DNA from: a virus
Strand: one strand, 5' to 3'
Length of the DNA stretch: 64,000 bases
Virus record (IMG/VR): IMGVR_UViG_3300035698_017497
Coordinates: 61,757 to 125,756 of that record
Positions 1-64,000 of the stretch are shown here, in pieces (position 1 is the stretch's first letter; each line of letters starts with the position of its first letter). The notes beneath the pieces are model-generated. The model searched no databases and was not told where the DNA came from. It worked only from the letters and a program-made list of their open reading frames with translations. The translations under genes were made by a program, and so were the position numbers.

Positions 1-7
1 GACAGCT

Positions 8-2509
8 GTGCAGGTATGCTACAGAGACTGGATGCCATTTGGGGATGATGCTAATAAGCAACAAAATTGGCGAATAATGTTTGATGGTAGTGTAAGTAAA
101 TTCTATAAAGTTGATCAGTCACATCAAGGCCGCGGGGTATCATTAGTCTGCAGGGACTTCAGGGCAGATATAAGGAAAACTCCAGCATCTATTGTGTATT
201 CTGGAGGACAAGACTTTAGCGTTAACGAGACTAATGTAGCTGGCATCAGCAGAACCTACTCAGTTAAGTATGGCTCCAGCGAACAGAACGCGACTCAAAG
301 GCAATTTAAGGGCGATGCTCTGTCATCAATTTTGACTATACTTCAGAGGATAGCAGGAAATTCGGCAGGGCTAAACGATAAGCCGACATTATACAATTTG
401 ACTTCAATCAATTCAATGCTTAAGAAAATGATCAAAGAAGCTACAGACGGTGGAACCCAGGCTCAGTTTGGTTTTTTCCTAGACGCTATGGCTAGAGGAG
501 TATGGTTAGAAGCTACGAATGCGTCATCATTAGCTATCTATTTGAATAAGAGATTGAGGATGGATAAGCGTCTTCTGATTCCAAAGAACGAGGCTGGAAC
601 TCTTATATTTAATTCACAGCTTGGGTCTTTTGGCGAAGGTGGCGGTGCTCATATAGGTAGTATTATAATGGGACATTCAAGGTACTCAAGTGTAGAGGCT
701 GTTATAATGAGGCTTGCCGCCTTATTTATGATGAGGCCATATGCATGTAGTACTCCATCTTTAATAGACATATCTGCTGGGCGTAAGGATAATCGGACGC
801 AGGTGATGGATGATCGTGTTTATAAATTTATGGTCACTGATCATCCTGACGAATTTGGCGCACCATATATGATAAATCAAGGCATGATACTTCCACCTAT
901 GGAATTCACTGCACCTCCGAATTGCAATTTGATATTTCCATGTATGACTACCAGAGTAGAGTGGAATCATGATTTTGATATGGATTACACAAGAGCTCAC
1001 TACAGCGTTAATAACTTTTTTAATAATGGCGGGAGTAAAGCTTTTGGGTGCGAAACGTATTCTCTTCCAGCATCACTTAAAGAGAGTAAAGAAAAAGGAA
1101 TGCTTCTAACTGAGGAAGAACGTTACAAAGGTGTGAATATGATGCAGGGGTCTCTTAGGAATGCTTTAATAAGAGATGACTCAATATCGGCATACCTTAG
1201 TACTACTAGTGATGTTAAAGCTTACAACACGGCGGTATCATTGGTAGCAGATCTTACTGCAGAGGTTGATGATCTAAAATCAAAAAAAGAAGGAAAATCT
1301 ATTAAGATTTTAGCAACATTAACAAAAAAAATAAAGACAGTTGTCAGTAAGATGGAAAAGCAAAAGAAAGCTATAAAGATTGTTCAAGACGCTACCCAGA
1401 AAAAAGATGGCAGCGTTAAGAAGGTTGCTTTACATCATGCTATGGTGAAATTTTTTAATGCAAGGTATAGCGGGAGAGTATGTAATATAGAAATGACATT
1501 TAACCCATTTATAATGGCCGGCTTTCCTTCAGCCGTATTCTCAGGGGTCAATGTTCATGGCGAGGATGATTCTAAGAATATAATTGGAATGGTGCAGCAG
1601 GTGAAACATCTGATACAGATATCCCCAAATGGAGGTGAAGCGGTAACATCTGTAGTCTTGAACAACACAAGATTTGAAGATGAGCCAACTGACATGAACG
1701 ATACCGGAGCCCCTCTATTTCTAAAAGCCACCAATAGAATTGATGCCGAGATAGATCCTGAGACTGATGATTTGAGTGTTGGTTATTATACCCCCAATCC
1801 AAAGGGCGGATCTCAGTTTACTAAGAAAAATGAAGCTTTGTCAAAACTTAAAATCGACCCATACGACACATTCTCTTTAGACTCTACATATAATAAACCG
1901 TCTGAATATAAATACGTAAAAGATTTGGTATCGATATCCAAGGAAGATGCCGGCGCAGGGGTATCGAATAGAATATATCTTGACAAGACATACGAGCCAA
2001 ACAGGGTATCGAAATTCTATAAAAATATATTGGGAATCCCAAAAAGCTTTATGCGTAATACATATTTTGGAGCTGATAAAAAGTCTCATACATATGCATA
2101 TGATTCAATTCATGAGGGGCTTAGGAATATATCTGATAATAATAAAGACATGCTTAGTAATTATGAGAGTGCTATGAATTACATATATAGGAATGTAGTG
2201 TCTGTAAATAAATTCTTCGTAAATATCCTCGGCATGAGTAGAAAGATAGATCTTGGCAATGGTAGCGTCTACTCGAATAACCATGAGAACCCAAGCGTAG
2301 TCGCTGATAATGAGATAGACAGCGAATACTTTGGGGTGACAACTGTCGACTATAATGAGAATAAAAGCAAATACTATGTAAGGGGATTGCTTCCAGGAGA
2401 TTTTAGCAGCGTTAAAGAGAGGCTCCCGGAAACCGCAATGATATCCGAGCGCAAACAAGCTGTAAAAAAATATAGAGAGCAAGCATTAATTATTGCAACT
2501 AGACAGTAA
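8..2509 (+). CDS. Virion structural protein, probable baseplate hub/tail-associated protein (likely 5'-truncated by the window edge)
   Basis: 833-aa ORF, frame open from base 2. The C-terminal 'GRVCNIEMTFNPFIMAGFPSAVF...IGMVQQVKHLI' resembles hub/late-control-D type segments, and it lies upstream of baseplate genes. Confidence 0.5.
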   Translation: MQVCYRDWMPFGDDANKQQNWRIMFDGSVSKFYKVDQSHQGRGVSLVCRDFRADIRKTPASIVYSGGQDFSVNETNVAGISRTYSVKYGSSEQNATQRQFKGDALSSILTILQRIAGNSAGLNDKPTLYNLTSINSMLKKMIKEATDGGTQAQFGFFLDAMARGVWLEATNASSLAIYLNKRLRMDKRLLIPKNEAGTLIFNSQLGSFGEGGGAHIGSIIMGHSRYSSVEAVIMRLAALFMMRPYACSTPSLIDISAGRKDNRTQVMDDRVYKFMVTDHPDEFGAPYMINQGMILPPMEFTAPPNCNLIFPCMTTRVEWNHDFDMDYTRAHYSVNNFFNNGGSKAFGCETYSLPASLKESKEKGMLLTEEERYKGVNMMQGSLRNALIRDDSISAYLSTTSDVKAYNTAVSLVADLTAEVDDLKSKKEGKSIKILATLTKKIKTVVSKMEKQKKAIKIVQDATQKKDGSVKKVALHHAMVKFFNARYSGRVCNIEMTFNPFIMAGFPSAVFSGVNVHGEDDSKNIIGMVQQVKHLIQISPNGGEAVTSVVLNNTRFEDEPTDMNDTGAPLFLKATNRIDAEIDPETDDLSVGYYTPNPKGGSQFTKKNEALSKLKIDPYDTFSLDSTYNKPSEYKYVKDLVSISKEDAGAGVSNRIYLDKTYEPNRVSKFYKNILGIPKSFMRNTYFGADKKSHTYAYDSIHEGLRNISDNNKDMLSNYESAMNYIYRNVVSVNKFFVNILGMSRKIDLGNGSVYSNNHENPSVVADNEIDSEYFGVTTVDYNENKSKYYVRGLLPGDFSSVKERLPETAMISERKQAVKKYREQALIIATRQ

Positions 2510-2529
2510 AATATAGTATTTTTAATATT

Positions 2530-2793
2530 ATGGAAAAATTAGCAATTAAATTAGGACCAATGGCTCGCAAGATTGCACTGTATGGTGATTCATTTTCTAG
2601 AAGTGATGTTTTGCGCAATGCTTCTAAGAAGGCTAAGTTTGCCGATGAGGTGTTTGAAGTGTCTCCGTCTAGGTATAAGTCCAACTTTCCAAGTATGAGC
2701 TCTGGAGCTGGCGAAATTGCAGCTGTTCCAAAAACATCGAGAGTTGCTGGGCAGTTAAATATAAAAGAGTTTACTCAATCTTACAGGCCATAG
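2530..2793 (+). CDS. Small hypothetical protein with K-x-A motifs (EKLA, RKIA), possible head-internal protein
   Basis: 87-aa ORF; first of a cluster of four small basic genes; possibly leaderless. Confidence 0.5.
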   Translation: MEKLAIKLGPMARKIALYGDSFSRSDVLRNASKKAKFADEVFEVSPSRYKSNFPSMSSGAGEIAAVPKTSRVAGQLNIKEFTQSYRP

Positions 2794-2836
2794 AATTGAT
2801 GCATGTTTATCTGTTTAATTTATTAAGGAGCTTTCA

Positions 2837-3169
2837 ATGAGTTATGAAGATGTTTATACAGACGCTTACAATGATGAGCTGGAGAAGATTGCTAAGGAAA
2901 AGAAGCGCGGATTTAAGAGTAAAATTCTTGGTGCCGCAGGTTCAAGTTTTAATGCTTCAATGACTAGGGCTCTGCCAGCAGCTACAGTTGGAGCTGTGAC
3001 CGGATATCTAATATCGAAAGGTTCCTCAGCAGCAGTTAGAAACTCGGCCACACGTATTGGTGGCAAGATAGGTGTGATTGTAGCGCTCCCATTTACTGCG
3101 TTAAAAATGTATAATAACGTTATCAAGTCTGAGAAAAAGTTTCAGAAAAAAAATAATAGTATTAACTAA
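2837..3169 (+). CDS. Leader-family protein 1 (MSYEDVYTDAYNDELEKIA leader, then basic Gly/Ala-rich hydrophobic cargo)
   Basis: AAGGAG RBS; 19-aa leader shared with the next two ORFs. Confidence 0.75.
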   Translation: MSYEDVYTDAYNDELEKIAKEKKRGFKSKILGAAGSSFNASMTRALPAATVGAVTGYLISKGSSAAVRNSATRIGGKIGVIVALPFTALKMYNNVIKSEKKFQKKNNSIN

Positions 3170-3187
3170 TTTACCAAGGAGTTTTCA

Positions 3188-3237
3188 ATGAGTTACGAAG
3201 AGATCTACACAGATGCGTACAACGATGAGCTAGAGAA
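3188..3237 (+). repeat. 50-nt exact direct repeat, copy 1 (copy 2 at 3748-3797; diverged copy at 2837-2886)
   Basis: atgagttacgaagagatctacacagatgcgtacaacgatgagctagagaa is identical at both gene starts. Confidence 0.95.
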
Positions 3238-3664
3238 GATTGCTGAAGAAAAGAAGAATGGAGTTCTCGGCAAGGTTATTGGTGGAGCAGCAATTCTCGG
3301 TACTGGCGCTGGGGCTATCTTAGGCGGTAGAAGTTTTTTAAGATCAGCTATTGGTAAATCTACGAAAAAGTATCTTGGAAGAAATAGCAGACGTTTAATG
3401 TCTGAAATGGAGTCTGACAGAGGTGATGTTGGCGGAGCCCTTAAAGACGCTATTGCCGAGGGCAGGTTAGGGATCGGGAGACGTACAAGATCTGGGGTAT
3501 CTAAAGCTAGGGATATATATAATTCTAATACTGGAAAGGTTAGCGGAGCTTATAATTCTGCAAAAAACAAGATTAAAAACGCACCTGATAATCTTAGGGC
3601 TAGCTTAAAATCTCAAAAAGACGCCGCTTCTCTTAAGAGAATAAAGATTGATGTTGGAACTTAA
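3188..3664 (+). CDS. Leader-family protein 2 (MSYEEIYTDAYNDELEKIA leader, glycine-zipper-like segment)
   Basis: AAGGAG RBS; shared leader; 'VLGKVIGGAAILGTGAGAILGG'. Confidence 0.75.
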   Translation: MSYEEIYTDAYNDELEKIAEEKKNGVLGKVIGGAAILGTGAGAILGGRSFLRSAIGKSTKKYLGRNSRRLMSEMESDRGDVGGALKDAIAEGRLGIGRRTRSGVSKARDIYNSNTGKVSGAYNSAKNKIKNAPDNLRASLKSQKDAASLKRIKIDVGT

Positions 3665-3747
3665 TTTGGATTTTGTATAAACTACGTACAAAAAAACCAG
3701 CCATTAATACTTGTGGGTATTTTTCATTTTAAAAGATTGGATATAAT

Positions 3748-3797
3748 ATGAGTTACGAAGAGATCTACACAGATGCGTACAACGATGAGCTAGAGAA
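3748..3797 (+). repeat. 50-nt exact direct repeat, copy 2
   Basis: Identical to 3188-3237. Confidence 0.95.
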
Positions 3798-4215
3798 AAT
3801 AGCATCGTCTAGAGCTGAGGCTAAAAGGGGCAAAATCGCAAAACGATATCGTGATGAAGCTAAATGGAATGAATTTAATGAAGATCTTGAATCTTCCAGA
3901 ACTAGAAAGGGAGCAGTTGCAAATGATGCTATAGTACTTGGAGGCATTGGTGCTGGAATAGCGTCAGGAATTGGAACTATTGCTTTAATTAATAAAATTA
4001 GAAAAGGTAAAGTGCCTACAAGCATAACGCATGGCGCACTAGCAGGAATGGGTGCTGGCTTAGTCGGAGGTGTAATGGTATCAGATAGAGTTACTAAAAA
4101 TACTCCGTACGGGATAGCTTCAGATAAAGCTGTAAATAAGTACCGGAAATACCTTGAAGCCGAGTCTAGGCAAAAAAAGATTGATGAGATCAATCGATTA
4201 AAAAGCGAACTGTAA
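3748..4215 (+). CDS. Leader-family protein 3 (MSYEEIYTDAYNDELEKIA leader, two glycine-zipper-like segments)
   Basis: Shared leader; 'LGGIGAGIASGIG' and 'GALAGMGAGLVGG'. Confidence 0.75.
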   Translation: MSYEEIYTDAYNDELEKIASSRAEAKRGKIAKRYRDEAKWNEFNEDLESSRTRKGAVANDAIVLGGIGAGIASGIGTIALINKIRKGKVPTSITHGALAGMGAGLVGGVMVSDRVTKNTPYGIASDKAVNKYRKYLEAESRQKKIDEINRLKSEL

Positions 4216-4245
4216 TAGCCATATACATTTATGTACAAAAATATC

Positions 4246-4275
4246 AAGGCAGAGTTTATTCTCTGCCTTTTTTTT
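4246..4275 (+). terminator. Rho-independent terminator after the leader-family cluster
   Basis: AAGGCAGAG-tttatt-CTCTGCCTT followed by a T run. Confidence 0.85.
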
Positions 4276-4333
4276 AGCTATGGGGTGATTTATATTATAT
4301 TATAGTATATATCTAATCCGGAGAGCGTAAAGT

Positions 4334-5038
4334 ATGGCACAGACAGATGCTGAAAAAATATTAGAATGGCAGAAAACCAAAGATCCTCAACTGTTCTTCG
4401 ACATTGTTAAGCAATACAATCCGATGATCCACAAAACTGTTAATCAGTATAGGACTACCGGGCTGGCAAAGTCTACACTTAAGGCTAGGGCTCAGGCTGA
4501 GTTTTTAAATGCGATTGTATCGTATAGCCCCGAGTATAAAACTTTACCATCTACCCATATATGGAATCACCTTAGGAAGATTCAGCGCGCTGCCACTGAG
4601 TCTCTAACATCTGGGCGTATCCCTGAACATAGAAATCTTAAGATGGCAACATTTGCAACCGTTAAAGCGAATCTGCGCGACCATTTAGATAGAGAACCTA
4701 GCTCAGTGGAAGTAGCTGAAGAATTGAAATGGTCTCCAAAGGCGGTAGAGATGATGGAGCGAGAGGTCAATGATGAAGTCACTGCGTCTAATGCAGAGTT
4801 TTCATTTTACGGTAATTCGACACAATTTGAAAATAAGGATCTGGCAAATGTTGAAATATTATATCATAGCAATGTGTCTCAGCCTGATCGCGTTATACTC
4901 GAGCACACATTTGGGTTTGGCGGAAAGACAAGACTTAACAATAAAGAAATTGCTAAACAATTAAACACAAATGAGATGGCCATTACCAGGGCTAAGAGAA
5001 AGCTCAGCGATAAAATAAGAGACATGAGGAGTGTATAA
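4334..5038 (+). CDS. Phage sigma-70 family RNA polymerase sigma factor (FliA/SigB-like architecture)
   Basis: Region 2-like 'FLNAIVSYSPEYKTLPSTHIWNHLR', region 3 'LDREPSSVEVAEELKWS', region 4 HTH 'LNNKEIAKQLNTNEMAITRAKRK'. Confidence 0.8.
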   Translation: MAQTDAEKILEWQKTKDPQLFFDIVKQYNPMIHKTVNQYRTTGLAKSTLKARAQAEFLNAIVSYSPEYKTLPSTHIWNHLRKIQRAATESLTSGRIPEHRNLKMATFATVKANLRDHLDREPSSVEVAEELKWSPKAVEMMEREVNDEVTASNAEFSFYGNSTQFENKDLANVEILYHSNVSQPDRVILEHTFGFGGKTRLNNKEIAKQLNTNEMAITRAKRKLSDKIRDMRSV

Positions 5039-7143
5039 TGGCTGGGCCAAATATAGACATTGTTCAAGATCTCATAGATACAGAATGCGTTATTCGCCAA
5101 AAGATCAGGGACTTTTGCAAAAAAATCCGTGAAAAAATTGAGGCTATTGCGGACATAATTGAGACTATTGTAAATTTAATAATTCAGATTAGGTTTGGCA
5201 AAATGCCAGACGCTTTACTGGCAACGCTTATAGCTGCCTCGTTGCAGTTAGCAGGAGAGGTCGCAGCAAATATAATGGCAGCCACAGGAGCTGCTTTTAC
5301 AGCTATTCTTGAAGCCTTGTTAGGTCCTTTGTTAAAAATGATTATGGTAGCGCCCGGAGCATTGAGCAGCATAGTTAGAATACCTCAAGACGCTGCTATT
5401 AAAATTGCTATGCGTGAGAGTAGGTATATTAGAGCTGCACAAAATAACATGTCGGTAATTATTAAAATATTAAAGAAATGGTTAAAAGCTCCATCGCAGA
5501 TAAATTACAGAAAACAAATGCAGGACGCTCTTCGCCATATAAGTGCAGCAATTAAAAAGTTAAATTCCGTTATAGCTCAACTTGAGAATGATGGCAATTC
5601 TGTTTTTGATACGTCGGCATTTAAAATAGCTGAGCTGAATGTATCTAAGGCTATAAGTGACACTTACATGGAAATAGATAATCCTTTAATGGATGCCATA
5701 AAGGAATCCCAAAAGATTGAAGCTGACACCTATTACGTCACAGAGTCCGCAAAGATCAAGGTGGTTCATAAAGCCAATTTAGCAGATATAAAAGCAGCTT
5801 ACATTAAAGATGTCCAGGAAAATACCTTAAGTGATAAGATTAAAGTGCATAGGGATGGAGTATGGATTACGAGGCACTCTAAAAATAATACAAAAATAGT
5901 TGCTGAAAGTTTTGAGGAAGCTGCATATAAAATAAAGTACCAAGAAGAGCTGGACTTAGAAAATACAAGATACAAACTTGAGTTGTCTGTGGCAAGGGAG
6001 GAGGCTGATGCAAAAGCATTAGTGTCCAGGAAAGCTTTTAGAAGCGCTAAGGCTTCCGTGAAAACTGAGTTTAATTCAGACATCCAAACTCTTGGTGAAC
6101 AAGCTGGTAGTTTTATATCAAACATAGGCGAAGCGTACTATTCATATAAGCAGTGTCAACAGTATACCATATCTGTATTTAATTATAAATCATTAGTATC
6201 CTCCTTGATTGCATTTCTGATTAAATTTATCAGAAAGGCCGGCAATGGCACAGGTAAGCTGAGCGCAATTATGCTGAGCAAGGCTGTTGATGTCATAGAC
6301 CCTCTTGAACAGATGTATGAGGAGACGTTGAATAAAGCTGCTCCTGAATTTAAAAGCGAAATGGCCCTAGAGCTCGCTGCCGGACATCAGCTTTTGACTT
6401 TTGCAAAAGTTATAATGACATCAGCCTCCACCGACTCAATGATAGCACTGATCAATGCCGACGATTTACTTGAAGACGAACAAGAGAAGATGAATAAACT
6501 CATGGAGGCTATTTACAATATTAAAGATTGGGATGGAAAAACCGGAGTATGGGGAGTTCAAGCATCGATATCTCTCAGTAATCCTTACATAGACGTTATT
6601 TTAAAAGCTGCATCGTTATCGATAGCTCTTCCAATTGCTTTAATATCTGGTGATGGCGAGAAAGCAAATAGTACAATATCAGAATTTTATGGTAAAACAA
6701 GAAGTCTTAAGGCTCATAATAGAGTTGTGCTAAAGGCTCTTAATACTTATAAGATTCCGAAGCACCCATTCACTAAGGAATTTGAGGAAGTGCTTAGTAA
6801 ACTTGGATTCTTAAGTATGTTTTCTGCACTGCTATCTATAAAGGGAATCATCTCATCGATAATAGATATGGCTCAGGGGTTTAAGAATTTAAAGAGATGT
6901 CAGATGGATTCTGGCGCCAGTGCCAGAGGAAATACCACTTATAGGAATGAGGCTAAGGCCGCAGTACTTCCGGCAGTTGCAGACACGAGAGATGGAAGAC
7001 TTCGTGAAGTTGAACTTAAAGATATACTTGCAAGTGAGTTTTTGGGAGACGTAATACCTGAGGCTAATAGGAAAATAGACGAGAGCTTTTCTGGGTTTGG
7101 AAGCGACCCGACTGATCCGTCTGCGAATATACGTATCTATTAA
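5038..7143 (+). CDS. Hypothetical helical/coiled-coil protein, probably virion-associated
   Basis: 701-aa ORF coupled to the sigma gene by a TAATG overlap; Ala/Ile/Lys-rich helices; precedes baseplate genes. Confidence 0.55.
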   Translation: MAGPNIDIVQDLIDTECVIRQKIRDFCKKIREKIEAIADIIETIVNLIIQIRFGKMPDALLATLIAASLQLAGEVAANIMAATGAAFTAILEALLGPLLKMIMVAPGALSSIVRIPQDAAIKIAMRESRYIRAAQNNMSVIIKILKKWLKAPSQINYRKQMQDALRHISAAIKKLNSVIAQLENDGNSVFDTSAFKIAELNVSKAISDTYMEIDNPLMDAIKESQKIEADTYYVTESAKIKVVHKANLADIKAAYIKDVQENTLSDKIKVHRDGVWITRHSKNNTKIVAESFEEAAYKIKYQEELDLENTRYKLELSVAREEADAKALVSRKAFRSAKASVKTEFNSDIQTLGEQAGSFISNIGEAYYSYKQCQQYTISVFNYKSLVSSLIAFLIKFIRKAGNGTGKLSAIMLSKAVDVIDPLEQMYEETLNKAAPEFKSEMALELAAGHQLLTFAKVIMTSASTDSMIALINADDLLEDEQEKMNKLMEAIYNIKDWDGKTGVWGVQASISLSNPYIDVILKAASLSIALPIALISGDGEKANSTISEFYGKTRSLKAHNRVVLKALNTYKIPKHPFTKEFEEVLSKLGFLSMFSALLSIKGIISSIIDMAQGFKNLKRCQMDSGASARGNTTYRNEAKAAVLPAVADTRDGRLREVELKDILASEFLGDVIPEANRKIDESFSGFGSDPTDPSANIRIY

Positions 7144-7190
7144 TGCATTTTCGATAGCAGTTACCAACCCCATATTGTATATTTTATATC

Positions 7191-7649
7191 ATGGATATAG
7201 ATTTCAATACAATTCTACGCGGTGACCGAGAAGAGTTCACCATTGAAGCTGGCGGTAAGGCCGTTGAAGGTAACCGTGCGCTGGCTAATCAATTTGAAAT
7301 TACGCTACTTACGTCGTGGAATGATTACTATTATCCTGAGACCGGTGAGATTAAGTCGGACACTTTTGGCGGAAACTCACTTAGATATGTTGGGCCACAG
7401 TACAACACTACTGACATTACAAGCATAATGGCAGCAATGACAGCCGCCGTAAATAACACCATTGAATCAATACAGAAGGAGCAAAGAAGTAAAAGTGTTC
7501 CGTTAAATGAGCAAATAAAATCAGCTAAAGTGTCCGATCTTTATACTAGCGGAGATACTATTTATTGTGTTATAGATGTTATTCCTATGGAGCTTGACCC
7601 TTATAGCGAAATCAAGTTAAACCTACCTATCATAAAGGTAAGGACATAA
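7191..7649 (+). CDS. Baseplate wedge protein, gp25/GPW-like
   Basis: 152 aa; 'VEGNRALANQFEITLLT...FGGN...EQIKSAKV' pattern; sits immediately before the baseplate J-like gene. Confidence 0.6.
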   Translation: MDIDFNTILRGDREEFTIEAGGKAVEGNRALANQFEITLLTSWNDYYYPETGEIKSDTFGGNSLRYVGPQYNTTDITSIMAAMTAAVNNTIESIQKEQRSKSVPLNEQIKSAKVSDLYTSGDTIYCVIDVIPMELDPYSEIKLNLPIIKVRT

Positions 7650-7652
7650 AAA

Positions 7653-10583
7653 ATGTTTGATATTATTCAGTATTTAAGAAAAAGATGGAGTCAGGTATCG
7701 CAGGCTACAGGGCAGCGCGGAACATTCGTTGACGAGCTAGCCACTAAACCTACAGGTATTATACTCGGGGAATATTATAATTTACTTGTAGAGGAACGTA
7801 CTATTAACAATATTGCTCTTTGGCAGGATATGACAGAAGAGCAGCTTGATTTTTTTGGAAACAAATTCTTTATACCTAGGGTTGATGGCACCAAAGCTTC
7901 AGGGTCTGTAACTATGTATTTTGATGAAGCTTCTGATTTTGAGATAACTGGAGATGTAAAATTCGTTAATGAGGATGGTGTTGAATATTTAGCTTCACAA
8001 CCGTCCTTCGTGAGTGGGAGCGTTCTCAATCAGTCTGATAGCGATTATGCATTATACGAGTATACAGTGCCTGTAGTTGCGCTACTTGCTGGATCTCAAT
8101 CTAATATAAAAGCGAATACGGTTACAGAGATAAGCGGTGGTGATTTTGCATATAAATATGTGACAAATAATGCCGCTATACAGAATGGCGTTTACAGAGA
8201 ATCGAATGAGGAATATGCTAAAAGATTGTTTTACTCTACAAATAACAGAAGTCTTTCGAATCGTGGATCTATAACTACCCAGATTCAGACTTTATTTCCA
8301 GCTATAAAATCAATGTATGTAGCTGGAGCTGGGGACGCTTATATGGAGCGAGATCTTATTTATGGATCAGATGGAAAGGTCGACGATATAACCTTTCTTG
8401 GAAAAACTCCCGGAAGCGGAATAGTTAAGCATTCAGCATACCCTGACTTGTTTCCACCAAGCCCAAACTCAGATACCTATGCTCAGTACAAGCCTTTCAC
8501 TTTAAGCGCATCTGCAGATAAGCCAGTTACGATATCTGCCATAAGTGCAGATGCTTCCATCGATCAGGATCCGGCTATTAACGGCATAAATTTAGGTCTT
8601 GAAAATTCTTATGAGCAATATTCTGGATTGTTTTTTGATGATTACCATAAAAACGCCATTGTAGAATCTGATTATATATTCGACGGCGTGTCTGACGGAT
8701 ACGACGATGTAGTGGTAGCCGGGAATGGGTTAAGGCCTGGTGTGTATGGCGAATTAATAGATAGTGCTGCGAACGATCCTATTGAATTCTCGGGCGCATC
8801 TATACAGATGAGAGCCGTCACTGAAGACAATAGAGCAGTTGTAGTATCTAAAGATATTGGTAAGCGTGGTGGAGTAAAACTTATTGGAACATTGAAGACC
8901 CCTTCTGAAGCATCTGCTCTAAAAACAGTTTTGCAGTTTAGTGTTGGCGGGATAAATGCTGGAAGTTCCGTAGACGCTTTCTCCGGGATTGGGTTTGGGA
9001 TATATCCTTATGCTGCGTATAATAGCTCATTTAATAATGCAATCGCATTCATACATACCGGAACATATTACGGAGCAACTCAAATATATCTTGAGAATGG
9101 AGCGGGAGGATACGTCTCTGATTTTAATGCCGTAGTAGAGGATAATGTAAAATTTAAAGAAGATATGCAGTATGATTTTGAATTTATACTTTATGACAAT
9201 ACCCTAAGTGGAAATAATGATAATTCTGATGAGCCTAGAGATATATACGCAACCTTACTGCTTACTCCTGCCGACTCGGCTTACGACACTATAAAAATTA
9301 GAGCCACTACAAATATGCTTAGGCCTATAAAGGAAGAATTCCTTCTTGAGGATTCCGACTATTTTGGTGAGTCTATCAAAATAGCTCTACAGCCATCTAC
9401 TACAGTTGATGGAACTGAGTTGTGGACTGTTAATAATATCGTAGCCACAGACTTAACAGAGTCTCATGCACAGATGGCTTTAGCTATGGATATTGCGAAT
9501 CTTACTGGGGACGTTAATTTCTACATAGCTGCTGATGGTGAGGGGTTTCTGAATAATGGCGTAATCGAAGGAGCTGAGGTGTTTGTATGGGACCCATCAT
9601 TAGATTCTCTTTATACTCCATCATCTTCATTAAATACAGGTGCATGGAAAAGGCTTAATGAAATTTCTGGCGGAGGAATGTCAACAATATCGGGAGCATC
9701 TGAAGTAATTAAAAATATAGAAGAGTATGTAGTGGGTGGAGCTCTGCCTAATAAGGTGATGTTTTTAGTAAAGTCTTTAGGTAAATCAAAGTCATCAAGT
9801 GAATTTAGAGGAGACGCTCTTGATGATGTCCAAGTAAGGCTCAGTGTTGGGTATGTTAAGATTGAGAATGTTCTTAGTAGTTACTACCATTCAAACACAG
9901 AAACAGATTTATATCTTTCTACTTTTTTCAATACCGAAAGTCTTCCAGAGGAATCAGTTGATGTTACTAAGACCAGTAATGAAACTTATTTTGAATTAAG
10001 TACAGATACTGGTTTTAGCTCTCCAATAGCCAACATAGCCAGTATCACTACTGGTGATAGCGGTGACGAGCTTCAGATTCCGGACGACGAGTATGAGATA
10101 GTGTACAGCGATGATGATTTTAGAGGGTCAAGCTCTGAGATAATAAAAATAATACTAGATGATAGTGCTGTAAATAATATCTCTGTTCAGTACGTAGGGT
10201 ACCCAAAGATAGCTGAAATACAAGGGTACTTCTCAGACTCTCAATATAAACAGAACTTTGGAAACTATCTAATAAGGCATAAATACCCATGCTCTTTAGA
10301 CATAGCTCTCACATATTCAGGGTCATTACAGATTGATGAAATAAACACAATCATAACAGATTATATAGATACGAAAGTAACAAGCACGTTATCTAAGGAT
10401 AAGTTGTGGCAATATCTGTATGACAATGGTTATATTTCAAATATAGGAAGTAACGATCTTACAATATCTTACGAGAAACTTGATAGCGAGTTTGATATTG
10501 AATCAGGAGATATCGATAAAGAGTTAGAGATAAGGCCAATAGATTTTTTCTATATTAAAAAAATAGAATCAACAAAGATATAA
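7653..10583 (+). CDS. Baseplate J/gp47-like protein with a large internal insertion
   Basis: N-terminal 'LDFFGNKFFIPRVDGTKASGSVTMYF...VPVVALLAGSQSNIKANT...VTNNAAIQNGVYRESNEEYAKR' is typical of baseplate J. Confidence 0.8.
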   Translation: MFDIIQYLRKRWSQVSQATGQRGTFVDELATKPTGIILGEYYNLLVEERTINNIALWQDMTEEQLDFFGNKFFIPRVDGTKASGSVTMYFDEASDFEITGDVKFVNEDGVEYLASQPSFVSGSVLNQSDSDYALYEYTVPVVALLAGSQSNIKANTVTEISGGDFAYKYVTNNAAIQNGVYRESNEEYAKRLFYSTNNRSLSNRGSITTQIQTLFPAIKSMYVAGAGDAYMERDLIYGSDGKVDDITFLGKTPGSGIVKHSAYPDLFPPSPNSDTYAQYKPFTLSASADKPVTISAISADASIDQDPAINGINLGLENSYEQYSGLFFDDYHKNAIVESDYIFDGVSDGYDDVVVAGNGLRPGVYGELIDSAANDPIEFSGASIQMRAVTEDNRAVVVSKDIGKRGGVKLIGTLKTPSEASALKTVLQFSVGGINAGSSVDAFSGIGFGIYPYAAYNSSFNNAIAFIHTGTYYGATQIYLENGAGGYVSDFNAVVEDNVKFKEDMQYDFEFILYDNTLSGNNDNSDEPRDIYATLLLTPADSAYDTIKIRATTNMLRPIKEEFLLEDSDYFGESIKIALQPSTTVDGTELWTVNNIVATDLTESHAQMALAMDIANLTGDVNFYIAADGEGFLNNGVIEGAEVFVWDPSLDSLYTPSSSLNTGAWKRLNEISGGGMSTISGASEVIKNIEEYVVGGALPNKVMFLVKSLGKSKSSSEFRGDALDDVQVRLSVGYVKIENVLSSYYHSNTETDLYLSTFFNTESLPEESVDVTKTSNETYFELSTDTGFSSPIANIASITTGDSGDELQIPDDEYEIVYSDDDFRGSSSEIIKIILDDSAVNNISVQYVGYPKIAEIQGYFSDSQYKQNFGNYLIRHKYPCSLDIALTYSGSLQIDEINTIITDYIDTKVTSTLSKDKLWQYLYDNGYISNIGSNDLTISYEKLDSEFDIESGDIDKELEIRPIDFFYIKKIESTKI

Positions 10584-10595
10584 GGAGTCAATAGC

Positions 10596-11828
10596 ATGGT
10601 AGTACAATTCGGAGCAAACGCTGGAGTTTCATTATCGCAGGCTGTATCTGGAATAAGCAGCATATCTGACAATATTATCCTGCAACAAGACGGAGAATGC
10701 TCAGAAATACTTCCTGCTAAATTTAAAGACTTATCATTTGGAGATGCCTACTCTATATCTATCAAGGGCGATGGTAGTAAAATATTTCTTTCTGAGTCAT
10801 CATTCAATAATGCTGGCGGACTCGGAGGAAGTAGAGCGTGGCCGTACTTGCAATTTGGATCAGTTGACGGTCTTAAAAGCATCTCACTGGAGAATGTTAA
10901 ATTTGTCATAACTCCTGATTATGTCAATGGCGCTAGCAGTGCAGTACCATGCATAATGCTTAACGACGATATTGAATCTGCTCTTTCTGAAAACTCGAAT
11001 ATTGTAGATGCGTATATGACTTCTGTCATTGGGGTTACTTTCAATAGCGTTGCATCGTTAATATCTGCAAACGCTGATGTAGAGTACTCTTACGATCTTA
11101 GGATTAGGTCATGTAACATATTCAGAGCTGCTCATGTTATTGATAATATTGATATCGATGGCGTTACTGGAAAACTGTCTGTAGAGAATCTTACAGCAAT
11201 AATGTCAAACTCATCAAGTAACCCTATTAGTGTTTCAGTAAAAGATAAGATTAATCAGAAAATTTACAATTCGTATATTGTTAATCAGTCTGGACCATCT
11301 GCCCCAAACTCGGCGATGATAGATCTTAAGAATGTTTATACATATGGATCTGGGTCATTCGATTTAAAGAAAAAAAATCCAGCCACTTCTCCAGATAGAT
11401 GTATGATGGATTATAGCAATATTGATAGTATTTATTTCCTTACTCCAAAATTCAACTGCCAACTATTCGCGGGACCAGATCGTGACCCCATTTTTGCCGG
11501 AACTGTCAGATACAATAATGGATCAACAATCAAAATTGGAAGTATGATAGCTGGTGGATCAGGAGTATCTTACGATCTTGCCCCGCCAAATAACATAGCT
11601 GCCATATCAATTGATGGTAATATAAAAGTTTCGTGGGATGAGCCGTCTGACACAGCAAGTGCAATATCAGGATACCAAGTGTACCGGTCTTCTATTGGTG
11701 GAGATGTAATTAATTTTAATAACATAGATCAAATCGGGTCAGTGCAAAAAGGAAGTACAGAATACATAGACACGTCAGTAGTTCCTGGCACCGATTACTG
11801 GTACAGGGTTAAATCTTACAAGGCTTAA
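10596..11828 (+). CDS. Virion protein with C-terminal fibronectin type III domain
   Basis: 'APPNNIAA...IKVSWDEP...ISGYQVYRS...YIDTSVVPGTDYWYRVKS'. Confidence 0.75.
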   Translation: MVVQFGANAGVSLSQAVSGISSISDNIILQQDGECSEILPAKFKDLSFGDAYSISIKGDGSKIFLSESSFNNAGGLGGSRAWPYLQFGSVDGLKSISLENVKFVITPDYVNGASSAVPCIMLNDDIESALSENSNIVDAYMTSVIGVTFNSVASLISANADVEYSYDLRIRSCNIFRAAHVIDNIDIDGVTGKLSVENLTAIMSNSSSNPISVSVKDKINQKIYNSYIVNQSGPSAPNSAMIDLKNVYTYGSGSFDLKKKNPATSPDRCMMDYSNIDSIYFLTPKFNCQLFAGPDRDPIFAGTVRYNNGSTIKIGSMIAGGSGVSYDLAPPNNIAAISIDGNIKVSWDEPSDTASAISGYQVYRSSIGGDVINFNNIDQIGSVQKGSTEYIDTSVVPGTDYWYRVKSYKA

Positions 11829-11830
11829 TA

Positions 11831-12082
11831 ATGAATGTAATAGGATTTTCTGAAGCTTCGTGCTGTGTTGTTGGAGACGCTATAGTTTCTGATCTTAAGC
11901 AATACTCTGATCCTTCAGAATCACGCTTTGTTGAATATGATATTTTTGTTGCTGACTTTTCGGAATCCGCTGAGGCAATATCAGAGATAGTTAATTTTGG
12001 CCAGTTTGGTGATGCTACGTATTGCGAGTTGGTAAATACAGACGTATCGCAAATGTCAAGCTGTGCAAGATGCAGAATATAA
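11831..12082 (+). CDS. Small acidic hypothetical protein
   Basis: 83-aa ORF filling the gap in a co-directional run of genes. Confidence 0.5.
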   Translation: MNVIGFSEASCCVVGDAIVSDLKQYSDPSESRFVEYDIFVADFSESAEAISEIVNFGQFGDATYCELVNTDVSQMSSCARCRI

Positions 12083-12095
12083 ACGAGGATTGTCA

Positions 12096-13589
12096 ATGTC
12101 TAAAATTGTTAATTGGTATTACGATGAAGATAATGGCGCCGGCCAGCAGACCGGCGAGATCAATTATCCATTTGCAACATTTGAAAATTTGACATCGGCT
12201 ATAGAAGCTACTGCGGATGTTGACGTCTTAAATATATACATAAAAGGTCAACTAACAGCCCTAGCCACACCTGCTGAAATAAATGATTCAGTTGGCGAGT
12301 TTAATGTATTGCCACATCCTAGCGAGAACAGCTATACAATATTGTCATCCGGATTATCTGATAAAAAAGTTTTTAGAATTAATAATATTGACGGTGAGTT
12401 AAATGTAAATTACAATAACGCAATCTTCAGCATTGGCCCAGACAGTGCGTTTTATGCTATAGATTACGAGTTTGATGGTGACGGAACTCTCAATTTGGAT
12501 TTTGTTAACTGCGTATTTTATAGAAGCTCTACGCCTGGGACTTCCGTGTATCCAATCAATAGCACGAACGCTTATGTTACGGATGCGTCACTGGTAAATG
12601 TTGGCTATTATGGATGTGTGTTTGATGTCTATTTTGAAATTAGTTTCAAAATTGGAAAACATATGGCCACCGATTTGACCAGGCACGTTGTAACGGTAAG
12701 GGACTCTCTATTTAAGACTTTTAGCAATACTATCACTGGAAGTATAATAACTTTAGATATAGATTACTGTGAGTTCTCTGAGGCCTTTACTATTGACAGT
12801 GTTGCTATAACTGGAACTAACGTCGTTAGTAGTACAGCATTCGCAGATCTTAATGTGCAATCTATTGTGAATGGCAGTCAGATATTACAATATTTTGAAC
12901 AGTACGAATTCTCTGTTCAGCTTTCGCCCGAGTTCCTTACAACATCTCCTGTTGGACTTAACGGCGGAGTCAGAGTTGGCCCCGGGGCATTTTATTTTGT
13001 TGGTAGTACAATCTACGTAGATCTAGATTTAGAAGAGACTGATTACGGAGACGGTACAGTCAGGGATCCTTATAATTATTGGCAACTTGAATCTTTTGAA
13101 GATTTTGGATATGGTGATGTTGTAAAGATAAAAGGCACTAAGCATATAGATGGTCAAGAGTTTGAATGGTTTATGAGAAACAAAACCCTTAATTATGTTA
13201 AATTAAAAGGCTGGGACATTGGCGTTAACGGCATTTGGAAAATTCAGCTTAAGGATTACATAGTATCGACGTACTCTATCTTTACTGGATGCATATTAAC
13301 TTCTGTGGAGATGTCAGATTTTCTAATTATAAATGAAACTGAATCGGATATAGATATTAAGTCAATAAATAATTGTGAGGGTACCGCAACAAAGTTTAAA
13401 AATTTTATAATACATTGCAATGAGATAGATTCATCTGTTTATGGTAATTTCAATGTAGAATCCACATATGTCGAGCCAGGGTATTACGGCGGAACTATAA
13501 CTGCTAATAAGTTAAGGCTGAATAGCGGGCTTGGATGTAAAATAAAAGATACTATACTTAACATTCAGAGCGTTGAGGATTTAGTCTAA
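12096..13589 (+). CDS. Acidic beta-rich virion/fibre protein
   Basis: Start moved from 12063 to the ATG at 12096 (GAGGA RBS). Contains 'YVDLD...GDGTVRDPY' and 'YYDED...GEINYPF' motifs typical of beta-helix N-caps. Confidence 0.6.
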   Translation: MSKIVNWYYDEDNGAGQQTGEINYPFATFENLTSAIEATADVDVLNIYIKGQLTALATPAEINDSVGEFNVLPHPSENSYTILSSGLSDKKVFRINNIDGELNVNYNNAIFSIGPDSAFYAIDYEFDGDGTLNLDFVNCVFYRSSTPGTSVYPINSTNAYVTDASLVNVGYYGCVFDVYFEISFKIGKHMATDLTRHVVTVRDSLFKTFSNTITGSIITLDIDYCEFSEAFTIDSVAITGTNVVSSTAFADLNVQSIVNGSQILQYFEQYEFSVQLSPEFLTTSPVGLNGGVRVGPGAFYFVGSTIYVDLDLEETDYGDGTVRDPYNYWQLESFEDFGYGDVVKIKGTKHIDGQEFEWFMRNKTLNYVKLKGWDIGVNGIWKIQLKDYIVSTYSIFTGCILTSVEMSDFLIINETESDIDIKSINNCEGTATKFKNFIIHCNEIDSSVYGNFNVESTYVEPGYYGGTITANKLRLNSGLGCKIKDTILNIQSVEDLV

Positions 13590-16500
13590 TGAGCTATTAT
13601 GTAAGCAAAACAGGATCAGCCACAACACCTTACGATACCCCAGCTAAGGCTGCTAATAGGATAACTGACGTTAGCGTTTACGGAGTATCTGTCGGTGAGA
13701 CATATTACGATATTAGACTTTGGTCAGAGAACGACGGTGATGTTATACGTGAAGATATCTCCGCTGGCGAGGCTGCAGGTCTATACTCATTTGGCGAAGA
13801 CACTGGCAGCGTTACTGAGACTGTGGTTATATCCGGAGATCCACTAAGTCCATTTGTCCCGAGAGTATTTTTTAATACAGTCAACTCGTATGCTAAAACA
13901 TTTAATTTTTATAGCGGTGAATCGCTTAGAAATGTTACAGTTCAAAATTTTATGATTGTTGCAGATCCGGATGGGATAAATTTATCAAATGGTTTCGTTA
14001 CTTGCAATGGTGGAGCGGAGCTATTCGAGAGCGTTGTTATTAGTGGGACTTTCTGGGATTTTAGACAAGGCGGATTAATAGGCGCACCTGCCATACTAGA
14101 CATATATGCGCATTGCGAGAGATACACTATAGAGAGAAACGTGCTACTTGTAAGCTCGCTTGTTTATATTATAGACATTAGCGTTAGCTCAGTTGCTGGA
14201 GATGGATCTACTGTTAGGAATAATACTATAGTAAGATACGGAATAGCAAGCGATCCAACAGTCAGGTTTAATAATGGAATAGATGTTGACTCGAATACTT
14301 ATTCTGAATTCACTAACAATATAGTTATCAATAAAGATTCAAGTACGTGCACTGCTGTAATATTTGAAAACGACGTTAGTTTTATTTCTGACCACAACTG
14401 CGCGACAATTGCCAGCACTGATCAGTTATTGATAATAGTTGACAATACAGGAAATTCATTGTACCCAGGTCCATCTACTCTTTTGGAAGACCCATTGTTT
14501 GTAGAGGTTCCTGATGCTACCGAGCTATTAGATTATATGGATCCAAAATTAAATCTTCAAGCTGTCTCTCCATGTAGAGATGCTGCAGATGATTATGGAG
14601 ATATTGGCGCTTATATATATACTAACGAAATACAAACTGGAGTGGTAGATCTTGAGAATGTAGAATCGCCATTAGACTTGTCGACAATAGTCAACGTTGT
14701 CATATCCAACGTTACGCATCTTTCTGATATAAGCGATAGGCTTCCAACCTTTTACGAAGTAGGCAATTTTGAGGTTCAGGATTATAATGTGGGGAACGTG
14801 ATACCAACTCAGTCCGGGTCAGCATCGTATGACGATTATAGCACTGGAATAGTTGGAGTGGAGAGGGTAGGAATTGGAGGCCTATCGTTTAATATTATAA
14901 GTGTTGAGGTTCCATATTATCTAGAAACCAGAATCGACTGCGCTCCTCCCAACATTACTTATTGGAAGTTCTGGAATTACATATCAACATTCTGGAATTT
15001 CAAGTCAGACCAGTTAAAAGAATGGTTCGAAGATTTTTGGCGTGGGCTAAGCGAGATGAACCATAAACTGACACTGCACGCTAGTAGGTTTTTAGCATTA
15101 CAGGCCCCTGAAAATGCACTTGAGTGTGTTTATGATTATCAGATGTCTGTAGACTTAGGGCCTCTCAATAGTATGCCTATAGAGCTAAATCCCCTAGTCC
15201 AAATCGGGCGTAATAAATTTATATCACCAACAGGAGTGGTGGTAAATCCACCTACACTTAATCAGGAAACTGGTGAGCAGGAGTATTTACACTACATAAT
15301 TGTTGGACAGTATGATTACTATGCAGCTTTCGATACTTTTGATGTAACTAAAAAAATGTACATAGTTGTAAATGATAAATCTACCGGGGGCCGAGAATAC
15401 TTCGAGCTTAATGGGTTAGTGTCAAGTGAAGAAGGCACGTTCCCTAATCAGTCAGGTGTGAAAGATGCATACGCTTTTGAGATAGCTTCAGATTTATCTA
15501 GTTATATAGATAAAGATTTTGCATTTTACCTTACTACTGGAAGAGCTTACTATGTTGGAAACGAAATAGTCTCAATAGATTATTTAAGAAAAAACCCGGC
15601 TACTGTAGGGGTGCTGTATTCAAATGACATAGACTATTATATGCGAGATGGAATTGTGGAATTTTATAATGACATAGACTATTTCGACACGGTGTACTGT
15701 GATTACGTTGAGTACACTGACACGTACATATATGAGACTTACGGAAACCTTGTGGGGATAATTGACCATCACACTTACAATTATGATAATTACCATGGTA
15801 AGGTTGCGATCAACGCTGCACTTAAGGGGTATCAGGAAGCCGGCAAGGAGAGTGGTGCTAATTTGGCACTGAACTCGTTGTATGCAGCTCCTATTGCTGC
15901 TGAAGATGGTGAGGTAGTTGGACTGTTTGAGTCTTACGGATATAGAGTTAGCGATGTATCAATCATATCTGGCGATTATTACCAGATCACTGTAGACGTT
16001 GAGGATGATCTTTCGTACATGTTCCAGAAAGGTACTCATATTTATTGTGATGATACTAACAAAATATACACAGTAGACTCAGTAATAGATCGTGATGCTG
16101 GAACTATCAAGGTCCTGATGGAAGACTCTGATTGCCTTATTGAAAATGAACATACAGTATATCCAAGACTTAGAAATAGATTTGATATTATAGAGTACGA
16201 AGCTGAGTCTAGCGAAAAAGGCGGAGTAATCGTAATGGATGTCAGAGAAGAGCTCTTGGCTATGGCTAACCAGATAGATGTCATAAATACCATAACTGAG
16301 GGTAAAGCTTATCCTGAAATAATAGTTTATGATGCCGTGTATAATGGAACTTACCATATGACTAGCGTTGAATACGGTGTTGAGCCTAGTAGCGCCCGTG
16401 TAAATCTTTACAAAACGTACAATGATGATATAGCTGCATACAACGACAATATAGCTGTCGACGTTGTTGAGGATAAGAATGGCAAGGCTCATGTGCCATG

Positions 16501-16795
16501 GCTAACACATAAATTTTTACTAGTGAAGCACAGCGCGTCAAAGTATAGGAAATATTATCTTGACTCTACAGTCGATACAATTTACGAACGTGGCGATCAA
16601 GTTTATAAGTATGACATTCTGGCAAGAAATGTAAGTAGATTTTCCAATGATTCATTCCCGGGATGGAACGGGTACGGTCAGTTTGAAGCTTTTAACGATC
16701 ACGACTCTGCTTACGGGCTGATCACTATAACATCTGAAAATCCAGGGGTGGATCCTGGAACTTATTTACCTGTTGGATATAGGACTATAGATTAA
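13589..16795 (+). CDS. Baseplate/tail protein: N-terminal parallel beta-helix region, C-terminal wedge-like region
   Basis: 'YYVSKTGS...YDTPAKAA', 'VRNNTIV...TNNIV', 'LQAVSPCRDAADDYGDIGAY'; TAATG overlap with the upstream gene. Confidence 0.6.
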   Translation: MSYYVSKTGSATTPYDTPAKAANRITDVSVYGVSVGETYYDIRLWSENDGDVIREDISAGEAAGLYSFGEDTGSVTETVVISGDPLSPFVPRVFFNTVNSYAKTFNFYSGESLRNVTVQNFMIVADPDGINLSNGFVTCNGGAELFESVVISGTFWDFRQGGLIGAPAILDIYAHCERYTIERNVLLVSSLVYIIDISVSSVAGDGSTVRNNTIVRYGIASDPTVRFNNGIDVDSNTYSEFTNNIVINKDSSTCTAVIFENDVSFISDHNCATIASTDQLLIIVDNTGNSLYPGPSTLLEDPLFVEVPDATELLDYMDPKLNLQAVSPCRDAADDYGDIGAYIYTNEIQTGVVDLENVESPLDLSTIVNVVISNVTHLSDISDRLPTFYEVGNFEVQDYNVGNVIPTQSGSASYDDYSTGIVGVERVGIGGLSFNIISVEVPYYLETRIDCAPPNITYWKFWNYISTFWNFKSDQLKEWFEDFWRGLSEMNHKLTLHASRFLALQAPENALECVYDYQMSVDLGPLNSMPIELNPLVQIGRNKFISPTGVVVNPPTLNQETGEQEYLHYIIVGQYDYYAAFDTFDVTKKMYIVVNDKSTGGREYFELNGLVSSEEGTFPNQSGVKDAYAFEIASDLSSYIDKDFAFYLTTGRAYYVGNEIVSIDYLRKNPATVGVLYSNDIDYYMRDGIVEFYNDIDYFDTVYCDYVEYTDTYIYETYGNLVGIIDHHTYNYDNYHGKVAINAALKGYQEAGKESGANLALNSLYAAPIAAEDGEVVGLFESYGYRVSDVSIISGDYYQITVDVEDDLSYMFQKGTHIYCDDTNKIYTVDSVIDRDAGTIKVLMEDSDCLIENEHTVYPRLRNRFDIIEYEAESSEKGGVIVMDVREELLAMANQIDVINTITEGKAYPEIIVYDAVYNGTYHMTSVEYGVEPSSARVNLYKTYNDDIAAYNDNIAVDVVEDKNGKAHVPWLTHKFLLVKHSASKYRKYYLDSTVDTIYERGDQVYKYDILARNVSRFSNDSFPGWNGYGQFEAFNDHDSAYGLITITSENPGVDPGTYLPVGYRTID

Positions 16796-16826
16796 TTATT
16801 TTATATACTAAATAGAAAGTTCAAAA

Positions 16827-17210
16827 ATGATAGTAGCAGATATTACAAAAACAAACATGATGGATGAAATGTACGCTCTGCTCAATGATGGGCTTGGCGG
16901 AGTTGGCGAGATATCCATAAAGGACGCTCTCGGTGTCGAAATAGCTTCATTGGTATTTGCCAATATAGAAAAGGATTACTCTACTAGCAGTAAGAAAATA
17001 ATCCTAAAAGACACTACTGATAACTATACTATAGAGGGCGTTGTTTTAGGGGATGGAACGGCTGTAAGTTTTGATGTTATAGCTAATAGTATAACTGTTT
17101 TCTCTGGAAGTATAACTACCCATCTCGGCAATGGTGATATTAAATTTAGTAGAGTTGTGTGGTTAACGGATCAGCTCGTAACATTAGAGAATTTTACAAT
17201 TATCTTTTAG
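16827..17210 (+). CDS. Small virion structural protein
   Basis: 127-aa beta-rich ORF inside the tail module. Confidence 0.55.
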   Translation: MIVADITKTNMMDEMYALLNDGLGGVGEISIKDALGVEIASLVFANIEKDYSTSSKKIILKDTTDNYTIEGVVLGDGTAVSFDVIANSITVFSGSITTHLGNGDIKFSRVVWLTDQLVTLENFTIIF

Positions 17211-17219
17211 GATATAAAT

Positions 17220-20126
17220 ATGAAAACCAGCAGAAAAAAACAGATTTATGGAAATCAGTACCAGATGGTATACATTGGCGACACTGATCTCGTTGGTATG
17301 GCTAAATGGTATGGTAACGAATCTTTTGCCAGCTTAGGGAACTCTACTGAGACCGTCATAGGCATGAAGTGTATACTGGATGATGGGTTCACTGGCGATC
17401 CTGGACCCGGAGCTGATATCGTTGCTGCTATAACTCCTGAAATACTATACAATAGAAGTAGTGACGATGAGTACACACTTATAGACAATACTGTCCCGTC
17501 TGTTAAAGTCGTTAAATCTTCCACAGTCTATATGGATATTAATGCTACTGGGTCATATGTAAAAATATACGGTTCAGCAGATGAGTACATACTAATGGAT
17601 GCAGTTAGTGGCCCAACTATAGATACGCATAAGACTGCAACTCAATTTATAAGACTCACGGCTGATTCGGCTGCAAATATTGGAATCACATGTCAGTACA
17701 GTGCTGCGTACAATGTCATCCTTCAGAATAATAGCGGTTTTTCAGAGTTAGAAATAAACGCTGGAACAGGACAAAGGATACTAGTTAGATCAGATAGCGG
17801 GATGCTTATACAACACGTAGCAGAAGCTGTTATAGTTGATAGTAATAAGATAATGTTTATATCTGATTATCCGACAAATACCGAGTCTGTAATTTATAGA
17901 GTGTCGAACGATAGCGGTAGCGGAGTCTTTGAAATTAACTCAACCGATTTTAAGGGTGAGGTTGGCGCTAAGGCTGTAATCTTTGGCAAGGCTTTAAATA
18001 TAGCTTCTATCAACGTGGCGGCATATCCTAATGATGAATATGCCGTTATAGGAATATCAACGGATGGTTTGATTGGATCGTACGGAAATTCCGCGCAAAC
18101 ATCTTCAACATATATAGGTCAGAATACTCGTGTTACCGGAAGTGGTACAACTCCAGTACCGGTGAGAAGAGTAGCTTCAGCTGGTCGTGGTGGAGCTGTA
18201 GTAGTTCTTCATAATACATCTGCTATATATAATTATTTGTATAATTCTGCATCAGATTCTTACGCTGAAATCTTGTCAATGTTTCCACATACTGACGCTG
18301 GAAATACTTCTGGCGGTTACATGAATGCTCACGGGTATGCTACATATAAAATGAATAATAATATGATGGCAGCTTGGTACATGGATGCATTTCCAACTCC
18401 AAAAGTTGCAACTTTTGAAGGTGACTCACTGGTAGTTGGTAGTTTATCGGCAGTAGTAGCAGCATATCCAGAAGATAATGACGGAGCATCCATACAGCTT
18501 CATGACAGTGGGTTTATACAAGCCTTTAATAATCTTAATTTCAACCCTCACGTAAGCATTGGGTACAACACTTACACAGTAGATGCTGGTTATGGAAACT
18601 TTTCATCAGTTAGGCATAACGTTGCGTACTCCGGTGGGTGCGCGCTATTAATGGGAGCGTTTTCTAAGTTTACGTTTAGAGCATATCAAAAAATTGCAGA
18701 TTCATATAAAGATATAGCGACCTTAAGCCCTAACTGGACTGATGACACTCCTGAGTTTTGGCTTGGCAGCTCAGCTACCGGAGCAGCTCGCGTTGGCATT
18801 GAAGCTAGATCTTATTTTGAATTTGACAATACTGCAGGACAGGGACAGGTTTATTTATATATAAGAGACGCTGCAACGACTACAGTATTTTACCCATTAA
18901 ATATTACATCAGGGGTATTTGAAGCAAACAACAATACTACTGTATGGTTTAATACGTTAAATTCCGGAGGGACTATAACTGGCGCGATAAGATGGCACTT
19001 AATGGGTGGAGTTGAGGTAAGGCAAGATTTTAAAGCCCCACTTGCTAGAGTCGGCATTAACGATGAAGATGCTGGTTTTAATTATGGGTCTGCTATAATA
19101 TACGAAAAGGATGACATAGGACTTGGGTTTAGATACACTGATACTAGTGAGTATTACACTAGTCTTTTCGCAATAGAAATAGGAGCAGCTACTGATACTT
19201 CATACTATCAATTTAGACAATTTAAAGATGGCGAAACTGGCCAGGCAGTCAATGGGATGCGTGTAGGAGTTACCACGACTGGAGTAGATATACTGGTAGA
19301 GGGTGCGCAAACATATTTAACCGTGGGAATGGGTGGATCTAATACATACCTTAAGTTTGATGCTACTACTTGTACCTTTAAGGATGGCACTACCACACTG
19401 TTATCTCTTGATGGTAGCGGCAGCCTTGACGTTGTTGGTAATATCGATATGGTGTTCACTAAATATATTGGGTCAGCCAATTCGAAAATTACATTTGACA
19501 ATGGCGAGCTATCATTTAATAATAATATATATCTTACAGCTGCCGTGTCTGCTGATAGGACACTTTATTTCAGCGCAGGTTCATATATAGAGTTTACGGA
19601 TTCAAGTACAATTAAGATTGCAAAATGGCTATCCTTAAATGCTATAAACGCAACTCTTTCCGCCTCATCAACTACTCAGAAGTCTATTGCGGCGTATGGA
19701 GATGACGCACTGCAGTTCTGTGTGAAGGATCCAGATACAACATATAGGGTTGTTGATATTGCCAGAAAGACTGTTAGCGGATACATGAGCAGAGCTATGA
19801 TTGGCGGGACTATGGCTAGCAAGATCATACCGCTTTTAACTGTTCTTGATACTCCTGTAGTTATAAAAAGAATGTCAGTATCAATGGCCTCTAGTGGTGC
19901 TGGGAATGTACCTTTGGCGCTTCGTAGATCAGTCAGCCTTGAAGCTGCAGAGGGAAGTCCTGGTGCAGGCACAGGTTTATCGTCATTTACCCTTACTGCA
20001 TCAACTACTATGGATTCTGACGATACTGTAGATCAGGCTATTGCTATTGATCAAGTTGTATACCTTGAAATCCAGGATACAAGCAATGTGTGCGACCTTG
20101 TGCATGTGGATATTGAATACATTTAA
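17220..20126 (+). CDS. Probable tail fibre/receptor-binding protein
   Basis: 968 aa, Gly/Ser/Thr/Ala-rich beta-strand repeats; followed by a terminator. Confidence 0.55.
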   Translation: MKTSRKKQIYGNQYQMVYIGDTDLVGMAKWYGNESFASLGNSTETVIGMKCILDDGFTGDPGPGADIVAAITPEILYNRSSDDEYTLIDNTVPSVKVVKSSTVYMDINATGSYVKIYGSADEYILMDAVSGPTIDTHKTATQFIRLTADSAANIGITCQYSAAYNVILQNNSGFSELEINAGTGQRILVRSDSGMLIQHVAEAVIVDSNKIMFISDYPTNTESVIYRVSNDSGSGVFEINSTDFKGEVGAKAVIFGKALNIASINVAAYPNDEYAVIGISTDGLIGSYGNSAQTSSTYIGQNTRVTGSGTTPVPVRRVASAGRGGAVVVLHNTSAIYNYLYNSASDSYAEILSMFPHTDAGNTSGGYMNAHGYATYKMNNNMMAAWYMDAFPTPKVATFEGDSLVVGSLSAVVAAYPEDNDGASIQLHDSGFIQAFNNLNFNPHVSIGYNTYTVDAGYGNFSSVRHNVAYSGGCALLMGAFSKFTFRAYQKIADSYKDIATLSPNWTDDTPEFWLGSSATGAARVGIEARSYFEFDNTAGQGQVYLYIRDAATTTVFYPLNITSGVFEANNNTTVWFNTLNSGGTITGAIRWHLMGGVEVRQDFKAPLARVGINDEDAGFNYGSAIIYEKDDIGLGFRYTDTSEYYTSLFAIEIGAATDTSYYQFRQFKDGETGQAVNGMRVGVTTTGVDILVEGAQTYLTVGMGGSNTYLKFDATTCTFKDGTTTLLSLDGSGSLDVVGNIDMVFTKYIGSANSKITFDNGELSFNNNIYLTAAVSADRTLYFSAGSYIEFTDSSTIKIAKWLSLNAINATLSASSTTQKSIAAYGDDALQFCVKDPDTTYRVVDIARKTVSGYMSRAMIGGTMASKIIPLLTVLDTPVVIKRMSVSMASSGAGNVPLALRRSVSLEAAEGSPGAGTGLSSFTLTASTTMDSDDTVDQAIAIDQVVYLEIQDTSNVCDLVHVDIEYI

Positions 20127-20153
20127 TCAAATCAACCTTAAATGTTGATACTG

Positions 20154-20189
20154 CCCTCTGAATAATGTATTTTATTCAGAGGGTTTTTT
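20154..20189 (+). terminator. Rho-independent terminator
   Basis: CCCTCTGAATAA-tgtatt-TTATTCAGAGGG then TTTTTT. Confidence 0.85.
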
Positions 20190-20234
20190 ATTACCCTATA
20201 AATGTATTTTTTACAAAAACGAAAGGGCTTTCGT

Positions 20235-20795
20235 ATGAGCGCTAAAGAACTAACAATGAGCAAGCTGCAGGCCATAACGGTCTACGGCACACTTCAAGCT
20301 GCACCTAAGACAGGTGACGTTCAAACCCGTATTGCTATGGCACAGAATGTTAAAGCTATGGAATCTACTGTAATTCCTTACTCCAAAGTTGTTGGCGAAT
20401 GTATAGAACTCGTCAAAGAGCAAAAAGAAGCTATCGATAACAAGTACTGCGCTAAGGATAAAGAAGGTAGCTATACAGTCAAAAGAAATGAACAAAATAT
20501 GGTTAGAGGCTTATCCCTTTCTGGGTTAGCATTCTTCCCAATGTACGAGACCGAAGATCTTGAAAAATACGCATCATATGATGCTGAAGTCATCGCTATT
20601 GGTAAAAAAGAGCAGATCGAAAAGATGACTGAGATGCTAGACGAAAAAGTAACTTTTGTATTGGAGACTTTGAATCCTAATAGTATGGGTACAGAGTTTA
20701 ACAATGTAGATGTTACAATTCTTATAGACCTTCTGAGCGATAACTCCTCTGAAGCATCTGAAAAAAAAGAAACTAAAGAGCCTAACAAGGAGTAG
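20235..20795 (+). CDS. Hypothetical coiled-coil protein (possible fibre chaperone)
   Basis: Start placed at ATG 20235 (GAAAGGG upstream); charged helical sequence. Confidence 0.55.
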   Translation: MSAKELTMSKLQAITVYGTLQAAPKTGDVQTRIAMAQNVKAMESTVIPYSKVVGECIELVKEQKEAIDNKYCAKDKEGSYTVKRNEQNMVRGLSLSGLAFFPMYETEDLEKYASYDAEVIAIGKKEQIEKMTEMLDEKVTFVLETLNPNSMGTEFNNVDVTILIDLLSDNSSEASEKKETKEPNKE

Positions 20796-20798
20796 CAC

Positions 20799-21356
20799 AT
20801 GCTACAAGTCCAATCTTTTAATCCAGAGGTTGATAAGTATATATCAGTCTCTGGTATTAATATTGTTAATGGAGGGGCCTTCGGGGCTCCTCTAATTACA
20901 GCAACACCGCTCAATATTGACATTCGATTCTATGATCTTACAATAACTGTTCCTGGTGTAAATTATTTTGATGTGTCCGGAATAGATATAGTAAGGAATA
21001 GCGACACTGGAGATTGGTTAATCGACTCCGACGATATCGTTCCTAGCGATTCATTTTGGGTCAACAATCACAAGTACACCGCTACAGTAAAAGAATCGGC
21101 AGTGGTAGAGGGAATGGCTGATTTTATTCTTGGTGAATTTATATGGACAGATAATATTACTGAGCAGGTTTTGATGGAGTTGCCTAGCAGGATAATAATT
21201 AATGACGGAGACCCAATAACTGCTCGCATGGAATGGTATGATTCTGGAAGTGATGATGCTATTTTTATAGCAAAACTTTATAGAGATGGTACCGGAGTTG
21301 TTCCGGCTACAAATCATGGGAACATAACTCATCGCGGGGAAGTATATCATGTATGA
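20799..21356 (+). CDS. Hypothetical virion protein, paralog A
   Basis: AAGGAG RBS; similar to the next ORF (KYISVSGINIV / KYIAVKGLDVI; MEWYD / MAWYE; ITHRG / VTHRG). Confidence 0.65.
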   Translation: MLQVQSFNPEVDKYISVSGINIVNGGAFGAPLITATPLNIDIRFYDLTITVPGVNYFDVSGIDIVRNSDTGDWLIDSDDIVPSDSFWVNNHKYTATVKESAVVEGMADFILGEFIWTDNITEQVLMELPSRIIINDGDPITARMEWYDSGSDDAIFIAKLYRDGTGVVPATNHGNITHRGEVYHV

Positions 21357-21951
21357 GGCACAAGTTGTTAATATAGATTCGCAGAAATACATTGCCGTAA
21401 AAGGCTTAGATGTCATATCTGCACAGTTATCTGATGGAGTTGCCGATGGTCCAGTACCAGATGTTATAAATGTTAACATATATTTATTCAAGACATCTGA
21501 CAATACCGACTCGACATTCGTAACACAGTTGAGAAGGCTTAAATCTGGAGAAGATCTGATATGGTTATTGGACATAAACACATCGTTCAACACTAATCTT
21601 TTACATGCTGGAAGATACACTGCTAAAATAACTGACGCCAGAACTTTAAATGTTAGCGAGACTCAGACAACATACGCAGACGCAGGAACAAAAATGCTTG
21701 ATTTTTGGCTTGACGAATTTGTAGTAGACACATGCAAGCTTGAATCTGTAGTTGCTAGATATGCGTATCAGATAGAAACTTCAGGAGTCAGCAACCTTAT
21801 CATGGCATGGTACGAAACTGACACCTCATTTGGAGCTCCGGGCCTTGTAAAATACTATGCAGTTTTATATAAGGGAAATTTCGGAACAGATAGAGCTAGT
21901 TTAATTTCAGAGGTAACCCATAGAGGCCCTGTAATCAAAGGCAACCCGTAA
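21349..21951 (+). CDS. Hypothetical virion protein, paralog B
   Basis: Overlaps the upstream stop and shares motifs with 20799-21356. Confidence 0.65.
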   Translation: MYEAQVVNIDSQKYIAVKGLDVISAQLSDGVADGPVPDVINVNIYLFKTSDNTDSTFVTQLRRLKSGEDLIWLLDINTSFNTNLLHAGRYTAKITDARTLNVSETQTTYADAGTKMLDFWLDEFVVDTCKLESVVARYAYQIETSGVSNLIMAWYETDTSFGAPGLVKYYAVLYKGNFGTDRASLISEVTHRGPVIKGNP

Positions 21952-24900
21952 ATGTTTAAAAATCCTACGTTAAATAATATTTCGATATTACCGATACATA
22001 ATTCAAACTTTTGTTCATTTGAAAATTTATCAGAGCAAATTTATTTTTCGGTAGGTTCCGCTGGTGATATGTTTGACCACTCGGGGAGCGATAATTCACA
22101 TGTGTATGATGGCGTTATATCATTTGACATTAATCAGATACATCAAAGCGTAGGAATTGGCGATAAGATCACCATGGATAATGGCGATATTTATTATATA
22201 AAAGGAATTGTTGATAGCAGGTCATGGAAGGTGGGCGTTGTTGATGGGTCACGCCCAAGCGACAGTACAGACTTATCGGTTGTTTCTGTTGAAAAAGCTT
22301 ATAACGGTATTGGTGACGCCATAGATAGTATAGAGCGTATTATCACCAATGACTTCGCCACAAGCGTAGACCTACAAGACGAGCGCACTATTGTTAATAT
22401 AGCATGCTACGACATAGACGATTCGGTGACAAAGGGAATATCATTCTCGAATCAAATAACTATGGGTGCTGCAGGATACATAAGGATCTTTAATCCTCAT
22501 GTTGAGGGCGTAGAGTGCATAAGAAGCCAGAAGCACAATGGTCACCTTGAGTCTGGGAAATACAATCTAACGTTAAACACCGACAGTGTTGGCGGAACAT
22601 CGATAGGCATAAGTCTTTCTGATTACGCTGAGATTGACGGTATGTATATCATAGACTCTTCTGAAAATTCAGACTATACCATATCGCTCTCATCAGGGTC
22701 CAAAATCTTAAGGAGTTATATTGATGCCACTATTGCCAAAAGCAATGCGTGCCTTAATAGCACCGACGGAACGACTGTTCCGGGAATTGTTGCTTACAAT
22801 ACAATCGATTCATCAAATTATACTGTTGTGCTTAACGACCTTGCTCTTAGCACATCTGATTATTACGAAACTTGGTTTTTAAATAATACAATAATTAATG
22901 CTGTTACAGGAATTAATTGCGGACATGCAGATTCTATTATAGCAAGATGTCTGCTACAGTCATGTTCCACTGCATCCGTGGCTCATGTTGACACGTCAAA
23001 TATCTATGATACCACCACAGGCGACACCACGGTGCCAGCTTCTTTGGGAAACGTTCAGAGCGAGACTATTCCATTCCAAACTGACTATATACTTAATGAC
23101 GTATGCGGAAGCGCTCTTACAGCCACTCCAACTGAGCCATTTGAAGTTGAGTACGCAAATTTAAAAACAGACATATTTGGAAATTTAATGTCGCTGCCAG
23201 GAAGAGGTAGTCACAGGTATGTGTCAAGACGAATATACGGCGTAGGCGAGAGTAGCGCTGATATAAAAACTGGATCACCAACGGTAGACATATCAAGTGG
23301 AGTGCTTACATTCTCTACACCCCAGACACATGCTGATGTTACATCCGGATACATAGTAACATTGAGCGGAGTCGACAATGTAATTCTACATGAGCAGATA
23401 AGTTCAGACTCGTGGCTAGTAGCAAAGCATGGATACGCTGACAAATATGCTCCTGCGGACGGCACCAGCATAACTGTAACATCTATAACTCCGGAAACCA
23501 CTTCGCTATACACGGCTAAGGAAACATATATAGAATTAGTAAATGTACATACTCTTGATATTAGGCTGGTGATTAATTGCGTATCTGGTGTTAGTAACGG
23601 GTTATTGGATTTTTATGGAAGCGCAATAATTCCTGATGTTTATAAGTATAGCCCAGACCAATATAGTGAAATTAGAAAAGATATTGACAGAGAGTTTATC
23701 ATAACTGGAGGATCAAATTACTCTGACATTATTTGGATATCTTCGTTCGCAAATTTAAGGTTTACTAACCTAATCTTTGCTAATTGCAATACAGCGATAA
23801 CCATAACGTCAACACCGAATATTAAAATAACAGGATGTGAATTTAGAGATTGCAATAGTGACGCTATACGCGACTATGGAGCTGTTACAGTCCCATGCGG
23901 AGGGGTGTTAATAGCAAATAATATCATTCGTGATTGTAAGGGATATGCTATCAATATTGTTGATAGTGATTCTCCTGCTGTTAATCCATATAGTAGTTAT
24001 CATATTACGCATAACACTATCGCTAAATGTAAAAATGGAATAAGGATAGCTGTCAAGAATTTGGGTCGTGATAGTTACACTATTATGAATAACATTATAG
24101 TAGACTGTGGCGACAGTGCTATAGATGCTGATATGTCTCCATTAAGCTACGGCGCATACTCTGGGAACTATTCAGATGATGAGTCAATACTTCAGCTTGG
24201 GGAATTGAATAGCGCATTAGAGAATCAAGTCAAGTTTAGCCAAAGAGTAGACACACCCTACGTTGTTGACACAGCGTACGAGGCTACAAATATGTCTGTG
24301 AAGCCAATTTTAAATAAGGAGAAGTTTGATTTTTCTACAGGAATACTTGAAAAAAATAGAAACGATGTAATTTACTGTGCTGGAGCATATGCATTTACTA
24401 TAGAAAATCATAGGTTTATGTCAGTTAGAAAGGATCCTCTTACGGCATCCTACTCGACTGGAGACGTCGAGCTTAAGAATTCGATACTAACATTTGATAC
24501 AACACCGTCTACAGAATTGGTTATAGGCGATAAGGTAACGTTCACAGACGAAGCTGTCTCTGTTTATTTAGCAAGTAAAATCAATGCATATAGTTGGGTT
24601 GTTGTAGATAATACTGGAAACTTATATAGTGCAGACATAGAGCCATCTGGCACAACTACCATCTCAGAGGTATCAGACGATCTTAAAAACGCAATCGATA
24701 CAGATTTCGCTAGCGAATTCGTGTCTCCGGCAAGTCTAGATAGCAAGATTACTATCGCAATAGCATCCTCTTCCGTAGCATACTCACATGACGGTGTAGA
24801 AATACCTGCATTATGGAATACTACTTCTGAAAACAGGCTTGTGATAAAGACTCCGGTAGATACGTTTACTGAATGTAATTCTGCGCATAGGCATGATAAT

Positions 24901-27900
24901 ACTACTGACGCACCATTGGGTGAAATAAGAATAACTAATGGTGAGACTTACGGCATATTAATAGAAGCCAGCTTTGTTGATATTGAAGGCTTGAACATCA
25001 CAAGAGACGCTTCCAACATCAGTGCACTTGAAGGAATAAGGCTTAGCGACACTGCTGCGTATTGTTGCGTAACAAAGAATCTGATACATAACATTACTGA
25101 TGGTATAGTGCAGGAATATAGTGTGTCTACTGTTATGGGCGCTATAATAGATATGAATACCACACTAAGCATAGACGATGAAGCTTTTCAGATATCTGAC
25201 GGGACAGCTGAATTTAATACAGCTATAGATACTGGCGGCAATGCTTACACCTTAAACGCAAAAGCTAAACTGGCCAACTCAACATCTATCAATACTGTTG
25301 GGTATAGCCTGGTGCAGATAGATGATTCTCAGGCGATATCTTGCATTTTTGATGGGACTATAATTGGGTACAGCTCTGGGTATAAACTTCCAGCAATGTA
25401 TAACACAAACTGCATTGAGAGCGTAACTGCAGTTACTCAAAATGCAGATATAAATAATCCTACGACTGGAAAATTTCACAGATACGATTTTGACCATACT
25501 TATGCAGCGACACCAGTTTACAGTAATGAGGCTACAGATATAGCTGGAAATTATATAAAAGAATTTTCCAAAGGTTCTGATCAGCCAGATGAAGATACTA
25601 TTGAGATGCTTTACTCTTACGGATACCAAACAGATTTCCTGTCTGGCGGTAGTTCTAATGGGACAATATCTGGAGGTATTCTTACATTCTCAGACGTTAC
25701 AAATTTTGATGCTGACCCAAGGTTTGGGGCTGGGCATGTTGTAAAAATGTCTGGTGGTGACGAGGTATATTTGCAGCGAAGAGTCAAGCCGTTTTACAAT
25801 ACTCAGTGGGTAGTTAAGGATTTGCATGGAGAAACTCCTGATGATTTATCTATAGAAGCTGTCTCAAGTATTGAATACGCAGTATATTCAGACATCGTAG
25901 CAGCTAACAATGGCAGGGTTTTCGATTCATACCATGCAAATACAGCGCATAGTCTTTCAAGAAAGTTATCTACAGGGCACAGCCAGCCGTTCCATCCTAG
26001 AAATGCAAGGATGGTGGTAATCGCTATAGTTTATCCGTCAGATAAAATCTCTGGAAATTACGGATATCCATTTCAGACTACCGAAGCTGTACTTGGCGCA
26101 GGAAGCATGACTACTAAGGATCATTATTTTAAACTGACGACATCTTATGATTATATATGGATGAGTAATTATAATGTTAGATATCTAAACGATTCTATAG
26201 GTGGAATATATAGCAATAATAATATATTAGGAAATACAGTTACTCCAGCTGACGGAACGGTAGTTAAAGTCGCTGCAGATTACACTGTTGTAGAGGGCTT
26301 AAAGATGATATACAGCTCTATACAAATAGCCAATGCTAGTGAATGCAAAATAGACGGGTGCTTAGTGTACGATACTATATCAGCCACCAACATGCTTGAG
26401 CCATGCATTGCGAATTATTATAGCGGAAGATGGTACCAACATGCCGGCCTTACTCAAAAATTCTATGAAGTTTCCACGATTAGTTCGATTTGGAATACCG
26501 TGTACGGTAATTCTACTAACAACGGTGGCGTTGTGTCGATGGATGTTGACGATGTTTATTATTCAATTATAGACCCTGCCAACACTTCCAATATCGTTGA
26601 GGTGGAAGCTATGCCGACGTCTAGTAATTACAATATAGGTTTTAAGTATTCTGAATCCGTGACTCCGACAACTGCCGAGTTTAATGTTGATTACGTTGAT
26701 GACGAATATGCTAAAATTACATATGATTTTAATACCGTAGACGGAACACCAGTGTCAACGTATAAAGAGATTTTAATAAGGCTAAAGTTTGGTCAGCCGA
26801 TAAGATTAAGATTAGCAGTTAAGGCTGATGCGTATAATGGAAATGGATACTTCTCTCTTGATAAATCTGGATCGTACAATCTTATAGCTCAAATAAAAGT
26901 TAACGGTGAATGGTTTACAATATCTGACGACGCTATACTTGCAATATCCGACAACGACTTCGAGGTGAAGACTACTAATTCAGGATTTAACGAATTCGAC
27001 TTTGCGTCAAATGTTGTAGCGACAACTTTTGTTACTACATTTTTAAAACCTGGAACTACATACAACTTAGGGTCCATGGAGAAAGCCTACATTTCGAGTT
27101 GCTTGGCAATGGCTGGATATTACGGATGCATAATGTCTGGAGGAAGAGATATAGTATACAACTGTACCGCAAAACTCCCTACCGCTAGCGCAGCATTCGT
27201 ATATCATTATAAGGATAAGCTTGTCAACTGCTACGGCGAAGGAATATCTGGATTAAACACATCCTTCTATCCGGCAATTGAATACGAGGCAACTATTCAT
27301 CACTGCATTGCGTCTGACTCGTGGCTTGATTCATACATAGACTCTGATAATACTCTTCAATGTTTTGGTGACTATGTTAATTACAACGCCCTTTACGGTA
27401 ACTTTGTTCATGGGTTTAATCAGCGCGATCAATTTCTAAACTCATCTGGGGTAGATCTTTCTAGAGATCCTGATTACCCAATACAGAGAAGTATTAATGG
27501 AAGCGAGTTCGACGATGGTCGTAATTGGCCTATGGGATCAGTGTCTCAAAATAGGACAAATGCTGTAATAATAAAAGTATCAGTAGGAGACACATCAGAC
27601 GATTTTGGGTCAGGCGGAACGTGTACATTGAAGGTTGCTCCTATAACAGACATCGTTCAACATACCGGGTACACAGCGGTAACTTTTGATACTCCGCAAA
27701 CAGACGTCTTGCTGACTGCAGGGATGAAGGTTGAGATTTCTGGATGGGGCAATACGACCCTGCCGATCTACCTTTCTAAAAAGATAAGCAACACGGTATG
27801 GGAGTGTCATACAGTGTCTGGACTCGGAGATGCCGGAGCTTCTGGAGAATTTTCTGGAACAGTTTTAAGCATAAAACCTATGTACGATAATCTATCAGAC

Positions 27901-30438
27901 GTTGCTATTCCGTCATCATCCGGATTGCTCGGAATAAATATATACATCAATAAAGATCTTACTAATGATGAGCTTGACTTTTCATCATTAAAGAATATCC
28001 CAGACTTGACGACGTATATTGGAACCGCAGATCACCCAGTCAGAGTCATTGTTCCTAATGGAGACGAATCGTCAAATGTAAACCTTAGGCATGATGGAAA
28101 AACTGGAGGGGTGACTTTAACAAACTGCAGACTAGATGTTCCTAAACATACAATTATAGAGGGCATACATTTTGATGGAATAAAATCTGGAGACAGCGAA
28201 ATTGTATCAGTCAGGTCCGGCGTCAAGGTTTCAAACTGTATGTTTGAAAATATGCCTGACTCAGACGCTCAGGATGAGAATGTTGCAATAAGAATAGACT
28301 CAATGCCATTTGAATATATCTTTGCGTCATTAGCATCTCTTGATTATAAGATATTTTATGCAGGCGCAGGACATGTCAGGAATTGCGTGTTTAATAATGT
28401 GCAGGGCTATTGCGTAAATATTAACCAGTCTGTCGACTCTACGTTCAGGGATTACCTTAATGTAAATAATAATACTATGTATAATTGTAAGCATGGAGTT
28501 AAGGCTGAACCTGTAGACGACGCTTCATCTATGATGATTGTTCTAGCGTACAACAACGTCTTAAGCTTAATGTCTAAAACTTCATTTAGCGCAGGCAATA
28601 GACATACTCCAGCTTTGCTATGTAAAAACAATATAGACTGTTCTGATTCTGCAGATGACTTCCTTACGCATCCAGGATTCGAGTACTATGTTGACGACAC
28701 TAAGCTTCAGTCTCCTTACAATTTTACCAATGTCAACCCTGTGTTTAGAAATGTTGCTGAGAATGATTTTAATCCTCACCCGTGGTACGATACAGAGATG
28801 ATAGATAATAGCTGTAAGGATAACGATACGCTTGGACAGAGTCCCTTTAGCGATGACATAGCAGGACAAGAGCGTGGGGTCCTTAAAACTATTGGAGCTT
28901 TTGATTCCGATGATATAGTTGGGTACGCTGAGATCTTAGTAGGCGATATTGATCTTGAATCAACATCGTATGTGACTCAAGGCAGCTCGGAGATTAATAT
29001 TTATCTTAGGCAGCCTGTAGATATAGGCGGGAGCGTTTACGAACCAAACTACATACCCTCAATTAGTCAAACTTATCAGTTTATGAAGATATCGGAAGTT
29101 AACAATGCTCTAATTGATAATCCAAATATAAATATAGTTATACATGTTGAAGGTGGATTTAATTTTCCAGCATATAGCATTTTCCCAACTGACGACGCTA
29201 CATTTAACTTTTTTAATAGGCCAGACAGCACAGTTACTATAAAAACATACGAGCCCGAGCTGCTGACAAATGGAGCCGCTGGAATAGAATACCGTAGCTC
29301 ATTAATAGACAACCAGTCACTTGTAAAAAAAGTCTCTTTTGAACAGATTAAGATATTCCAGAGTAATGACATACTTCCAGTGGAAGTCTCTGAGTATATG
29401 ATACCTGAGCTTGATGATGTTGATGGATTAGAGTTTATAAATTCAATAGTTCAATTTTATACAGGCATAACGCCTACAACTGTTGTGACTCCAGTTTTCA
29501 TAACAAACTCTTTGCTGATATGCGAAAGCCCAACCGCTACGATTTATTTAACAGGATCAGAGGGCGGGAGTTTTGGGATGGTAAATAGTTTAGTAATATT
29601 CTATTCTGCGCTCACTCCAGAAATAAATTACTCAGATAAAGTTGCAGCGTTTTATGTTCGAAAAGTTAATATGTATAATTACGGTGACGGAGACGTGACT
29701 GTCCCGGTATCTTCTAAGTATGACCAGGTAGTAGTAGATGTGAATCCAATGCTAAGAACTAGTATAGAGCTTGGTGACAATACTAGATTACTGATAGATG
29801 AAGACATGAGCCAGTTTCCGAACTCAACACTGGTAGACTCTGGTGTTAATTCGTACTACGATGGTGGCGATATTGATATTGCCGGCAATCAAAGAATATT
29901 TCAAAGTAGGACAATTGATATCGGTCCATTCGAAGCAGAGAATCCTGTAATATTATTTAGTGATAAAAATATTTTAAAAATGTTTCAGGACAAATTGATT
30001 AGAGATGGGGAAGTAATTTACTCACCGTTGCTAGGCTCAAGATATTTAGATATGCATGAGAGAACTGACGGACTGTACGACACTGTAATTGAACAGAACA
30101 GCGCATGGGACGAATATCTTAGAGGATCAAAAATCATCATACAGCTTAATGATAATATTTCTAATTATGAGATTATAACAGACAAAACTCATATAGAGGT
30201 AGGATCCTTCGAAGCATACTATGATATAGGCGAAAGAACTATTGCGTTTAAGAAAACTGGAGAGGTATTAAAAACACTTTTAAAAGCTCCGTACAATAAT
30301 GGTAGGTATGTATATTCTTATAGTGCATTCAGTCGCCAGTTAGTAATTTATATTAATAATACATATTACAAAGGCTCTTCAGGAGTTAGGAATAAAATTT
30401 CCAAACATAAGTTTGGTGGAAATCCAGTTGTAGCATAA
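21952..30438 (+). CDS. Giant (2828 aa) multi-module parallel beta-helix tail spike/adhesin
   Basis: Beta-helix strands (IANNII, ITHNTI, VNNNTM), repeated 'DIxG...GAx' caps and about five ~400-aa modules. Confidence 0.7.
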   Translation: MFKNPTLNNISILPIHNSNFCSFENLSEQIYFSVGSAGDMFDHSGSDNSHVYDGVISFDINQIHQSVGIGDKITMDNGDIYYIKGIVDSRSWKVGVVDGSRPSDSTDLSVVSVEKAYNGIGDAIDSIERIITNDFATSVDLQDERTIVNIACYDIDDSVTKGISFSNQITMGAAGYIRIFNPHVEGVECIRSQKHNGHLESGKYNLTLNTDSVGGTSIGISLSDYAEIDGMYIIDSSENSDYTISLSSGSKILRSYIDATIAKSNACLNSTDGTTVPGIVAYNTIDSSNYTVVLNDLALSTSDYYETWFLNNTIINAVTGINCGHADSIIARCLLQSCSTASVAHVDTSNIYDTTTGDTTVPASLGNVQSETIPFQTDYILNDVCGSALTATPTEPFEVEYANLKTDIFGNLMSLPGRGSHRYVSRRIYGVGESSADIKTGSPTVDISSGVLTFSTPQTHADVTSGYIVTLSGVDNVILHEQISSDSWLVAKHGYADKYAPADGTSITVTSITPETTSLYTAKETYIELVNVHTLDIRLVINCVSGVSNGLLDFYGSAIIPDVYKYSPDQYSEIRKDIDREFIITGGSNYSDIIWISSFANLRFTNLIFANCNTAITITSTPNIKITGCEFRDCNSDAIRDYGAVTVPCGGVLIANNIIRDCKGYAINIVDSDSPAVNPYSSYHITHNTIAKCKNGIRIAVKNLGRDSYTIMNNIIVDCGDSAIDADMSPLSYGAYSGNYSDDESILQLGELNSALENQVKFSQRVDTPYVVDTAYEATNMSVKPILNKEKFDFSTGILEKNRNDVIYCAGAYAFTIENHRFMSVRKDPLTASYSTGDVELKNSILTFDTTPSTELVIGDKVTFTDEAVSVYLASKINAYSWVVVDNTGNLYSADIEPSGTTTISEVSDDLKNAIDTDFASEFVSPASLDSKITIAIASSSVAYSHDGVEIPALWNTTSENRLVIKTPVDTFTECNSAHRHDNTTDAPLGEIRITNGETYGILIEASFVDIEGLNITRDASNISALEGIRLSDTAAYCCVTKNLIHNITDGIVQEYSVSTVMGAIIDMNTTLSIDDEAFQISDGTAEFNTAIDTGGNAYTLNAKAKLANSTSINTVGYSLVQIDDSQAISCIFDGTIIGYSSGYKLPAMYNTNCIESVTAVTQNADINNPTTGKFHRYDFDHTYAATPVYSNEATDIAGNYIKEFSKGSDQPDEDTIEMLYSYGYQTDFLSGGSSNGTISGGILTFSDVTNFDADPRFGAGHVVKMSGGDEVYLQRRVKPFYNTQWVVKDLHGETPDDLSIEAVSSIEYAVYSDIVAANNGRVFDSYHANTAHSLSRKLSTGHSQPFHPRNARMVVIAIVYPSDKISGNYGYPFQTTEAVLGAGSMTTKDHYFKLTTSYDYIWMSNYNVRYLNDSIGGIYSNNNILGNTVTPADGTVVKVAADYTVVEGLKMIYSSIQIANASECKIDGCLVYDTISATNMLEPCIANYYSGRWYQHAGLTQKFYEVSTISSIWNTVYGNSTNNGGVVSMDVDDVYYSIIDPANTSNIVEVEAMPTSSNYNIGFKYSESVTPTTAEFNVDYVDDEYAKITYDFNTVDGTPVSTYKEILIRLKFGQPIRLRLAVKADAYNGNGYFSLDKSGSYNLIAQIKVNGEWFTISDDAILAISDNDFEVKTTNSGFNEFDFASNVVATTFVTTFLKPGTTYNLGSMEKAYISSCLAMAGYYGCIMSGGRDIVYNCTAKLPTASAAFVYHYKDKLVNCYGEGISGLNTSFYPAIEYEATIHHCIASDSWLDSYIDSDNTLQCFGDYVNYNALYGNFVHGFNQRDQFLNSSGVDLSRDPDYPIQRSINGSEFDDGRNWPMGSVSQNRTNAVIIKVSVGDTSDDFGSGGTCTLKVAPITDIVQHTGYTAVTFDTPQTDVLLTAGMKVEISGWGNTTLPIYLSKKISNTVWECHTVSGLGDAGASGEFSGTVLSIKPMYDNLSDVAIPSSSGLLGINIYINKDLTNDELDFSSLKNIPDLTTYIGTADHPVRVIVPNGDESSNVNLRHDGKTGGVTLTNCRLDVPKHTIIEGIHFDGIKSGDSEIVSVRSGVKVSNCMFENMPDSDAQDENVAIRIDSMPFEYIFASLASLDYKIFYAGAGHVRNCVFNNVQGYCVNINQSVDSTFRDYLNVNNNTMYNCKHGVKAEPVDDASSMMIVLAYNNVLSLMSKTSFSAGNRHTPALLCKNNIDCSDSADDFLTHPGFEYYVDDTKLQSPYNFTNVNPVFRNVAENDFNPHPWYDTEMIDNSCKDNDTLGQSPFSDDIAGQERGVLKTIGAFDSDDIVGYAEILVGDIDLESTSYVTQGSSEINIYLRQPVDIGGSVYEPNYIPSISQTYQFMKISEVNNALIDNPNINIVIHVEGGFNFPAYSIFPTDDATFNFFNRPDSTVTIKTYEPELLTNGAAGIEYRSSLIDNQSLVKKVSFEQIKIFQSNDILPVEVSEYMIPELDDVDGLEFINSIVQFYTGITPTTVVTPVFITNSLLICESPTATIYLTGSEGGSFGMVNSLVIFYSALTPEINYSDKVAAFYVRKVNMYNYGDGDVTVPVSSKYDQVVVDVNPMLRTSIELGDNTRLLIDEDMSQFPNSTLVDSGVNSYYDGGDIDIAGNQRIFQSRTIDIGPFEAENPVILFSDKNILKMFQDKLIRDGEVIYSPLLGSRYLDMHERTDGLYDTVIEQNSAWDEYLRGSKIIIQLNDNISNYEIITDKTHIEVGSFEAYYDIGERTIAFKKTGEVLKTLLKAPYNNGRYVYSYSAFSRQLVIYINNTYYKGSSGVRNKISKHKFGGNPVVA

Positions 30439-30449
30439 AGGAGAGTTCG

Positions 30450-33400
30450 GTGAAGTTTATCAATAATAATATCGGAGATAGTGTTCAACGATCTATTGTA
30501 GAATTTAAAGATACCACCGGGCATACATCATCTCTGTCGGCGTCTGGATACGCTACCGATAAAATTAAATGGGGATCCTCATTCTTACACAAAATAAAAG
30601 GTGATACAGTATCAAATGGCAACATGCTGTATGTTGACTACATAGACCATAACCAGTATATTTTATCTGAATACCAGAATGTCCCATATTTTGACACTTT
30701 TATATCTAAAAATAAAAGCGTAAAGATGTCTAGTTTAGCTAAAGAGGCGGATCGCAAAACTTACAATGCTGCAGCAGATGTAAGTAATTTAGATGGTGCG
30801 GTTAGGTATGAAAATTCAGAAGGTTGGGCATGGCATTCTGATGATATATATATAGAAACTGAAGCTGGGCACGACAGGATAGTTCAGCATAAATTGCATC
30901 ACAAGTATAAGACTTCTCCTGCTACATATTCGGTTATATTACCGCAACACTTAGAGGAAATATACTCCGTAGAAGCAGGATATAGCGCAAGCAAAGCTGT
31001 GGTATACAACTCGATAGGGTCTTCATTCTACCCTGATTCTCCTTGGTTTTCTTACGAGTCTAGCTCTTTTAAGTCTACTGATGGATCAGCCTCCTTAATC
31101 TTAAGTGAGTTTATTCCTGAGGTACCTGTTGGCGGAGACTCTACTGACGTTATTGTGAACCTATCTATACAGCCACACGAATTTGAGTCGATGATATTTG
31201 CAGAACTGTCTCTTAAGTGGGAATACCAAAGCGACAACCTTCAAGACGTTTTAAATGGAAATCTGAAAACTCCAATAATATCGCAGTTTAACAATACGCT
31301 TATAAATTATACTAACTGTATTGCCAGAACATCAAATGAAGACGATCATACTGGAATAATACATATAGCGCAATACAAGATGGATGGTAAGATTTATTTA
31401 CCAAAAACTAATATTAACTTTATATCAACAGCTTCTACCGCAGGTGTCCTAAGCTTGCCAAAGGCTGAGAAGTTAATGTTTAGAATGGCGCAAGGCACAG
31501 GCGAGGGCGGATCTAGAAATCTTGGAAGTTCTGGCTTTTTCCAAAATGGCATCAATATGTTTATAGAAAGACATAAGTGTTATTCTGCGACTACAACCGT
31601 TCATCCGTATCACAAGACTGCTCCAATTGCTAATGGAGATATTGTAGATTACACCCTAGTGACTAGCGAAGGCCTTGCTCCTTCTGGCGTATTTCAAAGC
31701 AGATATCTTAAAATAACAGCAAGGCAAAGTACTGTAGATGATTTAGGAAAATACCTTGATAAGCAAGAGTATAATACTGATATAATACAAAGCCTAAAAT
31801 TTTCTTTCAATGATAATGTTTACAATGTTGGTGATGAATATTGGAATCTTGGAGACATTACATGGAACAGGATTGACAGAGATATATCACATGTTATGTA
31901 TCATGATACCCAAAGATATCCTTGGGGTTCAAGAGATAGATGGGGAGCTCCACTATCGTATCCTTACGTAACTAGATTATTGCTTGAATTCGATTCTACT
32001 ATCGGGCTTAATAACGAAAAGTATGATAAATTTGTAATAGCTGGGGTGGGCGAGCAGAGTCAGGATGTATCTATATCTAGCCCGGCTACTATAATGTATT
32101 TGACCAATAACGGAGCTTCAAATGCAGATATAGAATGGGAAGAGAGAACTATAGATACTGACATAATGGATATTACATCCGTTGGAGAACACGAATTATT
32201 TAGACCAATGATACAGATGCCTAGGGTTCAGGGGTTTATTAAAATACTTAGAAAGAGTAACCTTGCAGCACATAAGGCTAAGAAGTTGCGCAACGGCAAG
32301 ATTGAAGTTTATTATGAGATTGAAATACCATGGAGCTGCGGTGGAACTTATATAAAGAGCGGAAGTAACGGTCAAGAATACCAGGGACAGATATTATATA
32401 CTTCTGAGTACATGAATGCCGGATCAGAAGAAAAAGACGCATACGGACTAAAGACTATATATAACGAGCGCCCTTTGTATACTGGTGCTGAGCTTGTAAA
32501 AAATCCAGAGATATTTTACAACGCATGGGGCCACGACGTAAGTACTTACCCAGACAGATACAGCGATTTGGGAGATACCCCACTGGCAATGGTTCATGTT
32601 ATGGCGCAGGCCTCTGCTGTTGCTATAGCTCCCAACGTAACAGATCCTGGACTTCTAACTGGAGCCCCTGAGGGCACCGAACTTGAGCTTGTAACTATTA
32701 CCCCTGGAAGTGTTGACCACGTTGCTTTTGACGACACCGAGACTCTTGATGGATATGCTCATGACTATGTTTTTTGTATTACTCCAGACCATAGGCACTA
32801 CCTTACCAGCGATAGTAGCGATGAGATGCGTGATGGTAAGCCGGCGCTAGTAGGAGAATTTGATTTAAGTACATTGAACCAAGTGGACCAAGTAGGCGTG
32901 AAAAATCATGCAGCCATTCCTGACACTAAAAGATGGATAAAGACTTCTGCATCTGTTCAGATGATAGCTAAAAAAATGACACATATAGGAGATTTTCTGG
33001 ATGACGGCGAACCTTATTTTAGCCATCTTCCTGATAGAAATTCGGTATCAACCAATGTTTGGTTTGAATCGCAAACGACACCATTTCCAATATTGCCAGA
33101 TACTGATACTGACCCAGACACTACAAATAAGTTTCTTGAGAATGGGAAAAATTCAGGAACTGCAATGTATAGAATAGAGGGAGTTGAAGCTCTTCCTATA
33201 CTCGAGGGGTGGAATACTGACACGCTTAAATGGGACAGGTTATCGGAACAGAAGTTTGATATGTTCCAGAGCCTTGGAGATTCTCTGCTTGATGGAGTGT
33301 TTTTACAAGAAGGCTCAAGTGCTGGTGTTGGAATTATAAAGCAATATTTATTAAGATATAAAGATCCTGACGAGACAGCAACTCAAAGATTTTTATTTCC

Positions 33401-34019
33401 TGGGGATGTTGAGACTTTCGATGATGTTAGAAGCTTTAAGGATATAGTCCTGAACGGGAATGTTAATGACCTGCACTTGTTGGATACTTACACCAACAGG
33501 ATGTATCCAATAATTTTAATAACTGGATCAAATGGGACTGAAAAATTAGGACCAACACCCAACGTTTATCACGAGGTTATGGTATATATTAGAAGCCTAC
33601 ACCACGATGAGATAGAAATAGTTCCAAACGTTGATGTTCCTACATCGTGGGCTGGAGAAAGATATTCACTTGTTTCAAAAAATCATAATGATAAATACGC
33701 AACAACTCTACACTCTGTGTCTGATTATAGGTCGGTTAATATAACTGAATATACTGATATTTTATCTAAAATGTATAGCAGCTTCAGGGTTAGGTCTAAT
33801 ATTGCAAGCGACAATGTGATAGCAGTATCCCGCGATGTAGACAGTGAGACTATGGTGTTCCGGGATACGAGCGAAACTTTCGGGTCAGGAATTATTGATG
33901 ACAATATGCCAGCAAAGGGCTCTTTCGCTACGGGATACGAGTATTTTCCTGAAAATATAGAAATTGACGCAGTAGTGACCATGTTGGCTGTAAATAATTT
34001 TCGTATGATATCCAAGTAA
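30450..34019 (+). CDS. Large hypothetical virion protein
   Basis: 1189-aa ORF, GTG start with AAGGAG RBS. Confidence 0.6.
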   Translation: MKFINNNIGDSVQRSIVEFKDTTGHTSSLSASGYATDKIKWGSSFLHKIKGDTVSNGNMLYVDYIDHNQYILSEYQNVPYFDTFISKNKSVKMSSLAKEADRKTYNAAADVSNLDGAVRYENSEGWAWHSDDIYIETEAGHDRIVQHKLHHKYKTSPATYSVILPQHLEEIYSVEAGYSASKAVVYNSIGSSFYPDSPWFSYESSSFKSTDGSASLILSEFIPEVPVGGDSTDVIVNLSIQPHEFESMIFAELSLKWEYQSDNLQDVLNGNLKTPIISQFNNTLINYTNCIARTSNEDDHTGIIHIAQYKMDGKIYLPKTNINFISTASTAGVLSLPKAEKLMFRMAQGTGEGGSRNLGSSGFFQNGINMFIERHKCYSATTTVHPYHKTAPIANGDIVDYTLVTSEGLAPSGVFQSRYLKITARQSTVDDLGKYLDKQEYNTDIIQSLKFSFNDNVYNVGDEYWNLGDITWNRIDRDISHVMYHDTQRYPWGSRDRWGAPLSYPYVTRLLLEFDSTIGLNNEKYDKFVIAGVGEQSQDVSISSPATIMYLTNNGASNADIEWEERTIDTDIMDITSVGEHELFRPMIQMPRVQGFIKILRKSNLAAHKAKKLRNGKIEVYYEIEIPWSCGGTYIKSGSNGQEYQGQILYTSEYMNAGSEEKDAYGLKTIYNERPLYTGAELVKNPEIFYNAWGHDVSTYPDRYSDLGDTPLAMVHVMAQASAVAIAPNVTDPGLLTGAPEGTELELVTITPGSVDHVAFDDTETLDGYAHDYVFCITPDHRHYLTSDSSDEMRDGKPALVGEFDLSTLNQVDQVGVKNHAAIPDTKRWIKTSASVQMIAKKMTHIGDFLDDGEPYFSHLPDRNSVSTNVWFESQTTPFPILPDTDTDPDTTNKFLENGKNSGTAMYRIEGVEALPILEGWNTDTLKWDRLSEQKFDMFQSLGDSLLDGVFLQEGSSAGVGIIKQYLLRYKDPDETATQRFLFPGDVETFDDVRSFKDIVLNGNVNDLHLLDTYTNRMYPIILITGSNGTEKLGPTPNVYHEVMVYIRSLHHDEIEIVPNVDVPTSWAGERYSLVSKNHNDKYATTLHSVSDYRSVNITEYTDILSKMYSSFRVRSNIASDNVIAVSRDVDSETMVFRDTSETFGSGIIDDNMPAKGSFATGYEYFPENIEIDAVVTMLAVNNFRMISK

Positions 34020-34088
34020 CAGTTGAGTTAAAAATGAGATTGATTTATTTTTATATAGTATAATACAAACCTGCTCTTAGAGGTATAA

Positions 34089-35234
34089 ATGATTTCGAGA
34101 TCAAGACCTATATCTGGACACCTTACGGATAGCGCCGGAAACATCCTTACAGGTTCAAAAGTTGACGTTAAGATGGTTACTCCAACAGGCAACGTAACTG
34201 TCGACAGTGTTATTGTAAATAACAGCGGATACTTTGTAACTACCCCACTTCCAAACGGGCAATACAACATTTATAGTACTGGTATTTTGATATCATCGAT
34301 ATTCCATTACCATAATCAGTCAGTGCCATGCTATAAGCCTGATGACGCTAATATGAATTTAACAATATTAAGAAATTTCTCAGATTTTGCTGACGACTTA
34401 AAAGCTTCTGAGTATAAGATTTTCTTGCAGCTTGACGGAGAGTATCCACTGCACAATCTTGATGATATTACCGCTCTCGATATAGATGATTCTGGAAATC
34501 CAGGAGATCTTGATTCAGCATGGAACTTTTTTCAGTTGGCGAATTACTCCACCGAGGGAGCTTCGTTTACAACAACAAGATTTAATATTGAGTATTCATG
34601 GGATAGCGAGTATAGCAGAAGATCTAAAAGGAATATATTATGGGCCTCTGTTCCTGGAATAAAGTATGGAGAAAATCTTCCGGTAGTTATTCCGATTGAC
34701 TACTATTCAATTATATTAAGAAATCCTTATACGTACAAGTTCGGGGTATTCGGAACTCCAACTGGAGTTATAGGAGACTATATAGAATGGGACTCCTCTC
34801 TTGGTACTACTAGATTAAAAATAACGGAGGGAGTGCTTCCGTCAGAGCTCGACACTGAGCTGTTTGACAATTCAGTGCTTGGAACGATTGTCAAGATACA
34901 GAGTGACGAGTGGACCCTTGGTGATTTCTACGGAATAATAGCTAAGAAGGAAGTTGCATCATCTGTATCAACCGTATACATAGAGCCACTAAGAAGCTCT
35001 AGATTTATGACATCAGACGATGTCACTACTCCAAACTCGTGGGGTGGAAATAACAGGGATTTTGCTTTTGGAAATAAGATAGGCATTCAATTCTTTGATG
35101 GGTTACAGAAATCATTCCTAAACCTTTCTGGCGATGTTAATATGAGGTTCAGTGTTACTGAAGTTCCATGCTCACACGCAGGTCTTGATGATACTAGTGA
35201 GCATTATACTTACGATCTATCCTCATCAATTTAA
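34089..35234 (+). CDS. Virion protein with N-terminal carboxypeptidase-regulatory-like (prealbumin-fold) domain
   Basis: 'ISGHLTDSAGNILTGSKVDV...NSGYF...LPNGQYNI'; GAGG RBS; TATAAT upstream. Confidence 0.6.
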   Translation: MISRSRPISGHLTDSAGNILTGSKVDVKMVTPTGNVTVDSVIVNNSGYFVTTPLPNGQYNIYSTGILISSIFHYHNQSVPCYKPDDANMNLTILRNFSDFADDLKASEYKIFLQLDGEYPLHNLDDITALDIDDSGNPGDLDSAWNFFQLANYSTEGASFTTTRFNIEYSWDSEYSRRSKRNILWASVPGIKYGENLPVVIPIDYYSIILRNPYTYKFGVFGTPTGVIGDYIEWDSSLGTTRLKITEGVLPSELDTELFDNSVLGTIVKIQSDEWTLGDFYGIIAKKEVASSVSTVYIEPLRSSRFMTSDDVTTPNSWGGNNRDFAFGNKIGIQFFDGLQKSFLNLSGDVNMRFSVTEVPCSHAGLDDTSEHYTYDLSSSI

Positions 35235-35243
35235 GGATTACTA

Positions 35244-36167
35244 ATGAGACATGTTAATGTTCAGGTTGGAATAAAGGAAAGGATGAATGATATCCTTGGG
35301 TATCATACTGATGACGATCCAGACGGATTGACTTCATGGTCTATACAAAAAATTATAAACGATAACCTGAAGAGAATTGGCAAAGGACTGACGTTTAACA
35401 ACTCACGTGGATGCGTTCTGAGTGGAATGTCTATTACCGGCACTACTGGAGACGTAACCATAGGATCTGGCGTAGGAGTGACTAAGAGTGGTAATTTTAT
35501 AGCACTTGACAATTCTATAATATCAGGACTCAATATTGCTAGTTACCCTGGAGCTGTAGGCGAGAATGTATATGTTTTAATGAGATACAAGAAAGAGAAG
35601 TCAACAACTGGACACTCTGCAAATATACAAAATGGTAGCGCTGAGCTGATCGAGTATGACGAGTACACTCATACGGTAGCATCGCCAGATGGAACATATT
35701 TCATTAGATGGGAAACTGATCCTGTTATAGACGATGATGATCTTTTGGTTGGAATAATGTCATATGATGGTTCAGACTACACTGGCGCTATGAATTACCC
35801 GGCACTTGGAACCTTAGACCCTGGACCCATGTCATATGGTGATGCTGAATTTACTGGCACCGTAACGATCGAGACTCTTATCGTTAATACGTTGACATCA
35901 TTTATAAACAGCCTCTCTACTAACAATTTTACCGTTACTGGAACAACAACATTAGGATCTACACTTAACGCTAATGGAAACAATTACTTAAACGGAAATA
36001 CCCAGATTAATGGTAATCTTTTAATAAATAATAACATACTGATACCACACTTGGGAGGGTTTGTTACACCATGGGTAGGCGACATTGTTATCGTTGACAA
36101 CGCCGGAGCTACTCATACCATAGTAATGTATCAGGGTTTAATCAGAAGCCATACCGTTGTTCCGTAA
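35244..36167 (+). CDS. Short fibre-like protein, paralog 1
   Basis: N-terminus MRHVNVQVGIKERMNDILG and C-terminus GDIVIVDNAGATHT are shared with the next ORF. Confidence 0.65.
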   Translation: MRHVNVQVGIKERMNDILGYHTDDDPDGLTSWSIQKIINDNLKRIGKGLTFNNSRGCVLSGMSITGTTGDVTIGSGVGVTKSGNFIALDNSIISGLNIASYPGAVGENVYVLMRYKKEKSTTGHSANIQNGSAELIEYDEYTHTVASPDGTYFIRWETDPVIDDDDLLVGIMSYDGSDYTGAMNYPALGTLDPGPMSYGDAEFTGTVTIETLIVNTLTSFINSLSTNNFTVTGTTTLGSTLNANGNNYLNGNTQINGNLLINNNILIPHLGGFVTPWVGDIVIVDNAGATHTIVMYQGLIRSHTVVP

Positions 36168-36187
36168 ATAATAAAGGGTTGTTCTAA

Positions 36188-37054
36188 ATGAAACATGTTA
36201 ATACTCAAATAGGCATCAAAGAGAGAATGAACGATATTCTAGGGTCTCATTCTGACGATACACCATTGGCATTGACCTCGTGGTCTATACAAGCTGCCAT
36301 GCTTGAGAACCTGAAGCGTCTAGGTCAGGCTTTAACTTTTGACAATCCTGCCGGTGGAGTTCTTGGCAAGGCTGAGTTTGTGCATTCTAGTGACGAATTT
36401 AAGGTTAACGTAGTCGGGGCATTTTTCACAAAGGGTGGAAATTTAATATATCCAAATGCTAACGTTGATACAGGATTAGTAACATCGAGTTTTCCTGCCG
36501 GTTCTGGTGGTACGGACTACATAGTCGTGCAATACGTTGAAGCCAAGAGGGGCGATAGTCATAATTCTAATATCCAAAACGAGGCCGGTGTTGAGGGCGT
36601 AGAATATGATGAGTACATTAGAACATTGTCAGGTGGAGATGCCGATGCCTCGGCAATATTTAGATGGCAGAGCACTAGTCCGACTATAGAGGATAATGAA
36701 GCTATAGTGGCTGAAATTACACAAATAGGATCTACCGGTGTTTTTACAATAGTGACTAATAATATGTCAGCAGCATTTAGCGATGTCGATATTTCCGGAG
36801 ATTTAAGTGTTGATGGAGATACAACTGTCGGTGGAGACTCCAGCATTGCAGGCAAGGTATCGGTAGATGGAGGACAAGATTTGCTGGGCTTTTTGGCCCT
36901 TAACGAAACTGATGGTATTAAAATTGGAGATGTAGCTGGAAGCACAGGATATAGCTATGGATTAAATGGTGATATTGTAATAGAAGATAATGCTGGTGTA
37001 ACTCACACGCTTACATTTAAAAGCGGAATCCTTACATGGCATGCAACAAGTTAA
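36188..37054 (+). CDS. Short fibre-like protein, paralog 2
   Basis: N-terminus MKHVNTQIGIKERMNDILG, 'ISGDLSVDGDTTVGG' beta repeats, C-terminus GDIVIEDNAGVTHT. Confidence 0.65.
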   Translation: MKHVNTQIGIKERMNDILGSHSDDTPLALTSWSIQAAMLENLKRLGQALTFDNPAGGVLGKAEFVHSSDEFKVNVVGAFFTKGGNLIYPNANVDTGLVTSSFPAGSGGTDYIVVQYVEAKRGDSHNSNIQNEAGVEGVEYDEYIRTLSGGDADASAIFRWQSTSPTIEDNEAIVAEITQIGSTGVFTIVTNNMSAAFSDVDISGDLSVDGDTTVGGDSSIAGKVSVDGGQDLLGFLALNETDGIKIGDVAGSTGYSYGLNGDIVIEDNAGVTHTLTFKSGILTWHATS

Positions 37055-37086
37055 TTTTTAATAATATAATAAAAGAGGAGCGTGTT

Positions 37087-37764
37087 ATGAGTCATTTCGC
37101 TTTAGGCGAGAAATACCCGATTGATACAAAAGATCAGGTAAAAACAGCTATGAATTATTTTACCAAGTATGTTGACAGATTTGAGCCAACGGATCGCGTT
37201 AAAATAGCTAGTAGCGTCAAGAAGCGTGCGTCGATGTTGAAGGTTGCGTGTAAAGAAGATTGGCTTTTCAACTATTCCAGATTCATGAATAAGGAAGCTT
37301 CATACACGCCCGACTTTGAGCACAATATAGAAAGTCGTAAAGAGTGGTGCCGCGTTAAGGGTGTTGAAAAAATCGCATCTAACGGAGTAGAGGTTGGAGC
37401 TATCAAAATGCTCGAGAAGATAGCCGAAAAGAAGAGTATAGTAGAGCCCCAGGTAATGGCCTCAACTCTTCAGGAATTCGACAAGCTTGCAGGGATTGAT
37501 GTTGACTATGATATACTTATCAACGATCCAGTGATGAGCGTTTGCGGATCTCGCAGTAATCCGAGATATGATTCCGTCAAGGTTGCTGGCGATCTTACTC
37601 AGTATGATATTGCTGAAGCTATTTGTAATAAAGATACTATGGAGAAGGTGGCTTCAACATTCAGCGATAATACCATCAATGCTTTCAAATCTAATCCGAT
37701 TATGACTGCAGCCAATATGACAACCGGAGATAAAGTAATCCTGTCTAATGTGATACGCGGATAG
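37087..37764 (+). CDS. K-x-A-rich head-associated protein (possible scaffold/core protein)
   Basis: Start at ATG 37087 (GAGGAG RBS); eight K-[ILVT]-A motifs; two genes upstream of the portal candidate. Confidence 0.6.
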   Translation: MSHFALGEKYPIDTKDQVKTAMNYFTKYVDRFEPTDRVKIASSVKKRASMLKVACKEDWLFNYSRFMNKEASYTPDFEHNIESRKEWCRVKGVEKIASNGVEVGAIKMLEKIAEKKSIVEPQVMASTLQEFDKLAGIDVDYDILINDPVMSVCGSRSNPRYDSVKVAGDLTQYDIAEAICNKDTMEKVASTFSDNTINAFKSNPIMTAANMTTGDKVILSNVIRG

Positions 37765-37798
37765 TATATTACTTTTGCATATTACAAAGGGCTAAAAC

Positions 37799-38551
37799 AT
37801 GACAACAAAACTTGGAAAAAGCATATTTGAATCCTATATTAGCGGTGACCGTAAAGCTATTCAGGAAGTCAAAGATATGGTTAATGAGCGTGACCAAAAG
37901 GTCAGAAACCTTAATAAGGAACGCTTCGTAATCTACAGCAGCACACTCTCTGCGGATAATCCTCCTGCCGTAGAGATTAATGACTTTCTTAATAAGATTT
38001 ACGGTGACGACTGGTGGGACGAATGGGAGATAGAGACTATCTTTGACCAAATCTATAGAGATTTTAAGGTCATCCCAAACAATAGAGTGAGAGATAAAGT
38101 TCTTGCGCTTAGACATCTGAGTAGGTCTGACGCTGCTTTTGATGACTGGTATGAGTTTGTGCAATTAGCTCAGGCTTTTACTGGTGCGATATCTGATTTT
38201 GAGAATCTAAGAATGCCGTCTGCTGGATCTGCGATAAATGCAATGATGGTGATGAATTATGTCAGGCCTGATATGAAAAATGAGTTTGGTGAAGACATAA
38301 AAAAATTCGTTAGTGTTGTACTTATTGATAGTGGAATTTACGCTCCTCCTCCATCAATAATACAACACGTGACTAGTACCATGAAAAATATGGTCACCAA
38401 AGAAATGCAGAAAAATTGGAAATCAATTTATCAGCATTTAAAAGAACTCAAGCTAGACAGCACATCTATCCCAAGCATACAAGCTAATAGACTGTATAGA
38501 TCAGAGCAAGCTGCTAAGAACTATTATTTCAAAGATATCTCGAAAGGGTAA
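37799..38551 (+). CDS. Hypothetical protein (head morphogenesis cluster)
   Basis: 250-aa ORF directly upstream of the portal candidate. Confidence 0.6.
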   Translation: MTTKLGKSIFESYISGDRKAIQEVKDMVNERDQKVRNLNKERFVIYSSTLSADNPPAVEINDFLNKIYGDDWWDEWEIETIFDQIYRDFKVIPNNRVRDKVLALRHLSRSDAAFDDWYEFVQLAQAFTGAISDFENLRMPSAGSAINAMMVMNYVRPDMKNEFGEDIKKFVSVVLIDSGIYAPPPSIIQHVTSTMKNMVTKEMQKNWKSIYQHLKELKLDSTSIPSIQANRLYRSEQAAKNYYFKDISKG

Positions 38552-38557
38552 TATACA

Positions 38558-40687
38558 ATGGCTAGTTTTGAAGATTTATCAGCTGGACAGGGAATAACGA
38601 CTCCATCGACTTCTGGAAGCAGTAGCACGGTTAGCTATTCGCTTTCTGACGCTGACCTAAGTTATGATAATCCTTTTCTTGACATGACGAGTACTTATAT
38701 TCCGACTCAACTTAAGACAATGTTTAAATTCATAGCTAGTTTTTTGTTTGGGGACCCGTTGGTGAATCAGGTCGTTACAAAGCTGTCTGAATATCCAATA
38801 ACGCAATTAGTATATGAGGCGTGGGAGACTTCGTTAAAGACTGACGATGAGCCTGAAAAGATATGGAAGAATATTCTTGAAAAATGCATAAATGTCAGGA
38901 AGCAGCTTATAGTATCTGGCAGTAACTATTACGGTTATGGTAACGGATACGTCTCGGTTCATTTCCCATTTACCAGAATGGTAAGATGCGTGAAATGCTT
39001 AGCGGCTAATGATGTAAATAACTTTATAACCGGGTCATTGAAATTCAATAAGAAAAAATATACTGGAAAATGTCCTAAGTGCAAAGCGACTACCGATTTT
39101 GAATACTATGACAATGATGTAAAAGATTATAGTAGGGTCAGGATGATTCACTGGGATGTTATGAATGTCACCGTGAAGTTTAATAACATTACAGGTGAAT
39201 CTTTTTATTATTATACTATTCCAGCCAATATTAATAGAGCTGTTAGTACTGGAGATCTTGATATAGTAAACAGTACACCCAAAGACGTTCTTAGGGCTAT
39301 TGCTGCAAATAAAAAACTTAAGCTAAAAAAAGGCAACTTTTTCCATCTCAAGCGTGAGCAGGCATCATACATATACCCAAGCGAAAGAGGATATGGGATA
39401 CCGGCTGTAATGCCAGTAATGAAATCTGTGGTACATAATCAGATTCTCAAAAAGGGAAATGAGATGATTGCATTTGAGCACATTGTCCCATTAAGAATTA
39501 TGTTTCCAATGGCTTCAGGCGAAATAAGTCCACACGTTACAACCGATCTTGGAACATGGAAAACTAAAGTTGACAATTCCATAAAAGCTTGGCGTAAAGA
39601 TAAAAATAAAATAATGACAGTGCCTCTTCCGGTAGGTATTCAGAATCTAGGCGGAGACGCTAAGGCCTTAATGGTCACTCCTGAGGTCAAGGCTACTGAA
39701 GAGAATATTATTACAGGTATGGGAATGATACCTGAGATAGTCAGAGGTGGAGCATCATGGTCTGGAAGTAATGTATCTCTCAGAGTAATAGAAAATAGTT
39801 TTCTAAATCACAGAAGTGACATGGAAGCTCTTTTGGAATTTGTGGTGGATCAAATAGCTGTAAAGTATGATTTGCCAAAAATTAAAGTCACCTTAAGTGA
39901 ATTTAAGATGGCTGACGATCTTCAAAGAAAACAGCTTATAATTAATGCTGCACGCGGAACAGCCAGCGAATCTATACTATCAAGAGAAACTGCCATAAAA
40001 GAGCTTGGGTTTGAGCCAGCAGAAGAATATAAAAATAAGCAGGCTGAGCTTAAAGAGATACTTGACCTCAGGGTTCAGGACGCCCAGGGCGATGCTCGCG
40101 CTAGAGGAGAGGCAAGTATTCTTGATGCTGTATTTGGTGCAGAGGCTGAGGTTGAGCATCAGAACAAGATACAGTCTGGACAGAGAGATGCTAATGAGAA
40201 AAGAGTGATAGCTGATAAGCAGAAATCTCAGGAGAATGCTGATGCTGTTTCTGGAGAAGTTAGCGCTCTTGCAAATGTTGCCGGAGTCAAGAGTCGCGAG
40301 ATATCGATGCCTGACCTTATTCTAAGATTAACTGAACGTTTTGCAATTCTCTCACGTTCTAATAGTGAAGAGTTTAAGATGAGAATGCTTAATATGAAAA
40401 CTTCAACTCCGGCGCTTTACGAGGAAGTTTACAATAATCTTCGTGAGCTTAACCTTATACAGGCTGACTTGAAGCCAGACCTGGCCGTAGCTCAGGAGCA
40501 AACACCTGGAGAGCTTCCTGTATACACTCAAGGCGAAGCTGCCGCACAGGCTCCCGCATCGCCAGCTGAGGCAGGTGCAAATCCTGGAGTAGCAGGAGAT
40601 AAGACTGGAGAAAGTGATAATAGCGAGACTGATACGAGGCCGAATCCGGAGGCAAAACCTCCGCGTAGGGTAACAGCTACAATATAA
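38558..40687 (+). CDS. Probable portal protein with Zn-ribbon insertion
   Basis: 709 aa; 'PLVNQVVTKLSEYPIT', 'YYGYGNGYVS', 'FFHLK...GYGIP', late 'LSRETAIKELGF', low-complexity tail; CVKC...CPKC insert. Confidence 0.65.
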   Translation: MASFEDLSAGQGITTPSTSGSSSTVSYSLSDADLSYDNPFLDMTSTYIPTQLKTMFKFIASFLFGDPLVNQVVTKLSEYPITQLVYEAWETSLKTDDEPEKIWKNILEKCINVRKQLIVSGSNYYGYGNGYVSVHFPFTRMVRCVKCLAANDVNNFITGSLKFNKKKYTGKCPKCKATTDFEYYDNDVKDYSRVRMIHWDVMNVTVKFNNITGESFYYYTIPANINRAVSTGDLDIVNSTPKDVLRAIAANKKLKLKKGNFFHLKREQASYIYPSERGYGIPAVMPVMKSVVHNQILKKGNEMIAFEHIVPLRIMFPMASGEISPHVTTDLGTWKTKVDNSIKAWRKDKNKIMTVPLPVGIQNLGGDAKALMVTPEVKATEENIITGMGMIPEIVRGGASWSGSNVSLRVIENSFLNHRSDMEALLEFVVDQIAVKYDLPKIKVTLSEFKMADDLQRKQLIINAARGTASESILSRETAIKELGFEPAEEYKNKQAELKEILDLRVQDAQGDARARGEASILDAVFGAEAEVEHQNKIQSGQRDANEKRVIADKQKSQENADAVSGEVSALANVAGVKSREISMPDLILRLTERFAILSRSNSEEFKMRMLNMKTSTPALYEEVYNNLRELNLIQADLKPDLAVAQEQTPGELPVYTQGEAAAQAPASPAEAGANPGVAGDKTGESDNSETDTRPNPEAKPPRRVTATI

Positions 40688-40723
40688 CGGCGTCCTTCGG
40701 CCCTTTTGTACGCCGTTGTGGTT

Positions 40724-40760
40724 GGGTGGATTGGTTATTATCGATTCACCCTTCTTTATT
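40724..40760 (+). terminator. Rho-independent terminator ending the + arm
   Basis: GGGTGGATTGGT-tatt-ATCGATTCACCC (G-U pairs) then TTCTTTATT; a second hairpin AACGGCGT/ACGCCGTT lies just upstream. Confidence 0.65.
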
Positions 40761-40767
40761 GATGGCT

Positions 40768-40797
40768 AAAAAAAAGCGCCAGGAAAACCTGGCACTT
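40768..40797 (-). terminator. Rho-independent terminator ending the Ubl operon
   Basis: Minus strand AGTGCCAGG-tttt-CCTGGCGCT followed by a T run. Confidence 0.85.
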
Positions 40798-40824
40798 CTT
40801 ATATCTGCATTACATCATTTTTAA

Positions 40825-41313
40825 TTAAGCTGCGTTAACAGGTTTGTTAAAAACAACAGAAACCTCTTTGTTTGAATTTGCAACAAGGTGATCTGACCAT
40901 CGTGCAGGCATTCCATTCATTGAGATTTTGTACGTATCGATAATACCAGCCTGTGCTCCATTAAAGAGTTTGCTGACAACATCGTTGCTACATGAATCAA
41001 AAACCTGCTTAATTGTCATACCGGAAACCTCAGGCACTGGAACTCTTACCGGGGCACATCCTGAATTCACAAACAGGATGGTGTAAAAAGAATCTTCAGC
41101 TGACGCAGCGTTAACCTTTTTGTTTCCAACGACAACCGAAAATCCATCATGCAGAATGCAATATACAGAATCTGGTTTTATTCCGTTGACAGTTACCGCA
41201 TTGTCGGAAAATGAGTACCCCTCTTTTACGAGAAGCTCGCTAAGTGTTGCGCCTGTACGAAGTGTTACGTTAGCGATTCCATGACCGATTCTGGCTACTT
41301 TTACTGTAATCAT
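40825..41313 (-). CDS. Tandem ubiquitin-like (beta-grasp, MoaD/ThiS-like) protein
   Basis: Domain 1 'MITVKV...GATLSELL...VTVNG...LHDGFSVVV' ends NKKVNAA (aa 70). Domain 2 'GMTIKQVF...ISMNG...VSVVF' ends NKPVNAA. AGGAG RBS; adjacent to an E1 gene. Confidence 0.75.
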   Translation of the reverse strand: MITVKVARIGHGIANVTLRTGATLSELLVKEGYSFSDNAVTVNGIKPDSVYCILHDGFSVVVGNKKVNAASAEDSFYTILFVNSGCAPVRVPVPEVSGMTIKQVFDSCSNDVVSKLFNGAQAGIIDTYKISMNGMPARWSDHLVANSNKEVSVVFNKPVNAA

Positions 41314-41378
41314 AATACTTGTTCTCCTACGTTGTTAGTTAATAAAAAAAATTGCTTACCAGTGTATCAGTGTGATGA

Positions 41379-42122
41379 TTAAGGAAATAGCGCTGGGCTT
41401 CTTGTGTTTGTATAGTCGAATCCAATTACTCCGTATGGACTCAACTGAATTTGTAGCTCGTTCCAGATTACTGGCTCCTGACCATCTCTATTGGAACGAA
41501 AATGATGCATCATCTGAGAGACGCATGTCGTTGCAAGATATATAGCTGTTACCGCTACGCTTGCTGGTGTACCGCAGCCCCCTGCAATACTCTCTTCGTC
41601 TGAATACCACTTACTAAGCCAAACCTTTGAAAGATCATAGCTCTGTGGATTCACCGCAAAAACCATTCCCTCAGTAGAGCCCATGCGTGCTTCTACCATA
41701 AGCTTTGTAAAGGAATTAAACTTGAGCATATGCTCAAAGATCATTTTTCTAGTTTCCATCGAATCGACAGCTAGAAAAGTGTAATCTGCTCTGATGTGAG
41801 TAGCGTCGCTATCTTCCGTGACTCTCTCATTGTGTGTATGGATATCAAACCCCATCTTGTCTTTGATAAGACTTGCTAGAGCATCTACCTTAGGCATTCC
41901 GACATGCTTCATCATGTAGGCTTGGTTTGGAAGGTTGTGTTCTTCAACGATATCCATATCGTAAACATGTAACTCTCCACAGTTAGGTTTACAGAATCCC
42001 ATTTGTGCTAACTGTAAGGCCACGTGCGATCCGACTGCTCCGACGCCAATTATTGCGACCTTAACTCCTTTAAACTCGTCAGGGTTAACGAAGCTAAGCT
42101 GTCTGGTGAAATCAATTGCCAT
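41379..42122 (-). CDS. E1-like ThiF/MoeB family adenylyltransferase
   Basis: 'VAIIGVGAVGSHVA', 'DMDIVEEHNLPNQ', 'GMPKVDAL', 'AVDSMETRK'; candidate catalytic Cys in 'GGCGTP'; GGAGG RBS. Confidence 0.92.
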   Translation of the reverse strand: MAIDFTRQLSFVNPDEFKGVKVAIIGVGAVGSHVALQLAQMGFCKPNCGELHVYDMDIVEEHNLPNQAYMMKHVGMPKVDALASLIKDKMGFDIHTHNERVTEDSDATHIRADYTFLAVDSMETRKMIFEHMLKFNSFTKLMVEARMGSTEGMVFAVNPQSYDLSKVWLSKWYSDEESIAGGCGTPASVAVTAIYLATTCVSQMMHHFRSNRDGQEPVIWNELQIQLSPYGVIGFDYTNTRSPALFP

Positions 42123-42124
42123 TA

Positions 42125-43087
42125 TTAAAATCCTCCTTGAGGGTTGTCAAAAGAACCATCTAGAAATGTATTGTCGTCCTGAGCATAAACCATTTCATCA
42201 AAATGAGAATTTTTATTTTCTCTTTTTGACATATTTCTATGATTCATTTTTACGCCACGGTTATCGATTACGGAATGATGTCCGTTTTTTGAGTGGTGAC
42301 CGTAATTGCGTTGGAAGTTATCGGGTGTCGGCCTATCATCTTGAATCAGCTGACTTTGGGAGTTACTGTAAACTTCCTGAACTGGAGGAATTGCTGCAAG
42401 TATTCTTTTTTTAGAAAGATACTTTACAACGTTTGTTATCTTTGGATTTAGAAAATATCCATCCCTAGCAACATCACAGACTTGATTAATTGTTTTGATC
42501 TTATCCATAGTAGACAAATCAGTATTATTAGCAAGTTCTACTAAGGCTCCATTTAGCAACTTTCCGTTACTTAACTCTTCCTCCTGGGTAAGTCTTACCA
42601 AATATGGCATCTCGTATCTAATGCTATTTTTAACATCATACAAATGGATAGTATGCTCCATTCTTTTGTTAAAAACAGCTGAGATATAGTACTCACCATT
42701 AGCGGATTCTCTCAGGAAACGATTGGTAGTGGCATTATCTGTACCAGAGAAATATGCGCTCATGTTAACATGTGAATGAGCCCATCCCCTGATATTTTCA
42801 GTCTCGTCAGCTCTACCTCTATTAAAAAGGTAAAGGAACAGTTCAGTGTCAGCATAATCATCCAACTCGCAATATGCAGCTTGCATAATTTTCTGCTTTG
42901 GATAAAATATATTATACACTTCGTATTCGTTAACAGCCCCGGGGACGCGTTGGACAAACAGCATGAATATAACTTCCATGTCGTGTTGTGATATCATCTC
43001 CCTTATCTTCTGGTCCGTGCTTCCCGTAAAATAAAGCGACGGGAAGGTTGACTCATCATAGCATTTAGCTGTGACTTTTGTAGACAT
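42125..43087 (-). CDS. JAB/MPN+ (JAMM) metallo-isopeptidase
   Basis: 'GWAHSHVNMSAYFSGTD' matches HxH-x7-S-x2-D; upstream Glu in 'DMEV'; start placed at ATG 43087, next to the upstream stop. Confidence 0.88.
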   Translation of the reverse strand: MSTKVTAKCYDESTFPSLYFTGSTDQKIREMISQHDMEVIFMLFVQRVPGAVNEYEVYNIFYPKQKIMQAAYCELDDYADTELFLYLFNRGRADETENIRGWAHSHVNMSAYFSGTDNATTNRFLRESANGEYYISAVFNKRMEHTIHLYDVKNSIRYEMPYLVRLTQEEELSNGKLLNGALVELANNTDLSTMDKIKTINQVCDVARDGYFLNPKITNVVKYLSKKRILAAIPPVQEVYSNSQSQLIQDDRPTPDNFQRNYGHHSKNGHHSVIDNRGVKMNHRNMSKRENKNSHFDEMVYAQDDNTFLDGSFDNPQGGF

Positions 43088-43088
43088 G

Positions 43089-44498
43089 TTACTCACCACT
43101 TTCTACAAGAGGGAATCTTGTCGTTATTTTGCCAAACGTGTCACTGAGATTTGGATGCTGTATCATATGTATTATTATAGATAGCACACCGTCCATATTC
43201 TCATCACGAATAGCATTCATAAGATCGTTTGCATATCCACCGAAACATGTAGAAGTCTTTACTCCACCGTCACGGCCGACAGTGTTTCTGGTATGCGGAG
43301 AATCTATCGGATTTTCTGCACCTGACTCAATTATCCAATCACTTATATTATGGATGGATATGTGAGAAGTGCTAACAGCTGGATTGGCACTGTTCAGCAT
43401 TTGGATGGGAAGTTTTATGATAAGCTTACCAATATTATACACGTTGCCATTAACGCCATCAGCATGTATGTCGTTTGTAACGATACACACGTAGTCGCCT
43501 TTTACCAACACCTTCTCAATCAAAGGATTGCGGTTACAGTATAACATAAGTGAAAACACGTTCCCCTTAGCAGTGTTCGATCTGTCAATCTGACCCGTAA
43601 GAGCTTGAATTTTATTTTGAGCTCTCAGAATATCATTACTAAGTTTGCTGATAGCAGCTTGGTACTCGTTTACGGCCTGAACCAAGTCATCCTCATTTGA
43701 CGGAGTTGCCAGAATTCCATGCTTGACTCTGACAAAGTCTTTTGCAAAACTTTCGATAGTGGCGCTCACTTCGATTTCGGTAGCCTCAGAATCTGGTCGC
43801 CTCCACATAAGATCGGGATTTGACGTAAGGTTGGATTCGTAATCACGAATTCTGTTATCCTTACGGCCATATTTCATCATACGATCTCTTGGTGGAATCT
43901 CAGGGTCTGGAGCTGGCGCCTGTGCTGGTCCAGGAATAACCTGATTTAACGGCCTGTCATTTCCGGTGAGTACGCCCATGGCAGCTTCATCTCTTTCTTC
44001 ATTTAGCCTATCGCCGTACACGAATCCGTCCTCTACGAGATCATCTTCTGTGGTCGTATCATTCTCGAAGAGCAATCTAGCCTCAGTTTCCTCATCATGC
44101 TGATTATCATTTTGCGCATCCTCTGTATTATCATGCGGCGCTGGGTCTGGTAACGCTACTTCATTTACCCTAACCATAAATGATATTGGTGATCCAGCGG
44201 ATACTATTGGGGATATTGTGGTATTGCCAATAGTTGCAAAAAAGTCCGAAAGATATTCTGATTTAAAGATGGTGTGTGCGATTAGTCTCATGCAGGTAAT
44301 GGCGTCATTTTCGACATTCTCCAACAGTCGTTCTTCGCCGCACCACGGTCTACCATCGTGCTCTATCAAGACTGTACTCCTTCCGCTGTCGGCTGGCGAT
44401 GTAAATGCATTAAAACCATCCATCAAAGCTGGATTCACCAATGTAACTAAATCACTGGCTTCGCGAGGAAGCTTGCTATTTCCTAAAACAAAACTCAT
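43089..44498 (-). CDS. Coiled-coil plus prokaryotic E2-like (UBC-fold) protein 2
   Basis: C-terminal 'SPHTRN...STCFGGY...NLSDTFG...FP' (PH...C-x-G); operonic with E1, JAB and Ubl; homologous to the next ORF. Confidence 0.6.
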   Translation of the reverse strand: MSFVLGNSKLPREASDLVTLVNPALMDGFNAFTSPADSGRSTVLIEHDGRPWCGEERLLENVENDAITCMRLIAHTIFKSEYLSDFFATIGNTTISPIVSAGSPISFMVRVNEVALPDPAPHDNTEDAQNDNQHDEETEARLLFENDTTTEDDLVEDGFVYGDRLNEERDEAAMGVLTGNDRPLNQVIPGPAQAPAPDPEIPPRDRMMKYGRKDNRIRDYESNLTSNPDLMWRRPDSEATEIEVSATIESFAKDFVRVKHGILATPSNEDDLVQAVNEYQAAISKLSNDILRAQNKIQALTGQIDRSNTAKGNVFSLMLYCNRNPLIEKVLVKGDYVCIVTNDIHADGVNGNVYNIGKLIIKLPIQMLNSANPAVSTSHISIHNISDWIIESGAENPIDSPHTRNTVGRDGGVKTSTCFGGYANDLMNAIRDENMDGVLSIIIHMIQHPNLSDTFGKITTRFPLVESGE

Positions 44499-44532
44499 AA
44501 GAGTCTGCCTTTCTTTAAAATATTAAAACAAA

Positions 44533-46242
44533 TTATCTATGAAATGCAGCACGGAGACGATTAACTTCATTGTGAGTGTCTTCCAGTCCTGCGATATTAA
44601 ACGCACATCCGAGATTATTCTCTATCATAACCTCATCGCGGGTAACTCTAGGCCAACATTTTACCTTGCTTCCAGCCGCGTCATTGAAGTTTACTGAGCA
44701 CAAGTAATTAATGCACATCAATAGCGCACTTGAAATATCATATGCTGCAAGCGCTTCGCTTAGACCAATAGTCAATTCGCCTTCGCAAGGTCTACCCTCC
44801 CCGTTGACATGTGGAGCATGGGATCTTTTCCAGAAAGCGTCCACAACACGTGTAGTATTGTACATTCTTAAAGTATAAGTAGTCTTTCTGGCACTTTCTC
44901 CATACTTTACATTTAACCTTATGCAAAATGCGCCTATGTCAAACCAGGCATCTTCGCCAAGTTCAGTCACATTAGCATACAGATTCTTCGTGTAGGCTGT
45001 AACAGTTAGTAATGACATGCTACCATCAGTATTCATCTGCTTGTCCACATTGACCATATTAACCTTTTCGTGGTTCTGTATAGCCCTGATACTGATATCG
45101 ATATTGTCATTGCAAATCCCCTTAGAACTCAAAAGCATGATATCGCTTTTGACGGTACTGAGAGCTTGCTTTTTAGATATGATACGACTCATCAGTTCCT
45201 CTAGGTTGACAATGATAGTATCTAGCTCAGTCTTTTTACTTCTCAGGAGGGCTTCTGATTGATATTTTGCAACATCCTTAATCTCAGATTCAAATCTATC
45301 AATTGCCTCTTTGTAAATGCTTGTGTCAAACTCGAGCATTTGTTTATAGCTCATAGCTCTATCGAACCTTGGGATTAGCGTGTCAATAACAATGTCAACG
45401 GTGCTTGAATTGTTGTACAGAATAAATAGCGAGTCGTATATAGTCTCTATTGCAAGAGTTGCTCCAGTAATAGTATCTTTATATATTTTCTTAATATTTT
45501 TAACGTACTTGCTATTTATCCCAACTATAGGAGTTGATGTTCCGGCTGAAGAAATACCATTATACCTTGATGAATTTGCTCCGTTGATAGTAATTGAAGC
45601 GTGAAGTTCTTGAGAGTTTTTAGTTGCAGATCTTAAGTTGAACGTGTCTGTACTATCCCCTCCAGAGCTTGCCGAAAGAAGTGCCATTTCAGAAGACTGT
45701 TTCGTAAAAGCCTCAAGAGATTCTACGTTTACGAATCTTGTTAGGAATATCTTGTTAGAGATGTGGGCTAGGAGTTCAGTGGTTGACATAGACATATCTT
45801 GCCTCATCGATTCAACATCCTCAGTCGACATCATACCTCCAACTGCTATGGCTGAAAGAAAACTTGACATTCTTCCTAGAGTTGAATACAAATTTGTATC
45901 AGTAAATCCTTTAATCCACATGATTTTAGATTTAGGATGCCATAATTTTAAATCATTAAATTTATTTAAAACTCTAGCGGCTAAATTTATACGAACTGTC
46001 GGGGTCAAATGAGACTGCACAATAAGATCGACACCATTAGTGGCTAACATAATACCATTAGTCCCGATAAGTCCAGGGATCATTCCTGCAAGCTTGCCGT
46101 CTATATTGATATGCTTTATGCCAGAGCTCGAAACTGACCCGAATTCATTGATAATTTTTATAATCACCTCATTAATATCCTTAACTCCAGAACGATGCAT
46201 CATGTCTAAAATAAAGTATCTTCTAATTTTGTTAAAATTCAT
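44533..46242 (-). CDS. Coiled-coil plus prokaryotic E2-like (UBC-fold) protein 1
   Basis: 'HAPHVNGEGRPCEG' resembles the UBC 'HPNV...G-x-x-C' active site; later 'NFNDAAG...WP'; GGAG RBS. Confidence 0.7.
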   Translation of the reverse strand: MNFNKIRRYFILDMMHRSGVKDINEVIIKIINEFGSVSSSGIKHINIDGKLAGMIPGLIGTNGIMLATNGVDLIVQSHLTPTVRINLAARVLNKFNDLKLWHPKSKIMWIKGFTDTNLYSTLGRMSSFLSAIAVGGMMSTEDVESMRQDMSMSTTELLAHISNKIFLTRFVNVESLEAFTKQSSEMALLSASSGGDSTDTFNLRSATKNSQELHASITINGANSSRYNGISSAGTSTPIVGINSKYVKNIKKIYKDTITGATLAIETIYDSLFILYNNSSTVDIVIDTLIPRFDRAMSYKQMLEFDTSIYKEAIDRFESEIKDVAKYQSEALLRSKKTELDTIIVNLEELMSRIISKKQALSTVKSDIMLLSSKGICNDNIDISIRAIQNHEKVNMVNVDKQMNTDGSMSLLTVTAYTKNLYANVTELGEDAWFDIGAFCIRLNVKYGESARKTTYTLRMYNTTRVVDAFWKRSHAPHVNGEGRPCEGELTIGLSEALAAYDISSALLMCINYLCSVNFNDAAGSKVKCWPRVTRDEVMIENNLGCAFNIAGLEDTHNEVNRLRAAFHR

Positions 46243-46289
46243 AATATAATCTCCAAATCTTTTTTAATTAATAAGTAAATAAAAACCCC

Positions 46290-46307
46290 TTCACTATTAT
46301 TATCTCA
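46290..46307 (-). promoter_or_regulatory. Putative promoter of the Ubl operon (TGAGATAATAATAGTGAA)
   Basis: Extended -10-like element; the same ATRATAATAGTRA string occurs at 54080-54095 and 61140-61157. Confidence 0.5.
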
Positions 46308-46330
46308 TTTTTTATATATGAAATAACATT

Positions 46331-46364
46331 AAAAGAGCCCTAACTATTTAAGTTAAGGCTTTTT
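46331..46364 (-). terminator. Probable terminator after the SNF2 gene
   Basis: Minus strand GCCTTAACT-taaat-AGTTAGGGC then TCTTTT; T runs on both strands, possibly bidirectional. Confidence 0.65.
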
Positions 46365-46386
46365 CAATAAATGATATGCTCGGGGA

Positions 46387-48204
46387 TTATTTATTAATTT
46401 CAGCAACCCTGGAAAGTACCGACAAATCAAATGATAGCTTCTCTTTAGCTTTGACTTTTTTCTGAATCATTTCTTCGATAGTATCTTGACAAACTATATC
46501 TATCGCAGTGACTTTTTTCATCTGACCGTTTCTGTGCTGCCTACCTATAGCTTGATCTCGCTCAACAAACGAATATGTATTCTCATAAAATATCATATAA
46601 TTTGAGTACTGCACGTTTTGGCCTACGCCAACCTTTTTAATAGATGCTACAAAGAATCTGTATTTAGGATCACGAAATTCTTGAACCTTGTCATATGCAT
46701 CATCTTTACTGCCGCATGTCAATACTGCATTTTCGCCATATTTTTTCTGCAAGCGCTTGGTTACAGACATTACACTATGACGAAATGCGCACCAGATTAT
46801 AATTTTGATATTTTTTGGAAAATCGTCAAGGCTTTTAACTAACACATCCTCTTTTTTGTTTTGCTCTAATACTATGGTGTTTGTTTTCTTAATCTCTTCA
46901 CCATTGGGCATCTTAACAATAACTTTATTTTTATAAAATCCAGAAGCGATTTGTCTAAGCTTTACGACTAGCACTAGTGAGTTCTCAACTTGAACTTCGT
47001 TGCTACATATAGTCCTATCACAATCCTTACTCATATCACAATTATCGCACATGTTATTTATATGAGCAGCAAGCTCTTCCTTCATATGATTATAAACAAC
47101 CATCTGTTTACTTCCGAGCTCAACATTAATCTGCTTGTATGTTAAATCAGGTATGTCTATACAATCTTCCTTCTTGAATGTTACGGCATACCTATTAATC
47201 ATTTTACCTACAGCGACTCTGGCTCCTTTGCGCTCAACCCATACATGCTTATTTTTATCAACTGCACGCATATAGTAATTTCTGAATGCGTAGTAGTTAG
47301 ATATAGGAAGAGTGTCAGCGCCCATGAATCGATAAGGCATATAGAATGACATTAAGTTATTGGAATGAAGCGTTCCTGTAGCTATGTATTTGTATTTAAC
47401 ATTGCCGAAATGATCGAGTATAGCTTCAGTTTGTTTAGAGTCTGGAGCCCCAACCCTGTGAGCCTCGTCAAGGATAACCATTTGAAAATAATCTTTTGGA
47501 ATGAAGCCTACAAAATGCCTCACTGACTCATACCCAATAATGTAGATATCATAATCGCGATTGAATTTGCCAATCTTATATTTTTTATTAATAATTTTAT
47601 CTGCACTCTCACTCCCATGCAGGATAACCCCTGAAAGATTGGGGACTTGAATATCCATCTCAGGGATAATGTTTTTTCTCAGTGGTGCTAGAGTTATTAT
47701 TAAGGCTTTCTTAACTTGCTTACGTCTTATTCTCTCGTCAATTGCCCACAGATACGGACCAGTTTTGCAAGTGCCTGGATCAGATAGCAGCGCAGCCTTA
47801 GATGAAAAAACCATCATGTTGTACATTATTTTCTGATGCGCGAGAGGATTGTACTCTCCGCTATAATCATAATCGAAATAGATTCCATTGTGGCTTCCGT
47901 CAGGATTCGCCACCAGGCCTTTTCGATATTGTTTCTTAATCTTTTCAAGCTTATCTAGCTCATTCATATGACTGTCGTTAAATGCCGCTATTTTAGCCGT
48001 TGCAGTTGGGGTCATTTTAATTTGCTTACCCTTAGCTGCTCTAAAAATGTTGAGACATCCATCGAGAGGAACAAATACCCTAAATCTCCTTTTGTCAAGA
48101 TATCCGTCAGTATACCCGGTTATCTTTTTTAAAAGATCCTCATTTGCACATTGAACTATAAGCTCCTCGGTATTTTCTGGATTCTCTGAAATTTTAACCA
48201 TCAT
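46387..48204 (-). CDS. SNF2-family (superfamily 2) helicase/ATPase
   Basis: Motif I 'DPGTCKT', II 'ILDEAH', III 'ATGT', V 'VGVGQN', VI 'QAIGRQHRNGQ'. Confidence 0.9.
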   Translation of the reverse strand: MMVKISENPENTEELIVQCANEDLLKKITGYTDGYLDKRRFRVFVPLDGCLNIFRAAKGKQIKMTPTATAKIAAFNDSHMNELDKLEKIKKQYRKGLVANPDGSHNGIYFDYDYSGEYNPLAHQKIMYNMMVFSSKAALLSDPGTCKTGPYLWAIDERIRRKQVKKALIITLAPLRKNIIPEMDIQVPNLSGVILHGSESADKIINKKYKIGKFNRDYDIYIIGYESVRHFVGFIPKDYFQMVILDEAHRVGAPDSKQTEAILDHFGNVKYKYIATGTLHSNNLMSFYMPYRFMGADTLPISNYYAFRNYYMRAVDKNKHVWVERKGARVAVGKMINRYAVTFKKEDCIDIPDLTYKQINVELGSKQMVVYNHMKEELAAHINNMCDNCDMSKDCDRTICSNEVQVENSLVLVVKLRQIASGFYKNKVIVKMPNGEEIKKTNTIVLEQNKKEDVLVKSLDDFPKNIKIIIWCAFRHSVMSVTKRLQKKYGENAVLTCGSKDDAYDKVQEFRDPKYRFFVASIKKVGVGQNVQYSNYMIFYENTYSFVERDQAIGRQHRNGQMKKVTAIDIVCQDTIEEMIQKKVKAKEKLSFDLSVLSRVAEINK

Positions 48205-48739
48205 CAGTACTCACCCAGTTAAAGTATCCTGTAATAATTTTATTTACCTTAACGATAACAACAAATTCAAGAGATTGCTTATCGTTTGACCATCTCTTTA
48301 ATTTAAAATTATACCTATACTGTTCACTCATGCCAGACCCACGTCCCTCTTCAAAGGTGTAAGACTTTTCGGAGAAAGCTTTAGCAATCGCAGTAAGTAT
48401 GAATGACTTAAAATTAGACGGTGTTATGATAGACTTCTTAACATCTCTATTGTAAATATCATTGTAGGCTTCGTAATCCTCTCTGATTGCATGTTCAAAT
48501 CTTTCTATGATCTGAGTAAAGCCATGGTCAGTAATGTATAAAGCTATAGCGTCCCAGTCGGAGCTATTCTCTGCATTCTCAAGTACCACTCTTTCACAAT
48601 CAGCCTTGACCCTTTTGAGGTTTGCAGCGTCATGTTCGATATCATTGAGATCACTTGCAGCCTTAGCATAGTCAAGGGCCACAGACTCAATTTTATTACC
48701 CACAATTTCCTCCAGTGTATTTGAATTTAATAATTCCAT
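48194..48739 (-). CDS. Hypothetical protein
   Basis: 181-aa ORF in a co-directional, overlapping gene run. Confidence 0.6.
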   Translation of the reverse strand: MELLNSNTLEEIVGNKIESVALDYAKAASDLNDIEHDAANLKRVKADCERVVLENAENSSDWDAIALYITDHGFTQIIERFEHAIREDYEAYNDIYNRDVKKSIITPSNFKSFILTAIAKAFSEKSYTFEEGRGSGMSEQYRYNFKLKRWSNDKQSLEFVVIVKVNKIITGYFNWVSTDDG

Positions 48740-49436
48740 TAGGATGCATAAAATTATCGGAATTAAATGCTCCTACATATTTATACTTATCAATACTTTT
48801 ACTTTTTCCGCACATTCCAATTAACTCAGATGTATTTCTTCCAGTTCTATAGTAGCTGCCTCTATGGTCGTAAAGGCGATACGACACAACGCTTTTATCA
48901 TTGTAGTCTGAGACATACGCATACAGATCGCCTCTTTTGATAATGTCGTATCCTGATAGCGAAAAGCTTATCCTTGGATAATATAGGAAGTTTTTCACCA
49001 TAGACATCGCGCAGTCTACTGGAATAACCACTCTTCCACCTTGAGTAAAATAAGGTGCAGCAATACGCCTCTGAGGCTTTATTACTTTTTTTCCTGCCCA
49101 GTGAAAGTTTACAGTAGAACTATTTGAGATAACTCTCATTATCTCATTGTCGTCCGGGAATATTCTATTAACATATTGAATGATTCTCATCTGATGGTAC
49201 TTACTATATTGACTCGGCAGCACAATATAAACTTTCCCATCTTCAATGAGAGTCTTTGCAATTTCTTCACCATAAAGCAAAGCATTATCAGGGTTATGAA
49301 TTTTGAATACAAGGGACGCTGTACGCCCCTCGCATTCCTGAAGAACTCTAACCTCTTTTAATTCATGACCCTTTATAATACTCATAGAGTACTCTGAATA
49401 CACTCTGAGTTTACGAGAGAAAGGAATCTTATACAT
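48696..49436 (-). CDS. Hypothetical protein
   Basis: 246-aa ORF overlapping both neighbours. Confidence 0.6.
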   Translation of the reverse strand: MYKIPFSRKLRVYSEYSMSIIKGHELKEVRVLQECEGRTASLVFKIHNPDNALLYGEEIAKTLIEDGKVYIVLPSQYSKYHQMRIIQYVNRIFPDDNEIMRVISNSSTVNFHWAGKKVIKPQRRIAAPYFTQGGRVVIPVDCAMSMVKNFLYYPRISFSLSGYDIIKRGDLYAYVSDYNDKSVVSYRLYDHRGSYYRTGRNTSELIGMCGKSKSIDKYKYVGAFNSDNFMHPNGIIKFKYTGGNCG

Positions 49437-51477
49437 TTATATAACCTTTTTTCTCAACCTCTTCAACGGTTGCGGCTACAAATTTATTAGTCTTCTTCAC
49501 TGATGTGAACATTTCAATATCCTTATCCTTAAGTTTTAGCCCAAGCTTCTTAACCATCTTCTCGAAGTTAGCCTTGGTGAGACTCAGGAAAGATAATATC
49601 TTACCTTTATCTATCTCGTATCTCTTAAGGACTTCTATCATTGAAATTATATCATAATTAGAACTCTCTAAGGTGTAGAAGCTAAGCCTTGCGTCTTCAT
49701 CTATAACAACAGGCTCGTCGCTATTTTTGATATAATTCTTACATTCTTTTGAAAGACGATCTGATTCAAGCTTGTTCTGCTCAACCTTCTTCCATGCCTT
49801 TGCGCACGATTCTGCAGAGTTGACCACTATCTGATCCATCTCGCCAAGACTCTCAACCATATTGTTGAATAGTGTGCAATGGCCAAGTTCGGCAACGTGG
49901 CAGCCGGCACAAAACTCATTACGGTTAGGTCTAAAGGCGTCTTCTGTTTTTGCAACCTCAGCCTCTACGGCTTTAACATTTGTATCGATCCACTCTTCGA
50001 CATCTTTTATGAGACGGTTGATGTGTTCTACGCCAGATATCACAAGGTCAACAGACTGGTTGAATCTTATGTAGTCTATGCGGATAACTATTTCGTCAAC
50101 ACCGTTCTCTCCGCCAATTTGCAGTCCAAGATTTTTGATAACCATATACGCATACATCTTGGTTTGAATATCCCTAGACATCTTTTCTGCAGATAGCATA
50201 GTTCTGGAGCTTTTGTAGTCAGTTATTACTAACGAGTTATTGAAGAAATCTATAACATCAGCAATTCCTCTTATGAACACATTCTTATCAAAGAATCCTG
50301 TTGGATTTCCCTCTTTGTCAAGCGCCATCTTGCGCTCAAAAATTGACAGTTCTCCAGTAAGCTGCGTAAAATCGTGAGACCTATAAAACATTCCCATGAT
50401 AATATCAACATCCTTCACAAGGTCTGGATTGTTACACCCCTGACTTGCTTTGGCTATATTGCATATCGATGTATAAGACTCAAGATCAGGCATGGAAGGA
50501 TTTTCGTATTCCACATCCTCTTCTGAAATGTAGCCATCAACCTCAAGGAATAGTTCTGAGAATTTAGAAAATCCAGTAAGCTCTGGGGTAAGCTTTTTAT
50601 TATTGTATATATCTCTAGCAGTTTGAGAAAGCTCGTCGTACGACAGTGGATCCTTGTCAGTATTTCTAGAGTAAGAGACGTACATATTTACCCACTTCTC
50701 GCGGTGGCACCATTTACCGCATGCTTCAGCTATGGAATGACAAGTCTTTCCCACGACGAAGTAATCTTTTGCATCCTCATATGTTTTCTTTAAATAACTG
50801 TAATACCATTTTAATGGACATTGCACAAACGAGTTGAGTCGTGAGTACGAGTATCCCATTTTGGCTACAGCTTTTCTATCGGAAACATCTGGAGACACTC
50901 CATTTACTTTTTTAACTTCAGACATGAATAAATCCTCCTGATTCTTTCCAGCCTCTTCAAGGCTATGCAGTTTAATGAACAGCTCTATATTTTTGTCGAC
51001 ATCATAAGATGCCCTATGGGCAAGTTTATCATCCCATTTAATATTCAATTTTTTGCACATGCCCTTAAGCTTGTGTCTACCCTTAAATGCCTCCCTTGAC
51101 ATTTCGAGAGTGTCATAAACTTCTGATGGTTCAATCATTAAAAATTTAATATCAAAATTCTTAATGTTATGACCAACGACTATTCTGTTGCCGACCATTT
51201 TTGCTAACTGTTCTCTGATTCCGTCCTTTAGGTAGTTAGGGCTATCCTTGACCATATCTGAAGTTATTCCATTAATCTTTGTAGTCTCGAGAGGTATAAT
51301 TCCAGACATGGGATGACACAGAGTTGAGAAAGATTTTCCCCTGATTCCACCCAAATTGAATTCAGTGGCGGTAACCTCTACTATTTCGTCTGTTCCGTCA
51401 GGCCATGGGTTCAGCCCGTTAGTCTCAGTGTCTATGCATACAAACGGGAAGTCTATAAGGCTATCACTCACTATCAT
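49429..51477 (-). CDS. DEDDh (DnaQ-like) 3'-5' exonuclease fused to a PD-(D/E)XK Cas4/AddB-like nuclease
   Basis: N-terminal 'IDTETNGL', 'GHNIKNFD', 'AHRASYDV'. C-terminal 'SYSRLNSFVQCP', 'RGIADVI', 'ITDYKS', 'QTKMYA', 'CAGCHVAELGHC'. Confidence 0.85.
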   Translation of the reverse strand: MIVSDSLIDFPFVCIDTETNGLNPWPDGTDEIVEVTATEFNLGGIRGKSFSTLCHPMSGIIPLETTKINGITSDMVKDSPNYLKDGIREQLAKMVGNRIVVGHNIKNFDIKFLMIEPSEVYDTLEMSREAFKGRHKLKGMCKKLNIKWDDKLAHRASYDVDKNIELFIKLHSLEEAGKNQEDLFMSEVKKVNGVSPDVSDRKAVAKMGYSYSRLNSFVQCPLKWYYSYLKKTYEDAKDYFVVGKTCHSIAEACGKWCHREKWVNMYVSYSRNTDKDPLSYDELSQTARDIYNNKKLTPELTGFSKFSELFLEVDGYISEEDVEYENPSMPDLESYTSICNIAKASQGCNNPDLVKDVDIIMGMFYRSHDFTQLTGELSIFERKMALDKEGNPTGFFDKNVFIRGIADVIDFFNNSLVITDYKSSRTMLSAEKMSRDIQTKMYAYMVIKNLGLQIGGENGVDEIVIRIDYIRFNQSVDLVISGVEHINRLIKDVEEWIDTNVKAVEAEVAKTEDAFRPNRNEFCAGCHVAELGHCTLFNNMVESLGEMDQIVVNSAESCAKAWKKVEQNKLESDRLSKECKNYIKNSDEPVVIDEDARLSFYTLESSNYDIISMIEVLKRYEIDKGKILSFLSLTKANFEKMVKKLGLKLKDKDIEMFTSVKKTNKFVAATVEEVEKKGYINV

Positions 51478-51967
51478 TCTCCAATGCTTTTAGTCTATCG
51501 GTTTCCCATATAAATCCATTATCATTGAATGTCATAACATCCCTGATAGACGATAGTTTAAGGCTTTTATTTTCAAAGTTTTTATCCACCTTATCAAGAA
51601 TCCATTTAAGCTTATCAATGACATTAAGATGATATCTAAGCTCAGCTGCAGTATTAGACAGGTTGCTTTTTCTAATTAGAATGTTGCTAATGTATGATAA
51701 TTCACTAGGACTAAAGTCGCATAATATATTTGTAAACTCTTTCCTAACAGTTACATTGTATTCTTTTTCTATACCTATTTCAAGCTCTTCTATTCTGCCA
51801 TGTAATGTTTTATTTTTTATACATAGTTCTGAGACATTGTACTGTGCAGTTCCAAGTGCAAAAGCTTTTTTGTCATACTTACAATTGACCACGTACCATT
51901 TACGTATGTAAATTGCCGCAACAATTATAGATATTGCTAATAATGGTATTCCTATAAAATAATGCAT
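51464..51967 (-). CDS. Hypothetical protein with N-terminal transmembrane helix
   Basis: 'FIGIPLLAISIIVAAIYI'; AGGAGG RBS. Confidence 0.65.
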   Translation of the reverse strand: MHYFIGIPLLAISIIVAAIYIRKWYVVNCKYDKKAFALGTAQYNVSELCIKNKTLHGRIEELEIGIEKEYNVTVRKEFTNILCDFSPSELSYISNILIRKSNLSNTAAELRYHLNVIDKLKWILDKVDKNFENKSLKLSSIRDVMTFNDNGFIWETDRLKALENDSE

Positions 51968-52001
51968 CCAATCCTCCTGTATAGTTAATAGCTAAAAGTA
52001 T

Positions 52002-52196
52002 TTATCTAATTTTTTTCTGATTCACTGTTTTGCAATTCTTGCAAGTTCCAATTGCTGTAAAATAGCCGTTAGATGTTGATCCTGGATTCGTGGATGCTTT
52101 AATGACTAGGTCCATACTTTCGCCACACTCAATACATTCAATTGGGTACAACTTACTTCTGTGGGGCGGAGTTTTGCTCATTTCTCTCATAGTCAA
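52002..52196 (-). CDS. Small zinc-ribbon protein
   Basis: CIEC...CKNC; GGAG RBS. Confidence 0.6.
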   Translation of the reverse strand: MTMREMSKTPPHRSKLYPIECIECGESMDLVIKASTNPGSTSNGYFTAIGTCKNCKTVNQKKIR

Positions 52197-52217
52197 ATTC
52201 TCCGTATTAAAATGTGG

Positions 52218-52243
52218 TTGGGGTTGACACGTGTCAACCCCAA
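52218..52243. repeat. 26-bp perfect spacerless palindrome
   Basis: TTGGGGTTGACACGTGTCAACCCCAA equals its own reverse complement. Confidence 0.95.
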
Positions 52244-52261
52244 TGAAAAATATACTAAACT

Positions 52262-53308
52262 CTACTCATCGTCAAGAGCAGACGCTGCTGCTGCCTGGAT
52301 CCCTGAAGATGGCGTTGCTGCCACTTTAGCATCCTCGTCAACGACAGGCGCGTTGTCAGTAACTATTCCGATCGGCTCTTCTATAACCACCTCGGCGTCT
52401 TCATTATCAATATCTTCTGGTGAGGATATCAATTTAGAGCCTGGTAAGTTTGAGCCAATCTTTACAGTTTCAGAAATCGCACTGCTGATAAGCTGAAAAA
52501 CATTATCCTGCTTGATGATCGCAAGTACAGGTTCGCTTATATCATTTTCAACCTCTTTTGAAGGTATCAACTCTGTGACATAAACCTCCCTGCCTCCAGA
52601 TATTATCTTGGTATGTTTTAAGTAGAAGACCATTCCGAGCAGACCTTTAAATTCTGCTGACGGATCTGTCTGTCTACGAATAGCATATGCAAGTTTCTGC
52701 TTCTCAAAAATGTTGTTTAACATACTCTCGATACCTGTTACGGTGTTGAGAGAGTTAGTTGACATTTTGTAAGGTCTAAGCAGGCTGAGGTCAACCTCTG
52801 GCCACAAGACTAGCGATCCATTCACATGGCATTTGCCGTCTATGTAATCTGGGCATTTCTTGAATTCGCATTTGCGATCAACGTATACTCTCTCGCCTTT
52901 TTCCTCAGTCATAAACTGAGCTGTAGTACCTTCACCGTAACCTTTGCAGACAATTTCTTGCTTGGCGTTATACATTCCAAGAAAACTTGTCCACATTTGA
53001 TCGAGTGTTGGAACCATGGATATGCATTTGATGTACGTTGGAGCCTCCTGCTTTGTTACTTCGCGTAACTTTGCCTGGATCTCCTCGTTCTCTTTCCATA
53101 CCTTTCGTTCCACTATACGCTTACTCGCCCCAGAGCCAAGGCGCTTCTTCTCCATAGTGCTCTTAAGGAATCTAAAATGCCCGGCAGCAACCGGGTAGTT
53201 ATCCTTATTTGGGCCTTCTCCAGGAGCAAAACCCGTAGAGATTTTGCCCTTGAATTGAATCTTGGTAGTTTTAGCTACCCCATTCTCTGCTGTTAAACCA
53301 TTGATCAT
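52262..53308 (-). CDS. Gp3-like (recombination directionality factor-like) phage protein
   Basis: 'GKISTG...YPVAAGHF', 'CKGYGEG', 'C...CPDY...GKCHVNGSL' pattern; sits in a recombination cluster; GAGGTG RBS. Confidence 0.6.
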   Translation of the reverse strand: MINGLTAENGVAKTTKIQFKGKISTGFAPGEGPNKDNYPVAAGHFRFLKSTMEKKRLGSGASKRIVERKVWKENEEIQAKLREVTKQEAPTYIKCISMVPTLDQMWTSFLGMYNAKQEIVCKGYGEGTTAQFMTEEKGERVYVDRKCEFKKCPDYIDGKCHVNGSLVLWPEVDLSLLRPYKMSTNSLNTVTGIESMLNNIFEKQKLAYAIRRQTDPSAEFKGLLGMVFYLKHTKIISGGREVYVTELIPSKEVENDISEPVLAIIKQDNVFQLISSAISETVKIGSNLPGSKLISSPEDIDNEDAEVVIEEPIGIVTDNAPVVDEDAKVAATPSSGIQAAAASALDDE

Positions 53309-53322
53309 CTATCACCTCATTA

Positions 53323-54048
53323 TTAAAATGGTAGGTCGTCTTCTACAATATCGCTACTTCCTGCACGTTCGCTGGTAACGCCAGCTTCGCTTGTATTTCC
53401 GGTAGGAATACCAATATCTCCGGAATCTCCGGATGGATCAGCTGAGATGTCGCCAACTATCTGCACATCATCATCGCCTGTAGCCTCTCTGAAGCTGCTT
53501 ACATCCATCTTGATAGCTCCACTTGGAGCAAGATCTTCCACGATTTCCACGAGGAAAGTTCTGTTACAGATGTCTGGGGTGTTAATAATCTTAACGTTCT
53601 CGCCATCCATCTCAGCTTCAGTTATAAGATTTTTCAGAACCCAGTCAACATCGTCAGGATGTACATCTTTTGTTCCGACAAGTTTTGCGATAACGCCTTT
53701 TGCATATTTTGCAATATTTTCACGTTTGGTCTCGTCAGCTTCTGCGCCTGCCCATAGAGGGAAGTTGTAGAATGTGTAGTCTCCTGCAGCGATTGGCCCG
53801 ATAGCCTTTATCGCTTTAAAGCTCATTTTAAACATCACTGTCTTAGTGGATGCTTCCTCAAGGCGTGGCCCGGTAACAAGTTCTGACTTCTTGTTATTGT
53901 AGAAGGCTACGCATGCCGGCTGCATAAGAAATGTTCCTGGGGTTTTGATTGCTTTACCGGCTTCGAATCCATCAGCTGACGCTTTGTCATACGCTGATGA
54001 TGATGCCGCTGCCTGGTTCCGGTAACGATCTGCTAAATTTTCACTCAT
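53323..54048 (-). CDS. Probable single-stranded DNA-binding protein
   Basis: Acidic disordered tail ending 'EDDLPF'; between the primase-helicase and recombination genes; AAGGAG RBS. Confidence 0.6.
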   Translation of the reverse strand: MSENLADRYRNQAAASSSAYDKASADGFEAGKAIKTPGTFLMQPACVAFYNNKKSELVTGPRLEEASTKTVMFKMSFKAIKAIGPIAAGDYTFYNFPLWAGAEADETKRENIAKYAKGVIAKLVGTKDVHPDDVDWVLKNLITEAEMDGENVKIINTPDICNRTFLVEIVEDLAPSGAIKMDVSSFREATGDDDVQIVGDISADPSGDSGDIGIPTGNTSEAGVTSERAGSSDIVEDDLPF

Positions 54049-54079
54049 ACAAACTCCTTCTGTTAATTAAAAGATTCTA

Positions 54080-54095
54080 TTACTATTATTATAGC
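54080..54095 (-). promoter_or_regulatory. Putative promoter (GCTATAATAATAGTAA)
   Basis: TATAAT plus the shared AATAGT extension, upstream of the SSB-like gene. Confidence 0.5.
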
Positions 54096-54100
54096 TACAA

Positions 54101-54751
54101 TTAAAGCTTAATAACATCGAACTTTTCAAAGAATTCTTTCATGCCTTCCTTGTCTACCTCGGCCTTATTAACCATATTGTCGTAGGGCACCACATTGATA
54201 GGTTGAGGCTTGTCCCATCCTATCTCTATATGAATATCATCCATATACTTTAAAAGAAGAATATCATAATCGAAGTATTCGCCAATTAGGTCTAGGACAT
54301 TTTGCCCTATCTCCTCAATAACATCATCTTCATTATGAATATGCCTAACCCCTTCGAGTAAATTCTGAATTAGAGTAGATAACCCATCTCCAGAACTGTG
54401 CTCAAAATCAGTATGGCATTTAATGTAAATTGCAAGTTCGCGATCAGCTTTGAATTTTCTCTCTAGCAATATCGCGAACCCTTTATTCACACTGTTTGAC
54501 GCCACAATAGCATCTTTTAAATTTACACTAGGATCCGCTTTGTCCTTATCGAGATGCCCTAGCGATACTAGCTTTTTCATGGAAGCTTCTATTTTATTAG
54601 TCTCCCACTGCTTAATCCCGCACGTAAAGAAAGAGTCTTCGTTCTCAGTCATTAAGCGTAGGGCTTTTTGCATTATCCTGGTTGTAGGTATTATCATCAG
54701 GTATTCATTTATCCTGTTGATTGTTTTCAAGAACCTTTGACCTTTGATCAT
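54101..54751 (-). CDS. Hypothetical protein
   Basis: 216-aa ORF; the true start may be the internal Met (MIIPTT) just after the primase-helicase stop. Confidence 0.6.
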   Translation of the reverse strand: MIKGQRFLKTINRINEYLMIIPTTRIMQKALRLMTENEDSFFTCGIKQWETNKIEASMKKLVSLGHLDKDKADPSVNLKDAIVASNSVNKGFAILLERKFKADRELAIYIKCHTDFEHSSGDGLSTLIQNLLEGVRHIHNEDDVIEEIGQNVLDLIGEYFDYDILLLKYMDDIHIEIGWDKPQPINVVPYDNMVNKAEVDKEGMKEFFEKFDVIKL

Positions 54752-57700
54752 AGCTTTTCTCCATATTATCTGATAGCCACTGTTTAAACATTTCAGTTTT
54801 TACATAACCTCGACCATCAGTGGTAAGACATCTTCTTCCCATAAGCACTCCAAGCAGAGAGCTTGCTCCATCCATCTGTCTCATTCCGGTAGTTTTACCA
54901 TTACCATTCATATTAGCGTTAACCATATAACACTTGCCCATAGCTACCCTGTTTAAATAATCTGTAAACAATGGAAGTATTGACCTTTCGGTAAAACGCT
55001 CAGTTGACATTAGCAATGTCGGATCAACATACCTAAGTATATTATCCATGAAATCCATATTCCCCAACTCCTGAGATCTCCAAACGCTTTTAGAGAAGAT
55101 GTCTAGGCGGAAGTTTTTACTACTATAGACTCTACGCATCCACTTGTCAACGTAATCTATATGTTCTTTCTTAAGGAGAACCTTGCTATGATCTCCCTCA
55201 GCAGTACTAAACGTCCTTAGTGCAATTGATATCCCCAATCTCTCTAGTTTGGCTGGCATTTCGAGATTTACCAATTGAGTCCTTGAATGAAAAACCTTTA
55301 GCAGTGCTCTTCCGGTGTCCCATATGTGCTGATGTATGCCTTCCTCATATACGACATCGTTTCCAGTTCTGGAAAATACCCACCTAATTAGCGTTTGAGC
55401 TTGATACGAGTTAAACTCATCTGTCAATGCTTTAAAGCCAAATTTAAAGCTATCAAGATCAACGTCATCAGATTTTACTATGTATGCCAGATCAAATCTA
55501 GACAATACCTGTGGAGCTCCGCACACGCCTAACAGTATATCCATACCAGTAGGTGTATCTGTACTCTTATCAGACATGTCCTTCCTAGGATTTGACAACA
55601 TTATCTTCCTTGTACGTGCTGGAATTTTTCCAGCAACTATTTTTGAAATTTCAGCGATACCATCTGATCGCATTGAGTTCATGTGAAGAAGTAACTGAAC
55701 AGATATTTCTGACAATTCATCAATAACAATAAGGCCCTTATCGTTCTGCGGAATAACTCCCCATTTAATTGTTGGAGATTTCTCAACAGTAGATACCCCT
55801 CCAATAAGTCCAGCCTCTGAGGCTCCTCCGGTACCCTCTACAATATCGCCACACTGATATAGTCTTCTCAAAGCTTTAGCTGCAATAGACTTACCAGACC
55901 TCGACTCGCCGACAATTAATACCTCAACCCACCCCCTGGTTATGCTTGGAAGTAATACGGGGTCGTCGATATTCGTAAGCGAGCAGTATGCTGAGTCGGC
56001 AACAAAGAAGATATCTCCCCTGTCGTTTAGTCCAGCAGCTTCCGAGTACATTCCGTATCTTCTGTCAAGATGCTCAGTAAGGGTCTCGCCTTTAGTCTCA
56101 GGCTTGTAGACCTTTAGGGTGTCGATTACTTCGTCTGTAATCTTAAATTTATCAATAGAAGTTTCTATCTGTCTTGTCTCGTACACATAGAATCCTCCAG
56201 ACTGATTCTTTGGAGATACCACAGATACTCCGACCATTTCGTAAGACTTATTTGGGCGCAAGTTGATGTCGCCTTTGATGTAAGCTCTGATATGACTATT
56301 GGCAGTATCGCCGCCAACATATGTCTCACTTTCCATATTGTCAGATATGTCATTTACAGGCGTCGATAGACGCGCTGTATTTATCCTAGTACTTTCAACT
56401 TCTTCAATATCCATATACCTACAAGTTCTATGCAAAAGAAGCATATCTCTGATAGCAATTTTACGCTTCTCTTCTGGAACCTCTATCATTGCAAGATAGT
56501 CTTTTACATGTACCTGAACAGAGTCTTTATCGCCCTTTTCTCCATACCTTGTAATAAGATTGAATTTTACAAAATCAGAATTGGCAAAATCTGGATGCCT
56601 GGGAAGATTGCAGTCCTTGCACGCTTTTGTTTTAAATTCACTATCCCTCATGCATTTACAACTCACATGCAATAGTTTTGGAGCAAAGAAAAATTCACTT
56701 CCAACATTCTCTACGGCTGCAACTGTGCTAAGCTCAATCGCACCATTAGGGGACATATATTCTTGTCTTCCAACAGAGTGGAGAGAAACTTTAACAGTCT
56801 TCTTCTGAGTTCTTAAGGGATTAAAATTATATGGAGAAGTCTTTCTAACCTTCTCAGCGAACCTTTCTATTGCAGTATCTCCAAAAGAATTTTTCTTCAT
56901 ATAATCCGTGAAATCTTTTTCAGATCTCTTCATCTTACCATTAACAGTCGTTACCGCGTTAGGGTCTAACCCGTAAGGATCGTCGTCGCTTTTGTTAAAA
57001 TCGATGATCTTAATTTCTTTTGCATAATTGTATAATTGCTTGGCCAGCTTTTTGGATCCAGCCACTCCTGCGTCATCAGCATCGAGGCATATTATAATGA
57101 TCTTATTTCCGAAAAGATTCTCAGCAATTTCCTTCTCGAACATTTCATCAATATTGACCCTTGAGGCTGGTCCTAAAGTTACTGCTCCATCAATATTATG
57201 CGCACATGCACATAGCGAATCCGGCTCGCCTTCGAATATGTATAAAACCTTTTCGGTAATATTTATAAACGGAAACGGAACATTAGTTTCCCTTCCAGGA
57301 AAAGGATATGTCCATTTCATACCTGTTTTATCGAAAGGGTTGTACAGCTTAACATTTATCAGACCTGTCTGATCTAACAGCGGTATAACAAATGAATTCC
57401 TCTGCTTGTCAAATCCGAGATGAAATGCCACTACAACCTTCGGGGTTATGTGCCGTTCCTTTAATAAGTATTCCATTGCTACATGGTTATTTAAAAGATT
57501 GTCAGTCCATTCGTCAAGCTTTGTATTCCAATCTTTTATAGGCTTAGATGGATCGTCGTCATAATACACTGTAATTTTTCGACGTCTATTCCACTCCTCC
57601 GCAGCTATGATGCTGTCCTTAGTATTAACCCGCTCTTCAGGAAAGTAAATCTCAACGACGTCTTTCGGGCTTTGGCTAAACTCATGCTCGCAAAAATCAA

Positions 57701-58013
57701 AGAAGTTGGTATTTGGATCATGCTCCTTCATGAAGGTTGTGAAATTTCCACGACACCCACATGTGAAACATATATACATTCCAGTCTCATTATCTATGCT
57801 CATTGAGGGCGTGCTGTCTCTGCCTTGAGTATGACCCATGGGGTTAAGACAATGGTAATTCTTACCCTTGCCTTTCATGACTCCTTTGCCCTCATAAATT
57901 CTATGATAATTTCCGCATAGCATCATATTGTAATGATCCTTTACGACTTGGTAATGCTCCTTCTTAATCCCTTTCGATTTAACCTTTGCGGTTGTCCCGG
58001 CTTTAGTTGTCAT
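54705..58013 (-). CDS. Primase-helicase: CHC2 zinc finger, TOPRIM primase and MCM-type AAA+ helicase
   Basis: 'C..H...STPS...CFTCG', 'IFEGEPD', 'CLDADDAG', Walker A 'GESRSGKS', 'GLIGG', Walker B 'IVIDE', arginine finger 'LSRFDL'. Confidence 0.88.
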   Translation of the reverse strand: MTTKAGTTAKVKSKGIKKEHYQVVKDHYNMMLCGNYHRIYEGKGVMKGKGKNYHCLNPMGHTQGRDSTPSMSIDNETGMYICFTCGCRGNFTTFMKEHDPNTNFFDFCEHEFSQSPKDVVEIYFPEERVNTKDSIIAAEEWNRRRKITVYYDDDPSKPIKDWNTKLDEWTDNLLNNHVAMEYLLKERHITPKVVVAFHLGFDKQRNSFVIPLLDQTGLINVKLYNPFDKTGMKWTYPFPGRETNVPFPFINITEKVLYIFEGEPDSLCACAHNIDGAVTLGPASRVNIDEMFEKEIAENLFGNKIIIICLDADDAGVAGSKKLAKQLYNYAKEIKIIDFNKSDDDPYGLDPNAVTTVNGKMKRSEKDFTDYMKKNSFGDTAIERFAEKVRKTSPYNFNPLRTQKKTVKVSLHSVGRQEYMSPNGAIELSTVAAVENVGSEFFFAPKLLHVSCKCMRDSEFKTKACKDCNLPRHPDFANSDFVKFNLITRYGEKGDKDSVQVHVKDYLAMIEVPEEKRKIAIRDMLLLHRTCRYMDIEEVESTRINTARLSTPVNDISDNMESETYVGGDTANSHIRAYIKGDINLRPNKSYEMVGVSVVSPKNQSGGFYVYETRQIETSIDKFKITDEVIDTLKVYKPETKGETLTEHLDRRYGMYSEAAGLNDRGDIFFVADSAYCSLTNIDDPVLLPSITRGWVEVLIVGESRSGKSIAAKALRRLYQCGDIVEGTGGASEAGLIGGVSTVEKSPTIKWGVIPQNDKGLIVIDELSEISVQLLLHMNSMRSDGIAEISKIVAGKIPARTRKIMLSNPRKDMSDKSTDTPTGMDILLGVCGAPQVLSRFDLAYIVKSDDVDLDSFKFGFKALTDEFNSYQAQTLIRWVFSRTGNDVVYEEGIHQHIWDTGRALLKVFHSRTQLVNLEMPAKLERLGISIALRTFSTAEGDHSKVLLKKEHIDYVDKWMRRVYSSKNFRLDIFSKSVWRSQELGNMDFMDNILRYVDPTLLMSTERFTERSILPLFTDYLNRVAMGKCYMVNANMNGNGKTTGMRQMDGASSLLGVLMGRRCLTTDGRGYVKTEMFKQWLSDNMEKSYDQRSKVLENNQQDK

Positions 58014-58099
58014 ATTAAAATTCCAATTTTGGGTATAGGGAACTCAAGGCTACTAAAAAATAGTAGCCAGTATTAATATCTTCAACATGTAAAAAAAAA

Positions 58100-58390
58100 T
58101 TACATATTGTCTATATCTATTTTATTTTCATTTGCTGAAGCGTCATGCGTTGGCCTGTCACCATTGTTAAGCCAGATGCTTCCGCTTTTGCGTTTGTGGT
58201 ACCATACGTTTCCACCTCTTTTACTCTCGATGTCTGCGAGCTCAACTGTTCTTCCGTTAATCTTGAGTGCCAGATCTACTCGTCCGGTAAAAGTGGGTAG
58301 AATATGCAACGATAGGCCCATAGCCTGATCGTTTATAACGATCTTTGTTTCGAACACTTTGCTAACATCGTCAATAGCGATACTACTCAT
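58100..58390 (-). CDS. Hypothetical protein
   Basis: 96-aa ORF with GGAGG RBS. Confidence 0.65.
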   Translation of the reverse strand: MSSIAIDDVSKVFETKIVINDQAMGLSLHILPTFTGRVDLALKINGRTVELADIESKRGGNVWYHKRKSGSIWLNNGDRPTHDASANENKIDIDNM

Positions 58391-58539
58391 ACATTTTTCC
58401 TCCGTGTTAAGAAATTAAAAACTCCGACTATAAGAACATAACTAATTACTATGCAGATTTGCAAGCCAAAATGTGTCATAGAATATATGATTTGGGTACC
58501 ACATGTGGTATTGTAAATAGAATATAAATTGTAAAAATT

Positions 58540-58570
58540 AAAAAAAAGACCCCTTTAATAAAGGAGTCTC
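58540..58570 (-). terminator. Rho-independent terminator
   Basis: Minus strand AGACTCCTTT-att-AAAGGGGTCT then a T run. Confidence 0.75.
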
Positions 58571-58604
58571 TAATTTAGTATAGCACGCCAAGGGCTTCCC
58601 CCCT

Positions 58605-59177
58605 CTAAGCGTGCCACCTCCTAGATTCAAATCTAAGAGCCTGTACTCTTTGGCGTATATCATCAGGCGTAACCTTTTCGCTGGCTTCGCCCCAATTTGT
58701 GCCTATAAATCTATTTGTTTTTCTTGCAACATACTCAGAGCAGAAGTCTTCTTTATCTCTAACTTTGACTTTTTTAAAAACAAATGAGAGGTCTCCCCTG
58801 AAAGAATAATCTATTCCAGCCACAAAATCCTTAAGCACTGAATCTACTAAATGGCTTTTGATCCCATCTGTAAATAAACCACTTCCAACAATATCAAGAA
58901 TGTACCTTTTGCGCTTACCCTTATTGTATATCGTTAGTGGATTAATATCAAGACCTTTAGTTGTCATCTCTGCTATCATTGAATATTTCCCAAGCTTAAT
59001 TATGATACCAGTATGGGTTGACACCTCCGGATTATGCCTGTACCTAAATCCTCTAGATGCCATTTTTATAGCGTATGCTATCGCACCCATACCTCCGCAT
59101 ATAACGATATCTCCGGTATTAATATTATCCGACAATAACTTAAATTCCTTGCCCTTGTTGTTTTCTACAATGCTCAT
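58605..59177 (-). CDS. Permuted papain-like NlpC/P60 (YaeF/YiiX-like) enzyme
   Basis: 'TGDIV' then 'THTGII' (His) precede 'DYSF...FCSEYVA' (Cys) and 'VTPDDI', the circularly permuted order. Confidence 0.8.
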   Translation of the reverse strand: MSIVENNKGKEFKLLSDNINTGDIVICGGMGAIAYAIKMASRGFRYRHNPEVSTHTGIIIKLGKYSMIAEMTTKGLDINPLTIYNKGKRKRYILDIVGSGLFTDGIKSHLVDSVLKDFVAGIDYSFRGDLSFVFKKVKVRDKEDFCSEYVARKTNRFIGTNWGEASEKVTPDDIRQRVQALRFESRRWHA

Positions 59178-59196
59178 AAGATTATCCGTTCTTGAA

Positions 59197-59376
59197 TTAT
59201 TTAATTCTTGAACTCAATGTATACTCAGAAACCCTAACCTTTTTCTTAAAGTGCAGAGCTTCAGTAGGATTAACATAGCTGAAGTTCGGATTACGCTGGA
59301 AGAATGACATAAGTAATCTTTTAGGGTAAGTGAATGCTCCGCTGAGCCTTCTTATTAAATATACCATTTCCCTCAT
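59197..59376 (-). CDS. Small basic hypothetical protein (59 aa, not in the ORF track)
   Basis: MREMVYLIRRLSG...SSRIK*; AAGGA RBS; fills the intergenic gap. Confidence 0.5.
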   Translation of the reverse strand: MREMVYLIRRLSGAFTYPKRLLMSFFQRNPNFSYVNPTEALHFKKKVRVSEYTLSSRIK

Positions 59377-59409
59377 AATTTTTTCCTTTATTTTTAAAAT
59401 TAGACTAAA

Positions 59410-59847
59410 TTAAGCAGGTTTCGTCTTACTCTCAGTGTCCTTGGCCATTTCGAATAGACCGGTAGTTTCCGCAACCTCATGTTGCATGAAAAAGAAGCGC
59501 GATGAAAGTATATGCCTTAAAAGCTCTTCATCGTCAATTAGTTTTGCTATGGTGTGTTCAGCCAGCACAAAGAACCCTCCAGTACGATAAGGATTTTTCT
59601 TGTCGTCTGTTAACTTCTCGTCATATGTTATGGCTATTATACCTAGCTTCATATACTCCTTGCAGGTTTGGCAAGGCTCCATGCTGACAACCTTACCATG
59701 CATGCTCTCAACTTTCTTAGCTAGATGCTTGGTAGGCGTCTTATTCATTAATATGTCTGAGTTTCCACCGCAGTAAAAACATTTAGTGAGTGCTACTCTA
59801 ACAGTGTTATTGTTGGTCATCTTGATAACTCCATGGATTAAATTCAA
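59410..59847 (-). CDS. Hypothetical zinc-binding protein
   Basis: CFYC...CQTC; start probably at the internal MTNN with GGAG RBS. Confidence 0.6.
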   Translation of the reverse strand: MNLIHGVIKMTNNNTVRVALTKCFYCGGNSDILMNKTPTKHLAKKVESMHGKVVSMEPCQTCKEYMKLGIIAITYDEKLTDDKKNPYRTGGFFVLAEHTIAKLIDDEELLRHILSSRFFFMQHEVAETTGLFEMAKDTESKTKPA

Positions 59848-60166
59848 TTGGTGAAATTTTTATTCTCATATCACCGATACCGTTGTTGAGGTATCTAGCC
59901 AAATGGTTAATGGTCGCTCCTGCCTTACCTATCAATAGTCCTGGTCTTCTCAAAAAGATTCTGACATTCAGCAATTCGTCACTCTCGTAACAAAATTCTA
60001 TCTTGCATACCCCTAGCATCGATGTCGGAAGACCCCTGACTTCAGGTTTCACATCTCAAACTGATCCATGCATATCATCAGCATTAGAGCGTAATCCGTC
60101 AAAAAACATCTTAGTCCATTGACGTATAGATCTCTGTATCGTTAATTTAAAGTCGTCTGTTAACAT
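59807..60166 (-). CDS. KH-domain protein (ribosomal S3-like type II KH), interrupted by an in-frame TGA at 60056-60058
   Basis: 'RRPGLLIGKAGATINHL' GxxG loop. The upstream in-frame ATG 60166 has an AAAGG RBS and overlaps the previous stop; the alternative is GTG 60052. Confidence 0.55.
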
Positions 60167-60666
60167 AGCGTACCTTTCTCTTTTTTAATTATAGTTGCAA
60201 AACTGCACCCATACCCAGTACATACCAATGATCTCAACTTTACTGGCAATGCACATCCAGTTCCATACATCCAAAATCCAACATCCTTATGAAATAAGGT
60301 ACTAATTTTTTTTAGATTTTCAGGCCTTATATCCGTCCAATTAAAATACCCCAAATCTCTATAGCAATTTCCACAGCACCCCTTTCGATTAGATATGATC
60401 TGTCCAGTGTTCTGTTTTTTGCTATGCGTAATAGATATAATCCTTTTGGTAGATTGCGCTAAATCATCCTTGGAATAAAAATCAAGAGCGCATTTTGTCT
60501 GACGATTAAGCCGTCTCTCACACTCGCATGTGCCCTCTTTGTTAAATTTGCAATCAAGTGAAGCTCTAGTTTTTCTATACTCGTCAGCTTTATCATTGCA
60601 TTCTTTAACAAATTCGACCGGAATACTTGCAATTATATCGTTAAATTTTTTATAAAATTCATTCAT
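60160..60666 (-). CDS. Cys-rich (YkgJ/CxxCxxCC-like) metal-binding protein
   Basis: 'GCCGNC...GCALP...RSLVCTGYGC'. Start placed at 60666 (GAAAGGGA RBS) because the 60852 start would run through a terminator and structured RNA. Confidence 0.55.
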   Translation of the reverse strand: MNEFYKKFNDIIASIPVEFVKECNDKADEYRKTRASLDCKFNKEGTCECERRLNRQTKCALDFYSKDDLAQSTKRIISITHSKKQNTGQIISNRKGCCGNCYRDLGYFNWTDIRPENLKKISTLFHKDVGFWMYGTGCALPVKLRSLVCTGYGCSFATIIKKEKGTLC

Positions 60667-60679
60667 AAATTCCCTTTCT

Positions 60680-60720
60680 AAATAAAAAATAGTCTCCCAC
60701 CCAGAATGGTGGGAGACTAT
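60680..60720 (-). terminator. Strong Rho-independent terminator
   Basis: 13-bp perfect stem ATAGTCTCCCACC/GGTGGGAGACTAT with a 6-nt loop, then a T-rich tail on the minus strand. Confidence 0.85.
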
Positions 60721-60945
60721 ACGAGAGGCTGGGCAATACCGCGAGTACCGCCCAGTCGCTTTCCTCAAGATCAGCTGCTTTTGTAAGGTCTTGCCCTTTT
60801 TTGTCCAGCCGACGGTAGGCCCGATAGATTTAAGCATATTCCAAGCATTCATCTAAGTTAACTTACACGAAGCTAAGTAGGCTGGATCCTGATTACCAGA
60901 TCCGTACCTAACACTTAAATGGGAATATAGGCTTTACCGAGCACG
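60689..60945 (-). ncRNA. Candidate structured non-coding RNA, family unknown
   Basis: Nested helices 60935-42/60819-26, 60931-34/60832-35, 60922-28/60836-42, 60913-21/60850-58, internal hairpins, a second domain at 60725-60766 and a terminator. The G-U pairs work only on the minus strand. Confidence 0.6.
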
Positions 60946-60955
60946 ATTCATAGTA

Positions 60956-61105
60956 TTAAGCTATACCCTTTAAGGTACGCTTAACTCTCAACTTTCCTGC
61001 AATACGCTTCATGATTTTCTTGCGCCTATTCTTAAAGGCACGTGCAAGAACCTGTATTAATGGTTCGTCGTGAAATGACATAAATTGAGATAGGCTACTA
61101 ATCAT
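60956..61105 (-). CDS. 49-aa Arg/Lys-rich peptide (not in the ORF track)
   Basis: MISSLSQFMSFHDEPLIQVLARAFKNRRKKIMKRIAGKLRVKRTLKGIA*; GAGGAG RBS. Confidence 0.65.
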   Translation of the reverse strand: MISSLSQFMSFHDEPLIQVLARAFKNRRKKIMKRIAGKLRVKRTLKGIA

Positions 61106-61139
61106 ATAAACTCCTCTTAAAAAGTGTTAGTTTAATACA

Positions 61140-61157
61140 TTCACTATTATCATACCA
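61140..61157 (-). promoter_or_regulatory. Putative promoter (TGGTATGATAATAGTGAA)
   Basis: Extended -10 TGnTATGAT plus the shared AATAGTGAA. Confidence 0.55.
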
Positions 61158-61169
61158 TAAACGGAGCAG

Positions 61170-61952
61170 TTATAACATCATCCCAGAATCTTTTGCAGAG
61201 TGATACATATTTGCAAGAGATACCATAAATTTATTAACTGTAGCTGATCCGAGCTGAGAATGTATTTCAGACTTAAGGTTTCTTACACCGTTCCAGTTCT
61301 TAATATCAATACCGAACCTATCAACGAATTCTTTCATATCACGAAGACCAAATATCTCATTTTCAAGCTTTTTATTCTTACACATTATCGTTCCACATTT
61401 GGACGACACATCGTCATGTATAACTTTAGCCACCTTGCGCCCAGTATCAGACTGAGTGTCGCGATCAACCAGCCATTGCGACCATGCCTCATTTTTGTCA
61501 ACTTCACTTCCAAGGCGGTATGCCGGCTTGCGTATATCAGCTCTACTCATGAGAATGTATCTCATTAGCTCACTATCGCTGGCCTCTGAATTATATGCGG
61601 CTTTCACTTTTGTATAAAGTTTAGTGCCTGTCCTTGATATATACATTAAGCCTACGCCCTCAGGAACCTCCACCTTATCAATAAGACCATAAGGGCATAC
61701 AAAGTAAAGCATGTTGCAGTACTTTTTATACTCAATAAATTTAGTGTCTCTAAGGAAATCCTGCCGATTGACTTTAATCTCATACCCAATTGATGTTACG
61801 GGACTCCATGTTCTTTTCATAACCCACGCATCTAACCGAAGGCAATCTCTAGCCCAGGTGCTTCCGGTTTTACACTCTGACACAAAAACGTCGCTAGAAT
61901 GTTTAGACGACAGAAGTGAAAGTATGTCTTTAGCATTTAGCTTAGGATTCAT
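61170..61952 (-). CDS. MmcB-like PD-(D/E)XK endonuclease-fold protein
   Basis: 'RLDAW...GYEIKVNRQDFLRD.K...Y...CNMLYFVCP...EVPEGVGL'; start 61952 with GGAGG RBS. Confidence 0.75.
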   Translation of the reverse strand: MNPKLNAKDILSLLSSKHSSDVFVSECKTGSTWARDCLRLDAWVMKRTWSPVTSIGYEIKVNRQDFLRDTKFIEYKKYCNMLYFVCPYGLIDKVEVPEGVGLMYISRTGTKLYTKVKAAYNSEASDSELMRYILMSRADIRKPAYRLGSEVDKNEAWSQWLVDRDTQSDTGRKVAKVIHDDVSSKCGTIMCKNKKLENEIFGLRDMKEFVDRFGIDIKNWNGVRNLKSEIHSQLGSATVNKFMVSLANMYHSAKDSGMML

Positions 61953-62352
61953 TCTTAGCCTCCGTAATAGGCTCAATCTCAATTAGTGAGTTAGTACCGT
62001 CCATACGGCATACGTCTGAGCACACGTTATGTATTCGACTCTCAGCACCATTGCGATCCTTCCATAGTCTATTCCTTGCGACCTGCAACATATCATATGC
62101 TGCAAGATGGTTAGGCCGGGCATCCTTAGACCCAACACCTCTTCCGCAAAGATCGCTACACGCGTTCAATTCCACCTCAAGCTCACGTGTAAGAAGCCTT
62201 ATGCGATTGTTGTCACATTTGGCTAACATGGCAGGAGTCTCAACCAAGCTGAGAGCTATCCCAACTTGGTTTAAGTGGATTCGTGTAGCGATCTCCAAAC
62301 TCTGTTCTAGAGTTGACAGCTGACTCTCGTTCAGAGTTATTTGGTACATCAT
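61942..62352 (-). CDS. Hypothetical protein
   Basis: 136 aa; ATGA overlap with the upstream gene. Confidence 0.6.
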   Translation of the reverse strand: MMYQITLNESQLSTLEQSLEIATRIHLNQVGIALSLVETPAMLAKCDNNRIRLLTRELEVELNACSDLCGRGVGSKDARPNHLAAYDMLQVARNRLWKDRNGAESRIHNVCSDVCRMDGTNSLIEIEPITEAKNES

Positions 62353-62717
62353 TTCAGCATCCGTTTATCAAATGCGCTAACAATCCTATCTGCTTTTGAT
62401 ATCGCCTGCTCTTCACTCATGCTGATTAGCGATGCAGCTGAAAGATACGCTTCGCACCATAGCTTTTGTCTAATAGGTGTAGCTATGCTCTTTAGGAGGC
62501 TGTGAGCCGCCTTTAAATCCTCTACTATCGAAGAATTTTCGATTGAGGCCTCTACGATATCTTTTTGGAAATTAGACACAATACCCATCAACTGATCTGC
62601 GTATTTATTCGCGACTGCTACTAGGTCGTCGCTTGTAGTCGTGAGTACCATAAAGATAAATTTGTACACACTGTCCCTAAGCTCACTCAAAGATCCTAAA
62701 TTTTTATCATTACTCAT
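62349..62717 (-). CDS. Hypothetical protein
   Basis: 122-aa helical ORF in a co-directional run. Confidence 0.6.
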   Translation of the reverse strand: MSNDKNLGSLSELRDSVYKFIFMVLTTTSDDLVAVANKYADQLMGIVSNFQKDIVEASIENSSIVEDLKAAHSLLKSIATPIRQKLWCEAYLSAASLISMSEEQAISKADRIVSAFDKRMLK

Positions 62718-62732
62718 AGCGCCTGCTTTCTG

Positions 62733-63305
62733 CTAAAATACTATTTTAGCGTCTTCATATGTTTTTCTTAAAAAATTATACTTATCTCTACAGTTCTTTG
62801 CATCACTAAGCGCGTTATGTATGTCATAATTATTATCAACATCAAGGTGAGAGCATCCCACCATTCTGGAAAGCTGCTGTACGTCATTAACGTACATCGG
62901 GTAACCGCCTGGCAAGTTGACCATTCTACCAAATAGACCGCAGAATACAACCCAGTCATATGAGCCAAAATCTGCCCAAAATTCTATATTGGGAGTTACC
63001 GAAAATGATTTTCCAACAATGTGGTTGATATCATGCACTATCTCAGACTTGCTAGCTCCGTACTTCATATAATTACCAACGCTTCGGTAGTTTGGTATTT
63101 CGATAAGCACGTTTTTATGCACCCAGTCAGAAGCATTGGAAAGGTCAGCATCTTTATTAACTGCATAATAATCTTCATCACGCAACTTGTCTGCATTGTT
63201 AGAGCATGAGCTATGGTCAGTCAAGAGACCTATGCTGATAAGCTCTATATGGTTAGGGGTCTCGATAAATTCCGTGTCAAAAAAAATCCTTATCTTATCT
63301 GACAT
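62733..63305 (-). CDS. DEDD 3'-5' exoribonuclease, Rv2179c-like
   Basis: 'FFDTEF...LISIG', 'SYDWV...LP', 'HNALSDA'. Confidence 0.85.
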   Translation of the reverse strand: MSDKIRIFFDTEFIETPNHIELISIGLLTDHSSCSNNADKLRDEDYYAVNKDADLSNASDWVHKNVLIEIPNYRSVGNYMKYGASKSEIVHDINHIVGKSFSVTPNIEFWADFGSYDWVVFCGLFGRMVNLPGGYPMYVNDVQQLSRMVGCSHLDVDNNYDIHNALSDAKNCRDKYNFLRKTYEDAKIVF

Positions 63306-63324
63306 AATTTTTCCTTTCTGATAA

Positions 63325-63525
63325 TTAGAATAAGCTTTCCTGAAGAGCGAGATCTTTGTATTTACGCTTAAATCTTCTCACCTCTCCAGATTCAGTGACA
63401 CACTGAATGTGTGCTACCTTCTTTTTTTCATCAATACTGAAAACTTTTCCAACAGCATTCATGTTACCGCTATTCATAACTACAACGCTGACGCCTACCT
63501 TAACGTCGTCGGTTGAAAACGTCAT
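63325..63525 (-). CDS. Small SH3/KOW-like protein
   Basis: 'VKVGVSVVVMNSG...VGKVFSID...AHIQ'; ATGA overlap. Confidence 0.5.
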   Translation of the reverse strand: MTFSTDDVKVGVSVVVMNSGNMNAVGKVFSIDEKKKVAHIQCVTESGEVRRFKRKYKDLALQESLF

Positions 63526-63869
63526 GTCACCTTTCCTCTCTTTTTGTATTTATCAATACACTTTCTGCTTTTAACAGCTTGCCTTAAATTTAATCTAAAT
63601 TCCTTGCTGGTGAAGGATCCTTCCGTGGTAGCTCTGTTGTAATATATATTTTTGACAGCAGCGCCTATCTCGGCTTGTGTTATTTTATCTTTACGTATCA
63701 TGCCAACTGTGATCTTGGAGACTCCTTTAAATCTATCTGCGGCTGATACCTTGCTATTTTTAGGTATACTGGAGAACACTATTGAATCGATCTCTTCGGG
63801 TGTCTTTGGAGGAAGGAACTCTTTTACTATTCCAAATCTTCCAGGACGCATCATCGATCCGTTAACCAA
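63522..63869 (-). CDS. Basic hypothetical protein
   Basis: 115-aa ORF; start uncertain. Confidence 0.5.
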   Translation of the reverse strand: MVNGSMMRPGRFGIVKEFLPPKTPEEIDSIVFSSIPKNSKVSAADRFKGVSKITVGMIRKDKITQAEIGAAVKNIYYNRATTEGSFTSKEFRLNLRQAVKSRKCIDKYKKRGKVT

Positions 63870-63933
63870 AGATGTATTCTATTCTTTTAATTAAAAGGTT
63901 GCATAATATCCTTTTTTGTAGTATATTATAAGT

Positions 63934-64000
63934 ATGAAATTATCAATATATGCAAAAAAGCTCGGAATCCAGTACAAAACTGCTTGGAATCATTTTAGTA
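63934..64000 (+). mobile_element. tnpA: 5' end of an IS607-family transposase (MerR-type HTH serine recombinase), truncated by the window edge
   Basis: MKLSIYAKKLGIQYKTAWNHFS matches the typical IS607 TnpA N-terminus; opposite strand to its neighbours; only 22 codons visible. Confidence 0.65.

Follow-up and report, generated by a model that had tools for sequence, protein, structure and literature searches.

Genomic setting of the di-Ubl module

The window analysed here, a stretch of 64,000 nucleotides (positions 61,757 to 125,756 of IMG/VR record IMGVR_UViG_3300035698_017497, itself 125,756 bases long), comes from a large phage genome. Running down its minus strand from position 46242 to 40825 lies an operon of five genes in the order X1, X2, JAMM metallopeptidase, ThiF-type E1 and, last, a 162-aa open reading frame with an ATG start and a TAA stop that encodes a two-domain ubiquitin-like protein, hereafter termed di-Ubl (Table 1). 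Around the module lie portal-like and tail-fibre-sized genes together with DNA polymerase exonuclease and primase/helicase genes; it stands between portal-like and replication genes of a virus record, and a bacterial defence-island setting is absent. Where the portal-like and di-Ubl genes converge, a GC-rich hairpin is likely a two-way terminator, and a second hairpin possibly marks the upstream limit of the module.

Synteny was compared in three contigs, namely the window, L003 and L007. The complete gene order from X1 to di-Ubl, convergent with the portal-like gene, was also found in L003, where the SNF2 helicase gene lies upstream of the module as well, and the segment comprising E1, di-Ubl and portal genes recurs in L007. 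In both contigs the gene convergent with that of the di-Ubl encodes a portal-like homologue of 708-709 aa. A gap of 65 nt separates the E1 gene from the tag gene downstream of it, and the two genes are likewise neighbours in L003 and L007. In DNA and protein searches, the INPHARED phage collection gave no match to the module DNA, to the tag or to a GG relative (see below). Nothing was found either when the single tag or the C-terminal part of X1 was used in word-based protein searches, when viral contigs were scanned with E1 alone or when the GG family was run against GTDB genome contigs. Used as queries for contig scans, the X1 domain and the GG family led to the same two IMG/VR contigs and to no others, and a metagenome scan returned one contig, L007.

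Table 1. Features of the di-Ubl module and its flanks, with positions numbered from the first letter of the window
Feature	Position	Strand	Basis
Portal-like protein, 709 aa, convergent with the di-Ubl gene	38558..40687	+	phrog_64 portal, E 0.0018 (weak)
GC-rich hairpin between convergent portal-like and di-Ubl genes	40778..40793		hairpin listing for the + strand; A-run on one side, T-rich stretch on the other
Di-Ubl gene (tandem beta-grasp; putative precursor)	40825..41313	-	ORF and DNA; subfamily profile against SAMP2; Pfam ThiS in relatives
C-terminal tail NKPVNAA, residues 156-162	40828..40848	-	codons; stop at 40825-40827 directly after
Domain 2, residues 71-162, larger, divergent, beta-grasp-like	40828..41103	-	alignment with domain 2 of relatives
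Domain 1, residues 1-70, SAMP2/ThiS-like beta-grasp	41104..41313	-	alignment to SAMP2 residues 3-60; GG-family HMM
Internal tail NKKVNAA, residues 64-70 (site of the proposed cut by JAMM, after A69 or A70)	41104..41124	-	codons; JAMM complex model; dipeptide co-variation
ThiF-type E1 adenylating enzyme, 247 aa	41379..42122	-	Pfam ThiF 1.1e-21; profile matches
JAMM/MPN+ metallopeptidase, 324 aa	42125..43099	-	Pfam Prok-JAB 3.1e-4; Rpn11 and CSN5 profile matches; catalytic residues
X2, 469 aa, X1 paralogue with divergent E2-like C-terminal domain (~43089-43541)	43089..44498	-	alignment with X1
X1, 569 aa, candidate E2/UBC-like C-terminal domain (44533-45042)	44533..46242	-	PH...C.G motif, Cys486; weak fold matches
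Terminator-like hairpin between SNF2 helicase gene and X1	46336..46360	-	hairpin listing
SNF2-family helicase	46387..48204	-	Pfam SNF2-rel_dom 4.6e-18; phrog_62 7e-85

Two unlike domains end in the same alanine tail

The window di-Ubl by itself had no match in Pfam, PHROG or PADLOC, and its affiliation was drawn from profiles. A subfamily profile built from the di-Ubl and three close relatives matched SAMP2 (chain 5lda_B) over residues 1-60 with an E-value of 6.3e-4, the profile of the whole tag family did so at 4.7e-8, and SAMP2 was the best solved-structure sequence match of the tag profiles. The HMM of the GG family aligned residues 2-57 of the di-Ubl (E 3.5e-7 in a database of four sequences), and ThiS, the best Pfam family among the relatives, was reached at E ≤ 0.001 by 113 of the 122 family members examined (among the matches listed). 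The two-domain ubiquitin-like nature read from the sequence at first sight is borne out by these matches, and as far as sequence comparison can tell the di-Ubl is a ThiS/MoaD/SAMP-type beta-grasp homologue. As a lead only, an ESM Atlas model of the di-Ubl had tandem SUMO-like and ubiquitin-like neighbours with TM scores of 0.60 and 0.54, covering residues 1-155 of tandem Ubl proteins; a single-sequence AF2 model (pLDDT 41.5) was too poor for use.

The first-pass annotation had described two very divergent domains that both close with a Gly-free NKxVNAA tail. Both tails were read from the codons as it had placed them, and outside the tails only 14 of 62 aligned positions are identical between the cores of domains 1 and 2, with a negative global score; the corresponding comparison in the tag of L002 gave 28 identical positions of 61. 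Glycines occur in the di-Ubl at residues 10, 12, 21, 32, 44, 57, 63, 85, 98, 119, 123 and 134, and therefore not in the last six residues of either tail. Both tails end in N-A-A, and the reactive C-terminal Gly typical of ThiS/MoaD/SAMP-type proteins is absent. In a six-frame translation of the whole 125,756-base contig, VNAA occurred only at these two sites. A chance origin of the repeat was rejected by 2000 residue shuffles of the di-Ubl, 12 of which contained any pair of 7-mers with at least 6/7 identity and none of which had the C-terminal 7-mer recurring at that level. Since the Ala-Ala codons differ between the tails (GCT GCG versus GCA GCT), the repeat is not a fresh duplication of DNA.

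The two tails agree in relatives

The first-pass annotation had suggested an alignment of homologous tails, and in the relatives the tail is indeed kept at both sites. We compared 122 proteins, made up of 120 listed of 148 matches, one cluster member and the window di-Ubl. Among these matches listed, the dipeptide of tail 1 was identical to that of tail 2 in all 122 proteins examined: 117 had GG at both sites, four had AA and one had GA, although the non-GG branch consists of only five proteins, two of them near-identical, and the co-variation amounts to about two independent changes. The sister family, comprising at least 117 phage proteins, closes both domains with VPKVKGG and begins domain 2 right after the GG, leaving no linker. 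The residue preceding the dipeptide agrees between the tails as well (N/N, S/S, S/S and K/K), with the exception of Y/H in P0001. In L003 and L007 the shared tail Ser is encoded by TCT or TCA at tail 1 and by AGT at tail 2. The different codons for this Ser and for the alanines of the window indicate that the identity of the tails is kept at the protein level, and the use of TCN versus AGY Ser codons in two relatives argues against gene conversion as its source. Three of the five matches of the exhaustive representative search (P0002, P0003 and P0005, 951-1975 aa) were dropped on inspection as unrelated repeat proteins.

Beyond the last tail, 121 of the 122 proteins examined (among the matches listed) carry one or two extra residues (K in 117, N in two, Q in one and DA in one), which implies processing. 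The window di-Ubl is the sole protein of this set that ends exactly at the dipeptide, without extension, so that its activation would need no processing. This last feature suits a two-domain modifier that is never cut, like ISG15 or the multi-domain BilA/Bub tags, in which only the C-terminal tail would be activated and the internal tail would be a linker kept for folding or for a non-cleaving contact with JAMM or E1. Bacterial tags of two and three domains are common (7% and 53% of the set in PMC11601603), and Bil/Bub tags made of two or three beta-grasp domains are presented there as whole units and not as precursors. An uncut modifier nevertheless sits poorly with internal and terminal dipeptides that stay identical and in step, with matching preceding residues and different codons, and with a GG family in which nothing separates the GG from the first strand of domain 2. 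Together with the peptidase model described below, these observations lead us to regard it as rather unlikely.

A predicted JAMM complex with the internal tail in the active site

The JAMM profile is nearest to Rpn11 (2.1e-4) and CSN5, while the Pfam Prok-JAB match of the protein (21.0 bits) lies below the curated cut-off of 25. Residues E42, H108, H110, S118 and D121 are invariant in the three sequences aligned, so that the catalytic Glu and the HxH-x7-S-xx-D zinc motif are present.

We modelled the complex of JAMM residues 1-185 with the di-Ubl precursor alongside three controls. The ipSAE was 0.76, as compared to 0.09 for the best of the three controls, but a JAMM1-SAMP2 complex has already been solved (5lda) and the model may therefore pass by likeness. 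The score mark of the model is attained by 58 of 80 solved complexes and by two of 110 mismatched pairs; contact agreement between runs was at least 93% and the pLDDT of the partner at least 84. In the modelled interface, precursor residues 61-73 meet JAMM residues 40-46, 108, 110-114 and 116-121, and the JAMM:precursor pairs listed include 121:69, 120:69, 120:70 and 44:69. The internal tail, and not the C-terminal one, is thereby laid across the invariant catalytic residues, a preference that may arise only because domain 1 is the more SAMP2-like of the two. With these qualifications the model supports a placement of the internal tail in the JAMM site, and this counts against an uncut modifier. 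The idea, put forward from the sequence alone, of a polyprotein that the JAB would cut into two Ala-ended modifiers has thus gained genuine, though solely computational, support from tail co-variation, extra residues and the JAMM model.

The E1 enzyme and the question of sulfur transfer

The E1 consists of a bare single ThiF domain. Its profile matched the active adenylation domain of Uba1 (1.6e-10), UBA5, MoeB and ThiF, and GxGxxG and Cys183 are invariant in the three E1s aligned. The best PADLOC matches were Cap2-type E1-E2 models (1.2e-13), and PADLOC BilD was matched partially (4.7e-8), over profile positions 211-335 of 453 only. This 247-aa protein lacks the multi-domain architecture of Bil-type E1s, in which inactive and active adenylation domains are combined with a CYS domain; its length is in the size class of sulfur-carrier E1s such as MoeB and ThiF.

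This resemblance, the prevalence of ThiS among the relatives and the lack of a firm E2 in the module raise the question of whether any protein is tagged at all. As in ThiS/ThiF, MoaD/MoeB or CysO/Mec, the E1 might convert the tail to a thiocarboxylate for a phage-directed thiolation, with the JAMM only maturing the carrier; sulfur-assimilation clusters in which JAB, E1 and a ThiS-like protein occur together have been described (PMC1779556). However, Pfam, PADLOC and PHROG revealed neither a rhodanese nor a cysteine desulfurase nor a sulfur-acceptor enzyme in the gene set of the module, the best solved relative, SAMP2, is a protein modifier, and both proteins to which the JAMM profile is nearest are isopeptide cutters. 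Two different carriers in one precursor would have no clear use in sulfur transfer, and X1 and X2 carry a candidate E2-like motif together with weak matches to the E2 fold. We therefore judge a sulfur-carrier role to be improbable.

X1 and X2 are candidate E2-like paralogues

In E2 enzymes an HPN-like motif precedes the catalytic Cys by a few residues. Five columns of the X1/X2 alignment (P, H, C, G and P) did not vary among the five sequences, with P-H being followed eight residues later by C-x-G. An AF2 model of the C-terminal domain of X1 (pLDDT 68, pTM 0.69) was compared with known structures: the best Foldseek E-value was only 0.096, with 42 of the 48 matches listed being entries with an E2; VIA gave a weak best Z of 4.2 (rmsd 3.3 Å over 80 residues), its 18 best matches all containing an E2 or E2-like chain. 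For X1, UEV and RWD neighbours were also found, at TM scores of 0.42-0.43. The X1 profile reached residues 70-125 of UBE2D2 weakly (E 1.3). The X1 domain had no match in Pfam and PADLOC even at E 10, X2 had no family match in Pfam, PADLOC or PHROG, and the best BFVD matches were only unnamed viral proteins of 420-540 aa (best E 8.5e-4). The C-terminal domain of X1 is accordingly presented as a weak candidate for an E2/UBC-like domain, on the strength of its motif and modelled fold.

Discussion

We propose that the module is a phage-borne, SAMP-like tagging system, the 162-aa product of which would be a head-to-tail precursor of two Ala-ended modifiers, and we give this proposal slightly better than an even chance of being right. 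A polyubiquitin-like precursor of two unlike modifiers is the most likely reading of the locus, although the window di-Ubl has no family match of its own and the E2 assignment of X1 and X2 is weak, both of which count against it. The virion setting also brings to mind the lambda tail assembly protein I and the JAB of protein K (a case described in PMC1779556), and the beta-grasp domains might then chaperone neighbouring virion proteins and be cut off without activation or conjugation: the module adjoins portal-like and tail genes, Pfam Lambda_tail_I was hit by a single family member, tail tip assembly protein I came up with the profile at E 0.46, but these lambda-type matches are single and weak, and a dedicated E1 with an intact nucleotide-binding motif, which would be without a role in such a scheme, adjoins the tag gene in all three syntenic contigs, which makes a purely processing-based assembly function very improbable.

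Taking the tails with their conservation and co-variation, the gene set, its synteny and the intact catalytic motifs as observed, we infer cleavage, activation of alanine, transfer and targets for the tagging system in the following way. The JAMM would bind domain 1 and cut the internal tail after A69 or A70, yielding modifiers of ~70 aa and ~92 aa that share one type of Ala-ended tail, and in relatives it would also trim the one or two residues past the last tail. The ThiF-type E1 would adenylate the exposed Ala carboxylate, and the tag would pass to lysines of targets either directly, as in archaeal sampylation, or alternatively via the cysteine of the X1/X2 E2-like domains. The Ala tail would be a derived replacement of the GG tail that the sister family retains.

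Archaeal sampylation (SAMP2, UbaA and the JAMM desampylases) likewise combines a ThiS/MoaD-type tag, a single-domain ThiF/MoeB-type E1 and a JAMM. An E1 suffices there to conjugate SAMPs, a canonical E2 or E3 not being required, and JAMM enzymes take them off again (PMC4895103). The present module differs in being phage-borne, in the fusion of two unlike tags that end in Ala rather than Gly-Gly, and in the addition to the operon of two paralogues with an E2-like domain. Eukaryotic polyubiquitin consists of head-to-tail units, each ending in a reactive tail and freed by a peptidase. The GG sister family, with its lack of a linker and one extra residue past the last unit, shares this layout, whereas in the present case the two units differ from each other and the peptidase would be a JAMM.

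The Bil systems (BilABCD types I and II) resemble the module in their set of Ubl, E2-like, JAB and E1 genes and in tags with two or three beta-grasp domains. The Bil JAB pre-processes the tag by removing residues past the reactive residue, the Bil E1 joins inactive and active adenylation domains to a CYS domain, and the tag Gly is universally conserved (10.1101/2023.09.26.559546). The bare ThiF E1 and the window tails lacking this Gly set the module apart; moreover, internal processing of the tag is not reported for Bil, and Bil is a bacterial defence while the present module lies in a phage beside structural genes.

That Cap2 of CBASS acts on CD-NTase tails ending in Gly or Ala, as the first-pass annotation had stated, is found in print (PMC10449767), and Cap2 is the only named precedent that we found of an E1-type enzyme that accepts a C-terminal Ala in addition to Gly. 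Cap3 of CBASS is a JAB that reverses conjugation and may be compared with the JAMM of the module. In contrast to the module, however, the substrate of Cap2 is a nucleotidyltransferase and not a beta-grasp tag, and the enzyme itself fuses an E1 to an E2. The lambda and T1 proteins I and K for tail assembly share with the module a phage-borne beta-grasp protein and JAB within a virion module (PMC1779556), but lambda has no E1 and its beta-grasp is followed by another domain rather than by a second tag. In the literature searched we found no phage-borne operon of E1, JAMM and tandem tag, and neither unlike tags with matching tails released from one precursor nor a natural switch from Gly-Gly to Ala was reported there, although the supplementary tables on Bil/Bub may list Ala-ended tails.

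A bolder extension, which we offer as speculation and think unlikely to hold as a whole, is that large phages of one clade possess a two-tag system of their own, made from a single precursor, and that in one branch the reactive end changed from Gly to Ala in concert with the E1 and the JAMM, as a private code. The paralogues X1 and X2, with their candidate E2-like domains, may handle the two tags, which would be written onto virion or host proteins in the course of infection. Ala marks would be unreadable or unremovable by Gly-specific host enzymes, and the phage JAMM would in turn be blind to host tags; such a code would have its origin in an arms race between phage and host involving systems such as Bil.

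To our knowledge, ubiquitin-like tagging has so far been met in two forms, one being the defence of bacteria against their phages (Bil, CBASS Cap2) and the other the sampylation of archaea. If the proposal is true, a phage with a tagging kit beside its virion genes would reverse this picture of host defence. Ala-ended tags, provided that experiments bear them out, would broaden the chemistry known for such tags, and should the E1 truly activate Ala, the module would be a natural case of E1 and peptidase specificity co-evolving with the end of the tag, and a possible starting point for orthogonal protein-tagging tools.

The two alanine tails of the tag

The tag, a tandem beta-grasp protein (domain 1, residues 1-70; domain 2, residues 71-162), ends its first domain in NKKVNAA (residues 64-70) and its second in NKPVNAA (residues 156-162), with TAA directly after, and Gly is absent from the last six residues of both tails. 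This agrees with the first-pass annotation, which had described two Gly-free NKxVNAA tails on otherwise very divergent domains: outside the tails, 14 of 62 aligned residues are identical and the global alignment score is negative. When the protein was shuffled 2000 times and 7-mer pairs were compared at six of seven identical positions, 12 shuffles contained such a pair anywhere and none had a C-terminal 7-mer repeat at this identity. VNAA did not occur elsewhere in the six-frame translation of the whole 125,756-base contig, and the Ala-Ala codons differ between the tails (GCT GCG versus GCA GCT). The tail repeat is real, and is an effect neither of chance nor of recent duplication. The palindromic hexamer GTTAAC encodes Val-Asn in both tails, probably as a by-product of the same residues.

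Coordinates and arrangement of the features discussed (window positions unless a related contig, L002 or L003, is named)
Feature	Position	Strand	Length	Remark
X1		minus	569 aa	
X2		minus	469 aa	11-nt overlap with JAMM gene
JAMM peptidase		minus	324 aa	2 nt before E1 gene
JAMM C-terminus, P-Q-G-G-F	42125-42142	minus		Gly-Gly plus one residue
ThiF-type E1		minus	247 aa	tag gene 65 nt further on
Tag ORF	40825-41313	minus	162 aa	
GTTAAC hexamers	41110-41115; 40834-40839			
Large ORF	21952-30438		2828 aa	upstream of tail-fibre-like genes
Large ORF	30450-34019		1189 aa	upstream of tail-fibre-like genes
First gene of adjoining pair	35244-36167		307 aa	
Second gene of adjoining pair	36188-37054		288 aa	
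L003 peptidase segment, P-Q-Y-G-A-A	L003 ~6100-6130			inside a longer peptidase
L003 gene with similar N-terminus	L003 11278-12126			resembles that of the 307-/288-aa pair
Third beta-grasp-like gene (length given) and the E1 that follows it	L002 3665-4033 and 4035-4715		122 aa	

Relatives of the tag and drift of the tails

An exhaustive representative search with the tag returned five matches, two of them true full-length relatives; P0001 matched at 43% identity (E 4.7e-32) and P0004 at E 1.8e-6. The other three were unrelated repeat proteins on inspection and were dropped. A scan of viral contigs yielded L002, which encodes a 137-aa tandem protein with VPKVKGG at the end of each domain (BLASTP against the window tag, E 2e-6). 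A profile search then gave 148 matches, and the best 120 of these comprised 117 proteins of a sister family ending in Gly-Gly (136-162 aa) and three of the window type. A profile built from the four window-type proteins alone aligned with the archaeal tag SAMP2 (5lda_B) along residues 1-60 (E 6.3e-4), and that of the whole family matched it at 4.7e-8 up to SAMP2's last residue; Pfam ThiS matched 113 of 122 members.

Alignment of the homologous tails, a comparison proposed with the first-pass annotation, showed the tail kept at both sites: in all 122 proteins compared, the dipeptide ending domain 1 is the one ending domain 2. It is GG/GG in 117, AA/AA in four (the window protein, P0004, its near-twin P0124, and P0007) and GA/GA in one (P0001). 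The preceding residue is N/N, S/S, S/S and K/K in the AA/AA proteins and Y/H in P0001. Domain 2 of the Gly-Gly family opens with its first strand straight after GG. Residues beyond the last tail are present in 121 of the 122 (K in 117, N in 2, Q in 1, DA in 1), the window protein being the sole exception. In related contigs L003 and L007, the codon of the common Ser is of the TCN class at one tail (TCT or TCA) and AGT at the other; these different codon classes indicate that the likeness is maintained by selection on the protein, and argue against DNA copying as the source of the matching tails. Tails that drift between lineages while remaining the same at both sites are what one would expect if the same enzymes read both, and this pattern, which rests on about two independent changes among few non-GG proteins, would suit a precursor and not a fixed two-domain tag.

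A five-gene cluster in a phage setting

The virus record is estimated to be about 70% complete. Its plus strand carries very large ORFs of tail-fibre size and a 709-aa portal-like protein (phrog_64, a weak match at E 0.0018), and its minus strand, further along, encodes an SNF2 helicase, a DNA polymerase exonuclease-like protein and a primase/helicase. Between these two groups lie five closely packed minus-strand genes, X1, X2, JAMM, E1 and tag, with a terminator-like hairpin ahead of X1 and, after the tag gene, a GC-rich hairpin flanked by A- and T-rich stretches. The gene order is common to the three window-type contigs: L003 has helicase, X1, X2, JAMM, E1 and tag, and L007, which shows part only, a JAMM fragment, E1 and tag, both convergent with a portal-like gene. 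In L002, tag, an X-type protein and JAMM lie together, and E1 is found 1.3 kb upstream, next to another beta-grasp-like gene. The product of this gene has a tag-like N-terminus, no GG tail and an acidic C-terminal extension, and may serve E1 as an adaptor or be a partner that is not conjugated. Elsewhere in the window, two adjoining genes (307 and 288 aa) share about 30 nearly identical N-terminal residues, diverge over the rest and look like tail-fibre or receptor-binding paralogues.

Enzymes and candidate enzymes encoded beside the tag

The E1 matched Pfam ThiF (1.1e-21) and, within the adenylation core only, the PADLOC Cap2-type and BilD models; its profile found the active adenylation domain of Uba1 (1.6e-10), followed by PaaA, UBA5, UBA7, MoeB and ThiF. 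All three aligned E1s share an invariant GxGxxG motif and Cys183. The JAMM protein scored 21.0 bits against Pfam Prok-JAB, below the cut-off of 25; E42 and H108-x-H110 ... S118-x-x-D121 are kept in 3/3 aligned proteins, and its profile matched Rpn11 (2.1e-4) and also CSN5. The P-Q-G-G-F end of this enzyme, which aligns over P-Q-Y-G-A-A in L003, may represent a tail-like element or mere coincidence.

The C-terminal domains of the paralogues X1 and X2 contain P-H, C-x-G eight residues on, and then P, invariant in five of five sequences. E2 enzymes carry an HPN-Cys core motif, which this arrangement resembles. The tests of such a relationship were weak yet all pointed in one direction. The profile matched UBE2D2 residues 70-125 weakly (E 1.3); an Atlas model of the X1 domain had UEV and RWD neighbours (TM 0.42-0.43); and five sequences gave an AF2 model with pLDDT 68 and pTM 0.69. 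With Foldseek, this domain had no PDB match at E <= 0.001, and E2-containing entries made up 42 of the 48 rows listed, all weak (best E 0.096). VIA-align against 48,161 chains gave at best Z 4.2 (rmsd 3.3 Å, 80 residues aligned), and its best 18 rows all involved an E2 or E2-like chain, every Z being below the tool's trustworthy level. Pfam and PADLOC scans of the domain gave no match. The domains are probably E2-like. The best viral structural neighbours of the X1 domain in BFVD (A0A516LAI7, A0A516M3P8, A0A516ML27 and others; best E 8.5e-4) are unnamed proteins of 420-540 aa, and X-type proteins may be widespread in uncultured phages.

The internal tail in the predicted JAMM complex

JAMM residues 1-185 were modelled with the whole precursor, each with its own alignment, alongside three controls. 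The complex scored 0.76 (runs 0.76, 0.76 and 0.78; best control 0.09). This clears a mark that 58 of 80 solved complexes pass, as do 2 of 110 mismatched pairs; the pass may reflect likeness, because a JAMM1-SAMP2 complex is already solved. Contacts agreed by at least 93% between runs, with partner pLDDT of at least 84. The precursor contributes domain 1, residues 61-73 (the internal tail and three after) and parts of domain 2 (residues 76, 78, 90-94 and 107); JAMM contributes residues 40-46, 108, 110-114 and 116-121, comprising the catalytic Glu and the zinc motif, with JAMM:precursor pairs including 121:69, 120:69, 120:70, 44:69 and 124:69. This model favours a predicted binding of the precursor by JAMM.

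The register of the predicted cut can be read in two ways. The conserved Asp-Gly turn and the last Gly are 12 residues apart in the Gly-Gly family, and SAMP2 has the same spacing (its turn ends at 57 in a 69-residue chain, the final residue of which falls opposite the last Gly); in window-type proteins the distance to the last Ala is 13. If A69 and A161 are reactive and the invariant last Ala is the leaving residue, an extension is present in all 122 proteins, P0001 keeps a reactive Gly, and the model contacts centre on the cut residue. If instead A70 and A162 are reactive, the tail is one residue longer, perhaps by way of the invariant Gly63; the reactive position is then the invariant one, and the variable position comes just before it, the pattern of most known tags, and the extensions of P0004 and P0007 are single residues, as in the Gly-Gly family. 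By sequence, the modifiers of the window, P0004, P0124 and P0007 would be Ala-ended in both registers.

Comparison with known systems

The nearest system by sequence and gene set is sampylation, in which (PMC4895103) archaeal SAMP tags rely on one E1 for activation and on JAMM enzymes for removal, conserved E2s or E3s being absent; the nearest by design is polyubiquitin. In the Bil system, a JAB likewise pre-processes the tag, and its multi-domain E1, conserved Gly and bacterial defence setting have no counterpart here. For the use of a C-terminal Ala by an E1-type enzyme, the sole precedent found is Cap2: PMC10449767 states, as had been asserted at the outset, that the substrates of Cap2 have Gly or Ala at their end, and that a Gly-to-Ala change reduced conjugation without abolishing it. 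Bacterial operons with tandem ubiquitin-like repeats, called "reminiscent of poly-ubiquitin", were described in 2006 (PMC1779556), and later work (PMC11601603) treated such multi-domain tags as whole units. The literature searched yielded no account of such a module carried by a phage.

The best-supported reading, on balance a probable one given the tails and the complex model, is that JAMM would cut the precursor at the internal tail and give two Ala-ended modifiers. The polyprotein originally proposed gains computational support from the matched tails and from the modelled placing of the internal tail at the JAMM site, and the cut itself is a prediction. The module is of clear interest to those working on prokaryotic ubiquitin-like tagging, and is easily tested.
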